Shown piece by piece: positions 1-51,129 of a stretch of DNA of 51,129 bases (position 1 is its first letter; every line of letters starts with the position of its first letter). Location of the stretch: the sequence record PZ445411.1. The stretch is one strand, 5' to 3'. The position numbers were made by a program, and so were the translations under genes. Below the pieces are notes generated by a model, which saw only the letters and a program-made list of their open reading frames with translations, made no database searches and was not told the origin of the DNA. Source of the DNA: a phage.

Positions 1-1569
1 ATGCTGATTTGGGAAGACTTAACAGCGGCGCAAAAACGCGCCGTTAAGGAAATGAGCGAATATTCATTCGAAAAGATGATCCGCATTTGGTTTCAACTTC
101 TCCAGGGGCAAAGGTTCTTAGGAAACTGGCATTTCAGTTACCTATGCAGCGAAGTTGAAAAAATCATCAAAGGCGAGTCACAGAATGTAATTTTCAACAT
201 AACGCCAGGCAGTGGTAAAACAGAGATATTCTCGATCCACATGTCACCTTATGCGTCATTGAAAAGTAAGAAGGTGCGAAATCTTAATCTTTCGTTTAGT
301 GATGGCCTTGTCCAGCAGAATAGCAACCGAATTAAGGAGATTATTGGTTCTCCAGAATGGCAGGAGCTATGGCCTGGAAAGCTGGTAAAGGCGAGCGCAA
401 AGGATTTGATTGTAACCGATGGCGGAAAGGTTAAATTGCAAGTTAACTCGCGTTCTATCGGTGGTCAGGTTACTGGTCTGCGTGGCGGCTACATGGACGA
501 TGGATTTACTGGTATGCTGGTTCTTGACGATCCAGACAAGCCGGATGATATGTTTTCTAAGGTGAAGCGCGAAGCCGGACACATGCGCCTAAAGAACACG
601 GTGCGATCACGTCGAATGAAGGACACCACGCCAATTGTGATGGTTCAGCAGCGTCTACACGTCAATGATTCAACATGGTTCATGACAAACGGCGGCATGG
701 GCGGCATCCAGTTTAAAGTGGTTAGTATTCCGGCGCTCGTTACCAAGGAATATCGCGAAACGCTTCCTGATTGGTTAAAGCCTGAGTTTGATCGCGATGT
801 TTTGTCCAGTAAGCCAGTGATGATTGATGGCGTTGCTCATTATTCATTCTGGCCTGCTAAGGAAAGCGCGGAGGAATTACTTGCACTTCGAAATGCTGAT
901 CCGTACACGTTCGCTAGTCAGTATCAGCAACAGCCTGTTGCGCTTGGCGGCAACGTGTTTAAAACAGAGTGGTTCCAGTATTACGGCAGCAGCGAGAAAT
1001 GCACGCTACCAAAACCGGATCGCTTTGAATATACATTTATCACGGTTGATACCGCGCAGAAAACAGGTGAGCTTAACGACTACTCCGTGATCTGTTATTG
1101 GGGGATGTATAAAGATCGCGTTTACTTCATTGATGGTGTTCGCGGAAAATGGGAAGCGCCTGACCTTGAGACGAATTTTGTTGCATTTGTTAATCAGTGC
1201 TGGAAGCGCAATAAAGAATGCGGAACGTTGCGAAGGATTCATGTTGAAGATAAATCATCTGGCACTGGTTTGATTCAGAGTGCAGCGAAAAAAATCATGA
1301 TCAAGATCAATCCCGTTCAGCGCGATAAAGACAAGGTTACTCGTGCAATGGACGCAGCGCCAGTAATACGAGCCGGACGAGTTGCACTTCCAGAATCGCA
1401 CCCTATGCTGGCTGAGATACTGGCTGAAGTTGCGGCGTTCACATTCGATGATTCGCATCCTCATGATGATATTGTTGATAACATCATTGATGCGGTTAAC
1501 ATTGAAATGAACATGGCAGATGATCCGGTAGGAAGAATGAAAAAATTGGCAGGTTTGCGGAACAAATAG
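1..1569 (+). CDS. terminase large subunit
   Basis: 522-aa ORF directly upstream of the portal gene; P-loop-like GSGKTE near N-terminus; its ATG at nt 1 overlaps the TA|A stop of the small-terminase ORF across the window junction. Confidence 0.75.
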   Translation: MLIWEDLTAAQKRAVKEMSEYSFEKMIRIWFQLLQGQRFLGNWHFSYLCSEVEKIIKGESQNVIFNITPGSGKTEIFSIHMSPYASLKSKKVRNLNLSFSDGLVQQNSNRIKEIIGSPEWQELWPGKLVKASAKDLIVTDGGKVKLQVNSRSIGGQVTGLRGGYMDDGFTGMLVLDDPDKPDDMFSKVKREAGHMRLKNTVRSRRMKDTTPIVMVQQRLHVNDSTWFMTNGGMGGIQFKVVSIPALVTKEYRETLPDWLKPEFDRDVLSSKPVMIDGVAHYSFWPAKESAEELLALRNADPYTFASQYQQQPVALGGNVFKTEWFQYYGSSEKCTLPKPDRFEYTFITVDTAQKTGELNDYSVICYWGMYKDRVYFIDGVRGKWEAPDLETNFVAFVNQCWKRNKECGTLRRIHVEDKSSGTGLIQSAAKKIMIKINPVQRDKDKVTRAMDAAPVIRAGRVALPESHPMLAEILAEVAAFTFDDSHPHDDIVDNIIDAVNIEMNMADDPVGRMKKLAGLRNK

Positions 1570-1596
1570 CACGAATCGACAAACCAATATATAATC

Positions 1597-1624
1597 AAAG
1601 GCTGGTAAATCCAGCCTTTTTTTA
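1597..1624 (+). terminator. rho-independent terminator
   Basis: AAAGGCTGG-taaat-CCAGCCTTT hairpin followed by a T-run. Confidence 0.7.
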
Positions 1625-1638
1625 TTGGAGGAAAGATA

Positions 1639-2919
1639 ATGAGTAAATCACGAATCGTTAAGGCTGACGGCTACAACGAGATATTTAAAGGCGAGAATTG
1701 CAAATCGCGAGTAGAGCAACCATTCTACATGCAGTCAATGCCATACAAGACACTCGCTGACTTTTACGAAAAAGACGGCCTGGCAAAAAGGATTATTGAC
1801 GTAGTGCCAGAGGAAATGGTTTCCCCTGGTTTCACGGTTGACGGAGTGGCAGACGAGGCAGCATTCCGTTCTTTGTGGGATGAGAAGCGATTGAATGCAA
1901 AAATCATTGATGCGCTTTGCTGGTCGCGTTTGTTTGGCGGATCTGCAATCATTGCTCTTGTTCAGGATGGGCGAGCGCTCAAATCACCTGTAAAGCCTGG
2001 AGCTATTCTGGAAGATGTGCGCGTTTATGATCGTTATCAGATTCGCGTTGAAGCGCGCGAAACTAATCCCCGCAAGGTTCGCTATGGTGAGCCAGTGCTT
2101 TACACTGTAACGCCTGGTGGAGACTTGCCGGAATACCATGTGCACTACACGCGTGTTTGCATTATCGACGGTGAGCGGATACCTAACGCAAAGCGACGCA
2201 GCAATGATGGATGGGGTGAGTCAGTTCTTAACAAGAGACTTGTTGAGGCTATTGTTGATTATAACTATTGTGAAACATTGGCAACGCAATTATTGCGGCG
2301 GAAGCAGCAGGCAGTATGGAAAGCTAAAGGACTCGCTGACTTGTGCGATGATGAGGAGGGTGTTAGCGCGGCACGCCTGAGACTTGCGCAGGTTGACGAT
2401 GAGGGTGGAGTAGGCAAGGCCATTGGTATTGATGCTGAGGATGAGGAATATGATGTTCTTAACTCTGATATTAGCGGAGTTGATTCTTTTCTGGAAAAGA
2501 AAATGGATCGCATCGTTTCCCTTTCAGGTATTCATGAAATCATCCTGAAAAATAAAAACGTTGGCGGCGTTAGCGCAAGCCAAAACACGGCGCTTGAAAC
2601 ATTCTATAAGCTGATTGAACGAAAACGCGTTGAGGATTACAAGCCTATCCTTGAATTTCTATTACCGTTCATTATTAGTGAGCAGGAGTGGAGCATTGAG
2701 TTTTCACCTTTGAGCGTGCCTAGCGATAAAGATCAGGCTGAAATTCTGAATAAGAATATCGACTCAATCAGCAAGGCTATTGATGGTCAGTTCCTTGATG
2801 TTGAAGAAGCGCGAGACACGTTGCGAGCAATCGCCCCAAGCGTTAAACTAAAGGACACTAATAAAATCAAGCTGCCGGAGCCAGCGGAGCCGGAGCCAGG
2901 CACACAGGGGAATGAGTAA
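1639..2919 (+). CDS. portal protein
   Basis: 426-aa ORF after terminase; strong RBS GGAGGAAAGATA-ATG; position and size typical of siphophage portal. Confidence 0.7.
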   Translation: MSKSRIVKADGYNEIFKGENCKSRVEQPFYMQSMPYKTLADFYEKDGLAKRIIDVVPEEMVSPGFTVDGVADEAAFRSLWDEKRLNAKIIDALCWSRLFGGSAIIALVQDGRALKSPVKPGAILEDVRVYDRYQIRVEARETNPRKVRYGEPVLYTVTPGGDLPEYHVHYTRVCIIDGERIPNAKRRSNDGWGESVLNKRLVEAIVDYNYCETLATQLLRRKQQAVWKAKGLADLCDDEEGVSAARLRLAQVDDEGGVGKAIGIDAEDEEYDVLNSDISGVDSFLEKKMDRIVSLSGIHEIILKNKNVGGVSASQNTALETFYKLIERKRVEDYKPILEFLLPFIISEQEWSIEFSPLSVPSDKDQAEILNKNIDSISKAIDGQFLDVEEARDTLRAIAPSVKLKDTNKIKLPEPAEPEPGTQGNE

Positions 2920-3683
2920 TGAAAGTGAAGGGCGTCGTTAAACAATGGCGCTTTCCTGAAGCAAGCGAGCGGCAACTTAGCCGCTCAATTCAGGAGGCAA
3001 TCAGAGATCTTGTAATTCTAATGCGCAAGCGAACAAAAGCGATGAAGTTTGACGCAACAGATAATGAGATCAACAGCGCAGAAGATGAAATTAACAGCCT
3101 AGCAACTGACCTTATAGCTGGCATTGTTTCCACTCTTCCTGCAATCGCGTTGACCATCTATAAATTCAATGCGAAGCAGTTTATCAATGTTGCCAAGTCA
3201 ACTGGTGGAAAGGATAACACGGCGGTAATTGTTTTGATCGCGGTTGGCGCTAACGCTAACGAGGACTGGTATCAGACGCTATACGGTCAATGGCACGGGC
3301 TTACAGAATCATCGCTAAGGAAGTTATTCACAAACATTGTTTCTGATTGGTCAACAAACATTCGCAATGCAAACTTTCGCGGAAGCAATGATAAACAGGT
3401 TAATGATCTTGCAGAAAAGAGATTTGCTGTTTATAGCTCCTGGGGTAAAACTAGATCAGAAAACATTATCGGCGCGTGGAATAGTCGCCTTATGCGCCAG
3501 CGCCTTTATGATGCTAAGGTTACTCATTATTTCTGGCATGGAATGTTAGATGATAGAGAGCGCTTGCAGCATGTGTTATGGGAAGGTAAAAGAATAGCGC
3601 TTGATGCAATTCATGATTTCCCTGGTGAGCCGTGGGGTTGCCGTTGCTGGGCGATTCCAGACTGGAATAATAAAGGAGAGTAA
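2919..3683 (+). CDS. head morphogenesis / minor head protein
   Basis: 254 aa, start overlaps portal stop (TAATG); position between portal and scaffold-like gene; function inferred from synteny only. Confidence 0.45.
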   Translation: MKVKGVVKQWRFPEASERQLSRSIQEAIRDLVILMRKRTKAMKFDATDNEINSAEDEINSLATDLIAGIVSTLPAIALTIYKFNAKQFINVAKSTGGKDNTAVIVLIAVGANANEDWYQTLYGQWHGLTESSLRKLFTNIVSDWSTNIRNANFRGSNDKQVNDLAEKRFAVYSSWGKTRSENIIGAWNSRLMRQRLYDAKVTHYFWHGMLDDRERLQHVLWEGKRIALDAIHDFPGEPWGCRCWAIPDWNNKGE

Positions 3684-3686
3684 TTA

Positions 3687-4799
3687 ATGAAGGCAAAACA
3701 AAGATTTGATAGCGTCCAGGTTAAGGCGCATTTTGATGATAATGGCTTTTTAGTGGATCGCCCAATTGTGGCGCGAATTGGTTTGCAGGAGTACCGCACA
3801 CCGTATGGAATCAGACGAGAGTTCCGACCGGCGTCAGAGGTGTTTAAGGCTGATTCGCTTGCTACGTTCGCAGGCAAGCCGATCACTATCGGTCACGTCA
3901 TAGTGACGCCAGACAATGCTGATCAGGTTGTTGTTGGTTCATGCGCTGGTGCTGGTGTTCCAAATGGTGTTGGCGTTGAAGTTCCGTTAAGTATTTACTC
4001 AAAGCGAGCAATTGAGAGCGCAAAAAAGAAAGACACGGCGGAAATTTCAGTTGGTTACACATCAATTGATATTGATAAACCAGGTTGGGGTAATAATAAA
4101 ACTGGCGATTACTTGTTTGAGGAAGACATTAAGGAAGACTGGAAGCCTGATTCCCCTGATTGGGTTAAATTTGACGCCATTCAGACGAATATCAGTGTTA
4201 ATCACATTGCGCTTGTCTTTCGTGGTCGTGCTGGAATTGCCAAATTAAATCTTGATAGTGAACAGGATTTTCCGTATAGTGACGAGGTTCTAAATGACAA
4301 AGGAGATGAGAAAATGACAGTAAAAATTAAACTTGATGGCGCGGTAGAATTTGATGTTCCAAAGGCCGTTGCTGATCATATTGAGGCGTTAAAGGCAGAT
4401 GCAAAAGCTGCAACCGAAAAAGCTGATGGCCTTGAGGCCGAGCGCGACGCCCTGAAAACTAAAGTCGATGGCATTCCGACGCAGATTGCAGAAGCTGTTA
4501 AGAAGGCAAAGACTGACGCAGAAGAACACGCCAAGCTAGTTGCAGATGCAACTGAAATTGGCATCAAGTGTGACGGCTTGGACGCTAAAGCGATCAAAGT
4601 TGCTTACGTCAAAGAAGTCACTGGCGCTGATATTTCAGAAAAAGCCGATGCATATATTGAAACAGCTTTTGACCTTGCGAAGCAGTCTGATAAAATGGCG
4701 GCGCAGCGTAAATCTGTTAAGGGCGATTCTTTCGAGTCTGGCAAGAGTGAAAAAACCGACTCCCTTGATCCGACTGCGCGTTTGAAAAAACTTAAATAA
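3687..4799 (+). CDS. capsid scaffolding protein (possibly prohead protease-scaffold)
   Basis: 370 aa, RBS AAAGGAG; C-terminal half is charged Ala/Lys/Glu-rich coiled-coil-like sequence typical of scaffolds; lies upstream of capsid genes. Confidence 0.4.
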   Translation: MKAKQRFDSVQVKAHFDDNGFLVDRPIVARIGLQEYRTPYGIRREFRPASEVFKADSLATFAGKPITIGHVIVTPDNADQVVVGSCAGAGVPNGVGVEVPLSIYSKRAIESAKKKDTAEISVGYTSIDIDKPGWGNNKTGDYLFEEDIKEDWKPDSPDWVKFDAIQTNISVNHIALVFRGRAGIAKLNLDSEQDFPYSDEVLNDKGDEKMTVKIKLDGAVEFDVPKAVADHIEALKADAKAATEKADGLEAERDALKTKVDGIPTQIAEAVKKAKTDAEEHAKLVADATEIGIKCDGLDAKAIKVAYVKEVTGADISEKADAYIETAFDLAKQSDKMAAQRKSVKGDSFESGKSEKTDSLDPTARLKKLK

Positions 4800-4811
4800 G
4801 GAGAAATAAAC

Positions 4812-5324
4812 ATGGCTACAATTGGAGCAAGTTATTTTGCTGTAATGTCTCGCGCGTTACCTGGTCAGGTTTCTGACACTTCAGCTTATAATATTGATGG
4901 TGCTTGTGTTCTTGAGAATGCGGCAGGCAATCAGAATCAGTCTGTTTTTGTTGGTGTGGCGGTCCAGCATGGCGGCGTTGATGCGATGGGTAATAAACTG
5001 ATCAAGCCTATGGCGGCAAGCGGCAAGGCTTACGGTGTTGCAATTCGATCCCACTTCCAGACGACTTCGGCTGACGGTCGAATGATTTATGAGTCTGGCG
5101 GCGGAATCAACGTAATGACTGAGGGGCGTGTTTGGATGTTGGCTAAAGACGCTTCCGCGCCAGCGTTCGGCACTACAATCAAGCTGTCTAATGATGGTCA
5201 GGTTGATACAGGGTCTGGCACTATCGAAACAAACTGGATCGCAACTGGTGACTTTACCGAGTTTCAAGACTTGAAGCTGGTAGAGGTTCAGGTGCAAAAA
5301 GTTCCGGCAGTTTCAGCAGGTTAA
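4812..5324 (+). CDS. capsid-associated protein, paralog 1 (decoration/cement-like)
   Basis: 170 aa, RBS AAGGAG; shares motifs with the next ORF (G-VW-L---APxFG, DG, TG-F). Confidence 0.35.
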   Translation: MATIGASYFAVMSRALPGQVSDTSAYNIDGACVLENAAGNQNQSVFVGVAVQHGGVDAMGNKLIKPMAASGKAYGVAIRSHFQTTSADGRMIYESGGGINVMTEGRVWMLAKDASAPAFGTTIKLSNDGQVDTGSGTIETNWIATGDFTEFQDLKLVEVQVQKVPAVSAG

Positions 5325-5331
5325 TAAATAT

Positions 5332-5355
5332 GGCGCTCACTGAGCGCCTTTTTTA
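5332..5355 (+). terminator. rho-independent terminator
   Basis: GGCGCTCA-c-TGAGCGCC hairpin then TTTTTT. Confidence 0.7.
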
Positions 5356-5369
5356 TATTTGGGGTTATC

Positions 5370-5804
5370 ATGAGTGATTATTCAGTCATTGTTGGCGCTG
5401 AGTCGCCAGGGTGCATGGTCGATTCTTCAATAATGGTGATTAACGGATCTTTCGTGTGCGGAGATGAATTTATTGAGCCAGGTAAGATTGTGCGACTATC
5501 ACATATAACAAATGGATACAAAATAGCAAGTGTTAATGGGGATCTCGTTATTGGTGTGGCAGTAAGGCCGCCGGACTCGTGCATATATGAGGAGGGTGAT
5601 CCCGTTAATGTAGTTAGTAGAGGTAGTGTGTGGTGCTTAACTTCTGAGAGCGAAGCGCCAGAATATGGAGATAAAGTATTTGTAACGCAAGATGGAGATG
5701 CGACATACAGTGAAGGTGACTTACTGATTGGTTGGATCTTTACTGGCGAACATGTAAAGGTTGATCATGATTCATATATTGTCGGGGTAAGCATTAACGC
5801 ATAA
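5370..5804 (+). CDS. capsid-associated protein, paralog 2
   Basis: 144 aa; alignable by eye to ORF 4812-5324 (VSRGSVWCLTSESEAPEYGDKV vs MTEGRVWMLAKDASAPAFGTTI). Confidence 0.35.
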   Translation: MSDYSVIVGAESPGCMVDSSIMVINGSFVCGDEFIEPGKIVRLSHITNGYKIASVNGDLVIGVAVRPPDSCIYEEGDPVNVVSRGSVWCLTSESEAPEYGDKVFVTQDGDATYSEGDLLIGWIFTGEHVKVDHDSYIVGVSINA

Positions 5805-5887
5805 CACAAAATTATGTTGCACGTTTAACAAAAAATGCTATCATTGTGGCGTTACATACTAACAGCCTTTATATATGGAGGAAGAAA

Positions 5888-6862
5888 ATGGAAAAAGAAA
5901 AATTTGATCAGCTAGATGCGGATATTGTTTCTAGCTATCTGGCTACTCGCGGAGTTAAGGGTGATGCGTCCGATATGGGCATCTGGACGGCGCAAGAGCT
6001 TCACAAGATCCGCTCAACTGCTTACGAGAAAGAATATCCGGCAGGTTCGGCGCTTCGTGTGTTCCCTGTAACTAATGAGCTTTCTGATACTGATAAAACT
6101 TTTGAATACCAGATGTTTGATAAGGTTGGTTACGCAAAAATTATTGCTGATTACACCGATGACCTGCCGACCGTTGACGCGCTGATGTCTAGCGAATTCG
6201 GTAAAGTGTTCCGCCTGGGTAACGCGTTCTTGATCTCCATTGACGAAATCAAGGCTGGTCAGCGCACTGGTAAGAGCCTTTCCACTCGCAAGGCAAACGC
6301 AGCGCAAAACGCGCATGATCAAGAAGTTAACCGCTTGGTGTTTAAGGGTTCAAAACCGCATAAGATTCTTTCGGTGTTTGAACATCCTAACCTGACAAAG
6401 ATCGTGTCAACTGGCTGGTTAAGTGCTGATGAAAACACCAAGTTCCCACAGGCGGCATCTGATGAACTGGAAAAGGCTATTGAAACCATTCAGACCATCA
6501 CCAATGGTCAGCACCGAGCAACCAACATCCTGATTCCGCCGTCTATGCGCAAGGTCCTTTCCGTTCGAATGGAAAACACCACTGAAAGTTATCTGGAATA
6601 CTTCCAGAAACAAAACAGCGGAATCACTATCGACTCAATCGCAGAGCTTGAGGATATTGATGGCACTGGAACGAAAGGTTGCCTGGTATATGAGAAAGAC
6701 CCGATGAACATGTCGATCGAAATTCCAGAAGCATTTAATATGCTTCCGGCGCAACCAAAAGATCTGCATTTCAAAGTTCCGTGTACTTCAAAATGTACTG
6801 GCCTGACGATTTACCGTCCGTTTACGCTAGTTCTTATTACTGGCTTGAAAAAATCAGGTTAA
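5888..6862 (+). CDS. major capsid protein
   Basis: 324 aa; strong RBS GGAGGAAGAAA-ATG at 5888 (the ORF-track start 5846 lacks an RBS); flanked by terminators; position between scaffold-like and head-tail joining genes. Confidence 0.55.
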   Translation: MEKEKFDQLDADIVSSYLATRGVKGDASDMGIWTAQELHKIRSTAYEKEYPAGSALRVFPVTNELSDTDKTFEYQMFDKVGYAKIIADYTDDLPTVDALMSSEFGKVFRLGNAFLISIDEIKAGQRTGKSLSTRKANAAQNAHDQEVNRLVFKGSKPHKILSVFEHPNLTKIVSTGWLSADENTKFPQAASDELEKAIETIQTITNGQHRATNILIPPSMRKVLSVRMENTTESYLEYFQKQNSGITIDSIAELEDIDGTGTKGCLVYEKDPMNMSIEIPEAFNMLPAQPKDLHFKVPCTSKCTGLTIYRPFTLVLITGLKKSG

Positions 6863-6874
6863 TCGTATAACATT

Positions 6875-6903
6875 GGGGAATCCTTAACTGGATTCCCTTT
6901 TTA
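6875..6903 (+). terminator. rho-independent terminator after major capsid gene
   Basis: GGGAATCC-ttaact-GGATTCCC hairpin then TTTTT. Confidence 0.65.
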
Positions 6904-6917
6904 TTGGAGGTTATGAA

Positions 6918-7190
6918 ATGGCTAAAGAAAAAACTGTAACGCTAAAGGTTTCCGGCGTGTGCCTTATCATTGTTGATGGTGAGCATTATCATCCAGGCAA
7001 AGAGTTTGACGTAGAAGAATCAAAATTGAAAACAAGCGCGTTTGAATATCTAATTGCAAAAGGCGATCTGGAGGTTAAAGACAACTCCGCATTGAACGAA
7101 GAAATAAAACAGAGCGCAGCAAGCAAACGTAAAAAAGACCCGCGAGAGGGCAAGAGCAAAGCCGAACTTGAAGACGGCGGCATCTATTAA
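6918..7190 (+). CDS. hypothetical small virion-module protein
   Basis: 90 aa, RBS GGAGG; charged C-terminus; between two terminator hairpins. Confidence 0.4.
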   Translation: MAKEKTVTLKVSGVCLIIVDGEHYHPGKEFDVEESKLKTSAFEYLIAKGDLEVKDNSALNEEIKQSAASKRKKDPREGKSKAELEDGGIY

Positions 7191-7237
7191 TAAAGAGGGC
7201 GCTATAAGCGCCCTTTGTCATATCTGGAGGAAACAAA

Positions 7238-7654
7238 ATGGTTGATGAACTTTTCACTGACGCAGAAATCACGCAGCAAATCGTGAAATTAGCTCCACCG
7301 ATGAAACAGATTGATCCAGATTTAATGGTGGCATGGATTGACCTGGCAAAGGGATTTGTTTGCAAGAAGCGGTTTAAAGAATCATATCCTAAAGCGGTTG
7401 CCCTTTATACTTTGCACCTTATGACGCTTGACGGAGCTATGAAGCAAGAAGGGGAAAGCGTAGAGAGTTACTCACGGCGCGTGGCGTCATTTTCCCTGAC
7501 TGGTGAATTTAGCCAGACATTTGATCGAGTGTCCGGCGATTCAAGCGGAAAAGAGATTAGACAAACTCCGTGGGGCAAAATGTATGAGACGTTAAATAGA
7601 AAAAAAGGCGGTGGATTTGGCCTTGTGACTGGATTTCGGAGGCGCTGCAAATGA
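7238..7654 (+). CDS. head-tail connector/adaptor candidate
   Basis: 138 aa, RBS GGAGG; first gene of a 4-gene overlapping set between capsid and major tail genes. Confidence 0.4.
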
Positions 7655-8022
7655 ACTATAACGAGATCGCAAGAATGGCAACCGAAGGAATTAACTTCTT
7701 TAGTGATGGCAACGGTGAGTTTAAGTGCATAACGCAGCGTGGAAGCGTTGAAATCATCGGGGGCGAAGAAGTAGAAAAGCCAGAGATTAGTGTAATGATT
7801 AATGGTTTAATTAGATCACCCAAAGTCCGAGAGGTTGACGGCGAGACAATACGAGTAACCGATAAGTTGGGAGTTTTTAACAATAAAGTTGAAATTAAGA
7901 ACGGGTATCATATTGATGTTGATGGTGAATTATATGTTGTAGTTGAAGCAAGACCAATCAGACAAACCAATGTCACTGTTGCTTATCGGCCTATTTTGAG
8001 AAGGATTTCTGTACATGGCTAA
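7651..8022 (+). CDS. head-tail joining protein candidate
   Basis: 123 aa; start overlaps upstream stop (ATGA); synteny. Confidence 0.4.
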
Positions 8023-8458
8023 AAACTACACGATAAGGGAATTTCACGGCAACATTGATGCGTGGATAAACGCCGTTGATAGTGGATTAAAAGATTGCGT
8101 GGAGTTGTTCGCCGAAAAAGTACACACAGATTTGGTTAAGCGTTCTCCGGTAGATACTGGTCGTTACCGTGGAAACTGGCAGGTAACAGCAAATAAGCCG
8201 CCACTGTATGCGCTTAATCAGTACGATAAGCACGGAGACAAAACGATCGCGGAAGGAAAACGTGCCATATACGCAATATTACGAGGTGGCGGCGCAGTAA
8301 GAGCTATTTATTTTTCTAACATGCTTATTTATGCTAACGCGCTTGAGTACGGTCATTCAAAACAAGCGCCAGCGGGTGTGCTTGGTATTGTTGCCGTGAA
8401 ATTGCGTTCATATATGGCTGAGGCAATAAAAGAGTCGAGGGCAAAAAATGCACTATGA
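8015..8458 (+). CDS. tail completion / head-tail joining protein candidate
   Basis: 147 aa; overlapping start; synteny upstream of major tail protein. Confidence 0.4.
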   Translation: MAKNYTIREFHGNIDAWINAVDSGLKDCVELFAEKVHTDLVKRSPVDTGRYRGNWQVTANKPPLYALNQYDKHGDKTIAEGKRAIYAILRGGGAVRAIYFSNMLIYANALEYGHSKQAPAGVLGIVAVKLRSYMAEAIKESRAKNAL

Positions 8459-8846
8459 ATTAATGCTATCGGCGCGTAAGGCGCTGGCGACTGAATACGA
8501 AAGCAGATTCATGATCGCTTATGAAAACGTAGAGTTTACGCCACCTGGTGACGGTTCGCCGTGGTTGAAGTTTGACTATGCCGAAGTTGACACAGAATAC
8601 TTGTCATTGGATCGAAAATGCGTTTCTTATATCGGAATGATTCAGATTGGCATTGTGTTTCCACCAGGTTACGGAACTGACAGGCCGCGCGTTCTCGCTA
8701 AAGAGATTGCGCAATTCTTTTACGATGGTAAAATGCTGGAGCATGGTTATATATATGAGGGTGCAAGAGTTCACAAACCGCTCAAGAGTGAAAGCGGATG
8801 GCTTCTCCCTATAAGGTTTTATGTTCGAATTGAAACAAAGGAGTAA
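8448..8846 (+). CDS. tail terminator-like protein candidate
   Basis: 132 aa; RBS GAGGG; immediately upstream of major tail protein gene. Confidence 0.35.
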   Translation: MHYELMLSARKALATEYESRFMIAYENVEFTPPGDGSPWLKFDYAEVDTEYLSLDRKCVSYIGMIQIGIVFPPGYGTDRPRVLAKEIAQFFYDGKMLEHGYIYEGARVHKPLKSESGWLLPIRFYVRIETKE

Positions 8847-8851
8847 AAATT

Positions 8852-9514
8852 ATGCATTTACCAAATGGATCGCAAATTTTCGTTGAGAGCAATCGCGGAA
8901 GCGAAATCCAAGCAACAGCAGTGTCAAACGCTAAAGATCCTGTATTCACAGTTGCATCTGGTGGCACTGCGTACAAGAAAGGTGATTATGTGATCATCAC
9001 TGCGTCTTCTTGGGGTAAGCTGATTGATCGTGTTATGCGTGTAAAGACTAACGGTGAAGAAACAAGCGTAACTCTTGAAGGTATTGACACTACTGATCAG
9101 AACGTTTTTCCGTCTGGCGGTACTGCATCTTTTGCCAAAATTGATGCATGGACTGAGATCCCTTGCGTTCAAGATTTGTCTCAGGACGGCGGCGAACAGC
9201 AATACTACACTTATCAGTGTTTGGCAGACGACCAGGAGCAGCAGTTACCTACCTATAAGAGCGCGGTTTCTCTGACATACACTTTTGCTCACGAATACGA
9301 TAACGCGATCTATCCGTTACTTCGTGCAGCAGATGAGTCAGGCGCTGTAACGGCGCTTCGAATGTATGTTCCGAAAGCAAAAGAGATGCGTTGCTGGGCT
9401 GGTGTCCTTTCGTTTAACGAAATCCCGCAGACTACCGTTAACGAAATGGAAACTGTTTCCCTGTCTGTATCACTGAAAGGTCGATTCACCTTCCTACCTT
9501 CTCAAGTAGAGTAA
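8852..9514 (+). CDS. major tail protein
   Basis: 220 aa, RBS AAAGGAG; directly upstream of G/GT chaperone and tape measure; followed by a strong terminator. Confidence 0.55.
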   Translation: MHLPNGSQIFVESNRGSEIQATAVSNAKDPVFTVASGGTAYKKGDYVIITASSWGKLIDRVMRVKTNGEETSVTLEGIDTTDQNVFPSGGTASFAKIDAWTEIPCVQDLSQDGGEQQYYTYQCLADDQEQQLPTYKSAVSLTYTFAHEYDNAIYPLLRAADESGAVTALRMYVPKAKEMRCWAGVLSFNEIPQTTVNEMETVSLSVSLKGRFTFLPSQVE

Positions 9515-9518
9515 TAAC

Positions 9519-9543
9519 AAGGGGCGTTGCGCCCCTTTTTTTG
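9519..9543 (+). terminator. rho-independent terminator after major tail gene
   Basis: GGGGCG-ttg-CGCCCC hairpin then T7. Confidence 0.75.
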
Positions 9544-9584
9544 TTACTGTACAATCATGCTACACGATTCATAATCAATTCTTT

Positions 9585-9599
9585 TAGCAAAAAGTGCTA
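9585..9599. promoter_or_regulatory. palindromic box variant in the 5' leader of the tail chaperone / tape measure operon
   Basis: TAGCA-AAAAG-TGCTA perfect inverted repeat between CATAAT (9570-9575) and the RBS of gene 9614; TTGTTA at 9541-9546 lies 23 nt upstream of CATAAT. Confidence 0.35.
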
Positions 9600-9613
9600 T
9601 CAAGGAGAAAGAA

Positions 9614-9931
9614 ATGTCAAAAATGAAATTGACGATTGGGCCGCTTCCTGACTTTAAATTACCAGTGAAATTTGCAATGCCTAACGGAGAAGATCAAACA
9701 ATTATCTTCACAGTTCGCCACCGCAAAACAAGTGAGATTCACGAGCGCTACACGTCAGATACTCCAATGAGCGATGTTGAAATGATCACCTTTCTTGCTT
9801 CTGGTTGGAATCTTGATGATGAATTTAACGAAGAAAATATTAAACAGCTTCTTGATTACTACCCAGCAACAGCAATCGGATTAACTAGCGCGTACATGAA
9901 AGCGCTTGCGGGGCAGCGAGTAAAAAACTAA
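9614..9931 (+). CDS. tail assembly chaperone (G-like)
   Basis: 105 aa, RBS AAGGAG; ends at slippery heptamer A_AAA_AAC followed by TAA; lies between major tail and tape measure genes. Confidence 0.65.
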   Translation: MSKMKLTIGPLPDFKLPVKFAMPNGEDQTIIFTVRHRKTSEIHERYTSDTPMSDVEMITFLASGWNLDDEFNEENIKQLLDYYPATAIGLTSAYMKALAGQRVKN

Positions 9932-10242
9932 AAAGGGCGGTTTACCTGTTTTATCAGAAACCGCCGACAGATGCAGAACTTGAGGCTGTTGGCCTTACAA
10001 GGGCAGACTATGAAGGAGAAGATCCGCCAGAGGTTATATTTGATGAAAGCATGATGCAATCATGGGATATATTTTGCGCAATGCAAACTCAATGGAGATG
10101 TTCAGGCGGTGGCGCTTACGGATTTGATTATAATGTCTTGCCTATGCTTTTTGAGATTTACAAGGTTGAGGATCGCGAGATGGCGCTAAACGACTTGCGA
10201 ATCATGGAGCAAAAAGCACTTGAAATGATGCATTCAAAATAA
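9614..10242 (+). CDS. tail assembly chaperone fusion (GT-like) via programmed -1 frameshift
   Basis: The -1 frame is open from the slippery site at 9922-9928 through 10242 (ORF 10051-10242 is its 3' part); stem-loop 7 nt downstream of the heptamer. Confidence 0.6.
9922..9965 (+). promoter_or_regulatory. programmed -1 ribosomal frameshift signal (slippery heptamer + stem-loop)
   Basis: A_AAA_AAC at 9922-9928 in the G frame, 7-nt spacer, then 8-bp stem GGCGGTTT/AAACCGCC (9936-9943/9958-9965). Confidence 0.6.
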
Positions 10243-10263
10243 GCGCCTACGGGCGCTTTTTTA
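10241..10263 (+). terminator. rho-independent terminator after GT chaperone
   Basis: AGCGCC-tacg-GGCGCT hairpin then TTTTTT. Confidence 0.7.
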
Positions 10264-10281
10264 TTACCTGGAGGATTAATA

Positions 10282-12954
10282 ATGTCAGAACAATACGCAG
10301 GCTTGACGCTTGGGGTTGATGTATCTCAACTCAACAATGCTGTAAAGTCTTTGCAGCAATTCAAAAAGGCAAACGACGACGCAAAGGGAAGCGTTGAGAG
10401 CTTTGTTGATTCAGAGGTTGTTGCAAGACAAAGAGCCAAACAACTGGCTGAGGAATTGGCAAAGCAGAAGCAAGAATTTAAAGCAATTCAGTCGGCAATA
10501 GATCCGACAGCAAGCAAAATGGATAAGTTGCGCCAGGCGGCAACACAGCTTGATGCGCTTTGGAAAAAAGGAATTGTGCCGGATGATACATTCTTTGAGT
10601 TAGGATCAATTCTTGAGACGCAGCAAAATAAACTGATCGCAACTAAGAAGGCGCTAACTGAAGAAGGACGCGCGGCGCTTGAGGAAGCAAAAAATAAGGT
10701 AAGGGCAGAGGCTGAGGCAAGAAAGTTCATTGCGGCATTGCAGGCGCAAGCTGACGCAGCGGAAAAAACAAAATCAGAGCTTGTCGAAATGAGAGCCGCA
10801 CAACTTGGAGTTAGTGCAGAGGCAGCGCCATTTATTGCAAAAATGAAGGAGCAGGAAAAACAAGCCTCAAAACTTGGCGTTTCTATGGGGCAGTACAAGC
10901 AAGCAATGGCGCAATTGCCAATGCAGATCACTGACGTTGTTACTTCTCTTGCTTCAGGTATGCCAGTATGGATGATCGCAATCCAGCAAGGGGGGCAAAT
11001 CAAGGACTCATTCGGCGGTGTTGCTAATACGTTTAAAGCGCTAATGACATTTGTTACGCCTTTAAGTGTAGGAATGACGGCGCTGACTGGTGCGCTTGGT
11101 TATGCTGCATATAATGCATACAAAGCAAATGCGCAACTGAAGGAGATCACAAAAACCGTTCAGGAGGCAACAGGTCTTTCAGGTGAGTTTGCGGAGCGGA
11201 TTGCAACTGGAATCCAGGCGCTATCTGACAAGACAGGTGAGAGCGCCGATAATATCGCAAAGGCTTATATAAGCACTAAGGATGGAGCAAGCGAGGCTAT
11301 ACAAAAACTCGTCGATGTTGGATTTACCTATGACGAAGCAAAGGCAAAAGTAAACGAATACAAAAACGCATCAAGTTTTGTAAGTCTTAACAATGAAATT
11401 GCTGATCATAAAAACAAAGTTCTTGAGCTTGGCGATTCATGGTATGCGGTCTTAAAAGCAAAACGTGATTATGCTTCACCGTCCGGCGGGCTGTTGGGGA
11501 AAGAGCTTGGTTATGTGAATCCAATGCTGCAATTTGCGAAGAACACCTATGAGGATATAGGAAAGATCGTAAAAGATGCGAATAAGGATATGGCGGAACG
11601 AGCAGCACGCATCGACAGAGAAAACCTTTCCTTAAACAGAGTTCGAGCGGCTCAAGAGGCTTTAAACAAAGCCATAGAGGATCAGAAGAACGTAGCAAGG
11701 ACAGCAGACGAAGAGTTGAAAAAACGAGCGGCTGAGAACGTTGAGTTCAGGCGAAAAGAGCTTGAAGAGGCGAAGAAGGCGCAGCAGCAAAAGGAAAAAG
11801 TTGGTGGAGTTGTAAAAGCACCAACAGAGCAGCTTGATAAGGAGCTATATGTTCTCAAGGCGCAACTTGAAACTCTGAAAGAGCACCGAACTGTAAATGA
11901 TGTTATTTCACGCCAGAGGCAATCTTTGTGGAGTATTGAAAAGCAGATCCAGATCCTGGAGGAAGCGCAAAGCAAACGTAAGCTGACAAAAGCGGAACAG
12001 GCGTTACTAAACGAGCAAAAAGCAGTTATTGCTATGGCAAAAGAAAAGGCCGAGATAGGCGATCAGATTGTTTTGCAACAGAGAAAGAATAAGCAATACC
12101 AGGACGGGCTTAAATTCATTCAGCAAACATCAGATGCTATTGACGCTATGAACTTGCGACAGTCTGGAGCTACAGATCTGCAAATCCAGCGAGAGCTTGA
12201 GTTGAAGAAGTTGCGAACTGATTATGTTGCTGGCGGAGGTAGTATCGACGATGAAATTTATCAGCAGATGGAAGCAAAGCTGAAGGAGTATTACGCCACT
12301 GAAGATCAGCTTAGAAGTAACTGGATTGCAGGAGCGAAAAACGCATGGGAGGTTTACGGACAAGATGCAATGGATATGTACGGCAACGTGCAAGATATTG
12401 CAAGCGAGGCGCTCAACGGTCTAACCAACCAAATGGCTACATTCCTTGCAACAGGCAAGGCAAACTTTAAGAGCTTCGCAACGTCAATCATCCAAATGAT
12501 TATCCAGATGATCACAAAGATGGTTATCTTTAATGCCATATCTGGTGCGATTGGCGGTGACACCTGGACGATTGGTAGTCTTCTTAAAAATGTTGGATTT
12601 GCAACTGGTGGATACACTGGAGACGGCGGGAAGTATGAGCCAGCAGGTGTTGTTCATAAAGGTGAATTTGTCATGACGAAGGAGGCCACGAAGCGGATCG
12701 GAGTTGGAAACCTTTACAAAATGATGCGCGGTTATGCAAATGGCGGCGTTGTTGGCGGCACTTCATACACTGGCGGCGGAGTTTCATCTGGAGCAACAAA
12801 TCTTAATATTGGCGGGATCAGCGTTGATATTAACAACGGAAGCGATCCGAAAGGGTTGGAGACTGGCGTAAAAATGATTTTCACTGATATGATTAAGCGT
12901 TCATGTACGCAGGGTGGGGAAGTTTACGAATTTGTTATGTCTAAGCGGGGGTGA
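10282..12954 (+). CDS. tail tape measure protein
   Basis: 890 aa, long coiled-coil-rich central region, hydrophobic segment and Gly-rich C-terminus; canonical position after G/GT. Confidence 0.85.
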
Positions 12955-13010
12955 TAGTGAAACTTGAGCAATTCAAATGGTGCACGCAAACGCAAGGAGG
13001 CGGCGGCGCC

Positions 13011-13307
13011 ATGACTACATCAAATAACGACAGGGAAATTTCATTTGGTAATGGTTACACGCAGGTTGCATCAGGAGGATTCAATACGGTACGCAGGGAG
13101 TTTTCCATTGTTTATGTTGGCAAGGATTACAGAGACGTTGTTGACTTCCTGAATGGTCACAGGCTGAAGCCTTTTTTATGGTTCATGCCTGACGGTCAGC
13201 CTGGTCTATTCAGGGTAAAATCTGGTAGCGTTGGATTAACTCCAATATCAGCAACCGTCCAGGAAGTGAAGGCAACATTTACTGAGCAATTTACATCAAT
13301 GCAATAA
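13011..13307 (+). CDS. minor tail protein (lambda M-like)
   Basis: 98 aa from ATG 13011 with RBS AAGGAGG (the track start 12951 is GTG overlapping the tape measure); synteny with lambda M-L-K-I-J. Confidence 0.6.
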   Translation: MTTSNNDREISFGNGYTQVASGGFNTVRREFSIVYVGKDYRDVVDFLNGHRLKPFLWFMPDGQPGLFRVKSGSVGLTPISATVQEVKATFTEQFTSMQ

Positions 13308-13310
13308 TTC

Positions 13311-13335
13311 AAGCCGCCTTTGTGCGGCTTTTTTA
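13311..13335 (+). terminator. rho-independent terminator
   Basis: AAGCCGC-ctttgt-GCGGCTT hairpin then T-run. Confidence 0.7.
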
Positions 13336-13368
13336 TTGATGATACAATGTGCGAAAGGAGGTGCAATT

Positions 13369-14130
13369 ATGGCTAATGAAACAACAGGTCGAGCGGATCT
13401 TGAAAATTGTCTGCAAAGCCTTTACCCTGGCGAGATTATCACGCTAATTGAAATTGACGGTACAAAGTTTGGCGCAAACATTTACCGCATACACAATGAG
13501 AACATCTCATACACTGCGGAAGAATTATTGCAGGCGCGAGAAACTGGAGTTCTTCCGCCGAAAGAGATTACATTCCGTGGTGAGGTTTACGGCGCGCGCC
13601 CGTTCGGAATATCTGGAATCAACTTCACAAGCAACGGAAAGGCTGATAAGCCACAATTGATACTGTCAAACCTTGATAGCCAGGTGAGCGCGATGATTCG
13701 CAACTTTAACGGCATGATGCAAGCTAAGGTTACAATCTGGATCACGCCAGCAGAATTAATGGGTAAAGATGGCATCATTAAAGATGGCGCTTCAAGAAAG
13801 CTGGTTTATTACATTGAGCGCCCAAGCCATTACAATAGAATGATGGCAAAGTTTGATCTGACATCGCCTTATGATATGGATGGAATAATGATTCCTCCGC
13901 GAATAACTCAAAGCGTTTGTTATTGGGCGCAGCGTGGATGGTATCGAAGCGGAAAAGGTTGCGGATACAATGGATCGCGAATGTTTGACAAAGACAACAA
14001 TCCTGTAACCGATCCATCTCAAGACTTTTGCGCAGGAACTGTAACAGTGTGCAAACTTCGTTTTGGTGCAGATCAGCAGCTTGATTTTGGCGGTGCGCCA
14101 GTAGCAAGCCTGTTAAGGAGAAATCAGTGA
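13369..14130 (+). CDS. minor tail protein (lambda L-like)
   Basis: 253 aa from ATG 13369 with RBS AAAGGAGG; C-terminal cysteine cluster (CYWAQ...GKGCGY...FCAGTVTVC) as in gpL; synteny. Confidence 0.7.
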   Translation: MANETTGRADLENCLQSLYPGEIITLIEIDGTKFGANIYRIHNENISYTAEELLQARETGVLPPKEITFRGEVYGARPFGISGINFTSNGKADKPQLILSNLDSQVSAMIRNFNGMMQAKVTIWITPAELMGKDGIIKDGASRKLVYYIERPSHYNRMMAKFDLTSPYDMDGIMIPPRITQSVCYWAQRGWYRSGKGCGYNGSRMFDKDNNPVTDPSQDFCAGTVTVCKLRFGADQQLDFGGAPVASLLRRNQ

Positions 14131-14861
14131 TGATTAGTGCAAAAATAAAACTTGAAATAATGCAGCACGTAAAAGATGAATACCCGCGCGAGGCGTGCGG
14201 TGTTATCACTCAAAAATCACGCGTGCAAAAATACCGCCGCATAACCAACGTACATGATGATCCTGAAAATCATTTTGAGATGGACGCAATTGAATACGTT
14301 GAAGCGTGCGAAAGTGGCGAGCTTATTGCTGTTGTGCATAGCCACACTGGAGACGGGGCAAGTACAATTCCAAGCGCCCATGATACATGCATGTGTGATG
14401 AAATGGGTGTTTCATGGGTTATTGTGTCATGGCCAGAAGGTGATATGAGGATCATTGAGCCTGAATCTCGTCCTCTGATTGGTCGCCCGTGGTCGCTTGG
14501 GGCGTATGATTGCTGGGGGCTTATTATGGCATGGCACAAGCAACATGGAGTTATCCTGAATGATTTCAGGAAACCATATGAATGGTGGAAGCCTGAGCAC
14601 GGTGAAAATCTTTATCAAGAAAATTATCTGAAAGAGGGTTTTATTGAAACAGGAGAGCCGCCAAAACCTGGTGATATGGTTATCTTTCAGCTTTCCGCGC
14701 CAGTGTGGAATCATGCAGGCATTTATCTTGGCAACAATCAGTTGCTTCATCATGCCTTTGGTAAATTGTCGAGGGTTGATTTGTATTCTGGATGGTATCA
14801 GGAACATGCAAAAATGGTTTGTAGACATAAGGATCTGAAATATGACTTTGAAGGTAATTAA
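14130..14861 (+). CDS. tail assembly protein (lambda K-like; MPN/JAMM + NlpC/P60)
   Basis: JAMM-like HSHTGDGASTIPSAHD motif and NlpC/P60-like Cys (YDCWGL) / His (HAGIYLG); synteny. Confidence 0.8.
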   Translation: MISAKIKLEIMQHVKDEYPREACGVITQKSRVQKYRRITNVHDDPENHFEMDAIEYVEACESGELIAVVHSHTGDGASTIPSAHDTCMCDEMGVSWVIVSWPEGDMRIIEPESRPLIGRPWSLGAYDCWGLIMAWHKQHGVILNDFRKPYEWWKPEHGENLYQENYLKEGFIETGEPPKPGDMVIFQLSAPVWNHAGIYLGNNQLLHHAFGKLSRVDLYSGWYQEHAKMVCRHKDLKYDFEGN

Positions 14862-15438
14862 ATTATCTGGATCTTTAGGGCGAAGATTTGGTGTATTTCA
14901 TAAGCTGGCTGTTGACTCATACCCTGAAGCAATACGCGCACTATCTTCGCAGGTGGAAGGATTCAAGGACTACATGCAAAGCGAAGTAGGATCGCGGATG
15001 CGTTACGCTGTATTTGTTGACGGTAAGAATGTAGGGCAGCACGATGAAAAAGCGTGGCAATGTGCAAAGGAAGTGAGGATTATTCCAATCCCCACAGGTT
15101 CAAAGTCTGGCGGCTTGTTTCAGGTTGTTCTTGGTGCGGTTATTATGGCGACTGCATTTTTCACTGGCGGCTCCTCACTTGCGTTGATGGGTGCTTTTGC
15201 ATCTTCTGCTTTCATGATGGGTGGCGCTATGGTGCTTGGCGGAGTAATGCAAATGATCTCACCGCAGCAAGGAGGATCAAGATTGTCATCCCAATCAGCA
15301 GAAAACAAGCCGTCTTATGCTTTCGGTGGCGCTGTTAACACAACGGCAGCAGGATACCCAATACCATTGCCATATGGTAAAAGGACCGTCGGCGGAGCTA
15401 TATGGTCGGCTGGGAGTTATGCAGAGGATAAGGCTTAA
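14842..15438 (+). CDS. tail assembly protein (lambda I-like)
   Basis: 198 aa, overlaps K-like gene end; hydrophobic Gly/Ala-rich middle; directly upstream of J-like gene. Confidence 0.6.
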   Translation: MTLKVIKLSGSLGRRFGVFHKLAVDSYPEAIRALSSQVEGFKDYMQSEVGSRMRYAVFVDGKNVGQHDEKAWQCAKEVRIIPIPTGSKSGGLFQVVLGAVIMATAFFTGGSSLALMGAFASSAFMMGGAMVLGGVMQMISPQQGGSRLSSQSAENKPSYAFGGAVNTTAAGYPIPLPYGKRTVGGAIWSAGSYAEDKA

Positions 15439-15446
15439 TATAAAAG

Positions 15447-15474
15447 AGTCGCGCGTTGCGCGGCTTTTTTTTTG
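15447..15474 (+). terminator. rho-independent terminator upstream of J-like gene
   Basis: GC-rich imperfect hairpin (GTCGCGCG...CGCGGC) followed by nine T. Confidence 0.65.
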
Positions 15475-15518
15475 CCCGTATAATTCAACAAATAAAATAG
15501 CACAAAAGGTGAAAAAGC

Positions 15519-18500
15519 ATGGCTGAAAATATGATAACTGGCAGTAAGGGTGGATCATCAAAACCTTATGTGCCGAAAGAGATGGAAGATAACCTGATCT
15601 CAATCAACAAAATCAAAATCCTTCTTGCCGTTTCCGATGGCGAGTGCGATCCAGATTTTACACTTCGCGATCTGTATCTTGATGATGTTCCGGTAATTGC
15701 AGATGATGGAACTGTTAACTACCAGGGTGTGAAAGCTGAATTTCGACCTGGAACACAGACGCAAGATTACATTCAGGGGTTTACTGACACATCAAGCGAA
15801 GTGACACTGGCGCGTGACATTACTACATCAAATCCTTATGTAATTTCTGTGACCAACAAAACATTATCGGCTATCAGAATCAAAATGCTAATGCCAACAG
15901 GCATTAAGCAAGAGGATAACGGCGATCTTGTCGGCGTTAAGGTTACTTATGCTGTTGATATGGCTGTTGACGGAGACTCTTACAAAGAAGTATTGCTAGA
16001 CACCATCGAAGGTAAAACTCGTTCCGGTTACGACAGAAGCCGAAGGATTGACCTTCCGGCATTTAATGATCGCGTATTGCTTAGGGTTAGAAGGGTTACG
16101 GCAGACAGCACATCTTCTCGCGTTACCGATCTGATTAAGCTACAAAGTTACGCTGAGGTTATTGATGCAAAATTCCGTTATCCTCTGACTGGTCTTGTAT
16201 ATGTTGAATTTGACAGTGAGTTATTCCCTAACCAGATCCCTAACATTTCAATCAAGAAGAAATGGAAGTTGATTAATGTTCCGAGCAATTACGATCCGGT
16301 AATGCGAGAGTATCACGGTTCATGGGATGGTACTTTCAAGAAAGCGTGGTCGAACAATCCGGCGTGGGTTCTTTATGACATTATCACAAACCAGCGATAC
16401 GGATTAGATCAGCGAGAACTTGGTGTGCAGGTTGACAAATGGAGTCTTTACGAAGCTGCGCAATACTGCGATCAGAAAGTGCCGGATGGAAAAGGCGGTA
16501 CAGAGCCGCGTTATCTATGCGACGTTGTGATTCAAAGCCAGATTGAGGCTTATCAGCTTATTCGTGATATTTGCTCAATCTTCCGAGGCATGAGCTTTTG
16601 GAATGGCGAGAGCTTGTCAATCGTCATTGATAAGCCGCGCGATCCGTCGTACATCTTCACCAATGACAACGTTGTTGATGGTGATTTTCAGTACACAACA
16701 GCAAGCGAAAAGAGCATGTACACGCAGTGCAACGTGACGTTCGACGACGAACAAAACATGTATCAACAGGACGTAGAGGGCGTATTCGACACCGAGGCAG
16801 CATTGCGCTTTGGATACAATCCTACAAGCATAACCGCGATCGGATGTACACGCAGGAGCGAGGCTAATCGGCGCGGTCGATGGATATTAAAAACCAACTT
16901 GCGCAGCACTACGGTAAACTTTGCTACTGGACTGGAAGGCATGATCCCATCAATAGGTGATGTGATTGCTATTGCTGACAATTTTCACAGCAGCAACCTT
17001 AAATTAAACCTATCAGGGCGCGTGATGGAAGTTTCCGGCTTGCAGGTGTTCGCTCCGTTTAAGATTGACGCACGACCAGGTGATTTCATTATCATCAACA
17101 AGCCGGACGGTAAGCCAGTTAAGCGCACAATCTCAAAGGTAAGCGGTGACGGAAAAACCATTGAGCTAAACATTGGGTTTGGATTTGACGTTAAACCTGA
17201 CACGGTTTTTGCAATCGACCGCACTGATATTGCTTTGCAGCAATACGTTGTAACGAGCATCGGCAAAGGTGATGATGATGATGAATTTACATACTCAATC
17301 ACGGCTGTTGAATATGATCCTAACAAATATGACGAGATTGATTATGGAGTAAACATTGACGACAGGCCAACTTCAATTGTCCAGCCTGACACAATGGCAG
17401 CGCCTGAAAATGTGCAAATATCCTCATACTCGCGAATTGTCCAGGGTGCAAGCGTTGAAACAATGGTTGTGTCGTGGGATAAAGTACCTTACGCATCGCT
17501 GTATGAAATGCAGTGGCGAAAAGGTGATGGCAACTGGCTGAATACACCACAGACTGCAAACAAAGAAATTGAGGTTGAAGGTATTTATTCAGGAAACTAC
17601 CAGGTAAGGGTTAGATCTGTTTCTGCTTCCGGCTCTACATCTCCATGGTCCAGAATTGTGACAGCTTCACTGACTGGTAAGGTAGGAGAGCCAGGCGCGC
17701 CAGTTAACTTAACAGCATCCGACAATGAGGTGTTTGGAATTCGTGTTAAGTGGGGAATGCCAGAAGGCAGCGGAGACACGGCATACATTGAGCTTCATCA
17801 GTCGCCGGATGGAACGGCTGAAAACTCAAGCCTGTTAACGCTGATCCCATATCCACAATATGAATACTGGCACGGTACGCTTCCGGCTGGTCATGTTGTA
17901 TGGTATAGAATCCGCAGCGTTGACAGAATCGGCAACGTTTCCGGCTGGACTGATTTTGTTAGAGGCATGGCTTCAGATGATGTGGAGGCTGTTTTAGGCG
18001 ATATTCTTGATAAGATTTTTGATACCGAAGCCGGAAAGGATCTGAAAGAGAATGCCATTGATAGCGCAAACAAAATCAAGGATCAGGCACAAAGCATCAT
18101 TCAAAACGCATTGGCGAATGATGCAGACGTTAGGATTATGAGGAAGGAAAACGGAAAACGCAAAGCCGAATTCAGGCAATCAATACAGTTGATCGCAAAT
18201 GAAACTGAGGCGCGCGTTACCGCAATGACGCAACTCAAGGCTGAATTTGACGAGGAAATAACCAGCGAAGTAACGAGACTCGATCAGGCAATTGCAACAG
18301 AATCGGAAACGCGAGCCACAGCAATTGAGGAATTGAAGTCACAGATTGGAGATGATATTCAGGGACAGTTAACGAGAGTTGAGGAGGCGATTGCAAGTGA
18401 AACAGAGGCGCGCGTTTCGGCTGATACAGCATTAACAGCGAAGTTTGGAGATGTTGAATCAGCGCTGGCAGAAAAACTTGATTCATGGGCTGGCGTTAAT

Positions 18501-18944
18501 GGAGTTGGCGCACAGTACGCAATGAAACTTGGATTGACATACAACGGGCAGAAGTACAGCGCTGGTATGGTGATGCAGCTTTCGCAGGGTTCATCCGGCC
18601 TTATTTCGCAGATTTTGTTTGATGCGAACAGGTTCGCCATCATGACAAGTTCGACTGGAGGGTCGTATACATTGCCTTTTGTGGTAGAAAATAACCAAGT
18701 TTTCATCAACAGCCTGTTAGTGAAAAACGGATCAATCACAAACGCCATGATCGGTAACTTCATCCAATCAAACAATTACGTTTGGAATCAAGCGGGGTGG
18801 AGGCTGGACAAAAACGGCACGTTTGAAAATTATGGTTCTACTCCTGGAGAGGGGGCCATGAAAATGACAAACGAAACGATCAGCGTTAGGGATGCAAACG
18901 GAGTTTTGCGTGTTCAGATTGGTAGGCTGACTGGTGCGTGGTAA
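15519..18944 (+). CDS. central tail fibre / host specificity protein (lambda J-like)
   Basis: 1141 aa; long stretches match remembered lambda J sequence (NYDPxxREYHGSWDGTFKxAWSNNPAWVLYD, DKWSLYEAAQYCDQKVPDGKGGTEPRY). Confidence 0.9.
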   Translation: MAENMITGSKGGSSKPYVPKEMEDNLISINKIKILLAVSDGECDPDFTLRDLYLDDVPVIADDGTVNYQGVKAEFRPGTQTQDYIQGFTDTSSEVTLARDITTSNPYVISVTNKTLSAIRIKMLMPTGIKQEDNGDLVGVKVTYAVDMAVDGDSYKEVLLDTIEGKTRSGYDRSRRIDLPAFNDRVLLRVRRVTADSTSSRVTDLIKLQSYAEVIDAKFRYPLTGLVYVEFDSELFPNQIPNISIKKKWKLINVPSNYDPVMREYHGSWDGTFKKAWSNNPAWVLYDIITNQRYGLDQRELGVQVDKWSLYEAAQYCDQKVPDGKGGTEPRYLCDVVIQSQIEAYQLIRDICSIFRGMSFWNGESLSIVIDKPRDPSYIFTNDNVVDGDFQYTTASEKSMYTQCNVTFDDEQNMYQQDVEGVFDTEAALRFGYNPTSITAIGCTRRSEANRRGRWILKTNLRSTTVNFATGLEGMIPSIGDVIAIADNFHSSNLKLNLSGRVMEVSGLQVFAPFKIDARPGDFIIINKPDGKPVKRTISKVSGDGKTIELNIGFGFDVKPDTVFAIDRTDIALQQYVVTSIGKGDDDDEFTYSITAVEYDPNKYDEIDYGVNIDDRPTSIVQPDTMAAPENVQISSYSRIVQGASVETMVVSWDKVPYASLYEMQWRKGDGNWLNTPQTANKEIEVEGIYSGNYQVRVRSVSASGSTSPWSRIVTASLTGKVGEPGAPVNLTASDNEVFGIRVKWGMPEGSGDTAYIELHQSPDGTAENSSLLTLIPYPQYEYWHGTLPAGHVVWYRIRSVDRIGNVSGWTDFVRGMASDDVEAVLGDILDKIFDTEAGKDLKENAIDSANKIKDQAQSIIQNALANDADVRIMRKENGKRKAEFRQSIQLIANETEARVTAMTQLKAEFDEEITSEVTRLDQAIATESETRATAIEELKSQIGDDIQGQLTRVEEAIASETEARVSADTALTAKFGDVESALAEKLDSWAGVNGVGAQYAMKLGLTYNGQKYSAGMVMQLSQGSSGLISQILFDANRFAIMTSSTGGSYTLPFVVENNQVFINSLLVKNGSITNAMIGNFIQSNNYVWNQAGWRLDKNGTFENYGSTPGEGAMKMTNETISVRDANGVLRVQIGRLTGAW

Positions 18945-18987
18945 AATCAAAGCGGGGCGCTTGCCCCGCATTTATGGAGGTTTAATA

Positions 18988-19293
18988 ATGGCTGAGTATG
19001 GAATTTCAACGTGGGATGCAAACGGTAATTATAATAACTATGGGATCAAGCCTGTTTCAGTTGTTGGTATCATTTTTTTAAGTCAAGGCCAAACAAGTGG
19101 ATCTTGGTCCTTTACAATACCAAGCGGGATGAAAGTAGGATTCGCAATTGCTCTTGATCAAGGTGATGTTGGCGTGGGGAGGAATATAGTAGCATCAGGA
19201 AATACAATAAAAGTTTCACCTGCAAGTAACGTTGGGCCTGGAAATTATGCTGCGTCTGCTTGTGAATTGGTAGTTTTTGTGGAGAAATCTTAA
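18988..19293 (+). CDS. hypothetical tail-tip / host-range module protein
   Basis: 101 aa from ATG 18988 with RBS GGAGG; visibly AT-rich; N-terminus (YGISTWDANGNY) resembles an internal segment of the next ORF (YGMAIWDEGGTC). Confidence 0.4.
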   Translation: MAEYGISTWDANGNYNNYGIKPVSVVGIIFLSQGQTSGSWSFTIPSGMKVGFAIALDQGDVGVGRNIVASGNTIKVSPASNVGPGNYAASACELVVFVEKS

Positions 19294-19294
19294 T

Positions 19295-19966
19295 ATGAGT
19301 TACGGTGCTTTATTAAATCTTAATAACGGCAATCCATTTGTTACGCCAAATTCAACGCCTTTTGTATTATATAAAAAAGTAAATGTATCATCTTCCGCTA
19401 ACGGAGTTTTTCAATCAGCATCAACTAATATTCAAATCAGTTCAAGTTATCCGGCAATAGCATTTTTGAAAACAACTTACACAGCACAACCAACAACAGT
19501 TGGATCAAGAAGAAATGGAGACAGTATAGTTGTTAGCTCAAGCAATCCATTTGGTCAATCACACACTTTAACAGCTTATGTTTTTGCAAGATTCCCTCAG
19601 CCATTGCCAAAATATGGAATGGCAATTTGGGATGAAGGAGGGACGTGTATATTAACAAATGAATCAAAGGTTTTAACAGATCTAGTGACCATTGGGACAC
19701 CTGGAGTTAATGGTGGTATAAATATAGATGAAACGTTATCAGGAAGTTATGCAGTATCACCAGGAATATTGGGTTCTACTCTAATTAGATTTTTTGTTCA
19801 AGGTCAACCACAGGTGATTTCTATTACTGCATACACAGGAGCCAGGTTTAACGGGTCAACAACAAGAATATCAGCAGCAAGCGGTAATAATGCAACTGGA
19901 TCTGTTGTTGGATATACAAATAATGGCAATGCAATAACAGCCATAAAGACTGACATTTACGACTAA
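19295..19966 (+). CDS. hypothetical tail-tip / receptor-binding candidate
   Basis: 223 aa from ATG 19295 with RBS GGAG; Ser/Thr/Asn/Gly-rich, AT-rich coding; last gene before a bidirectional terminator. Confidence 0.4.
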   Translation: MSYGALLNLNNGNPFVTPNSTPFVLYKKVNVSSSANGVFQSASTNIQISSSYPAIAFLKTTYTAQPTTVGSRRNGDSIVVSSSNPFGQSHTLTAYVFARFPQPLPKYGMAIWDEGGTCILTNESKVLTDLVTIGTPGVNGGINIDETLSGSYAVSPGILGSTLIRFFVQGQPQVISITAYTGARFNGSTTRISAASGNNATGSVVGYTNNGNAITAIKTDIYD

Positions 19967-19968
19967 TG

Positions 19969-20000
19969 AAAAAGGGGGGGGGCTTTCGCCCCTTTGTTTT
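19969..20000. terminator. bidirectional terminator between convergent genes (contains a 9-G homopolymer)
   Basis: AAAAAGGGGGGGGG-cttt-CGCCCCTTTGTTTTT; A-run on one side, T-run on the other. Confidence 0.6.
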
Positions 20001-20003
20001 TAT

Positions 20004-20231
20004 TTACAGACTGCAATCAGCGTTTTTAAAGTTATCAATGCTTACCCACTGAAAATTAAACGGATAGCCAGCCTTAACAATAGTGCGGTCGCCAACTCGT
20101 TTTACTCCAAAAATAGCAACTGAATACTGCATACCGCTATTTTCATAAATAGCCGTGCATTCACGCTTAGGCATATTTGCACATCCAGTCAGTGTAACGG
20201 TTGCAATCAAAACGGCGATTAACTTTTTCAT
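20004..20231 (-). CDS. lipoprotein, Llp-like superinfection-exclusion candidate
   Basis: 75 aa; signal peptide with lipobox LTGC; overall pattern resembles T5 Llp as I recall it; RBS AAGGAG. Confidence 0.5.
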   Translation of the reverse strand: MKKLIAVLIATVTLTGCANMPKRECTAIYENSGMQYSVAIFGVKRVGDRTIVKAGYPFNFQWVSIDNFKNADCSL

Positions 20232-20262
20232 GTTGGTATCTCCTTAGTTGTTGTTGGTTGCA

Positions 20263-20304
20263 ACTATACACGATCTTGCGGTGGGCGTTTAGCAAAAAGT
20301 GCTA
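20263..20304 (-). promoter_or_regulatory. conserved box variant + TATAGT cassette upstream of Llp-like lipoprotein gene (minus strand)
   Basis: Minus strand TAGCACTTTTTGCTAAAC, 20 nt, TATAGT, then RBS AAGGAG and ATG 20231. Confidence 0.45.
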
Positions 20305-20415
20305 TTCTGTTCCTTTTGTTCTCCGGTGTTCTCAAATCTGCGGAGGCTTAAATTTAGCTCAAAAAGTGAACAGTAATAGAGCGCTATACATACGAATAAA
20401 TATATATACATACAT

Positions 20416-20455
20416 ATAAATCAATAAGTTAGTGGTATATATATTTATATTTGTT
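20416..20455. repeat. conserved AT-rich segment, copy A (partner at 42248-42288)
   Basis: ATAAATCAATAAGTTAGTGGTATATATATTTATATTTGTT; about 90% identical to copy B; followed by GT-rich degenerate repeats to about 20540. Confidence 0.6.
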
Positions 20456-20675
20456 TTTTCTTGTTATCTATGTTTTGTGTGATTTTGTGTGTCTGGTGAT
20501 TTTTATGTGGTTGTGTATGTGTCAGTGTTTGTGTGCGTCTATATATCTATATCCGTCGCAAATGTAGGAACAAGAGAACAAAAAGACAACAAAGATATTT
20601 ATCAATCACTTACATGTAAATTTTGTTATCCGATTCGTCAGGAACGTTGTTAGAACAGAAAAAACAAAATAACTG

Positions 20676-20703
20676 TTGACTAAACGCATTAAATAGCTAA
20701 AAT
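20676..20703 (+). promoter_or_regulatory. sigma70-like promoter for the rightward recombination module
   Basis: TTGACT (20676-20681), 16-nt spacer, TAAAAT (20698-20703); 30 nt upstream of the exonuclease ATG. Confidence 0.5.
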
Positions 20704-20732
20704 GCAGGTATACCAACTAATGAGGGCAAATC

Positions 20733-21794
20733 ATGAATAAGTTTATGGCGTACACCAGCGAAGAAATGAGCAACGAGCTTTATCACGATCCAGAAGCGTG
20801 GACTGCTGATTATGTTAGCGGATCAAGCTTGGCAGAGATTTACAGCACATGCCCGGCAGCGTGGAAGTTCAAGCCGCGTGACGATAAGAGCAAGGCGCTA
20901 GTTTTTGGTACGCAGTCGCATACCAACTTTGAAAGCAAGGAGCTTTTCGAAAAAACATATCGCCGTGCGCCAGCGCCAGAAGACTTTAAGGATCTGATAA
21001 CCAGCCAAACGGCGCTTGCTGCAAAGCTGAAATCATTTGGCCTGAAAGGTACAACAGGAAAGACTTATCCAGACCTTATCAAAATGATGGTGGATTGCGG
21101 AGAAGACCTTAACGTTATGTGGTTGATTGAGATGATCGCAGAAAGTCAGGCCAGGGCAGATGGAGTTCAGTTAATCGAAGCCAAAGATTACGATGCGTGC
21201 GAGGCAATGCGCCAGGTTCTTGAATCAATACCTGAACATAACGCATGTATGAATAGCAAGACAGCACAACGTGAATTATCGCTGTTCGGTGAAATTAACG
21301 GCGTAAAAGTCAAGGTTCGATGCGATCACGTTGACGTAACAAAGAACGTCACCGCAACCCTGATTGATGGTTACGATGAAAAAGGTCAGCCGATTTGTCG
21401 AGATATTATTTATCCAGAGGCTATTGTGATCACTGACTACAAAACAACAATGAGCGCCAATCCGGTTGAGTTTATGCGCTTGGCTTACAATCACGGCTAT
21501 TATTTAAAAATGGCGTTGCAATGTGATTTATTTAGGAAAGCGTATCCAGAAGAAAAGCGACCTATAGTTGTGCGACTGTTAGCGCAAGAGAAGAAAGAGC
21601 CTTATTTGCCGTTGGCTTTCCGCATGAATAGCGAGCAGTTGAAGATCGGGCGCATTCAGTACATGAGCGTGATTAACCAGTTTGCCATGTGCCAGCAACA
21701 TGACGTTTGGCCTTCGTATTCAAACGGTGAGCCTGAGGTTTGCCTTGATACTCCTGATTGGGTGCGCCGCCAGTTTAAGCAATATCTTATTTAA
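20733..21794 (+). CDS. PD-(D/E)XK recombination exonuclease
   Basis: 353 aa; motifs RCDHVD and ITDYKT fit a PD-(D/E)xK nuclease; upstream of Erf-like and SSB genes. Confidence 0.55.
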   Translation: MNKFMAYTSEEMSNELYHDPEAWTADYVSGSSLAEIYSTCPAAWKFKPRDDKSKALVFGTQSHTNFESKELFEKTYRRAPAPEDFKDLITSQTALAAKLKSFGLKGTTGKTYPDLIKMMVDCGEDLNVMWLIEMIAESQARADGVQLIEAKDYDACEAMRQVLESIPEHNACMNSKTAQRELSLFGEINGVKVKVRCDHVDVTKNVTATLIDGYDEKGQPICRDIIYPEAIVITDYKTTMSANPVEFMRLAYNHGYYLKMALQCDLFRKAYPEEKRPIVVRLLAQEKKEPYLPLAFRMNSEQLKIGRIQYMSVINQFAMCQQHDVWPSYSNGEPEVCLDTPDWVRRQFKQYLI

Positions 21795-21875
21795 ACAGCA
21801 CAAATAGCTAAACAAATGAAAAATGCGGTGTTATAATTCACCGCATAAGTTAACAACAAGCGTGAGGAAATAAAC

Positions 21876-22154
21876 ATGGAAAACAAGCAAGTGTCAGAGG
21901 TGGCAGTTCATATCAACAATTTTGCAACTGGCATGGCTATGTTGCTTCGTGACTTTGTGGCGCCACTTGATCCAACTGCAGGCGAAGAAGAAATGGAGTA
22001 CATCAGAAAAGTAATTGATGCTGTAGATAACGTCGTACTTATTGCAACAATGAGCGAAGACAACGATGAAGCAATCAAGGCGGTAAAAGAAAGTTCTGAT
22101 CGCATGATGGAAAATCTGATTAAATTACACACCAAAGAAGAAACAAAGCACTAA
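21876..22154 (+). CDS. acidic hypothetical protein
   Basis: 92 aa, RBS GAGGAAA; strongly acidic; sits between exonuclease and annealase genes. Confidence 0.5.
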   Translation: MENKQVSEVAVHINNFATGMAMLLRDFVAPLDPTAGEEEMEYIRKVIDAVDNVVLIATMSEDNDEAIKAVKESSDRMMENLIKLHTKEETKH

Positions 22155-22199
22155 CAGCAATAAGGCGGCGAAAGCCGCCATTAATTACGGGAATTAATC

Positions 22200-22856
22200 A
22201 TGAAACTATCAGAGCAATTCGACAAGGTTTTGCCAGCACTGCATAAGGCGCGCAGTTTGTTTGTAAAGGTGAAGAAGGATAAGCAAAACACGCACCTTAA
22301 AAACCGTTACGCAACACTTGATGCCGTACTTGATGCAATCACTCCAGCACTCAACGATAACGAGCTAATGTTGATGCAGGACATGATTGAAAGCGAACAA
22401 CCAAACAGAATTAAGGTTGAGACAACAGTTCTTCATGTTTCCGGTCAGTGGGTAAAATTCTATGCTGAATTACCAATCGTTAAAAACGATCCTCAAGGTG
22501 TAGGATCTGCATTCACATATGCTCGTCGTTATGCAGCCGCAGCAGCATTTGGATTAAGCCAGGCAGACGATGACGCACAGATTGCCGTTAAATCTGCAAA
22601 CGACTGGAAGCGTGACATTGAGAAATGTGAAAGCGTAAACGAATTACAAGAAGTGCTTAAATCAGCATGGAAGGCAAGCGATCCGGCAAGCAAGCAGGTA
22701 ATTAAAGAGCATTACGAAAAACGCAAGGCAGAGCTTGAGATAGGCAAAGCACGAGGATTTAATCCAGCGCAACCAAAGCAAAATCTTGCCTCGCCAGAAG
22801 TTGACACAAAAAACGACGAGCAAGTAAAATCACAAAGTATCACTGATTTTGAATAA
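22200..22856 (+). CDS. ssDNA annealing protein (Erf-like)
   Basis: 218 aa; N-terminal [16 protein letters not shown] motif typical of Erf-type annealases; Ala-rich linker. Confidence 0.6.
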
Positions 22857-22863
22857 TTGACAT

Positions 22864-22886
22864 GGGGCGATTGCGCCCCTTTTTTA
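22864..22886 (+). terminator. rho-independent terminator after Erf-like gene
   Basis: GGGGCG-attg-CGCCCC hairpin then TTTTTT. Confidence 0.7.
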
Positions 22887-22900
22887 CAGGAGAATGAATA

Positions 22901-23353
22901 ATGCATATCATTACTGGTGAGATCCGAAAAGAGCCGCGAGTAAAGCAAATGCCTAACGGCAGCACACTTTATGTGGTTGAACTTTCAGAGCGATACAAAG
23001 ATAAAGATGGAAACTGGCAATATACAAACTACAGTTTCTTTTTTAATGCGAAAACAGAAGGTCTTAAGGGTTGGTATGATGAGGCGTTCCAGGTTGGCAA
23101 GGTTATTTCTGTATCTTGCGACACGCTGCGCATTGAAACGCGTGAATATAACGGAAAGATGTATTCAAGTTTAATGCCAGGAGGATTTGCAAATCTTATC
23201 TTCAGTCAGCGAGGGGAAAGCCAGCAACAATATCAGCAGCGAACTCAAGGAGGATGGGGCCAGCCACAACAACAGAATCAACCGCAACAACCGCAACAGC
23301 CAAGACAAAGCAATCAACCTCCTATGGACTTTGACGACGACATTCCTTTCTGA
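22901..23353 (+). CDS. ssb: single-stranded DNA-binding protein
   Basis: 150 aa; Gln/Pro-rich linker and canonical acidic C-terminal tail DFDDDIPF; RBS AGGAG. Confidence 0.85.
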   Translation: MHIITGEIRKEPRVKQMPNGSTLYVVELSERYKDKDGNWQYTNYSFFFNAKTEGLKGWYDEAFQVGKVISVSCDTLRIETREYNGKMYSSLMPGGFANLIFSQRGESQQQYQQRTQGGWGQPQQQNQPQQPQQPRQSNQPPMDFDDDIPF

Positions 23354-23360
23354 TCAACAA

Positions 23361-23383
23361 AGGGGCATTACGCCCCTTTTTCA
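23361..23383. terminator. bidirectional terminator between SSB gene (+) and minus-strand ORF
   Basis: AAAGGGGC-attac-GCCCCTTT palindromic hairpin with A/T flanks on both sides. Confidence 0.55.
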
Positions 23384-23625
23384 CTTTCAGCCATCCCAAG
23401 AACAGCAATCACCTTAACAGCAATTCGCTTTGCAAGTTCAGTTTGATGAGCGTTAAGTTTTCCAGTGGTCATTATTGACAGCATTCCGCTCATACTTCCA
23501 AGCCCGTTAAAATCTGACATTGCCGATTTCATAATTGATATTGGTGAATGACCTTCGGCAGCTATTGTGTGCGCTCTCTCTGACAGGTCTTTAACTACCT
23601 GATCAATTCCTTCACTTTTCGTCAT
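23368..23625 (-). CDS. hypothetical protein
   Basis: 85 aa; stop lies in the loop of the bidirectional terminator at 23361-23383. Confidence 0.4.
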   Translation of the reverse strand: MTKSEGIDQVVKDLSERAHTIAAEGHSPISIMKSAMSDFNGLGSMSGMLSIMTTGKLNAHQTELAKRIAVKVIAVLGMAESEKGA

Positions 23626-24103
23626 TTGCTTTTCCTTCAGGAGTTGATTGTTGTTCTGGTATTACAGGCCATGGGCTAATTGATTCCCTTTCTGCGACTG
23701 GCTTTTCAGGTTCAATTCCTAAAAACTTTCCTACAAACTCACCAACAAAATTTGAGCTATCGCTTACATAAACATGCATCCTGTCCAGATCTGCAACAGT
23801 AACGCTATTTGGTGCGATCATGATCCTCTGTTGGTGAAAACCGATATACATCACATTAGCCGGACGCTCAAGAGTCCCCATATTTGGCGCAATTACGCCC
23901 ATTATCCAACAATAATGAATGTTGCCATCAAGCGGCTCACATCCAGCGTTAAGCCAGTTTACTTTCTGGTGAGGAAATGCCATTGATGAATCAGTAGCAT
24001 CACGCCGTAACGACCATTTAACGCCGCCAATTTCAATGATTTGTTTCGGCCTCATCCCGTTGAATTGAGTCACGCCAGCGCCATTTTGATTAATGTTTTG
24101 CAT
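23612..24103 (-). CDS. hypothetical protein
   Basis: 163 aa; RBS AAGGTGA; conserved-looking Cys/His residues (NAGCEPLDG, HYCW) but no family recognised. Confidence 0.5.
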   Translation of the reverse strand: MQNINQNGAGVTQFNGMRPKQIIEIGGVKWSLRRDATDSSMAFPHQKVNWLNAGCEPLDGNIHYCWIMGVIAPNMGTLERPANVMYIGFHQQRIMIAPNSVTVADLDRMHVYVSDSSNFVGEFVGKFLGIEPEKPVAERESISPWPVIPEQQSTPEGKANDEK

Positions 24104-24117
24104 ATCGGTTCACCTTG

Positions 24118-24441
24118 TTACATTGATTTCATTTTACGCAATGCGCAGATACAAGCGGCAGCAAGATCGGTTAATTCTTTCTCAATGCCATGATGCGAGC
24201 CTCCTGCCTTTTCGGTCATTAGCTCTTTGTATTCCATTTCTACAATCGACATTAAGCCGCCTGGCTTGTCAATGTGCGCGTCCCATGTTTTAGGATAGTG
24301 CTTAGTTCTTTCAATAACACTTCCCATAACTGAATCATGTTCATGATCTCGATCATAATCTCCATCATGGCCATTCCCTCCAATTACTACTCGCGGCAAA
24401 TGCACGCGCGGTAAATGATAGCCAGCGATACGAATTTTCAT
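24118..24441 (-). CDS. hypothetical His/Asp-rich protein
   Basis: 107 aa; RBS AAGGGG; tandem HLPRV-HLPRV repeat and GNGHDGDYDRDHEHD segment, then EMEYKEL...EKELTDL. Confidence 0.5.
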   Translation of the reverse strand: MKIRIAGYHLPRVHLPRVVIGGNGHDGDYDRDHEHDSVMGSVIERTKHYPKTWDAHIDKPGGLMSIVEMEYKELMTEKAGGSHHGIEKELTDLAAACICALRKMKSM

Positions 24442-24454
24442 GAGTATATCCCCT

Positions 24455-24480
24455 TATAAAAAAGCGCCCCGAAAGGCGCT
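24455..24480 (-). terminator. rho-independent terminator (minus strand) after the glycine-zipper / Cys-rich ORF pair
   Basis: On the minus strand AGCGCC-tttcgg-GGCGCT followed by TTTTTT. Confidence 0.65.
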
Positions 24481-24487
24481 TGATTTA

Positions 24488-24958
24488 TTAGCAACCGCAG
24501 CAGCCAGTCGGCGGAGTCGCCGGAGTAGGCAACTTGAAGTTTACCAGTTGCTCGACTTGGTTGATTTTGCAATTCAGTGCGGCGGTCTGGTTTGCCTGAG
24601 AAAGAGCAAAACGAGCCTCCTGCAACTGAGCTTTCATATCGCAAATCAGAACAGCCTGAGAATCAGCGAACTGTTGACGAATCAGATCTCGCGTTGCATT
24701 GCCTTGTCGCTCAATATTCAGGTTTGTATCACAGCAACATCTCTCCGCTGCAATCTGTGCCTGATAGGAACGCTCAAGAGCATTAACATCGGCAGCATTA
24801 ATCGCAGCAACTGTCTGGTTAGTACCGCTAACAATCGCGGTATTCAGTCCGGCGAAACCTTGCACCGATGCAAGCAGGTTTTGCGTATTCTGGCTGGTAA
24901 TGCCGTTAAAGGTTGACGCGGCGGAGCGCTCAACGGCAAGGTTTGTGGAGTTTTGACC
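24488..24958 (-). pseudogene. downstream continuation of the glycine-zipper ORF, separated by one in-frame TAA (no start codon or RBS of its own)
   Basis: Open frame runs from just after the TAA at 24959-24961 to 24488 in the same frame as ORF 24959-25192; first ATG is deep inside; Cys-rich C-terminus GCCGC. Confidence 0.3.
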
Positions 24959-25192
24959 TTACAGAGTTTGCAGCCCCAGGTTGTTTACTCCTGTCTGGAT
25001 GTTATTAATACCATCAAGAACAGCGTTAGCACCGACAGCAACAGCAGCACCATCACCACCATAACCACCACGACCATTAAAGCCGTTACCAAACCATGAC
25101 CCAATCAGGCCACCAACAGCACCGCCAAGACCAGCCGCGCCAGCTTCGCCACCAAAACCACCACCAGTAGGGAGTAAAGTCATATCTGACAT
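24959..25192 (-). CDS. glycine-zipper-like small protein
   Basis: 77 aa; RBS AGAGGA; GxxxG-rich sequence GGGFGGEAGAAGLGGAVGGLIGSWFGNGFNGRGGYGG; ends at a TAA that is in frame with a further 157 open codons. Confidence 0.5.
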   Translation of the reverse strand: MSDMTLLPTGGGFGGEAGAAGLGGAVGGLIGSWFGNGFNGRGGYGGDGAAVAVGANAVLDGINNIQTGVNNLGLQTL

Positions 25193-25325
25193 AGTAAATT
25201 CCTCTTTGACGTTAAAAAAAATTAAAAAAAGTTTGCAACATTTATGTTACGACAAAGAGTATGCGCCCAATTACCAGGAATAGATATAAAATATTTGTAA
25301 GCGATATGTCAGCAAATGGCATAAA

Positions 25326-25357
25326 GACGAAAAAAGGCGCAGCCGTAGCCGCGCCTT
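25326..25357 (-). terminator. terminator (minus strand) after tail fibre gene
   Basis: GGCGC...GCGCC hairpin; minus strand reads hairpin then TTTTTT. Confidence 0.55.
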
Positions 25358-25371
25358 GTGATTATTTTTTG

Positions 25372-27597
25372 TTAACTTTCCAGCGTTGTTGGCTTGTCGA
25401 GTAACGCCGCCACCGCCTCTTTGAGATCTGCAATTTCAGATTTAAGTGTTTCGATCTCCTCTTGTTGCTTGTCAACTTTTGCCTTTTGCTCTTTGAATGC
25501 GTTAACCAAAAGAGCCACAACTCCATTATAGTTAATTCCTTTGATTGACTCACCTTTTGGTTCTAATCCACAATCATTGTTTAAATAGTGAACAGCTTCC
25601 GGCAAAACCCTTTCAACATCTTGAGCGATCAATCCAGCCTCAATGCTATAAACGCTGTTTTCATCTTCTATAAGATTATTGCGCTTGTAATAAGTATAAC
25701 CAGTTAGATAATCAATTTTGTCGGATGCCGTTTCAATCTCTTTTAGTTGCGCTTTCATCCTTATGTCTGACGTAGAAATCCATTGGCTACAAGTAGCATT
25801 TCCAGCGCTACTGAAAATGAATTCACCACTCTTTACATAAAGGTGAGTTTCAGCGCCGCCACCAGAAAAGTTAATGGCATCCATTCCAGCAATCCAATCA
25901 TCACCCCAATGAACAACCTTGAATACGTTAAAGGCTGCGTCTTTTCCTGTAATCTCGCAAAGCAACCCACAACCACGATCACGCCAACCAGCAAAAGAGC
26001 CTCCCCCAATTTGACCGGAAATCATGGCACTTCCACCACCTGACCTAACGCCAGCAACCCTAATTGAATTATCATCAACAGGATATATGGTTAAACGACC
26101 ATCAAAACGAATGTTTTGAGGAGAAAATGATGCAATACTTCCACCATTACAATAAACCTGCAATATTCCGTCACCGCCCCATTTAAAACCTGTATCATTA
26201 TCTCCAATTGCTATTGAGTATTCACCAAGAAGATTTCCTTTTTCACCAGTAAGTTCAATTATGTTATCGCTTCTAAAAACTCTTTTCCAACCACGCCAGT
26301 TACCGTTATCGCAAACATTTTCCCATTTGTTACCAGAGTGACCTGTTACTGAAAGAAGACCATATAGCAATTTACTTTCATCACTAGTCTTTCCGTGAAC
26401 ATGTAAATTATACATCCACCAAGCGCCGACTTCCGGCAAACCTACAACGTCGCCACCAGAAGAATAATATCCGCTTTCTGGATTGTTTATAAAAAAACTG
26501 AGAATATCAGTCTTGTCAGCAAGTACAACGGCCCTATTACCAACAGGAATATTCAGGTTCTTTCTTGCTCCAGCTTCACTATTAGATCCAGTGCCTCCAG
26601 CATGAATTGAAAGAGGAATAAAACGTTGCAATGCGGTATCCCAGTAACCCCAACCATCGTTACGAACTGTAAGGTATTTGATCTTATCTGGCGACAGAAT
26701 AAGCGTTTCACCATCGACCTGATTAAATCGGTCAACCTTCAATGCTTCCCTTGCAAGGTCTTTATTTTCCAGATCATTAAGGTTTTGATCTTTATGCAGC
26801 AGATTTTCAGGATGTACCTGTTGCGCCCATTGGCGAGCTTCATCACGCGCAGTTTCAGCGCCATGCTTTGCAGTTTCAGCGGCGCTATTTGCAGATTGAG
26901 CGCCAGTCATGTATTGCTGGGCTGAATCCCTTGCTGAAATAGCTTCGTTTTTCAGATTCGAAACATCACCCTTTATCTGATTCATTTCTGAAACAGCCTG
27001 ATCTTTAGTCTGGTTTACAGCTAAAACACCTTGATCGCGTGCGGAATTAACTTCCGTTATCGCAGAATCTTTAATCTGTTGCGTTTGCTCCTTGATTGCG
27101 TTAGTGTCTGCTTTAATCTGGTTTGTTTCAGCAACAGCAGAATCCTTTATCTGTTGAGTGTCGTTTTTCAGTTGTTCAGTAGCAGCACGATCATTGGCTG
27201 TTTTCTCTGCATCACCTTTAACCTGATTAGCCAGATCTTGCAACTGTTTTAGGTCAAAGTTTTTGAAAAATTCAATAGCTTCCTCGATCTGAGTTTCTTT
27301 GCTTTGATAGTAACGCAGCGTTTCCGCAACATCTTGCGCCAGGCCGTCAACAGTTATTGAGTCATGCAGCAAAATAATGTAGTTGCTTCGCCCAATTTCA
27401 GCGCCGCCAGTTGTGATGGCGCGGATTTGTGTATCGCTGATAACTTCACTGATCACAGCCGCTTGAAATGGAGCATCAATGAAAAAGATTGTTGCACCAG
27501 GGCGAATGAGCGTTAGTTGCTCTCGCCATTTTGTGTCGTATCCAGTGATATAACCTTGCGCGTCCATTGACGCTTGTCCGGTTCTGTAAATTGCCAT
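25372..27597 (-). CDS. tail fibre with C-terminal intramolecular chaperone (peptidase S74-like) domain
   Basis: 741 aa from ATG 27597 (RBS GGGAG); coiled-coil N-terminal part; C-terminus has SDIRMK...GLIAQDVERVLPEAV typical of self-cleaving fibre chaperone domains; followed by a terminator. Confidence 0.8.
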   Translation of the reverse strand: MAIYRTGQASMDAQGYITGYDTKWREQLTLIRPGATIFFIDAPFQAAVISEVISDTQIRAITTGGAEIGRSNYIILLHDSITVDGLAQDVAETLRYYQSKETQIEEAIEFFKNFDLKQLQDLANQVKGDAEKTANDRAATEQLKNDTQQIKDSAVAETNQIKADTNAIKEQTQQIKDSAITEVNSARDQGVLAVNQTKDQAVSEMNQIKGDVSNLKNEAISARDSAQQYMTGAQSANSAAETAKHGAETARDEARQWAQQVHPENLLHKDQNLNDLENKDLAREALKVDRFNQVDGETLILSPDKIKYLTVRNDGWGYWDTALQRFIPLSIHAGGTGSNSEAGARKNLNIPVGNRAVVLADKTDILSFFINNPESGYYSSGGDVVGLPEVGAWWMYNLHVHGKTSDESKLLYGLLSVTGHSGNKWENVCDNGNWRGWKRVFRSDNIIELTGEKGNLLGEYSIAIGDNDTGFKWGGDGILQVYCNGGSIASFSPQNIRFDGRLTIYPVDDNSIRVAGVRSGGGSAMISGQIGGGSFAGWRDRGCGLLCEITGKDAAFNVFKVVHWGDDWIAGMDAINFSGGGAETHLYVKSGEFIFSSAGNATCSQWISTSDIRMKAQLKEIETASDKIDYLTGYTYYKRNNLIEDENSVYSIEAGLIAQDVERVLPEAVHYLNNDCGLEPKGESIKGINYNGVVALLVNAFKEQKAKVDKQQEEIETLKSEIADLKEAVAALLDKPTTLES

Positions 27598-27653
27598 GCG
27601 TTTTCTCCCGTGTTGCATATTAATGTCAATGCAGATAATAGCATTTGCTAAGG

Positions 27654-27679
27654 CAAAAAAAAACCCCGCAATGCGGGGT
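27654..27679 (-). terminator. rho-independent terminator (minus strand) after primase-like gene
   Basis: Minus strand: CCCCGC-att-GCGGGG followed by nine T. Confidence 0.7.
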
Positions 27680-27696
27680 AAAAGTAGCAGTGACAT

Positions 27697-28629
27697 TTAG
27701 AGAATAGATTCAGGTTTGAAAACCTTCCTCTCTATCCCTTGTCTGTAATTATCATTAATCGGCATCATAATTTCAAGTCCTCTTTCCTCGGCAGCAATGA
27801 TCGCGTCACGATCTGTGCTCTTACAGACAACTCGCATTCTTCTGTTGCCTTTATACCTGTAAGCCACAATCTCAATGTTAGTTGCATCAAAACAGGCCCA
27901 AACCTCCTGACCAGTTGCAAGGTGAATATGTTGCGCATCAATCCAGTCAACGCAAAGATAGATCGTCTTATCTGTGCTTCCTGTTCTCACAATCGACCCG
28001 CGCGTGTAGTCCTTTGCGAGAAAAGACTTATTACCTTCTTCATCAATGAAAAGCACATTGCACATTTCATCATCAATTTCATCTGAATGTACCAGGTAAC
28101 ATGGGAGCGCGTGAATGTATCGACCATCTTTAACGCCGCATTCATAATAACCATCTTCAGGCGGATATATCCCTTCATATGTACTTAACGGGGTGCGATC
28201 AAATTTTAGTGTTTTCGACATAACTCGCTCGCAGCATTCATGGCTTGCCTGCTTCCCAAACGAATAACCAGAATCACGAGATACTCGCTTATTTGCCTTG
28301 ATCCTATAGTCCTGCGGAACTTTTCCAAGAAAGCGGCCCAAAATATTGATCACTTCGCTGTAAGGTTCTCCGGTTAGCTTCATGATCCAACCAATTCCAG
28401 TATCGTTGCCGCACACGTTGCAGATAGCGCCGCCATCGCCTTTTTTATCGCCAAGTTTATCCGTCCATCTGAAGCGATCCTTTCCGCCGCAGTGGGGGCA
28501 AGATTGATGCTTGCCGTTAAAAACTTCATTTGGAAGACCGCAAATACTTTGTAGCGCCTCACGCCACAATCCTTGCATATATGGGAGAACATCTTCTTTT
28601 TGATAAACCATAAAGTTTTCGTTATTCAT
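27697..28629 (-). CDS. primase-like protein (zinc ribbon + possible TOPRIM)
   Basis: 310 aa from ATG 28629; CPHCGG...CNVCG zinc-ribbon motif; SD GAGGTG sits only 3 nt from the ATG so the start is uncertain. Confidence 0.45.
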   Translation of the reverse strand: MNNENFMVYQKEDVLPYMQGLWREALQSICGLPNEVFNGKHQSCPHCGGKDRFRWTDKLGDKKGDGGAICNVCGNDTGIGWIMKLTGEPYSEVINILGRFLGKVPQDYRIKANKRVSRDSGYSFGKQASHECCERVMSKTLKFDRTPLSTYEGIYPPEDGYYECGVKDGRYIHALPCYLVHSDEIDDEMCNVLFIDEEGNKSFLAKDYTRGSIVRTGSTDKTIYLCVDWIDAQHIHLATGQEVWACFDATNIEIVAYRYKGNRRMRVVCKSTDRDAIIAAEERGLEIMMPINDNYRQGIERKVFKPESIL

Positions 28630-28682
28630 ATACACCTCAAACAAAAAAGCCTGACAGATGATAACATCATGCCAGGCATTGT

Positions 28683-28702
28683 TTTTAGCAATTAGTGCTT
28701 TC
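28683..28702 (-). promoter_or_regulatory. conserved box variant overlapping the HTH gene stop, followed by hairpin and T-run (terminator-like)
   Basis: Minus strand AGCACTAATTGCTAAAAAC, then imperfect hairpin GCCTGGCA...TGTCAGGC and TTTTTTG before the primase-like gene. Confidence 0.35.
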
Positions 28703-29158
28703 AGGTTTATACAGGAATCCGCCAGGTTCATAATCTGACATTCTTACCACTCGCAACATTTCACGCTTATCACATCTCTTTGTGAGCGGTTTTCCATTGG
28801 AATCAAATCGCAGATCTGGACGGCAGAATGAAGCGCGATAGCCTTGACAGCCATACTTTTTGTAATCGTTATGCACCTTTTGAGCGCCAGCGGCTGAAAT
28901 CATACCGCGAACGCGCCACTGATTTACAGTTTGCTGGCTAACGTTAAGACGCTTTGCCATTGCTGACACGCTGCCGTAATACTCAATAAGAATGTCAAGC
29001 CGTGCTTTTAGTCCGGCGCGCACCTCATCTTTTAGAACATAATAACCTGTCGGTCGCTTGCGCTTCTTCTTGTCCTTGCCTCGTCTTGTTCCGTTATTGC
29101 CATTAATTGTGCGCTTGTCAATCTTGCCTGTTGATACCGCGATTCGTTGCTCTTTCAT
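28685..29158 (-). CDS. HTH DNA-binding protein (putative transcriptional regulator)
   Basis: 157 aa; RBS GGAG; helix-turn-helix-like SAMAKRLNVSQQTVNQW; very basic N-terminus; sits at a divergent promoter region. Confidence 0.55.
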   Translation of the reverse strand: MKEQRIAVSTGKIDKRTINGNNGTRRGKDKKKRKRPTGYYVLKDEVRAGLKARLDILIEYYGSVSAMAKRLNVSQQTVNQWRVRGMISAAGAQKVHNDYKKYGCQGYRASFCRPDLRFDSNGKPLTKRCDKREMLRVVRMSDYEPGGFLYKPESTNC

Positions 29159-29172
29159 TATTCATTCTCCAA

Positions 29173-29214
29173 TAGCATTTTTTGTTAAACGATGATTTAA
29201 TGATTGTGTATTAT
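29173..29214 (+). promoter_or_regulatory. conserved box + -10-like hexamer (promoter-like cassette) upstream of helicase gene
   Basis: TAGCATTTTTTGTTAAAC, 21 nt, TATTAT (29209-29214); in divergent intergenic region. Confidence 0.45.
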
Positions 29215-29247
29215 ACACGCCAAATGGCATTACTCAAAGGTTTTAGA

Positions 29248-31287
29248 ATGATTCCAAACATTGAAAAGCAAATATCAGCACTTGGTGAAGCGGTAATTAA
29301 ATCCATACAGGATCGATTCACTGTTGGCGATATTGTTCCTTACCCTTACCAGTGCGTTGCATACGCTGAGATCGCAAAGCGTATGAAAAATTATGAGCAT
29401 CCATTCTTTGTTAAAGCGTCCGTATCGGCTGGCAAAACATTGATGTTTGCAATGGTTGCTCACCAGTGCCGGAAAATGGGGTTAAAAATGATGGTCCTTG
29501 CTCGCCAGGCTGAGATTGTGGATCAGGATTCTGAAGAGATAACAAATCTTGGCGTGCCGAACTCAATCTATTGTGCAGGACTGAAGACAAAAAGCGCATA
29601 CTTTCCGATTGTTGTTGGTTCTGAGGGCACTGTAGTTAATGGGCTGTTTAAAGCGCTTGGCGACTATGTTCCGCACGTTATCGGGATTGACGAGTGTCAC
29701 CAGGTGGATTGGGAAGACCTTGCCGACGCCATAGAGAAAGACGAATCATTTTTACAAATGACAACGAAGAAAGGCGAAAAAGTACCAAATCCAGATTATG
29801 ACATAACGAGCGATAACGAATGCGAAGAGTTCCTGATTGGTGAGGATGGCTTACCAATGGAGGGAACAGGCCGCACGCAATACACTGTCATTATCATGGA
29901 AATGATGCGACGTTGCAGGAAAGCATATGGTCATGAACTGCGCATCTTTGGTATGACTGGTTCGGAGTTTCGCGGAGTAGTCCCGATCCTGGTAGAAGAC
30001 AAAAAACAGAAAGGATTCTGGCGTGAACAGGTTACTAATATTGACACCAACTACCTGATCAAATTCGGTTCTGTTGTGCCAACAAATTTTGGCGACGTTG
30101 GCGATCTAGGGTATGACCTTTCAGAGTTTGAGGCATCCAGCGAGGATGGCGTTGCAGACTTTGACGCTAAAACGCTTCGCAGGATGGAACAAAAAATTCA
30201 TGAAGAAGCTACCATGACAAAGCGCATCATGGAGAAAGTGCACGAGATCTGTAAAAACCGTAACGGCGTACTTGTGACATGCGCAGGAGAAAGGCACTGT
30301 AAAGAGGCAGCGGCAGCGTTGCCACCTGGAACGACTTACAGGATCATTACTGGTAAGACTGGCGATAACCAGCGCAAGGAGTGGTTGAAGGAAGCATACG
30401 AAGGGAAGGTAAAATACATATTCCAGGTGCAGGCGCTAACAACTGGCGTTAACGTTCCGTTTTGGGATACATCTGTCATTCTGCGCAAGATTGGATCGCT
30501 AACTTTGCTGATTCAGCTTTTAGGTCGCGGAATGCGACTACTTAAGAAGTGGCATAAGGAGCAAGGATTCAAGAAAGATGATCACCTCGTTATGGATTTT
30601 TCAGGAACGATGGATGAGTTAGGGGAGCTTTATTTTGATCCGATACTGGAGCAGGCGCAACATCAGAAGCGATTCAGGAACGGTAAAGATCCGAAGCCGT
30701 GCCCTATTTGCGGAACTCTTAACAGCTATTATGCTCGTCGTTGTATGCACGTAGACGAAAACGGAAACAGATGTGAGTGGTTCTTTAAATTCAGGACATG
30801 TGATGATCAGATTGACCCGCGCACTAAAAAGATTATTCAGCGCGGTTGCGGAACGAAGAATGATATTGCGGCCAGGGTATGCAGACATTGCGACATGTCA
30901 TTGATTGACCCTAACGAGAAGTTGAGCGGAAAGCACTACACAAAAAATGACTGGTTCAAGGTGCAATCTTTCTCGGTTGACATGACGAAAAACCAGAAAG
31001 GGATAATATTTAATTATGAGCTTTCCGATGGCATAGACACTTTCAGGGCGAGAGAGATATTTTTCCCTGAATCTGAGAGCCAAATTTGCCGCGCAAAATG
31101 GCGAAGCGTTGCTCTTAAGCACATACCGGATCGCCGTGTTGCTGGCATGGTGGCGAGCTATCGTAATGCACGAAAAATAATGCAATATGTGAATCACATC
31201 ATGCCACCATCGCGTGTGACTCACCGCAAGACTAGCAAGGGAGAAGATAATTTGTACAAGAAGGAGTTTAATTATGGCAATGACTGA
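29248..31287 (+). CDS. SF2 DEAD/DEAH-type helicase
   Basis: Walker A SVSAGKT, DECH box, motif VI QLLGRGMR; C-terminal Cys clusters; start chosen at 29248 (RBS AAAGG) rather than the track start 29182. Confidence 0.75.
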   Translation: MIPNIEKQISALGEAVIKSIQDRFTVGDIVPYPYQCVAYAEIAKRMKNYEHPFFVKASVSAGKTLMFAMVAHQCRKMGLKMMVLARQAEIVDQDSEEITNLGVPNSIYCAGLKTKSAYFPIVVGSEGTVVNGLFKALGDYVPHVIGIDECHQVDWEDLADAIEKDESFLQMTTKKGEKVPNPDYDITSDNECEEFLIGEDGLPMEGTGRTQYTVIIMEMMRRCRKAYGHELRIFGMTGSEFRGVVPILVEDKKQKGFWREQVTNIDTNYLIKFGSVVPTNFGDVGDLGYDLSEFEASSEDGVADFDAKTLRRMEQKIHEEATMTKRIMEKVHEICKNRNGVLVTCAGERHCKEAAAALPPGTTYRIITGKTGDNQRKEWLKEAYEGKVKYIFQVQALTTGVNVPFWDTSVILRKIGSLTLLIQLLGRGMRLLKKWHKEQGFKKDDHLVMDFSGTMDELGELYFDPILEQAQHQKRFRNGKDPKPCPICGTLNSYYARRCMHVDENGNRCEWFFKFRTCDDQIDPRTKKIIQRGCGTKNDIAARVCRHCDMSLIDPNEKLSGKHYTKNDWFKVQSFSVDMTKNQKGIIFNYELSDGIDTFRAREIFFPESESQICRAKWRSVALKHIPDRRVAGMVASYRNARKIMQYVNHIMPPSRVTHRKTSKGEDNLYKKEFNYGND

Positions 31288-31693
31288 TAAAGGCGATTAT
31301 CTGGAGTTTTACGAAAGAGATCCGACGGATACGCTAAAGGAGGAATCACACCAGATCGGGGCGTTTCAATGGTTAACTTATGCTCATCCTGAATTTCTTG
31401 CCTGGCATACGAAAAACGAGGGCGACAAGGGGATCGCCACCGCAATGATGGATCAGCAAGCAGGACTCGTTAAGGGCGTAAGTGATTTTATCATCCTGAT
31501 TGGATTAAAAGGCCGTTATCCGTTTGCAGCAATTGAGATGAAGCGCGTCAATAAGTCTGGAAAGGGCAAGGCTTCACCAGTCAGTAAGGAGCAAAAAGCC
31601 TTCTTACGCCGTGTGCGCGAGCTTGGCGGATTCGCTGCCGTAACATACGGATATAAGCAATTCATGATCGCTGTAGAATACATGATGAAATAG
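31274..31693 (+). CDS. VRR-NUC domain nuclease
   Basis: 139 aa; RBS AAGGAG; PD-(D/E)XK-like D...EMK arrangement (SDFIIL...AAIEMKRV). Confidence 0.55.
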   Translation: MAMTDKGDYLEFYERDPTDTLKEESHQIGAFQWLTYAHPEFLAWHTKNEGDKGIATAMMDQQAGLVKGVSDFIILIGLKGRYPFAAIEMKRVNKSGKGKASPVSKEQKAFLRRVRELGGFAAVTYGYKQFMIAVEYMMK

Positions 31694-31733
31694 CACTTTT
31701 TGTTAAAACAGGCGCGAAGGATTGCGCCATAAT
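31691..31733 (+). promoter_or_regulatory. conserved box + hairpin + CATAAT cassette
   Basis: TAGCACTTTTTGTTAAAAC (TAG is the VRR-NUC stop), hairpin GGCGCGAAGGATTGCGCC, CATAAT 22 nt after TTGTTA. Confidence 0.5.
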
Positions 31734-31767
31734 AACACCAGTTCAACAAGCAACAGGTAATTAAGAA

Positions 31768-32469
31768 ATGAGCAAAGAAACCGAAGTGACATTTGAACAA
31801 ATCGAACGAGAAACATTCATTGGCAATGCTCTTGCTACAGGAGGCTATTACCAGGCTGTTAAACCAAATAAATATTATAAGGTAACTGGCAACAGATATA
31901 ACGGCAGCAATACGCCGGACGTTGTGCGAGATTTGTGGTCTACGCCGTCTGAGCTTGTCGCATGGATGGAAATCGAATACGGTGATTATGACATCGACGC
32001 GGCGGCAAGCAAAGAAAATGCTGTATGTGAAAAATTCTACAGCAAGGAAACAAATTGCTTAAAGCGTTGGTGGGGTAGTAATAAGCATATCTGGCTGAAT
32101 CCACCGTACAGTAATATAACGCCTTTCGTTAAGAAAGCGATTGAGCAAATGGAGCACAATAACCAGATCGACATTCTGTTACCTTGCGACACATCTACAG
32201 GATGGTTTTATGAGGCACAACAGAAAGCAGCGGAAATCATCTGGATCACTGGCGAAGTTTACCAGGAGGAAGGAATAGAATATTCCAGAACTGGACGGCT
32301 TGCTTTCACTTCAGCGCTTACAGGTAAACCAGTGCAGGGAAACAACAAAGGAAGCGTTATTTTCATCATGCGCGAACTTAAAGAAGGTGAGCAGCAGAAA
32401 ACTCGATACGTTAAGATCAGCGACATTTGCCCGTCAGTGGCAGAGCGTCGAGCAAGAAAGCGGAGTTAA
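31768..32469 (+). CDS. DNA N6-adenine methyltransferase (Dam-like)
   Basis: 233 aa; catalytic NPPY motif (WLNPPYSN); no adjacent restriction endonuclease gene. Confidence 0.75.
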   Translation: MSKETEVTFEQIERETFIGNALATGGYYQAVKPNKYYKVTGNRYNGSNTPDVVRDLWSTPSELVAWMEIEYGDYDIDAAASKENAVCEKFYSKETNCLKRWWGSNKHIWLNPPYSNITPFVKKAIEQMEHNNQIDILLPCDTSTGWFYEAQQKAAEIIWITGEVYQEEGIEYSRTGRLAFTSALTGKPVQGNNKGSVIFIMRELKEGEQQKTRYVKISDICPSVAERRARKRS

Positions 32470-32473
32470 TATC

Positions 32474-32713
32474 ATGCAGAAAGAAAGAAGCGTTTATTTA
32501 AATGAAACTGGAGAGTGGTTGTTATTTCGCGCTATGGTTTGCGAGGCGCTTGATAAAAACGAGTTCATAAAACCGCTATTAGGTTGTGATCCGTGGGAGT
32601 TTACAAGCGCGCTTGACATGAGCTTTGAGGAAACAAGAAAACTACCGCTTGAAAAATGGCATGAGCAGATCGGTAAAGACTTGCAAGAGTTTTACGAATC
32701 CGCGACAAAATAG
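32474..32713 (+). CDS. hypothetical protein
   Basis: 79 aa from ATG 32474; stop codon TAG is the first triplet of a conserved box. Confidence 0.45.
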   Translation: MQKERSVYLNETGEWLLFRAMVCEALDKNEFIKPLLGCDPWEFTSALDMSFEETRKLPLEKWHEQIGKDLQEFYESATK

Positions 32714-32753
32714 CACTTTTTGTTAAAACGCCCGGCCTTGTGTCGGGCATAAT
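32711..32753 (+). promoter_or_regulatory. conserved box + hairpin + CATAAT cassette
   Basis: TAGCACTTTTTGTTAAAAC, hairpin GCCCGGCCTTGTGTCGGGC, CATAAT at 32748-32753. Confidence 0.5.
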
Positions 32754-32785
32754 TATTTCATCAAAACGAACAAGAGGAAAACAAA

Positions 32786-32965
32786 ATGGTTGTTTACGAT
32801 CCACGCGCTTTTAAAATTGCCCAAGAAGTTTCACGCGAATCTGTTGCTGGCGGTTCTGTTAACGGCTATCAGTTTGATTGGTCGGCAGCAATGACCTTGC
32901 TTAAGGTTGCATATGGTCACGCACCAATTGAAACAGCGGAGGAATATTATAAGCATGAAGGTTGA
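32786..32965 (+). CDS. hypothetical small protein
   Basis: 59 aa, below the ORF-track size cutoff; RBS AAGAGGAAAACAAA-ATG. Confidence 0.35.
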   Translation: MVVYDPRAFKIAQEVSRESVAGGSVNGYQFDWSAAMTLLKVAYGHAPIETAEEYYKHEG

Positions 32966-33197
32966 ACAAGGTAGGCAGGCTGTATGGGATCACGCAAAGG
33001 AATGCGGGATCGCAGAAGACATATCCAGGATAGCGAAATATTTTGATATTGCTGACATAAGCATTATCAGCGGCGACAAAATGACATTTCTCAATGAACG
33101 ACCGCGCAAGATGCATCGCGTCCCAGCAATACCAACAAAGATTGATTTCAAAGAGGCTATGGCGAAAATTCGCGAGCCGCGCAAATACTACAAATGA
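32955..33197 (+). CDS. hypothetical protein
   Basis: 80 aa from ATG 32955 with RBS GGAGGAA. Confidence 0.4.
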   Translation: MKVEQGRQAVWDHAKECGIAEDISRIAKYFDIADISIISGDKMTFLNERPRKMHRVPAIPTKIDFKEAMAKIREPRKYYK

Positions 33198-33295
33198 GGA
33201 TTATTATCATGTGGCGTTTGTTACTTTTGCCCTTACCTGTTATGATGGCGATCTCTATTGTATACGTTGTCATAATGAGATAAGGAGAATTTTTG

Positions 33296-34411
33296 ATGAA
33301 GCAAATCAAAATCACAGATGAACAATTTATCAATGAGCGCAAGCAGGGAAAGACATATAAGCAGATCGCTAATGAGTATGGCATGAACGTTCGCAGCATT
33401 GAGCGCCGCGCGGCAAGATTAGCAAAGCAAGGTAAAGTTACAACCATCGGATCACCTGGTTTTGGTGTTACTGGAGAATCAAAGCTAATTGATAAAGATG
33501 GCAATGTGGTTATGACATGGATTAAGACAAGCAAGGACCGCGAACAGTTAGAAGCATTAATGCAGGCCGCTATGGATGCATTTAGCGAAGAAGTTCCGCG
33601 ACTTGATCCACAGCCAGAATCACAAAAGGATTATAGCGAGACGTTATCACTGTATCCGATATTTGACATGCACTTGGGCGCAATGGCGCATAAGCATGAA
33701 TGCGGCGAGAATTGGGATACAGCAACAGCAGAGCGCGTAATGAATAATTTCATTGATTATTCCATCCAGTGCGCGCCGGATAGTGAAAAGGCTGTTTTGC
33801 TGATTGGTGGTGATATGCTTCACAGCGACGGACTGGAAGCGGTAACGCCTGCAAGCGGTCACGTATTAGATCAAGATAGTCGATATGCAAAACTTGTTTA
33901 TGTTGCTATCCGGTCGGTTCGTCGAGCAATTACAAAGCTGTTATCAAAACACAAAAACGTCGAGATCCAAATCATTGAAGGCAACCACGACCAAAGCGGT
34001 ATGATCTGGTTGCGCGCAGCAATGGCGGCAGCATATGAGAATGAGCCGCGAGTGCATGTTGATGTGTCTCCGCGAGTAGTTCATCACACACAATATGGCA
34101 AAACGTTCCTGGCATACCATCACGGGCATACTATCCGCAAACCTGAAACATTGCTCATGATGTGCGCGGCAGACTGGCGCGAAGATTTCGGCAATTCAAA
34201 AATGATGTATGCTCACGTAGGGCACTGGCATCATCAGACAGTAACTGAAACAAGCCTGGGCATTGTTGAAGTGCATAGCACTATGGCGGCAAAAGATGCA
34301 TATGCGGCGCGCGGTGGATGGCGTTCTCGTCGCCGTGCGGCTGTTATTGTTTACGATAAAGAATACGGCGAAGTCGGGCGATTTATGCATTATCCAGAAA
34401 TGGCTGATTGA
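33296..34411 (+). CDS. metallophosphoesterase-like protein with N-terminal HTH
   Basis: 371 aa, RBS AAGGAG; N-terminal HTH-like YKQIANEYGMNVRSIERR; phosphoesterase-like motifs DMH, GGDMLHSD, GNHD, HWHH. Confidence 0.5.
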   Translation: MKQIKITDEQFINERKQGKTYKQIANEYGMNVRSIERRAARLAKQGKVTTIGSPGFGVTGESKLIDKDGNVVMTWIKTSKDREQLEALMQAAMDAFSEEVPRLDPQPESQKDYSETLSLYPIFDMHLGAMAHKHECGENWDTATAERVMNNFIDYSIQCAPDSEKAVLLIGGDMLHSDGLEAVTPASGHVLDQDSRYAKLVYVAIRSVRRAITKLLSKHKNVEIQIIEGNHDQSGMIWLRAAMAAAYENEPRVHVDVSPRVVHHTQYGKTFLAYHHGHTIRKPETLLMMCAADWREDFGNSKMMYAHVGHWHHQTVTETSLGIVEVHSTMAAKDAYAARGGWRSRRRAAVIVYDKEYGEVGRFMHYPEMAD

Positions 34412-34454
34412 ACTTTTAATCATTAAAATATAAATATAAATCATCAATTTAATT

Positions 34455-34485
34455 GGGCGACGCATTTTGCTTCGCCCTTTTTTTA
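34455..34485 (+). terminator. rho-independent terminator upstream of lysis cassette
   Basis: GGGCGA...TCGCCC hairpin then T7. Confidence 0.65.
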
Positions 34486-34557
34486 TTCCTTTTTGTTCGT
34501 TCAATGGTTAGGATACAATCAATTAATTGTTGACTTTTATTTACAGGAGATCTAATC

Positions 34558-34773
34558 ATGAAAGATTTTTTAAACGCTGCAACTTCAGGCACTGGCGGAG
34601 CGTCAATCACTGGCGCGGTAACTGGTCAAACAACTATTGCAATAGCCAGCTTCGTTTTGATGGCTGCATTTGGTATGTGGGGCGCTTATCTTCGTTGGCG
34701 TGATAGTAAGGCGCTACGTGACGCGCTTGAGTGCGGTGATATTAAGAAAGCTATTGAAATCAGGGGTAAATAA
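34558..34773 (+). CDS. holin
   Basis: 71 aa; one hydrophobic TM segment and charged C-terminus; RBS AGGAG; directly upstream of lysozyme. Confidence 0.55.
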
Positions 34774-35261
34774 TGAGCATAAAACAAAGAGTGACCGCTG
34801 CGGCTTTTGGCGTTGCTCTTGCTCTTACTTCTCCATTACTGGAGGAAATAGAAGGAGTAAAATATAAGCCGTACAAAGATATTGCTGGAATATGGACGGT
34901 TTGCGCCGGAATAACTGGATCTGACGTAATACCAGGTAAGACGTACACGAAGAGAGAATGCGATGCGCTACTGGCAAAGCATATCAAGATCGCAAAGGAT
35001 GAAGTTGATAAGCGTGTGAATGTTGATATTCCTGATACAATGCGCGCGGCAATGTATTCATTCACATACAATGCTGGCACTGGTGCTTTTAGAAATTCAA
35101 CCATGCTTAAGCTGATTAATAACGGTCGTTATATGGAAGCGTGCAATCAGTTATGGCGATGGACAAAATACACCAATCCAAAAACAGGAAAGAAAGAAAC
35201 GTCTAAAGGACTGCGCAACCGCCGCGCTGTGGAATTTAAATATTGCATTAAGGATCTGTAA
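34773..35261 (+). CDS. endolysin (T4-type lysozyme)
   Basis: 162 aa; catalytic E-x8-D-x5-T arrangement ([16 protein letters not shown]); start overlaps holin stop. Confidence 0.8.
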
Positions 35262-35263
35262 TT

Positions 35264-35662
35264 ATGAGAAAGTTATCAGTAATCGCGATCGCTGTTATCT
35301 TGTCTGGATGTTCAAGCGTTACGCCACTGACCGGATTGATAGGAAACAAGCCTGAGATAACAGCACAGGCAGGAGCGGAGAACGTAAAACAGACCGTCGG
35401 CCTGACAGCAAAACAGGACGCCAGCACAAAACAGGATACGACAATTAAAGAGTCGAAAGTTGACACTGTTGATACTTCAAACAAAAAGGAGATCAGAACG
35501 TCAACCATTCAGGCTAACACCATCAAGGCTGATAAAATCCAGGTGGTACAGGGTGAGCAAGGTAAGTGGTACGATCCTATAATATATTGCGCTGCAATTT
35601 TTAGTGGTCTTTTGTTAATGACTTACTTTTCCTACCGCAAAGGCAACAAAAAGGAGGCTTAA
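35264..35662 (+). CDS. unimolecular spanin (u-spanin)
   Basis: 132 aa; N-terminal lipoprotein signal (LSGCSS) plus C-terminal TM helix, the architecture described for T1 gp11. Confidence 0.65.
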   Translation: MRKLSVIAIAVILSGCSSVTPLTGLIGNKPEITAQAGAENVKQTVGLTAKQDASTKQDTTIKESKVDTVDTSNKKEIRTSTIQANTIKADKIQVVQGEQGKWYDPIIYCAAIFSGLLLMTYFSYRKGNKKEA

Positions 35663-35676
35663 CGCCTCCTTTGTTA
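35645..35676. terminator. bidirectional hairpin between convergent spanin gene (+) and minus-strand block
   Basis: AAGGAGGC-ttaac-GCCTCCTT; both convergent stop codons fall in or beside the hairpin. Confidence 0.5.
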
Positions 35677-35868
35677 TTCAATTCTCTTTACAGTAACCAA
35701 CAAAACGCCGTCCTCATCACACAAATTATGCTCTGATATGTTAAACGCTCGCATGTCAGAATGAATTAGCGTTAACATTGCGTGCATGAAGTCGTCATGT
35801 GAGATTGAACTTACGGCGCAGAACTTCAATATTTTGTCTATTAGCATTTGACGTAAACAATTCTTCAT
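35674..35868 (-). CDS. hypothetical protein (possible 3' part of a frameshifted gene)
   Basis: 64 aa; overlaps ORF 35795-36187 by 74 nt in another frame. Confidence 0.3.
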   Translation of the reverse strand: MKNCLRQMLIDKILKFCAVSSISHDDFMHAMLTLIHSDMRAFNISEHNLCDEDGVLLVTVKRIE

Positions 35869-36187
35869 CGCTCATTTCTCCGATCCGTAAAACATCCCTT
35901 ACCCATTCGTTTTGCATACCATCCAGGCTGTAAAGTTCAAACGAGAAAGGGCGATTTGCTGATCCTTTCTTACACCAGAACTTTCCACCAACTCCATCAA
36001 GATAACCAGCGGTCATCATTCTTGCGCAAAACTCTTTTGAAACGGCAGTAGCAAACATTCTCGGCGTAAATCCTGCGGCCCTTGCTAGCCGCTCACATTC
36101 TCTATGCTGAAAGATAAATTTTGCTATATGTTGACGCGTAAACCATTCGAATGACTCACACCAGCGATACAGATCCAGAAGAAACAT
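35795..36187 (-). CDS. hypothetical protein
   Basis: 130 aa; ATG 2 nt after the upstream stop (TAATTATG). Confidence 0.4.
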   Translation of the reverse strand: MFLLDLYRWCESFEWFTRQHIAKFIFQHRECERLARAAGFTPRMFATAVSKEFCARMMTAGYLDGVGGKFWCKKGSANRPFSFELYSLDGMQNEWVRDVLRIGEMSDEELFTSNANRQNIEVLRRKFNLT

Positions 36188-36189
36188 AA

Positions 36190-37773
36190 TTACCCCAGCA
36201 ATGTTGGATTTACGAAAACAACGCCATTAATCACACAAATATAATTTCTTTCTTCAAGCATCGGCAGCAGTTGCGTTTCCATACGCTTCATTACGCCAGC
36301 CTGACCAACAAACGGCTTAACTTTTCGTGCTGCCTCATATATGGCGCGCACATTCAGGATTCCCTTATTAGCCTTGCCGTGTCGAGTGATTATCTCGATT
36401 AGTTTACCCATTTCAGCATCATCACCAGCGTAGCCAGAAGCGTTGGCGGCGCTAATGTATGTTTTGCTCAACTCGCTAAACATCAACAATGCTTCCTGAA
36501 CGGTTTCAACCTCAATCTCTTTCGACTTCTGAGGGTATCCGCCAGGATTAAACCAATTTCGGATAGTGTGCAAAACCGAAGCAATCCTGATCACCTGCTT
36601 ATCCATTTTGCCAAGAGCGCCGCGCAGCATTGTATGCGAATACTTTCCGCCATCAGCAAGGTGCGGCTCCATCTCCTGACGAGCCATGTTAAGAACTCGC
36701 ATTGCTGATTTGCTGATCTTAAGCTGGATGTTTGATTCACTCATGATGTTATGGATCAGCTTGAAATATTGGCTTTTCAGTTCCCCATCAACAGGCTCAT
36801 AAGTAGAATCACCGTTATCATCAACAAACTTTCTACGGCCTAAAAATGATTCCTCACGCACAAGCAAATAACGCTCACTTACACCGATACCGCGCGATCC
36901 TGCATCCATGATGGCATTGATTGTTTCATCCTGGGCAATTACCGCCATACAGCCAAGAGCTTTAAAACTCATATTGTTGTCAGCGTTTGCACGAGCTATA
37001 GAAACATGACCATGATCCCATGCTTTTAGCACAAGTTCGCTGTTGGTTTTACGTTCGCTATTGGCATATGTCAGACCTAAAAGGCTGTTAATACTTGTTG
37101 CCTCGTCTGAAATCACAGCAAAGTTACCCTGGCGATTGTTGATTCTTGCAAGTCCTTCCGGCGTTGTGTCGGACACAGGGAAAACGATGTCACACATCTT
37201 TTCCAGTTTTTCTTCCAGATCTTCTTTCTCCTGGTACAGAGACTCCATATCAGCGCCGGAGCGCTCGCTTTTCATCTCTTTTGCAAGACCTGCCAACTTT
37301 GCCTGAATCTTTTTTCTTTCCTTCTTTCGCTGATCATTAATTCTTTCCACTTCAGCAACCATAGGAGCAAGTGCCAGGCTGTTAACGGCAGATTTACCAG
37401 TTGATGGAGGCTGGCTTGTGACAACGTAAAGAGCGGTTGGTTGATCCGTTCCGTGATACTCAACCGTGAAGCGTCCAAGCATTGCAGCAGATACACAGCC
37501 GATAAAATGCATATATGCCGATGATTCAGGGAATTGAACAGATCGAGCAATGTTTCGCGCCAACTTTCCAACAACATCAACATCATTGCCAAGAGAAATT
37601 ACAGGGTAGCGATCGTTTCCGTTATTAACATCATTAACCTCACCCCAAAAGCTGGACGATTGACGGTATCCGTTAGCCTGAATGGACACGCGCACCGGAG
37701 ACAATCCTTGTGCATCAGCTAATTCGATAATTTGTTTTGGTGTTAGTTTATTGGTTTCAAACGAAAAATTCAT
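36190..37773 (-). CDS. primase/helicase-like replication protein (P-loop)
   Basis: 527 aa from ATG 37773 (RBS AAAGGAG); the longer track start 37827 would overlap a conserved box; P-loop-like SQPPSTGKSA. Confidence 0.5.
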   Translation of the reverse strand: MNFSFETNKLTPKQIIELADAQGLSPVRVSIQANGYRQSSSFWGEVNDVNNGNDRYPVISLGNDVDVVGKLARNIARSVQFPESSAYMHFIGCVSAAMLGRFTVEYHGTDQPTALYVVTSQPPSTGKSAVNSLALAPMVAEVERINDQRKKERKKIQAKLAGLAKEMKSERSGADMESLYQEKEDLEEKLEKMCDIVFPVSDTTPEGLARINNRQGNFAVISDEATSINSLLGLTYANSERKTNSELVLKAWDHGHVSIARANADNNMSFKALGCMAVIAQDETINAIMDAGSRGIGVSERYLLVREESFLGRRKFVDDNGDSTYEPVDGELKSQYFKLIHNIMSESNIQLKISKSAMRVLNMARQEMEPHLADGGKYSHTMLRGALGKMDKQVIRIASVLHTIRNWFNPGGYPQKSKEIEVETVQEALLMFSELSKTYISAANASGYAGDDAEMGKLIEIITRHGKANKGILNVRAIYEAARKVKPFVGQAGVMKRMETQLLPMLEERNYICVINGVVFVNPTLLG

Positions 37774-37800
37774 TGATGATAACTCCTTTTTGATGCGGCA

Positions 37801-37843
37801 ATAATACCGCACCAATGCTACCCGCATTTAACAAAAAATGCTA
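37801..37843 (-). promoter_or_regulatory. conserved box + TATTAT cassette (minus strand)
   Basis: Minus strand TAGCATTTTTTGTTAAATG (TAG is the stop of gene 37841-38062), 22 nt, TATTAT; upstream of primase/helicase-like gene. Confidence 0.5.
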
Positions 37844-38062
37844 TTTTATCCGCTCTATGCTAACTAAGATTTTTTCTGGTTCCTTTGCACTATGGCAATG
37901 CGCGGTTACAGAATCAACAAAATCAAAGTAAAGTGATTTGTGATATGAGAATCCAATCAGCCACCCAACCATCGTTTTCTTTATTGGCCTGACTACATCG
38001 CCAGGCTTGAAGGTTTTTGTTGCTGAATAAGTCACCTTATAGCGATATTCAGTCTTGATCAC
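37841..38062 (-). CDS. hypothetical protein
   Basis: 73 aa; apparent GTG start overlapping upstream stop (GTGA); stop codon TAG is part of a conserved box. Confidence 0.35.
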   Translation of the reverse strand: MIKTEYRYKVTYSATKTFKPGDVVRPIKKTMVGWLIGFSYHKSLYFDFVDSVTAHCHSAKEPEKILVSIERIK

Positions 38063-38445
38063 TTATACATAGCCTCAAACAAATGACAGCCACCAGCGGA
38101 AAACCCTACTTCTTCGCGGTATAGCGTCCAGCGGTCGCCAGCTTCATCAAACACATAACCAGCAACAGCGCCAAGCGCGCGGCCTTGCTCAATCTGGTAG
38201 CGCTTTCCTTCTTTGAAATGCTTTTTACAAGGGATCTTGTGATCTACAAAGGTGCATTTAATTGTTTTTGTCTTGATATGACGATAGTCAGACTCAACAG
38301 CGTTTTGCCACTTACTACCCTTTGTAATGCTCTTTACCTGGAATTGTTCCAACTCGATCACATCATCGCTACCAGCAATTTTTTCGTATACAGCTTTATA
38401 ACGACCGTTCATCAAAACGTTGGTTTTATTGCAGATAACTTTCAT
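38059..38445 (-). CDS. hypothetical protein
   Basis: 128 aa; RBS AAAGGAG; preceded by box, hairpin and CATAAT. Confidence 0.5.
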   Translation of the reverse strand: MKVICNKTNVLMNGRYKAVYEKIAGSDDVIELEQFQVKSITKGSKWQNAVESDYRHIKTKTIKCTFVDHKIPCKKHFKEGKRYQIEQGRALGAVAGYVFDEAGDRWTLYREEVGFSAGGCHLFEAMYK

Positions 38446-38476
38446 CGTTTATTTCTCCTTTCGTTTCGGTGAAGTG

Positions 38477-38519
38477 ATTATGCCAGGCTTTTACACCTGG
38501 CTTTTAACAAAAAGTGCTA
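38477..38519 (-). promoter_or_regulatory. conserved box + hairpin + CATAAT cassette (minus strand)
   Basis: Minus strand TAGCACTTTTTGTTAAAAG (TAG is the Dcm stop), hairpin CCAGGTGTAAAAGCCTGG, CATAAT 22 nt after TTGTTA. Confidence 0.5.
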
Positions 38520-39227
38520 TTTTGCGTTAGCTTCAAAGATTGCGCGAGCAAAACCGCGCGGTGTGAGGGAGCGGATCATCTTTGTACGAGATGATTTTCC
38601 GCCAGTTTTGGCCCAGCCAGGATTATACTTGTCGTCCTCTTTCGGTAGGATCGTTGCGCGCTGAGGAATAACAAAGCCGTTACCAGTCCAAAGGCATGTT
38701 TTCTTAAAGTACCGATCCCGCGCCGGAATAATATCAGGGAAGTCGGGATGTTTATCATCTTCCGGCAGATAGCCAGCGTAATCGCACGGATGGAACGTAT
38801 AATCAGGCTTACGCCATAACGTTGACAGCTTGCCTACAGGATTCTCTATCATGTAAGGAACACCGAAATAATCAGCGATATGAGCGGCTATTTTGCAAGT
38901 GTCGGCGGCCTCATTTTGGAAGTTAGGATTTTCCATGCGCTTTTTAGCCCAATGGCGAGATCCGCTGTTTGCTAATTGTGTGCAAGGTGGGAAGGCCATA
39001 ATGAAATCAGGCTTACCCCAATTTAAAAGTTTTGCGGTATATTTGAATAGATCATCAATCCACACATTAACGTAAAAAATGTTATCATGGATTATGCGCA
39101 CTGATTGGTAATCGCCGTGATCGGCATCATCGTAATTAAAGCAAATGCATTTATAACCAGCATCAGCCCAATCTTTAACAGCCTTACCAGATCCATCAAA
39201 CAAAGAGAAAATTAAACCTTTATACAT
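38517..39227 (-). CDS. DNA C5-cytosine methyltransferase (Dcm-like)
   Basis: 236 aa; motif I FSLFDGSG, catalytic PC motif FPPCTQ, ENV-like MIENPVG; RBS GAGGTGA. Confidence 0.65.
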   Translation of the reverse strand: MYKGLIFSLFDGSGKAVKDWADAGYKCICFNYDDADHGDYQSVRIIHDNIFYVNVWIDDLFKYTAKLLNWGKPDFIMAFPPCTQLANSGSRHWAKKRMENPNFQNEAADTCKIAAHIADYFGVPYMIENPVGKLSTLWRKPDYTFHPCDYAGYLPEDDKHPDFPDIIPARDRYFKKTCLWTGNGFVIPQRATILPKEDDKYNPGWAKTGGKSSRTKMIRSLTPRGFARAIFEANAK

Positions 39228-39236
39228 TTCATCACC

Positions 39237-39461
39237 TCAAAACGGAAAGCATCGCGGGCAGTTAGGATCAAAATTGCATCCGCAATCATTGACAATCATA
39301 GTTGGATCTGCAAATGCAGCGCCGCATTCATGATCCATATCCATTTCACCCAGCGCATCATCAAGCGTTCTGATCTTATATGCAACTTCAAGCGCTGCCT
39401 CTTTATTTAATCCGGCATCTTCAGCCATTTGCAGGCGCTCAAAAAATCCGTCCTGACTCAT
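39237..39461 (-). CDS. Cys-rich small protein (possible zinc-binding)
   Basis: 74 aa; RBS AAGGAG; C-terminal HECG...DCGCNFDPNCPRC cluster. Confidence 0.5.
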   Translation of the reverse strand: MSQDGFFERLQMAEDAGLNKEAALEVAYKIRTLDDALGEMDMDHECGAAFADPTMIVNDCGCNFDPNCPRCFPF

Positions 39462-39571
39462 TTCATAATCTCCTTTATAGCAACCAAAATAATAGCAAGA
39501 CCAGCAGTGACAACAAAAAGACCAGCAAGGCCAATCATCACTACAAATAAAATATCAAGAAATTTCATCAT
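39458..39571 (-). CDS. small hydrophobic peptide (single TM)
   Basis: 37 aa MMKFLDILFVVMIGLAGLFVVTAGLAIILVAIKEIMK; RBS AGGTGA; stop overlaps next ATG (ATGA). Confidence 0.35.
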   Translation of the reverse strand: MMKFLDILFVVMIGLAGLFVVTAGLAIILVAIKEIMK

Positions 39572-39618
39572 TATTATCACCTTTATTTAAAGGGAGGCGG
39601 AAACCTCCCATTGGTTAA

Positions 39619-39846
39619 TCATACAGCCTTCCAGCTTTCAATAAACATGCTGTTTTCTTCCAGCAGTTTAATCAATTCTTCGCGCGTGTATTTGCGGATT
39701 TTACTACCTGGATGTGAGCCAACAACAAACACACCTTTACCACTCGTGATTGTTAACTGGTTGATTCCGCAAGATTTATCCATCTTAATTGCGACGCGGT
39801 GATGTGCATCAACAGTGTTCATGATGTTAGTAACTTTAGCTTTCAT
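39619..39846 (-). CDS. hypothetical protein
   Basis: 75 aa from ATG 39846 (RBS GAGGA); the track start 39909 lies inside a conserved box. Confidence 0.45.
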   Translation of the reverse strand: MKAKVTNIMNTVDAHHRVAIKMDKSCGINQLTITSGKGVFVVGSHPGSKIRKYTREELIKLLEENSMFIESWKAV

Positions 39847-39876
39847 TATGCAATCCTCATTATATTTGGTGTGATA

Positions 39877-39918
39877 ACTATACCAGGTTTGAGAAATATT
39901 GTTTAGCAATTCGTGCTA
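39877..39918 (-). promoter_or_regulatory. conserved box variant + TATAGT cassette (minus strand)
   Basis: Minus strand TAGCACGAATTGCTAAAC, 21 nt, TATAGT; upstream of gene starting 39846. Confidence 0.45.
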
Positions 39919-40020
39919 TCAGTTGAAATAGCTATGGCGCTTTGCTCGCTTGCCGTCTCCGCCATAATGATCATTTGCAACAGCTACCATCCAGGAATTA
40001 TGGAATATTATTAGCTTCAT

Positions 40021-40302
40021 CTAATTAATGCCAACAACGTTAAAACTTACAGCTTTTGTTGCGCTAAATACATACGCTTCAACAGCCTCACCAAATACAC
40101 GAATTTTTCCATAGCCGTACTGCGCATTCATATTGCGCCAAACCGTCCTGTTAGAACAGAACGCGTTACCAGTCTTGATAAGATTATCAATCTCTTTTCT
40201 TAGGTCATGATAATCAAGCCAGAATCTATAAGCGCGTTGTTTAATGAGTTGCGCCTTGATTGTTTCGGCTGAGTTTTTAAAATCGCTGTTTTTGTATGCC
40301 AT
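40021..40302 (-). CDS. hypothetical protein
   Basis: 93 aa; RBS GGAGG; start overlaps upstream stop. Confidence 0.5.
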   Translation of the reverse strand: MAYKNSDFKNSAETIKAQLIKQRAYRFWLDYHDLRKEIDNLIKTGNAFCSNRTVWRNMNAQYGYGKIRVFGEAVEAYVFSATKAVSFNVVGIN

Positions 40303-40496
40303 TACACAACCTCCATAAAAGTATTGAATCCACGCAGTTTGAAAGCATTGCCATGTTTAACAACGTTCCATGTCAGGCCGGAGTGATACGCAACCATATC
40401 CTCAAGATCAATTGTGATGATAGCGCCTTTCTTAAAGATTCCTTTCTCGTGAGTGGTGTCACGCTGTACAACTTTAACGTCAACCTGTGTTTCCAT
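40302..40496 (-). CDS. hypothetical protein
   Basis: 64 aa; weak RBS AGGAT; preceded by a box and -10-like hexamer. Confidence 0.45.
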   Translation of the reverse strand: METQVDVKVVQRDTTHEKGIFKKGAIITIDLEDMVAYHSGLTWNVVKHGNAFKLRGFNTFMEVV

Positions 40497-40527
40497 TTTT
40501 AAATCCTAGTTCGTTGTCGATGCGCTT

Positions 40528-40570
40528 AATATACCAATCAGAGTCGCATCGGTTTTAACAAAAAGCGCTA
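40528..40570 (-). promoter_or_regulatory. conserved box + TATATT cassette (minus strand)
   Basis: Minus strand TAGCGCTTTTTGTTAAAAC (TAG is the stop of gene 40568-40858), 22 nt, TATATT. Confidence 0.45.
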
Positions 40571-40858
40571 TTCAACAACAGATCCGGTCAAAGAGATAAG
40601 CTGCCTTGTGATCTTGTGTCTGCGATACTGGCGCGCAACAACCGGAAGATTTTCACCGCTTTGATGACCGAAGCAGATCGGCAACTCACCCTCAAGAGAG
40701 CGGAAGCCGCCAAACTCAAGATCACGCACAGGCTTTGAGCGCCACGCTTCAATAAATCCGCGTTCGTCACGCGTGATATAGCGGTATATGTTCGGGAGGG
40801 GCAATTGTATCCCCTCAAAATCCACTGTATCGGTATAGCTGTAAAACTTAGAACTCAT
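40568..40858 (-). CDS. hypothetical protein
   Basis: 96 aa from ATG 40858; stop codon TAG is part of a conserved box; start overlaps stop of the upstream small ORF. Confidence 0.45.
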   Translation of the reverse strand: MSSKFYSYTDTVDFEGIQLPLPNIYRYITRDERGFIEAWRSKPVRDLEFGGFRSLEGELPICFGHQSGENLPVVARQYRRHKITRQLISLTGSVVE

Positions 40859-41000
40859 AGTCAACAACTCCAAATTCGTTAACAATTTGCGCCTTATAGA
40901 ATCCGCCATTTTTCGCCAGGTTATAACATGCCGCTACAGTTTCAAATTCGCGCACTTCCGGCTGGCTGTTTTCGTGTTCCCAGGTAATCAGAGTAACCAT
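40848..41000 (-). CDS. hypothetical small protein
   Basis: 50 aa MVTLITWEHENSQPEVREFETVAACYNLAKNGGFYKAQIVNEFGVVDYEF; RBS GAGGA; not in ORF track (below cutoff). Confidence 0.35.
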   Translation of the reverse strand: MVTLITWEHENSQPEVREFETVAACYNLAKNGGFYKAQIVNEFGVVDYEF

Positions 41001-41033
41001 TTTCAAATCCTCGCATTCGTTATCGATGTGTGT

Positions 41034-41076
41034 AATGTACAGGAATACGAGGATTGAGTTTTAACAAAAAGTGCTA
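41034..41076 (-). promoter_or_regulatory. conserved box + TACATT cassette (minus strand)
   Basis: Minus strand TAGCACTTTTTGTTAAAAC, 22 nt, TACATT; flank CGATGTGTGTAATGTAC shared with the copy at 41912-41954. Confidence 0.45.
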
Positions 41077-41077
41077 T

Positions 41078-41344
41078 TTAGTCCAGGAATTCGATTTCGC
41101 GCTCGCCAGTTAACGGATCTACAAGCCAGAATCCTAGCGCCTCACCGTAAATACCGCCATAGAATCCAAGCGCCGACAGATCCTCACCTTTAACAAATAC
41201 CAGATCCCCGCTACGGCTTACGTGAGATACGTTAACGATAACCGGAAAGGTGCGATCCTTAAATGCAGGCCGCAGGGAGTAACACCCGTTATTGAGCAAA
41301 CGTGCTTTGCGCTTAACTGGAATAGGTGCATTGATTCGCGCCAT
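41078..41344 (-). CDS. hypothetical protein
   Basis: 88 aa; RBS AAGGAG; stop followed by a conserved box. Confidence 0.5.
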   Translation of the reverse strand: MARINAPIPVKRKARLLNNGCYSLRPAFKDRTFPVIVNVSHVSRSGDLVFVKGEDLSALGFYGGIYGEALGFWLVDPLTGEREIEFLD

Positions 41345-41357
41345 CTTTATTTCTCCT

Positions 41358-41603
41358 TCATTGTTGATCGTGTTTAACTGCCATCAGAACATCACAGGAC
41401 TCGTTAATAAATTTTGCCATGCGCTTATCATCACCAGCAGGGATTAGCGCGTTAAACTCGCGTTTGCTACTGAACACCGTCACTTTATGGAATGATGCGA
41501 ACGGCATAGACGGAAACTCCACGGTTTTCGTCAGTATACGCAAACCCATCTTTTTGGCCCTTACCTGGGCCTCGGCAAGTTCAAAATCCACTTCACTAAT
41601 CAT
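41358..41603 (-). CDS. hypothetical protein
   Basis: 81 aa; RBS GAGGAG; start overlaps upstream stop. Confidence 0.5.
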   Translation of the reverse strand: MISEVDFELAEAQVRAKKMGLRILTKTVEFPSMPFASFHKVTVFSSKREFNALIPAGDDKRMAKFINESCDVLMAVKHDQQ

Positions 41604-41872
41604 TTCTTGATCTCCTCAGCAATAAACTTCAGGACTTTGCGCAAAAACACTTCATTATTGATGGTAGCTGGCAATTCCTCTTTCACTTCTTGCGGCAGAT
41701 AGATATTACCGTGCCAGGTTAAGCAATCGTAATTGATACGATAAGAGCAAAGCCACTCGCAATCGTTATCCGCTTCCCAAATGCAGAGTTGCAGAACATC
41801 GACAAAATCTTCAACAGTCAGATCCAGACCGTGACGCTTTGCAAAGTTGAAAGTGGTTTTGCTGATGTTCAT
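41600..41872 (-). CDS. hypothetical protein
   Basis: 90 aa; RBS AGGAGA; Cys/Trp-rich. Confidence 0.5.
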   Translation of the reverse strand: MNISKTTFNFAKRHGLDLTVEDFVDVLQLCIWEADNDCEWLCSYRINYDCLTWHGNIYLPQEVKEELPATINNEVFLRKVLKFIAEEIKK

Positions 41873-41911
41873 TTTACTGTCTCCTGATGGGTATCTCGTT
41901 TCGATGTGTCT

Positions 41912-41954
41912 AATGTACCCGATCAGGCGGATTCAGTTTTAACAAAAAGTGCTA
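41912..41954 (-). promoter_or_regulatory. conserved box + TACATT cassette (minus strand)
   Basis: Minus strand TAGCACTTTTTGTTAAAAC, 22 nt, TACATT; lies in the 3' end of ORF 41923-42210. Confidence 0.45.
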
Positions 41955-42210
41955 TTTGCTGACTGGTCATTATTCCATCTATTCCATTAATCAGGAATAA
42001 CAGGAATAACTCATTCTCGATCACCTGGATTGTGAGACTTTGAGTTTGATCAATTTTAATCAGGTGATTAACTTTTTGTGTGGAGGGGATAGAGAAACAC
42101 GGCCCTCTTGCATCCTTTCCTGCAATCATGGCGCGCGCATCTGTTATTTCTGTTCTCCGTGTTATCTCAAATAAGCCTCCGCACTTTGAGATAACAGAAA
42201 CGGCGTTCAT
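41923..42210 (-). CDS. hypothetical protein (first gene of the leftward block; start uncertain)
   Basis: Open frame ends at 41923; no convincing RBS for ATG 42210 or 42249; a conserved box lies in its 3' end where it encodes IALFVKT. Confidence 0.3.
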   Translation of the reverse strand: MNAVSVISKCGGLFEITRRTEITDARAMIAGKDARGPCFSIPSTQKVNHLIKIDQTQSLTIQVIENELFLLFLINGIDGIMTSQQIALFVKTESA

Positions 42211-42247
42211 CAACAAAAAGAACAAAATAAAATTTATATATATACCC

Positions 42248-42288
42248 ATAAAATCAATAAGTTAGTTATATATGTATTTATATTTGTT
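42248..42288. repeat. conserved AT-rich segment, copy B (partner at 20416-20455)
   Basis: ATAAAATCAATAAGTTAGTTATATATGTATTTATATTTGTT; followed by GT-rich degenerate repeats to about 42420. Confidence 0.6.
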
Positions 42289-42544
42289 ATTTACTGTTGA
42301 GCTTGTTCTATGGGTATATGGTGGTGTGGTATTGTTTGTGGTGATATGTATGTGTGATTGTATATTTTTTAATCAATGGTGATGTGTGGTGATTTTTGTA
42401 TGTATATATATGGGTATGGAGCAATCCTCCGTCAACCAAGTAAACAATGTCATTTTTAACAGAAAAACCAATGACTTAACTGAAGCATTTTGTTATCTTT
42501 AAACGCGCCACGTGCCAAAAATTGTTATTAAAACACAAAATATA

Positions 42545-42574
42545 TTGACATGTAGGAAAGGCAAGGCAATAATG
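42545..42574 (+). promoter_or_regulatory. strong sigma70-like early promoter for the rightward small-gene block
   Basis: Consensus -35 TTGACA (42545-42550), 17-18 nt spacer, -10 ATAAT around 42568-42574; 36 nt upstream of ATG 42610. Confidence 0.55.
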
Positions 42575-42609
42575 CATCCAGTTCAAACGCAACAAAAGGA
42601 GTAGACGCC

Positions 42610-43095
42610 ATGAATGAAGAAAATGTTAGTTCTATGTCGCGTAGTGAGTTCTGCGATATGCTTCGCAGCCTGGGCGCGGCAATTGGTAGCGGCGAGCGTA
42701 ACAATGTATTCATGCCAGCACTTTTCTTGTGCGCTAACGTGGAGAACGGCGACGCAATTACAGCATCGTACATGCGCCAGGTGGTAAACCGTGTGCCAGA
42801 AGTAAAGCAAAAAGGCGTGATCAGCATTAAGCGAAAGGTGACTGATGAGGGTGATGGCTTTGTGTTTACGCTCACTGAAGCCAAAAGCAAGCCTCGCGTT
42901 CTGACTGGTGAAGAAATCGACGAGATCGCAGAAAAGCGCGCAGAGAAGGCGGTAAGCAAAATTCTTAATCACCTGGTAAACGTAATGCCAAATATCACAG
43001 ACATGGAAGGCGACAAACTTGCTGGAGCGTGTGAGGCTATCGGGCGCTACCAGGATATGATTCGTAAACTCGCTGGAGGAAAAGAGGATGAATAA
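42610..43095 (+). CDS. hypothetical protein (first rightward early gene)
   Basis: 161 aa; RBS AAAGGAG; 36 nt downstream of a near-consensus promoter. Confidence 0.55.
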   Translation: MNEENVSSMSRSEFCDMLRSLGAAIGSGERNNVFMPALFLCANVENGDAITASYMRQVVNRVPEVKQKGVISIKRKVTDEGDGFVFTLTEAKSKPRVLTGEEIDEIAEKRAEKAVSKILNHLVNVMPNITDMEGDKLAGACEAIGRYQDMIRKLAGGKEDE

Positions 43096-43348
43096 GGCAT
43101 TAATTGGAGTTTTGATTGCAATTGCTACCCTGACCGGATGCGAAAAGGCATCTGAATCAACAGTTGTCGTAGGAGTTGAGTCAGATTTCAAAGTCGGTCG
43201 CCTGTTCACTGTTGACGGATGCACGGCATACCGATTCTATGACAACGGTCGAGCAATCTATTACACCAATTGCAAGGGCGCAACGGATAGCACATACCGC
43301 ATCGGCAAAAACGTAATGCACCAACAAGTCACAACAGATATTAAATAG
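43088..43348 (+). CDS. lipoprotein
   Basis: 86 aa; signal peptide with lipobox LTGC; three further Cys; stop TAG is the start of a conserved box. Confidence 0.55.
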   Translation: MNKALIGVLIAIATLTGCEKASESTVVVGVESDFKVGRLFTVDGCTAYRFYDNGRAIYYTNCKGATDSTYRIGKNVMHQQVTTDIK

Positions 43349-43388
43349 CACTTTTTGTTAAAACGCCAGGCGCAAAGCCTGGCATAAT
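43346..43388 (+). promoter_or_regulatory. conserved box + hairpin + CATAAT cassette
   Basis: TAGCACTTTTTGTTAAAAC (TAG is the lipoprotein stop), hairpin GCCAGGCGCAAAGCCTGGC, CATAAT at 43383-43388. Confidence 0.5.
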
Positions 43389-43420
43389 AGCCTCATCGAA
43401 ACGAGATTGAGGAAAACAAA

Positions 43421-43606
43421 ATGGCACGTCGCATCACCAAAGACCTTAAAGTTCTGAACAAAGAAAACGTAGTTAAAATCCTGGTTATCTGGGGCTACAA
43501 CGAAGAAACAGCAAAGCAGAAGGTAGATGCGGGTTATGACCTGGCTGTAAAAGCAATGCCAAACGACGACGCCAAAGGCATTGCAAACTATGTGGCTTTC
43601 TTTTAA
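43421..43606 (+). CDS. hypothetical protein
   Basis: 61 aa; RBS GAGGAAAACAAA-ATG. Confidence 0.5.
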   Translation: MARRITKDLKVLNKENVVKILVIWGYNEETAKQKVDAGYDLAVKAMPNDDAKGIANYVAFF

Positions 43607-43621
43607 TTAGCAGGTGAATAA

Positions 43622-43807
43622 ATGAAAACGAAATTAGTCCATAAATCAGAAATAAAGATCGGCGACACTGTGATTCACAACGGCGAGCTTAGAACGGTTG
43701 GTAAAGAGTCAATAAGCCACGATGAATTTATGGGGATCTTGTTGTTCGGTGACTCTTATCGGCTGGGCTATAAAATGGTTGAGCTTGTTGAAGAGGTAAA
43801 ATTCTAA
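43622..43807 (+). CDS. hypothetical protein
   Basis: 61 aa; RBS AGGTGA; followed by a conserved box. Confidence 0.5.
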   Translation: MKTKLVHKSEIKIGDTVIHNGELRTVGKESISHDEFMGILLFGDSYRLGYKMVELVEEVKF

Positions 43808-43808
43808 A

Positions 43809-43851
43809 TAGCACTTTTTGTTAAAACTAAAAAACGATAACCAGTCATAAT
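43809..43851 (+). promoter_or_regulatory. conserved box + CATAAT cassette
   Basis: TAGCACTTTTTGTTAAAAC, 22 nt, CATAAT at 43846-43851. Confidence 0.5.
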
Positions 43852-43906
43852 ACATCACATAGGGCGGCACGGCGTCGCCCAGTTAAACCAATCAGGAGAA
43901 AGTACC

Positions 43907-44788
43907 ATGTTAAAACTTGCTAACATTAAATTCCCGATCACCTTCGAATCTCGCGGCGTTGGTCATTTCATGTTTACCGACGAGAAGACATGCACTAAGT
44001 TTAACGAATACGGAAGCCCAAACGCTTCAACAATGGAGATTGAACACTTCATTGAAGCGCACAATAAACACTACAACTCACTCAGAGACTACGCTTACGC
44101 AATGCCAGGATACACATGTTTTCACTACAAGCCATATAAAGGCCAGGTGTTACCAGTGCGCTCACCGGAACGCGCAGAGATTCCGATGGTCAATATGAAA
44201 ACCTGCGACCACAAAAAGCTGTGGTGCTTAAGCGTGGATAACATCAAGTATCCGATTGTTTTTCATTGTTGCGGTGGTTCAACAATCAGGTTCACATCGC
44301 GCGACAATGGCGTTTATAGCGATGGTCAGAAATCAGAGTTGAAAGTTGATTTCTTTGTTAATGGTCACAACAAATTCAATCCGCACAATGAAGAAGATAA
44401 GGTGTACTACGTGGAAGACATTACAAAACACTTGTTTGGAGAAACACCATTCGGCGGCGGTAAGTCATATTTTGCGCAGGCGATAGATAACGCTGCGCGA
44501 CGCATTGGTGAGCAGATTCACAGTCAAACAATTAAGGCGTCTGGTCTTGTTGCGCAAGACGTCGTAAGTCAGGGCGCTATTGAATACATGCCAGTTGCCG
44601 CCACGCTAAAAGGCGTTCAGCTTGATGATGGTATGTGGTTTGAAGTAACGGCAAAACCAAAGACGATCGAGATTCATGATGATGTTGTTATTCTTCTGCT
44701 TCATTACGGTAGCGCAAAAAACCGTACCGTTGCGGGTGAGATTAGTATCAAGCGCGGAACGATGGTTAAGTGGAAGGTTAGCGCATGA
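43907..44788 (+). CDS. hypothetical protein with internal duplication
   Basis: 293 aa; RBS AGGAGA; two similar segments (NIKFPITFESRGVGHFMFTDE / NIKYPIVFHCCGGSTIRFTSRD). Confidence 0.55.
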   Translation: MLKLANIKFPITFESRGVGHFMFTDEKTCTKFNEYGSPNASTMEIEHFIEAHNKHYNSLRDYAYAMPGYTCFHYKPYKGQVLPVRSPERAEIPMVNMKTCDHKKLWCLSVDNIKYPIVFHCCGGSTIRFTSRDNGVYSDGQKSELKVDFFVNGHNKFNPHNEEDKVYYVEDITKHLFGETPFGGGKSYFAQAIDNAARRIGEQIHSQTIKASGLVAQDVVSQGAIEYMPVAATLKGVQLDDGMWFEVTAKPKTIEIHDDVVILLLHYGSAKNRTVAGEISIKRGTMVKWKVSA

Positions 44789-44857
44789 GCATTTACACGT
44801 TGATGCACATTGCAGGCTGGATAGGACTGTTTGGATACATCCTAATGAATTATTAAA

Positions 44858-44899
44858 TAGCACGAATTGTTAAAACTCAAATGTGGGGCCAGGTATAAT
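44858..44899 (+). promoter_or_regulatory. conserved box variant + TATAAT cassette
   Basis: TAGCACGAATTGTTAAAAC, 21 nt, TATAAT at 44894-44899 embedded in GGCC...GGCC palindrome. Confidence 0.5.
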
Positions 44900-44929
44900 G
44901 GCCTCACTTTCAATGAAGGAGATAAAACG

Positions 44930-45148
44930 ATGTACATTAACAAGAAGATGAAATGCATTTCCGTTAACTATGGTTGCGCTGGCATGTTCAAGCCTGGCGA
45001 AATCTATATGGCGCAAAAGTTGAAATCATCAACCGGATCTTTTTATGTGAGCAATAGTAAGGGGCATCGCATGTTCCTGAACGGCGGTGAAGGCACTAAG
45101 GTTATGGCATACGCTATGGTAATTGCTGAATTTGAGGAAGTGAAATAA
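44930..45148 (+). CDS. hypothetical protein
   Basis: 72 aa from ATG 44930 with RBS AAGGAG; the track start 44867 lies inside a box. Confidence 0.45.
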   Translation: MYINKKMKCISVNYGCAGMFKPGEIYMAQKLKSSTGSFYVSNSKGHRMFLNGGEGTKVMAYAMVIAEFEEVK

Positions 45149-45861
45149 TGAAAAAATACGAGTTCGAACTTTGGGGCATCAAATACCATTTTTCCACGAG
45201 CAAGCCGATTGTTATTGTTGATCTGGACGGAACGTTATCAGATGGAACGCATCGCTTGCACCTGCTGCCGACAGAAGATTTGCACCTTACAGAAAGCTGG
45301 TCTGAGTTCAACAAAGCGGCTGTTGGCGATTCGCCGATTAAGAGCACGGTTGCAGTGGTTAACGGATTGTGGATGTCAGGATTTGCCATCGTTATCCTGA
45401 CCGGGCGTAGCGATGAAGTGATTGAGGACACCTGCAAATGGCTTAACGAAAACGGCATCAAGTACGATGCGTTAATCATGCGACGCAAGGAAGACAACCG
45501 CAAAGACACAATCATCAAAGAAGAAGTCTTGCGCGCTATCGGACTGGAAAACATTGTGTGCGCTTTTGATGATTCGCCGAACGTTGTTAAGCACTTCCGC
45601 AGCCTGGGAATCACAACCTATCAGGTCACGGAATACGACAAGCCACATAGTCACATCCAATCGCACGGCGTTGAAGCAATCAAGATCACGAAGCGCGCCC
45701 GATTCGTTGGCAGCAAAGACAGCCTTGTGAATGCCAGCTTTACTAGAGGAATAACCTATGACGTTGTTTCTTATCATGACAAGAGCTTTATAGTTCATGA
45801 TGATTCTGGATGCGCCTGGTCATTCGATCATAGTGACGGCGATTTTGTTAATGCTGAATAG
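45148..45861 (+). CDS. HAD-superfamily phosphatase (nucleotidase / polynucleotide phosphatase-like)
   Basis: 237 aa; HAD motif I VDLDGTLSDGTHR; RBS GAGGAAG. Confidence 0.6.
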   Translation: MKKYEFELWGIKYHFSTSKPIVIVDLDGTLSDGTHRLHLLPTEDLHLTESWSEFNKAAVGDSPIKSTVAVVNGLWMSGFAIVILTGRSDEVIEDTCKWLNENGIKYDALIMRRKEDNRKDTIIKEEVLRAIGLENIVCAFDDSPNVVKHFRSLGITTYQVTEYDKPHSHIQSHGVEAIKITKRARFVGSKDSLVNASFTRGITYDVVSYHDKSFIVHDDSGCAWSFDHSDGDFVNAE

Positions 45862-45901
45862 CACTTTTTGCAAAAACAGATTATCGGGCTTGCGGTATAG
45901 T
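45859..45901 (+). promoter_or_regulatory. conserved box variant + TATAGT cassette
   Basis: TAGCACTTTTTGCAAAAAC (TAG is the HAD phosphatase stop), 22 nt, TATAGT at 45896-45901. Confidence 0.5.
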
Positions 45902-45932
45902 AAGCCCATCGACAACAAGTGAGGATTAAATC

Positions 45933-46196
45933 ATGGTTAATAAAGTTGAGTTTTTCAAAGCGGTAGACAAGATTGACGGCGCGCCAAGTTTCTTTGCTAT
46001 CCATTCCATTGACGGCGAAGACGTTGCATACAACGTGATTAGTCGAGACGGTATATCAAAACTTAGTGACCTTGTGGGTTATATTGTAGCAAACGGGAAA
46101 TGTGCATGGCCCGATTCGCCACGAGAGCCGCGCCGCCGCGACATGCAAAATCCAGTCCTGCTTTACACGCTGGTAATTGAAGGAGTCAACAAATGA
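45933..46196 (+). CDS. hypothetical protein
   Basis: 87 aa; RBS GAGGA. Confidence 0.5.
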   Translation: MVNKVEFFKAVDKIDGAPSFFAIHSIDGEDVAYNVISRDGISKLSDLVGYIVANGKCAWPDSPREPRRRDMQNPVLLYTLVIEGVNK

Positions 46197-46378
46197 TTTG
46201 GTTACTTGTATTTTTAGTGGTTTTCTTTTATATTTCAGGTTTATTCATCTTCCGCGCATTGGTTAAAGAGTGTGATTGCACTGATAAAGATCAGCCTCTT
46301 GTTCTGATGTTCTGGTTTGTGTGGTTTTGGGTGGCGCTTTACCAGATTGTACGGGATGAAAGCGGCTTTAAGTGGTGA
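46193..46378 (+). CDS. small membrane protein
   Basis: 61 aa; two hydrophobic segments; RBS AAGGAG; start overlaps upstream stop. Confidence 0.45.
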   Translation: MIWLLVFLVVFFYISGLFIFRALVKECDCTDKDQPLVLMFWFVWFWVALYQIVRDESGFKW

Positions 46379-46571
46379 CTCTTACTATAGCGCATTCATG
46401 CAGTGCGCTATGTTGAGATAACAACATGAGATCATGAAGATGCGAAACTTCGAAAAAATCGTATCCAAGAAGAAGCGATACAGCTACTACGAGCACAAAG
46501 AGATGAATCAACGCTATCGCAAAAAGCGACAGCGCCCGGGTAAACATTAAAGCAGATATGGAGACAACTAA

Positions 46572-46763
46572 ATGCAATTGCCACCATTTGACGAAAAAAA
46601 CGAAGAGATTGCCAAAACTGCAAGTCACCTTCGAGAGCTTGCCGACATGATAGAGCGCGGTCAGGTTATGATTGTCAATATGACGATTAAAAGCGAGAAT
46701 AGAAATTTCAAGGTTTTAAGCGAGACAACAGAAATTACTATCTTGAAAGCAAGAGGGGAATAA
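46572..46763 (+). CDS. hypothetical protein
   Basis: 63 aa; RBS GGAG. Confidence 0.45.
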   Translation: MQLPPFDEKNEEIAKTASHLRELADMIERGQVMIVNMTIKSENRNFKVLSETTEITILKARGE

Positions 46764-46765
46764 AT

Positions 46766-47356
46766 ATGAAACGAGACATTATCATTCTTAACGGACCGCC
46801 AGGAGTTGGCAAAGATACGCTTGCGGCATACTTAACTGGTCATCGTTACGCAGCCGTTAAAGCGTCGTTTAAACAGCCTATGTTCGATATTGCATTCTCC
46901 ATGCTTGGCGTTTACCGATATGACGAGTTCATTGATCTGTATAACGACCGCGAGCAGAAAGAAAAGCCTCAAGCAATCTTGCAAGGCAAGTCACCGCGCC
47001 AGTTCATGATCTGGATTAGCGAAGAAGTCATGAAGCCAGCTTTTGGCGAGCAATATTTTGGGAATCGCATGGTTGAGCAAGTACACGAGATGTACAGGGA
47101 TTTAGCTGTTGTAATTAGCGATGGCGGATTCCCTGAAGAAATCAAGCCTCTCGTTAAGGCAGGCCATGAAGTTCACATTTGCCGACTGCATCGCGAGGGA
47201 TTCACGTTTGATGGAGATTCGCGAAACTATATTGACCTGAGCGGATACCATCACCGAGTCAAGCATTACGACTTCACAATGACTGATGGCGAGCCAGAAA
47301 AGACTGTTGACGAGATCATCAAAACTGTCCAGTGGAAACACATTAAGATCAAATAG
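46766..47356 (+). CDS. P-loop nucleotide kinase (dNMP kinase-like)
   Basis: 196 aa; Walker A GPPGVGKDT near N-terminus in an arrangement resembling phage dNMP kinases; RBS AGAGGGG. Confidence 0.6.
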   Translation: MKRDIIILNGPPGVGKDTLAAYLTGHRYAAVKASFKQPMFDIAFSMLGVYRYDEFIDLYNDREQKEKPQAILQGKSPRQFMIWISEEVMKPAFGEQYFGNRMVEQVHEMYRDLAVVISDGGFPEEIKPLVKAGHEVHICRLHREGFTFDGDSRNYIDLSGYHHRVKHYDFTMTDGEPEKTVDEIIKTVQWKHIKIK

Positions 47357-47396
47357 CACGAATTGCTAAAAGCGGGGCGCAATGCCTCGCTATAAT
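47354..47396 (+). promoter_or_regulatory. conserved box variant (palindromic TAGCA-N5-TGCTA) + TATAAT cassette
   Basis: TAGCACGAATTGCTAAAAG (TAG is the kinase stop), 22 nt, TATAAT at 47391-47396. Confidence 0.5.
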
Positions 47397-47426
47397 GCAA
47401 ACACCAATCAACGAGAGGAAATCATC

Positions 47427-47828
47427 ATGGTAGAGTTAAACGACATTCGCGTTGGAACAAAATTTCGCGTAACCTGGGCAGATAAATATTGCGGAGTTAG
47501 CAAGGGTCAGGTTGTTACGGTGGATAGTATTTATCGCGGATGCAGCAAAGACTTTCGCCGACCACGCATCAAGAATGGCTATATCATAACTCGCCGTTTT
47601 GGCTTTGAGCATTATTACGTAGTGGCGACTCAAGGAGTTTTGATTGAGCTTCAGCGAATCAGCGATCATCGCGGCTGTCATGTCAAAACTACGAAGATAC
47701 CATGCCAGAGAGCGCGATACGATGCGCGCAGGATGCGCAGGCTTGCACGAAACGCGATCAAGTTCAAAAAGCATGGTGGTAACTTTTACCGAATGTACAA
47801 AGGGATTGCGCGAAATGCTGGAAAATAA
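47427..47828 (+). CDS. hypothetical basic protein
   Basis: 133 aa from ATG 47427 (RBS GAGAGGAA); Arg/Lys-rich C-terminal third. Confidence 0.5.
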   Translation: MVELNDIRVGTKFRVTWADKYCGVSKGQVVTVDSIYRGCSKDFRRPRIKNGYIITRRFGFEHYYVVATQGVLIELQRISDHRGCHVKTTKIPCQRARYDARRMRRLARNAIKFKKHGGNFYRMYKGIARNAGK

Positions 47829-47946
47829 CAACAACGCAACAAATCCAAAGCCGCCATTTGATTTTCATGAAATCATGATTGTGTTATTCTTGATTCTCTT
47901 AGTTGTTTATTCAGTGAGGGCCGCAATATGGTTTTTAATGCACTAA
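47815..47946 (+). CDS. small hydrophobic peptide (single TM)
   Basis: 43 aa MLENNNNATNPKPPFDFHEIMIVLFLILLVVYSVRAAIWFLMH; RBS AAGGGA; overlaps neighbours. Confidence 0.3.
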   Translation: MLENNNNATNPKPPFDFHEIMIVLFLILLVVYSVRAAIWFLMH

Positions 47947-48191
47947 AACGAATCTTTAAACCTGAATACCGGATCGTTGCTTGCACAGAATGTGAGATTT
48001 ATTACCTGCAACGCCGCCGCGTTATTAGTGGGGATTGGGAATATCTGACGGATGATGCTTTCGGCTTTTGGGCTATGGAGTTCAATAGCTACAGCGAAGC
48101 GCGTGAGTACGCTAAAAAGTTGCACAAGTTCAGACCTTACAAGCTGCGTTTGCTGGTTGTCAAAAAATGCGATGTGTGGGATCACGAATGA
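47928..48191 (+). CDS. hypothetical protein
   Basis: 87 aa; RBS GAGGG; CTEC motif. Confidence 0.45.
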   Translation: MVFNALKRIFKPEYRIVACTECEIYYLQRRRVISGDWEYLTDDAFGFWAMEFNSYSEAREYAKKLHKFRPYKLRLLVVKKCDVWDHE

Positions 48192-48367
48192 AAAGAGTAA
48201 TTATCATTTTTATTGCCCTTATCGCTGGTTGCTACCTGGCATATAATTATAGCGGCATTGTTGAGTCAATTGGCGGGTTGATTATCTTCATGGCTGGCGG
48301 GTATGCTGGCTATTGTGATGGATTCGAAAACGGAAAGCGTTACATGCTGACCGGAAAAAAGAAGTAA
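48188..48367 (+). CDS. small membrane protein / lipoprotein candidate
   Basis: 59 aa from ATG 48188 overlapping upstream stop; hydrophobic N-terminus with LIAGC. Confidence 0.4.
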   Translation: MKRVIIIFIALIAGCYLAYNYSGIVESIGGLIIFMAGGYAGYCDGFENGKRYMLTGKKK

Positions 48368-48410
48368 TGTTAACCGCGACGCTTCGGTGGCGCTAAAAGG
48401 AGGAAACAAA

Positions 48411-48698
48411 ATGGCTAAAAGCAATCGTAAAATGTTGATTAACGCATTCGAAAAGGCGGCGCTTGAGCGTGGTTGGAATGACTCATTTCACACAGCAAAC
48501 TGTATCCGCCGTTACGGATTCAAGAATTGCCGATCCTGGGCGCGTCAAATGGCTTCATGGTATGATCTTGATGCGCATTACCTTGATATGGATTGCGCCC
48601 TGGTTGAAATGATTGAGCAGGCCGCATTAGAGGATCGACCATTAACGCAATCTGATTTTGACGATTTTGTGCGCGATGAAATCTATTACATGAGCTAA
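48411..48698 (+). CDS. hypothetical protein
   Basis: 95 aa from ATG 48411 with RBS AAAGGAGG; followed by a conserved box. Confidence 0.5.
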   Translation: MAKSNRKMLINAFEKAALERGWNDSFHTANCIRRYGFKNCRSWARQMASWYDLDAHYLDMDCALVEMIEQAALEDRPLTQSDFDDFVRDEIYYMS

Positions 48699-48741
48699 TA
48701 GCACTTTTTGTTAAAACTTCCGCGAGGGCATTTGTTAAAGT
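48699..48741 (+). promoter_or_regulatory. conserved box + weak -10-like hexamer
   Basis: TAGCACTTTTTGTTAAAAC, 22 nt, TAAAGT; a second TTTGTTAAAG follows at 48731-48740. Confidence 0.45.
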
Positions 48742-48773
48742 GTCCTCATTGAAGCGAAACAGAGGAAAGCGCA

Positions 48774-48998
48774 ATGAAAATTCGAATTACCAATATTGAA
48801 TCAGTTAGCCAGTTTGATACTGACGAATTAAGCCTTGGGCAGTGTGGGATCGAGGTTGGCGATGTGTTCGAAGTTACCGGACAATATCGCGATGGAACTT
48901 TGAGCATTCAAGCACCACGAGATACCGATGATGGTTGCATCAAGGCAGGAGATGAGTTTAGCGTTAACGAAGGAGAATACGAGGTAGTAGAAGAATGA
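48774..48998 (+). CDS. hypothetical acidic protein
   Basis: 74 aa; RBS AGAGGAAA. Confidence 0.5.
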   Translation: MKIRITNIESVSQFDTDELSLGQCGIEVGDVFEVTGQYRDGTLSIQAPRDTDDGCIKAGDEFSVNEGEYEVVEE

Positions 48999-49228
48999 TC
49001 ACGATTAACCTTTCAGAGAAGCAAGCATATCAAGTGATGAGCTACATTTCTGGCTTTGGTATGGAAGGCGCTATGGGTGAAGTTGCGGATCAGATTTGCC
49101 GTCAACTTACACCAGCACCAACGCGAGCGGCAGAAACTGCCGCATGGCGCAACGAGGCTGGATACATCCAGAAAGCTATTGAAGACTGGAAGCGCAAAAA
49201 CGAGACTGCGGAGGATGCAGGATTATGA
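48995..49228 (+). CDS. hypothetical protein
   Basis: 77 aa; start overlaps upstream stop (ATGA). Confidence 0.45.
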   Translation: MITINLSEKQAYQVMSYISGFGMEGAMGEVADQICRQLTPAPTRAAETAAWRNEAGYIQKAIEDWKRKNETAEDAGL

Positions 49229-49539
49229 TTTACATTCACTACTACCAGATCGGGACAAACGAAAACAAGCATGAGCGCAGAGCAATTTGTGACACACTCG
49301 ACGATGCTAAAGCACAGCAACGCGTTTTGGGTGGTGTAATTCAGGCTTTTGAGCCAGTGGAAGACATAGAGCACCGAGAGCATTTGAAAGAGATTATTGT
49401 TGATGAAATTTCATCACTAATCGACGACATGACAAATCACGGTCCTGGTTCTCCGTGGGAAGAAGCTGGATCGACGGAGTGGGATTGCGCTAAAGTTGCA
49501 ACGCTTAACAACTTTCGTGAGTTGCTCGACGATTTTTAA
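49225..49539 (+). CDS. hypothetical protein
   Basis: 104 aa; RBS GGAGG; start overlaps upstream stop. Confidence 0.5.
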   Translation: MIYIHYYQIGTNENKHERRAICDTLDDAKAQQRVLGGVIQAFEPVEDIEHREHLKEIIVDEISSLIDDMTNHGPGSPWEEAGSTEWDCAKVATLNNFRELLDDF

Positions 49540-49609
49540 TTAAAATTGAATGACTCATACAGCGAACAGGACGCATTTTGACGAGGCATTTTTTAGGTAA
49601 GGTGATTCA

Positions 49610-49738
49610 ATGGATAACTACATAAAACCGTCGCAGTGGTGCGCACAGAAGCAAGAGGAAGCATTAGAACGCGGCGACACTGAAACGGCAATGCACTATT
49701 TCGAAATGTACAACTTGTGGAAGGGTAGAGGTCTGTAA
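49610..49738 (+). CDS. hypothetical small protein
   Basis: 42 aa; RBS AGGTGA; stop overlaps next ATG (TAATG); below track cutoff. Confidence 0.3.
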   Translation: MDNYIKPSQWCAQKQEEALERGDTETAMHYFEMYNLWKGRGL

Positions 49739-49968
49739 TGTTTGGAATGAACGAGGCACAATTCAACGCTGCAAAACGCCAGGCCAAGAAGTGCGGCGAG
49801 GCAATGAAGGCGGATGTTGAAAAGCGCGGGAAGTATGTTGATGAAGTTATGAAGGGCATTATTGCCGAACATTATCAGCCAGTTGCGCCAATGCTGACAA
49901 TTACCCAATTCATCTGGTTGTGTGGTTATCTTCGTGGGCGATGGGGAAACGCATTTGACCGCGAATGA
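49738..49968 (+). CDS. hypothetical protein
   Basis: 76 aa; translationally coupled to the upstream small ORF. Confidence 0.45.
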   Translation: MFGMNEAQFNAAKRQAKKCGEAMKADVEKRGKYVDEVMKGIIAEHYQPVAPMLTITQFIWLCGYLRGRWGNAFDRE

Positions 49969-50112
49969 TTGACAACGATTTCCTGATTGGATAGCATGTC
50001 AATCGTTTACATAAGAGCGGCTAAGGCCGAACGGGTGGCGCGGTTGCCACGCAACAACGGCGATATGCAGGTTTTTACCGTAAGACGTATCGCCTTTTTA
50101 TGAGGATAAAGA

Positions 50113-50295
50113 ATGAAGTGGAAAGTTATCCTTACCATACGAAAAATGGGCAGGAACTGCGCGACATGTAAACAAGAATTTGAAACAACTGTTACGGCAT
50201 GTAGCGCCGAGATGGCAGTAAGACTGGCAAAAGATTACTCCAGAGCCAATCAAGAAACGCACCAGTTTTCAGTTAATTTAGTGAGGAAAATATAA
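50113..50295 (+). CDS. hypothetical protein
   Basis: 60 aa; RBS GAGGATAAAGA-ATG; CxxC pair. Confidence 0.45.
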   Translation: MKWKVILTIRKMGRNCATCKQEFETTVTACSAEMAVRLAKDYSRANQETHQFSVNLVRKI

Positions 50296-50528
50296 TGTTA
50301 AACTTAATTTCTGCCTTTGTTTTTGGTTTTGTTTTTGCTGTAATTATTTTGCTTATAGCGTCGGAAAAGATTTGCAAATTTCTTGCTAAGAACGGGAAGT
50401 TTGCAAGCGCGACATGGAATAACAAGATGCAGCGATGGGATGTGCGCGGTCACTATCTGACGATCGGTAGCAAAATTCATCAGCATCTGAAGAATCAAGA
50501 AGATGAAAAAGTAAAATACAAGTGTTGA
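50295..50528 (+). CDS. small membrane protein
   Basis: 77 aa; N-terminal TM helix; start overlaps upstream stop; followed by a terminator. Confidence 0.45.
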   Translation: MLNLISAFVFGFVFAVIILLIASEKICKFLAKNGKFASATWNNKMQRWDVRGHYLTIGSKIHQHLKNQEDEKVKYKC

Positions 50529-50535
50529 ACAACTA

Positions 50536-50558
50536 CCCGCCAAATGGCGGGTTTTTTA
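50536..50558 (+). terminator. rho-independent terminator upstream of small terminase gene
   Basis: CCCGCC-aaat-GGCGGG hairpin then TTTTTT. Confidence 0.7.
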
Positions 50559-50608
50559 TTGCCTGCAATTTGTCTATAATGATGCTTTGTTATAAAGGAG
50601 GGCGCATT

Positions 50609-51129
50609 ATGGCTAAAAACGTTGAGCCAGCAGTAAAGGCTTGCAATTTTAAAAAACTATATAATAAGCAATATGGCGATATAGCAAAAATGACAAAGGC
50701 GCACAAGTACACGCCGGAACAGGTATTTGATCTGGCTGTTCGTTACTTTACGTGGGCTGAGGAAAATCATATACAGGCTGCGGAAACAGCATCCTTTCAG
50801 GGTGACGTATACGAAAGCAAGATTCACAAGCCGCGCGTGTTCACCTTAAATGGATTCCGCTTATTCGCTGGCCTTTCTGCTTCCGTGCTTGAAAAATGGC
50901 GACGTGAGCCAGGATTCAGCGAGGTTATGGACTTTATCGACGGCGTTGTTTACGAGCAAAAATTCCAGCTTGCCGCAAACAATATTGTTAACGCCGGATT
51001 CATTGGTAAAGAGATCGGTATTGAAAAGCCAGCTACCGTTACCATTGAGAATAACACAAGCGCCAGCGTTGACGCTGTAACGGCGGAGGAAGTCAAAGAG
51101 GCAGTAATTGACATTCTGGAGAAGATATA
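50609..51129 (+). CDS. terminase small subunit (stop codon completed across the circular junction)
   Basis: RBS AAAGGAGG, ATG 50609; 173 codons then TA at window end, which joins A at nt 1 to give TAA overlapping the large-terminase ATG; position immediately 5' of the large subunit. Confidence 0.6.
   Translation, partial: MAKNVEPAVKACNFKKLYNKQYGDIAKMTKAHKYTPEQVFDLAVRYFTWAEENHIQAAETASFQGDVYESKIHKPRVFTLNGFRLFAGLSASVLEKWRREPGFSEVMDFIDGVVYEQKFQLAANNIVNAGFIGKEIGIEKPATVTIENNTSASVDAVTAEEVKEAVIDILEKI

Follow-up and report, generated by a model that had tools for sequence, protein, structure and literature searches.

The box repeated before nearly every early gene of this T1-like phage reproduces the E. 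coli marbox sequence almost perfectly, and each cassette in which it precedes a -10-like hexamer is reasonably likely to be a class II sigma70 promoter of the kind that MarA, SoxS and Rob switch on. The phage probably borrows these host stress regulators to run about 20 promoters of its own. The observations behind this reading, all made in silico, are the identity of the box with the marbox sequence, its orientation, its spacing, the missing -35 element and conservation across genera. The box itself was already known; its marbox match, the strength of that match and its micF-like placement are new here. Throughout, the window is the whole stretch of DNA analysed, 51,129 nt in length.

Repeated boxes and their hexamers

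Six boxes lie in the range 43346-48741 (at 43346, 43809, 44858, 45859, 47354 and 48699); an earlier note on this DNA had placed all six correctly but counted seven copies there. Across the window, the 19-mer occurs 16 times with up to three mismatches, against 0.08 expected from dinucleotide shuffles, and a looser scan recovers 19 cassettes of box plus hexamer and two boxes that lack a hexamer. In all six cassettes of the range a -10-like hexamer follows 17-18 nt past the 19-bp box, that is, 21-22 nt past TTGTTA as the note described, a distance that is indeed too long for a -35/-10 pair. The hexamers are, in order, CATAAT, CATAAT, TATAAT, TATAGT, TATAAT and TAAAGT, the last (48736-48741) being preferred over the reading TTAAAG. 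Conservation of this spacing beyond chance is evident in 79 sites pooled from the window, T1, TLS and Klebsiella phage 1513: the hexamer sits at a single exact offset in 72% and one base nearer in 13% (85% together), versus 0-5% at other offsets, the exception being 13% at one offset under a looser YAnnnT test. T1, TLS and a Klebsiella webervirus share the design. Information content is high from -51 to -31, absent from -30 to -15, and high again at G-14, T-12, A-11 and T-7, with A at +1; hexamer positions 2 (A) and 6 (T) are invariant, at 2.0 bits each.

The association of boxes with gene ends also stands, in that all six begin at TAG or have TAA 0-1 nt upstream; TAG is itself the stop codon in three of them (43346, 45859 and 47354) and not in five as supposed, the other three using TAA. 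Window-wide, TAG is the stop codon of the upstream gene in 8 of the 19 cassettes, presumably because marbox positions 2-4 (T-A-G) let gene ends pack into the box.

All six cassettes are on the plus strand. The first (43345..43395) has its marbox at 43345-43364 with the core GCACTTTTTGTTAAA from 43348, a spacer hairpin at 43365-43383, CATAAT at 43383-43388, a predicted start at A 43395 and an ATG at 43421, 75 nt from 43346; its TAG (43346-43348) ends the ORF 43088-43348. The second (43808..43858; marbox 43808-43827, CATAAT 43846-43851, predicted start 43858, ATG 43907) has no hairpin in its spacer. In the third (44857..44906), the marbox at 44857-44876 has the core GCACGAATTGTTAAA, a hairpin at 44883-44907 surrounds TATAAT at 44894-44899, and the predicted start at A 44906 precedes an ATG at 44930. 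The fourth (45858..45908) has its marbox at 45858-45877, a hairpin at 45886-45907 around TATAGT at 45896-45901, a predicted start at A 45908 and an ATG at 45933; its TAG ends the ORF 45148-45861, and its core, GCACTTTTTGCAAAA, is identical to one Salmonella RamA/SoxS ChIP-seq site. The fifth (47353..47403) combines a marbox at 47353-47372 (core GCACGAATTGCTAAA), whose TAG ends the ORF 46766-47356, with a spacer hairpin at 47374-47388, TATAAT at 47391-47396, a predicted start at A 47403 and an ATG at 47427. The sixth (48698..48748; marbox 48698-48717, predicted start A 48748, ATG 48774) has its hexamer within the loop and stem of a hairpin at 48724-48747.

Marbox identity and the proposed promoter layout

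The published marbox consensus, GCAHWWWWTGYYAAA (PMC6900184), is matched perfectly 14 times in the window (0.17 expected), 12 times in TLS, 11 in T1 and 8 in Klebsiella phage 1513, against 0.03-0.17 in shuffles. On a weight matrix made from 87 Salmonella MarA/SoxS/Rob/RamA ChIP-seq sites, 19 of the 21 window boxes fall between the 78th and 100th percentiles of those sites, i.e., in the top quartile, the lower-scoring ones being 40568 (41st percentile) and the hexamer-less 15500 (23rd); the upper quartile of the ChIP sites is reached by 21 window positions versus 0.75 in shuffles. Chromosomal marboxes are mostly degenerate, whereas these sites are near-consensus. The 20-bp pattern, A-T-A-GCAC-N7-YT-AAA-A-C, is a consensus marbox in forward orientation on the coding strand. 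When 99 sites were anchored on GCA, AAA and the hexamer only, their free positions mirrored marbox degeneracy, with A at position 1 in 84%, Y at position 2 in 87%, C at position 7 in 80%, A/T at 9-10, T at 12, G at 13, C (54%) or T (41%) at 14, and T at 15. The Martin 1999 consensus is said to have Y at position 19, where the phage boxes have A; positions 3 and 20 are conserved in the phage boxes beyond marbox needs.

With the hexamer set as -12 to -7, the box spans approximately -50 to -31, in place of the missing -35 element, and the hexamer, preceded by a conserved G at -14, lies 18 bp (at times 17 bp) past the 20-bp box. E. coli micF has GCACTGAATGTCAAA, then 20 nt, then TAGAAT, which is the offset of 72% of the 79 phage sites; Rob contacts -47G and -45A in the micF complex, and the G of the phage box lands at -47. 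Because a forward box replaces the -35 element at the micF spacing, what the earlier note took for a phage-specific, non-sigma70 design would instead be the normal layout of activator-dependent sigma70 promoters. The likeness to class II MarA/SoxS/Rob(/RamA) promoters such as micF extends to the 20-bp asymmetric marbox with GCAC and YAAA 7 bp apart, to its forward placement overlapping or replacing the -35 element with its centre near -41, and to the 20 nt between the 15-bp core and the sigma70 -10 hexamer. Beyond this, the phage cassettes conserve A at positions 3 and 19, the G at -14, a C-rich discriminator, a start at ATCGAAACGA and a hairpin that surrounds the -10. Unlike host class II systems, about 20 marboxes here occupy 51 kb of a virulent phage, and binding of a host factor is a prediction.

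In the mechanism that we propose, a monomeric activator of the MarA/SoxS/Rob family would set one of its two HTH motifs on GCAC and the other on YAAA, and would recruit host RNA polymerase by touching alpha-CTD and sigma region 4, as modelled on the solved Rob and RamA micF complexes. Transcription would begin about 7 nt past the hexamer, usually at the A of ATCGAAACGA, giving a leader of 21-49 nt with an RBS. We infer the binding protein, the activator dependence and the start sites from this layout. Host Rob, MarA or SoxS would be the likeliest binders, since Pfam scans of 37 phage proteins returned no AraC-type HTH; tblastn queries for MarA, SoxS and Rob gave zero matches in the phage, and Pfam scans of phage proteins gave none to the MotA or AsiA family. 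All three regulators and RamA have been described in enterobacteria, the group that supplies most recorded hosts of phages with the conserved Cro/YdaS-like regulator gene (see below), and RamA could be the activator in Klebsiella or Salmonella hosts.

Some 19 marbox promoters would drive nearly all early, replication and accessory transcription units, with a few canonical sigma70 promoters serving the first genes. The early region has no excess of canonical sigma70 matches (20 versus 32 expected), and TLS is reported to have only three such promoters (PMC11447400). The sole strong one of the rightward arm, TTGACA-17-AATAAT (42545..42573, plus strand), precedes both the DUF7174 gene (42610-43095) and the first marbox cassette. 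Synthesis of MarA and SoxS depends mostly on inducers, and in their absence most Rob is reportedly sequestered and inactive. Since T1-like phages multiply very rapidly in plain broth, consensus sites would have to work with little activator, or a different factor would have to take its place.

Alternative readings of the cassette

Activator-dependent phage promoters without a -35 element include the T4 MotA-box middle promoters and those of Mu Mor/C and P1 Lpa, which have in common with the present cassettes a sigma70 -10 and an upstream factor site replacing the -35. Their factors are phage-encoded and their sites differently placed (the MotA box is centred near -30), whereas the site here equals that of a host regulator. 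A phage-encoded dimeric protein could nevertheless bind this box, given its partial palindrome TAGCA-N5-TGCTA, and read it in the same promoter layout, its centre lying near -42, much as lambda cI acts at PRM and CRP at class II promoters; genes with canonical promoters would then be immediate-early and box genes delayed-early. The half-sites TAGCA and TGCTA lie 10 bp apart, centre to centre, and two candidates are encoded behind canonical sigma70 promoters, as in TLS (P01, P57): the DUF7174 protein, modelled with a winged-helix-like N-terminal domain and long helices, and a Cro/YdaS-like regulator (28685-29158), the equivalent of TLS gp57 and T1 gp23. The regulator's own leader contains a box, and its gene is conserved in 842 phage records, mostly from enterobacterial hosts (Klebsiella, Escherichia, Shigella, Salmonella and Citrobacter; the exceptions are 20 'Campylobacter' and one 'Pseudomonas'), although its HTH matches (YdaS, 29.8 bits; P22 Cro, 25 bits) fall just under the Pfam curated cut-offs. 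We consider this reading unlikely: about half of the sites deviate from perfect symmetry, and C occupies position 14 in barely more than half of all sites while its partner G4 is invariant; no symmetric counterpart exists for the conserved C7, for AAA(A) at 16-19 or for A1; positions are fixed or degenerate just as in the asymmetric marbox; and chance is very unlikely to have produced a match to a 15-20 bp host motif complete with its orientation and exact spacing. It is quite improbable that these are activator-independent sigma70 promoters with an incidental or vestigial marbox resemblance, in which TTAAAA serves as a weak -35 beside the conserved G-14, the -10 and UP-like A/T tracts. TTAAAA within the box matches TTGACA at four of six positions at a 19-bp spacing, the 44858 cassette scans as TTAAAA-18-TATAAT (10/12), and this hexamer together with G-14 may support a degree of transcription without an activator. 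Sigma70 works poorly with a 19-bp spacer, however, and the invariant GCAC at -47 to -44 lies beyond a -35 hexamer and is no A/T tract; we know of no case in which sigma region 4 or alpha-CTD reads a GCAC-like sequence. Conservation of 20 bp, near-perfect across genera, also exceeds that of UP elements, which the TLS authors had proposed (PMC11447400).

The earlier note had left a choice between promoter and RNA-processing cassette, and the order of box, fixed gap, -10, short leader, RBS and ATG argues for a promoter, with any processing role perhaps confined to the hairpin. The GC-rich inverted repeat does exist, but it is confined to the spacer, where the note had put it, less often than it encloses the -10 hexamer. 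The region from -30 to +8 folds far better than shuffles (mean z -3.0; 72% of sites below -2), the sense strand folds more stably than the antisense in 50 of 67 sites (p = 8e-6) and contains more G.U pairs, and in T1 four spacer hairpins are annotated as rho-independent terminators. These features would suit an RNA element on read-through transcripts, the box being an RNase E entry site, the hairpin a processing site, stabiliser or leaky terminator, and the hexamer a by-product. We give that reading very little credence, and it probably describes an added function of the hairpin and not the function of the box: hairpins vary in sequence and position, most are without a U-tract and 18 of 67 cassettes have no meaningful one, whereas box and hexamer are fixed to the base and the invariant A2 and T6 of the hexamer are a sigma70 signature. 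Intergenic sites that follow the direction of transcription and in many cases overlap stop codons also recall the stoperators of mycobacteriophage L5, at which a bound protein blocks elongating polymerase. This is extremely improbable here, as T1-like phages are virulent, whereas in L5 it is the repressor of a temperate phage that binds such sites; none of the phage proteins tested received a repressor assignment in scans of Pfam, NCBIfam and PHROGs; and the base-exact link to a -10 hexamer, which L5 stoperators do not have, plays no role in a roadblock. The stoperator was another proposal of the TLS authors (PMC11447400).

Sites across the window and in relatives

The earlier note knew of no description of this architecture for T1-like phages, but a 2024 paper on TLS presents the box as an intergenic 21-nt repeat (DR1-18), mentions it also for T1, Rtp and Rogue1, and poses its function as an open question, with stoperator, enhancer site or UP element as proposals (PMC11447400). 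These Drexlerviridae direct repeats are the same element as the window box; the fixed -10 hexamer, the marbox identity and the hairpin are absent from that description (PMC11447400) and are reported for the phage here. In the literature we found no paper tying marboxes to T1-like phages. The sixth cassette includes a 65-nt stretch with 100% identity to TLS 6477-6541, even though neither of the flanking genes is related between the two phages; a recombination linker would be expected to look like this (one junction examined). Stereotyped promoter-plus-stem-loop modules before many small early genes are reportedly found in T4-type phages as PeSL (promoter-early stem-loop) cassettes, attributed to Arbiol et al. 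2010; those are canonical sigma70 early promoters with a -35, where the phage here has a marbox.

Beyond the range of the earlier note, putative marbox promoters on the plus strand lie at 21795..21844 (core GCACAAATAGCTAAA, TATAAT; gene start 21876), 31690..31740 and 32710..32760 (both with CATAAT and a spacer hairpin; gene starts 31768 and 32786), and before the helicase gene at 29172..29221 (TATTAT 29209-29214). The last overlaps, face to face, a canonical minus-strand promoter, TTGAGT-16-TATAAT (29237 to 29210), which serves the Cro/YdaS-like regulator gene. On the minus strand, candidates precede the cor-like gene 20004-20231 (20256..20305, TATAGT), the primase gene (28651..28701, where the marbox overlaps the 3' end of the regulator ORF and TATCAT sits in the loop of a terminator-like hairpin) and the helicase-like gene 36190-37773 (37794..37844, TATTAT with a bracketing hairpin). 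Further minus-strand candidates are 38470..38520 (CATAAT, spacer hairpin; gene start 38445), 39870..39919 (core GCACGAATTGCTAAA, TATAGT; gene start 39846), 40521..40571 (core GCGCTTTTTGTTAAA, TATATT; gene start 40496), 41027..41077 (TACATT; gene start ~41000) and 41905..41955 (TACATT; gene start 41872). One more, at 9550..9600 (TAGCAT), is directed leftward into a bidirectional terminator (9521-9545) and has a counterpart in T1. A weak marbox-like box, GCACAAAAGGTGAAA (15497..15516, plus strand), has no -10 hexamer; it borders the J-like tail gene at its start, and its TLS counterpart is repeat DR8. Before the major capsid gene (ATG 5889), a reversed marbox (5822-5841) occupies the spacer of a canonical plus-strand promoter, TTGCAC-16-TATCAT (5817..5844), and is probably a site at which the activator of the other promoters would act as a repressor; the T1 and TLS sequences show the same arrangement.

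Box cassettes and their spacing

The window, a complete T1-like (Drexlerviridae) phage genome whose nearest relatives are PGN590, KarlJaspers and pSf-1, holds 16 copies of the 19-bp box at three mismatches or fewer, against 0.08 expected from shuffled sequence. A looser scan of both strands recovered 19 cassettes in which the box is followed by a -10-like hexamer, as well as two further boxes that lack one. All 19 cassettes are aimed at the downstream hexamer and gene, in the forward orientation, in which the coding strand has GCAC on the upstream side and AAA on the promoter-proximal side. In the rightward early block, the boxes lie at 43346, 43809, 44858, 45859, 47354 and 48699 (plus strand), exactly where an earlier note on this DNA had placed them; the note counted seven copies in this range, where there are six, and took TAG to be the stop codon of the upstream gene in five of them, which is true of three. 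The hexamers of these six early cassettes are, in order, CATAAT, CATAAT, TATAAT, TATAGT, TATAAT and TAAAGT, 17-18 nt separate box and hexamer, and the predicted start is followed 21-49 nt further on by an RBS and ATG.

The genomes used for comparison were those of T1, TLS, Klebsiella phage 1513 (a webervirus) and phage Motto, and cassettes of the same design are present in T1, TLS and phage 1513. When the sites of these three phages and the window were pooled (79 sites), the hexamer started exactly 20 nt past the 15-bp core of the box in 72% and 19 nt past it in 13%; a scored hexamer was found at any other offset from 0 to 69 in 0-8%. The spacing is fixed, and phages of different genera have this design in common. 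Aligned on the hexamer, the cassettes show high conservation from -51 to -31, none from -30 to -15, and high conservation again at G-14, T-12, A-11 and T-7. Positions A-11 and T-7 are invariant (2.0 bits), which marks the hexamer as a sigma70-type -10, and near the predicted start C is preferred at -3 and -1 and A at +1.

Marbox identity and class II geometry

Judged by its sequence, the box is a marbox, matching the site that the E. coli activators MarA, SoxS and Rob bind. The published marbox consensus is 5'-GCAHWWWWTGYYAAA-3' (PMC6900184), and the phage 15-bp cores read GCACTTTTTGTTAAA, GCACTTTTTGCTAAA, GCACGAATTGCTAAA and GCATTTTTTGTTAAA. Perfect matches to this consensus number 14 in the window, 12 in TLS, 11 in T1 and 8 in phage 1513, compared with 0.03-0.17 in dinucleotide shuffles (0.17 for the window). 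The box also conforms to the marbox in its asymmetry (GCAHWWWWTGYYAAA / AYnGCACnnWnnRYYAAAYn). In a degeneracy profile of sites anchored on GCA, AAA and the hexamer only, with the remaining positions free, those free positions follow the marbox: A at position 1, Y at 2, C at 7, A or T at 9-10, T at 12, G at 13 and T at 15. Box position 14 is C or T in about equal shares, and the marbox consensus of Martin 1999 reportedly disagrees with the phage box at position 19. Set against MarA, SoxS, Rob and RamA ChIP-seq sites, the phage sites fall at the 78th-100th percentile, with two of the 21 window boxes lower, and one of the ChIP-seq sites has exactly the sequence of the core at 45861. The ChIP upper-quartile score is reached at 21 positions of the window and at 0.75 in shuffles.

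The position of the box points the same way. In class II MarA-type promoters, a forward marbox lies over the -35 region, with sites clustering near -41, and no -35 is recognizable because sigma region 4 is displaced by the activator (PMC12052159, PMC10268841, PMC8811837, PMC9178005). The phage marboxes likewise occupy the -35 position, are centered near -41 and keep a fixed distance to the -10; the -35 to -30 hexamer of the cassettes is AAAACn, and a recognizable -35 is missing. The sole direct spacing reference among E. coli class II promoters was micF of E. coli K-12, which, read directly from the sequence, consists of GCACTGAATGTCAAA, 20 nt and TAGAAT, and the start annotated for it lies 8 nt past the hexamer; its core-to-hexamer offset is the same 20 nt as in the predominant group of phage cassettes. 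The upstream regions of sodA and fpr gave no site within four mismatches of the 15-mer whose offset from a -10 hexamer was usable. Rob touches -47G and -45A in its complex with micF, and with the hexamer set at -12 to -7 the G of the phage GCAC and an A fall at the same two positions. The earlier note had considered the spacing too long for a -35/-10 pair. The distance itself stands, TTGTTA lying 21-22 bp away, but since micF has an equal offset and the marbox takes the place of the -35, this is the spacing expected of a class II marbox promoter. On this assignment, TTG(T/C)TA belongs to the marbox instead of forming a -35 element.

Other promoter classes and other host factors were weighed against the marbox. 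As a canonical sigma70 promoter, the cassette has no TTGACA-like hexamer 16-18 bp before the -10, and the best in-range hexamer, TTAAAA, is 19 bp from the -10 in most copies. A sigma54 promoter (TGGCAC-N5-TTGC; GG-N10-GC) was rejected: the box reads TAGCAC-N3-TTG, which has A where the first G belongs and falls 2 bp short in spacing, and a sigma70 -10 follows it. Among the consensus sites of CRP, FNR, Lrp, IHF and Fis, only that of Lrp is similar to the box (12-13 of 15 positions), and Lrp was dropped because the marbox is better in both match and geometry.

Hairpins, other contexts and a shared cassette

Across 67 cassettes, the region from -30 to +8 folds far better than shuffles (mean z -3.0; 72% below -2). 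The hairpin arms bracket the -10 hexamer in 35 cassettes and lie within the spacer in 14, and the other 18 have no real hairpin; arms vary among cassettes and co-vary among orthologues. The sense strand folds better in 50 sites versus 16 for its complement (p = 8e-6; z -3.1 versus -1.7) and carries more G.U pairs. This bias suggests a role at the RNA level in transcripts reading through from upstream, and points to a leaky terminator, a 3' stabilizer or a processing site on such transcripts; the hairpin may also have a role at the DNA level. Four such hairpins are annotated as terminators in the T1 record. Hairpins are present, but the scan tool called no intrinsic terminator at the six early cassettes; a T-rich tail follows the hairpin in some copies only, for example at 28651-28701 and at three T1 sites. 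The spacer had been described as usually a GC-rich inverted repeat with no U-tract after it; the repeat is real, but the arms bracket the -10 more often than they lie in the spacer.

Boxes also occur in other arrangements. A canonical promoter, TTGCAC-16-TATCAT (5817-5844, plus strand), precedes the gene for the major capsid protein (ATG at 5889), and the 16-bp spacer of this promoter is filled by a reversed marbox at 5822-5841. The same layout is found in T1 (TTGACG-16-TATTAT) and TLS (TTGAAC-16-TATATT), and the reversed marbox is probably a repression or timing site. A marbox over the core promoter is the third class of MarA site that has been screened for, with repression at one target, pbpG (one of PMC12052159, PMC10268841, PMC8811837 and PMC9178005). 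At 29172-29237, two face-to-face promoters share their -10 region, a marbox promoter for the helicase gene on the plus strand and a canonical promoter, TTGAGT-16-TATAAT, for the Cro/YdaS-like regulator gene on the minus strand; TLS, T1 and Klebsiella phage 1513 conserve this layout. In the marbox promoter of the primase gene (28651-28701, minus strand), the regulator ORF ends with its stop codon inside the marbox, and the -10 hexamer lies in the loop of the regulator terminator hairpin, so that terminator and promoter are fused. These reversed, face-to-face and terminator-overlapping boxes fit the marbox assignment. A further marbox promoter, running from 9600 to 9550 on the minus strand, fires straight into a bidirectional terminator at 9521-9545 and would give a ~35-45 nt RNA that is antisense to the major tail gene at its 3' end; the T1 equivalent of this 9521-9600 site is at 18850, minus strand. 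The J-like tail gene is abutted at its RBS and ATG (15519) by a degenerate marbox-like box without a -10 hexamer (15497-15516, plus strand), which corresponds to repeat DR8 of TLS; T1 has a similar box just before the small terminase gene (8362).

The 65-nt promoter cassette at 48699-48763 is 100% identical to TLS 6477-6541, with unrelated genes on both sides in phages of different subfamilies; the remaining cassettes have only the box in common with TLS. At this one junction, the cassette looks like a recombination junction or linker. PeSL cassettes of T4-type phages have reportedly been proposed as recombination linkers, and the PeSL-like trait of an identical cassette between non-homologous genes is seen here at 48699 versus TLS only.

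The binding protein and its implications

A survey of phage candidates and host factors leads us to favor a host protein, Rob, MarA or SoxS (RamA in Klebsiella or Salmonella), as the probable binder. A Pfam search of 37 phage proteins gave no HTH_18 or HTH_AraC match that would indicate an AraC/XylS-type two-HTH activator, NCBIfam and PHROGs scans found no MarA-like protein among the phage proteins tested, and tblastn with MarA, SoxS and Rob sequences found no phage match (best E = 0.17); the weak MarA-like stretch behind that value, in the ORF at 48387-48698, was dropped for want of family support. The DUF7174 gene (42610-43095) is the first rightward gene, behind the only strong canonical promoter of its arm (42545-42573); its structure model has a winged-helix-like domain with weak structural matches, and it lacks a MarA fold. 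The 'GntR-family regulator' label of some relatives was set aside: TLS gp19 has no GntR match in Pfam and is non-homologous to the gene at the same position in the window. The phage does encode one clear HTH protein, the Cro/YdaS-like regulator (28685-29158), conserved across 842 phage records, and a phage protein might read the box as a pseudo-palindrome, TAGCA-N5-TGCTA. We considered this symmetric dimer site first, but the conservation pattern is asymmetric, and we regard the reading as unlikely.

Production of MarA and SoxS is mainly inducer-driven. The broader proposal, that ~20 promoters place nearly the whole T1-like early and middle program on host MarA, SoxS and Rob (or RamA) while a reversed marbox restrains the major-capsid promoter, we hold tentatively, at a little under an even chance. 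Under this proposal, a host stress regulator would serve the phage as activator, as timer and as a gauge of the condition of the host (bile salts, oxidants, antibiotics). Multidrug-resistant mutants in marR or ramR should then make better hosts, and marbox promoters, which need no -35 recognition, could remain active if the phage shuts off -35-dependent host transcription.

The element itself is known. The box is the Drexlerviridae 21-nt repeat (DR in TLS), with consensus aaATAGCACnnnTTGnTAAAA, intergenic, co-oriented with genes and ~76 nt before the start codon. The 2024 TLS paper found similar repeats in T1, Rtp and Rogue1 and just three sigma70 promoters in TLS, and is silent on both the fixed -10 hexamer and host transcription factors (PMC11447400). 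The claim that this architecture was unreported for T1-like phages must accordingly be withdrawn as regards the box (PMC11447400). Full-text literature searches for a link between the marbox and bacteriophages, or for phage T1 with Rob and SoxS, found no paper making it, and searches for the motif string, Drexlerviridae start sites and a T1 transcriptome found none beyond the TLS paper; a TolC review handles the marbox and TLS separately. The promoter class is likewise known, and assigning the element to the class appears to be new.

Identification as a marbox makes the role of the repeat directly testable by simple experiments. Should the idea of a host activator hold, it would offer a clear example of a virulent phage whose transcription depends mostly on a stress-response activator of the host and not on a factor of its own, and would account for the few canonical promoters in T1-like genomes. 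Phage growth would be tied to the multidrug-resistance regulators of E. coli, Salmonella and Klebsiella, with a bearing on phage therapy using Klebsiella weberviruses and on phage-antibiotic combinations. The cassettes would also supply compact activator-dependent promoter parts. Other phages or prophages may carry functional marboxes too, since some RamA, SoxS and Rob ChIP-seq peaks at about 2.76 Mb in Salmonella SL1344 adjoin the phage-type genes gpP and cIIa (PMC10268841 Table 1).

Two features of the early region were noted separately. Between the leftward and rightward early arms, at 42230-42450, lies a non-coding stretch of ~200 bp, AT- and GT-rich, with loose direct repeats (GTGTGGT..., TATATGT...) and a ATATACCCAT / ATGGGTATAT inverted motif; it is a candidate origin, packaging site or host-factor array. 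The small early gene at 40302-40496 (minus strand) matches Pfam PF25180, 'Phage antiviral trigger protein Gp54' (E = 1.5e-37).
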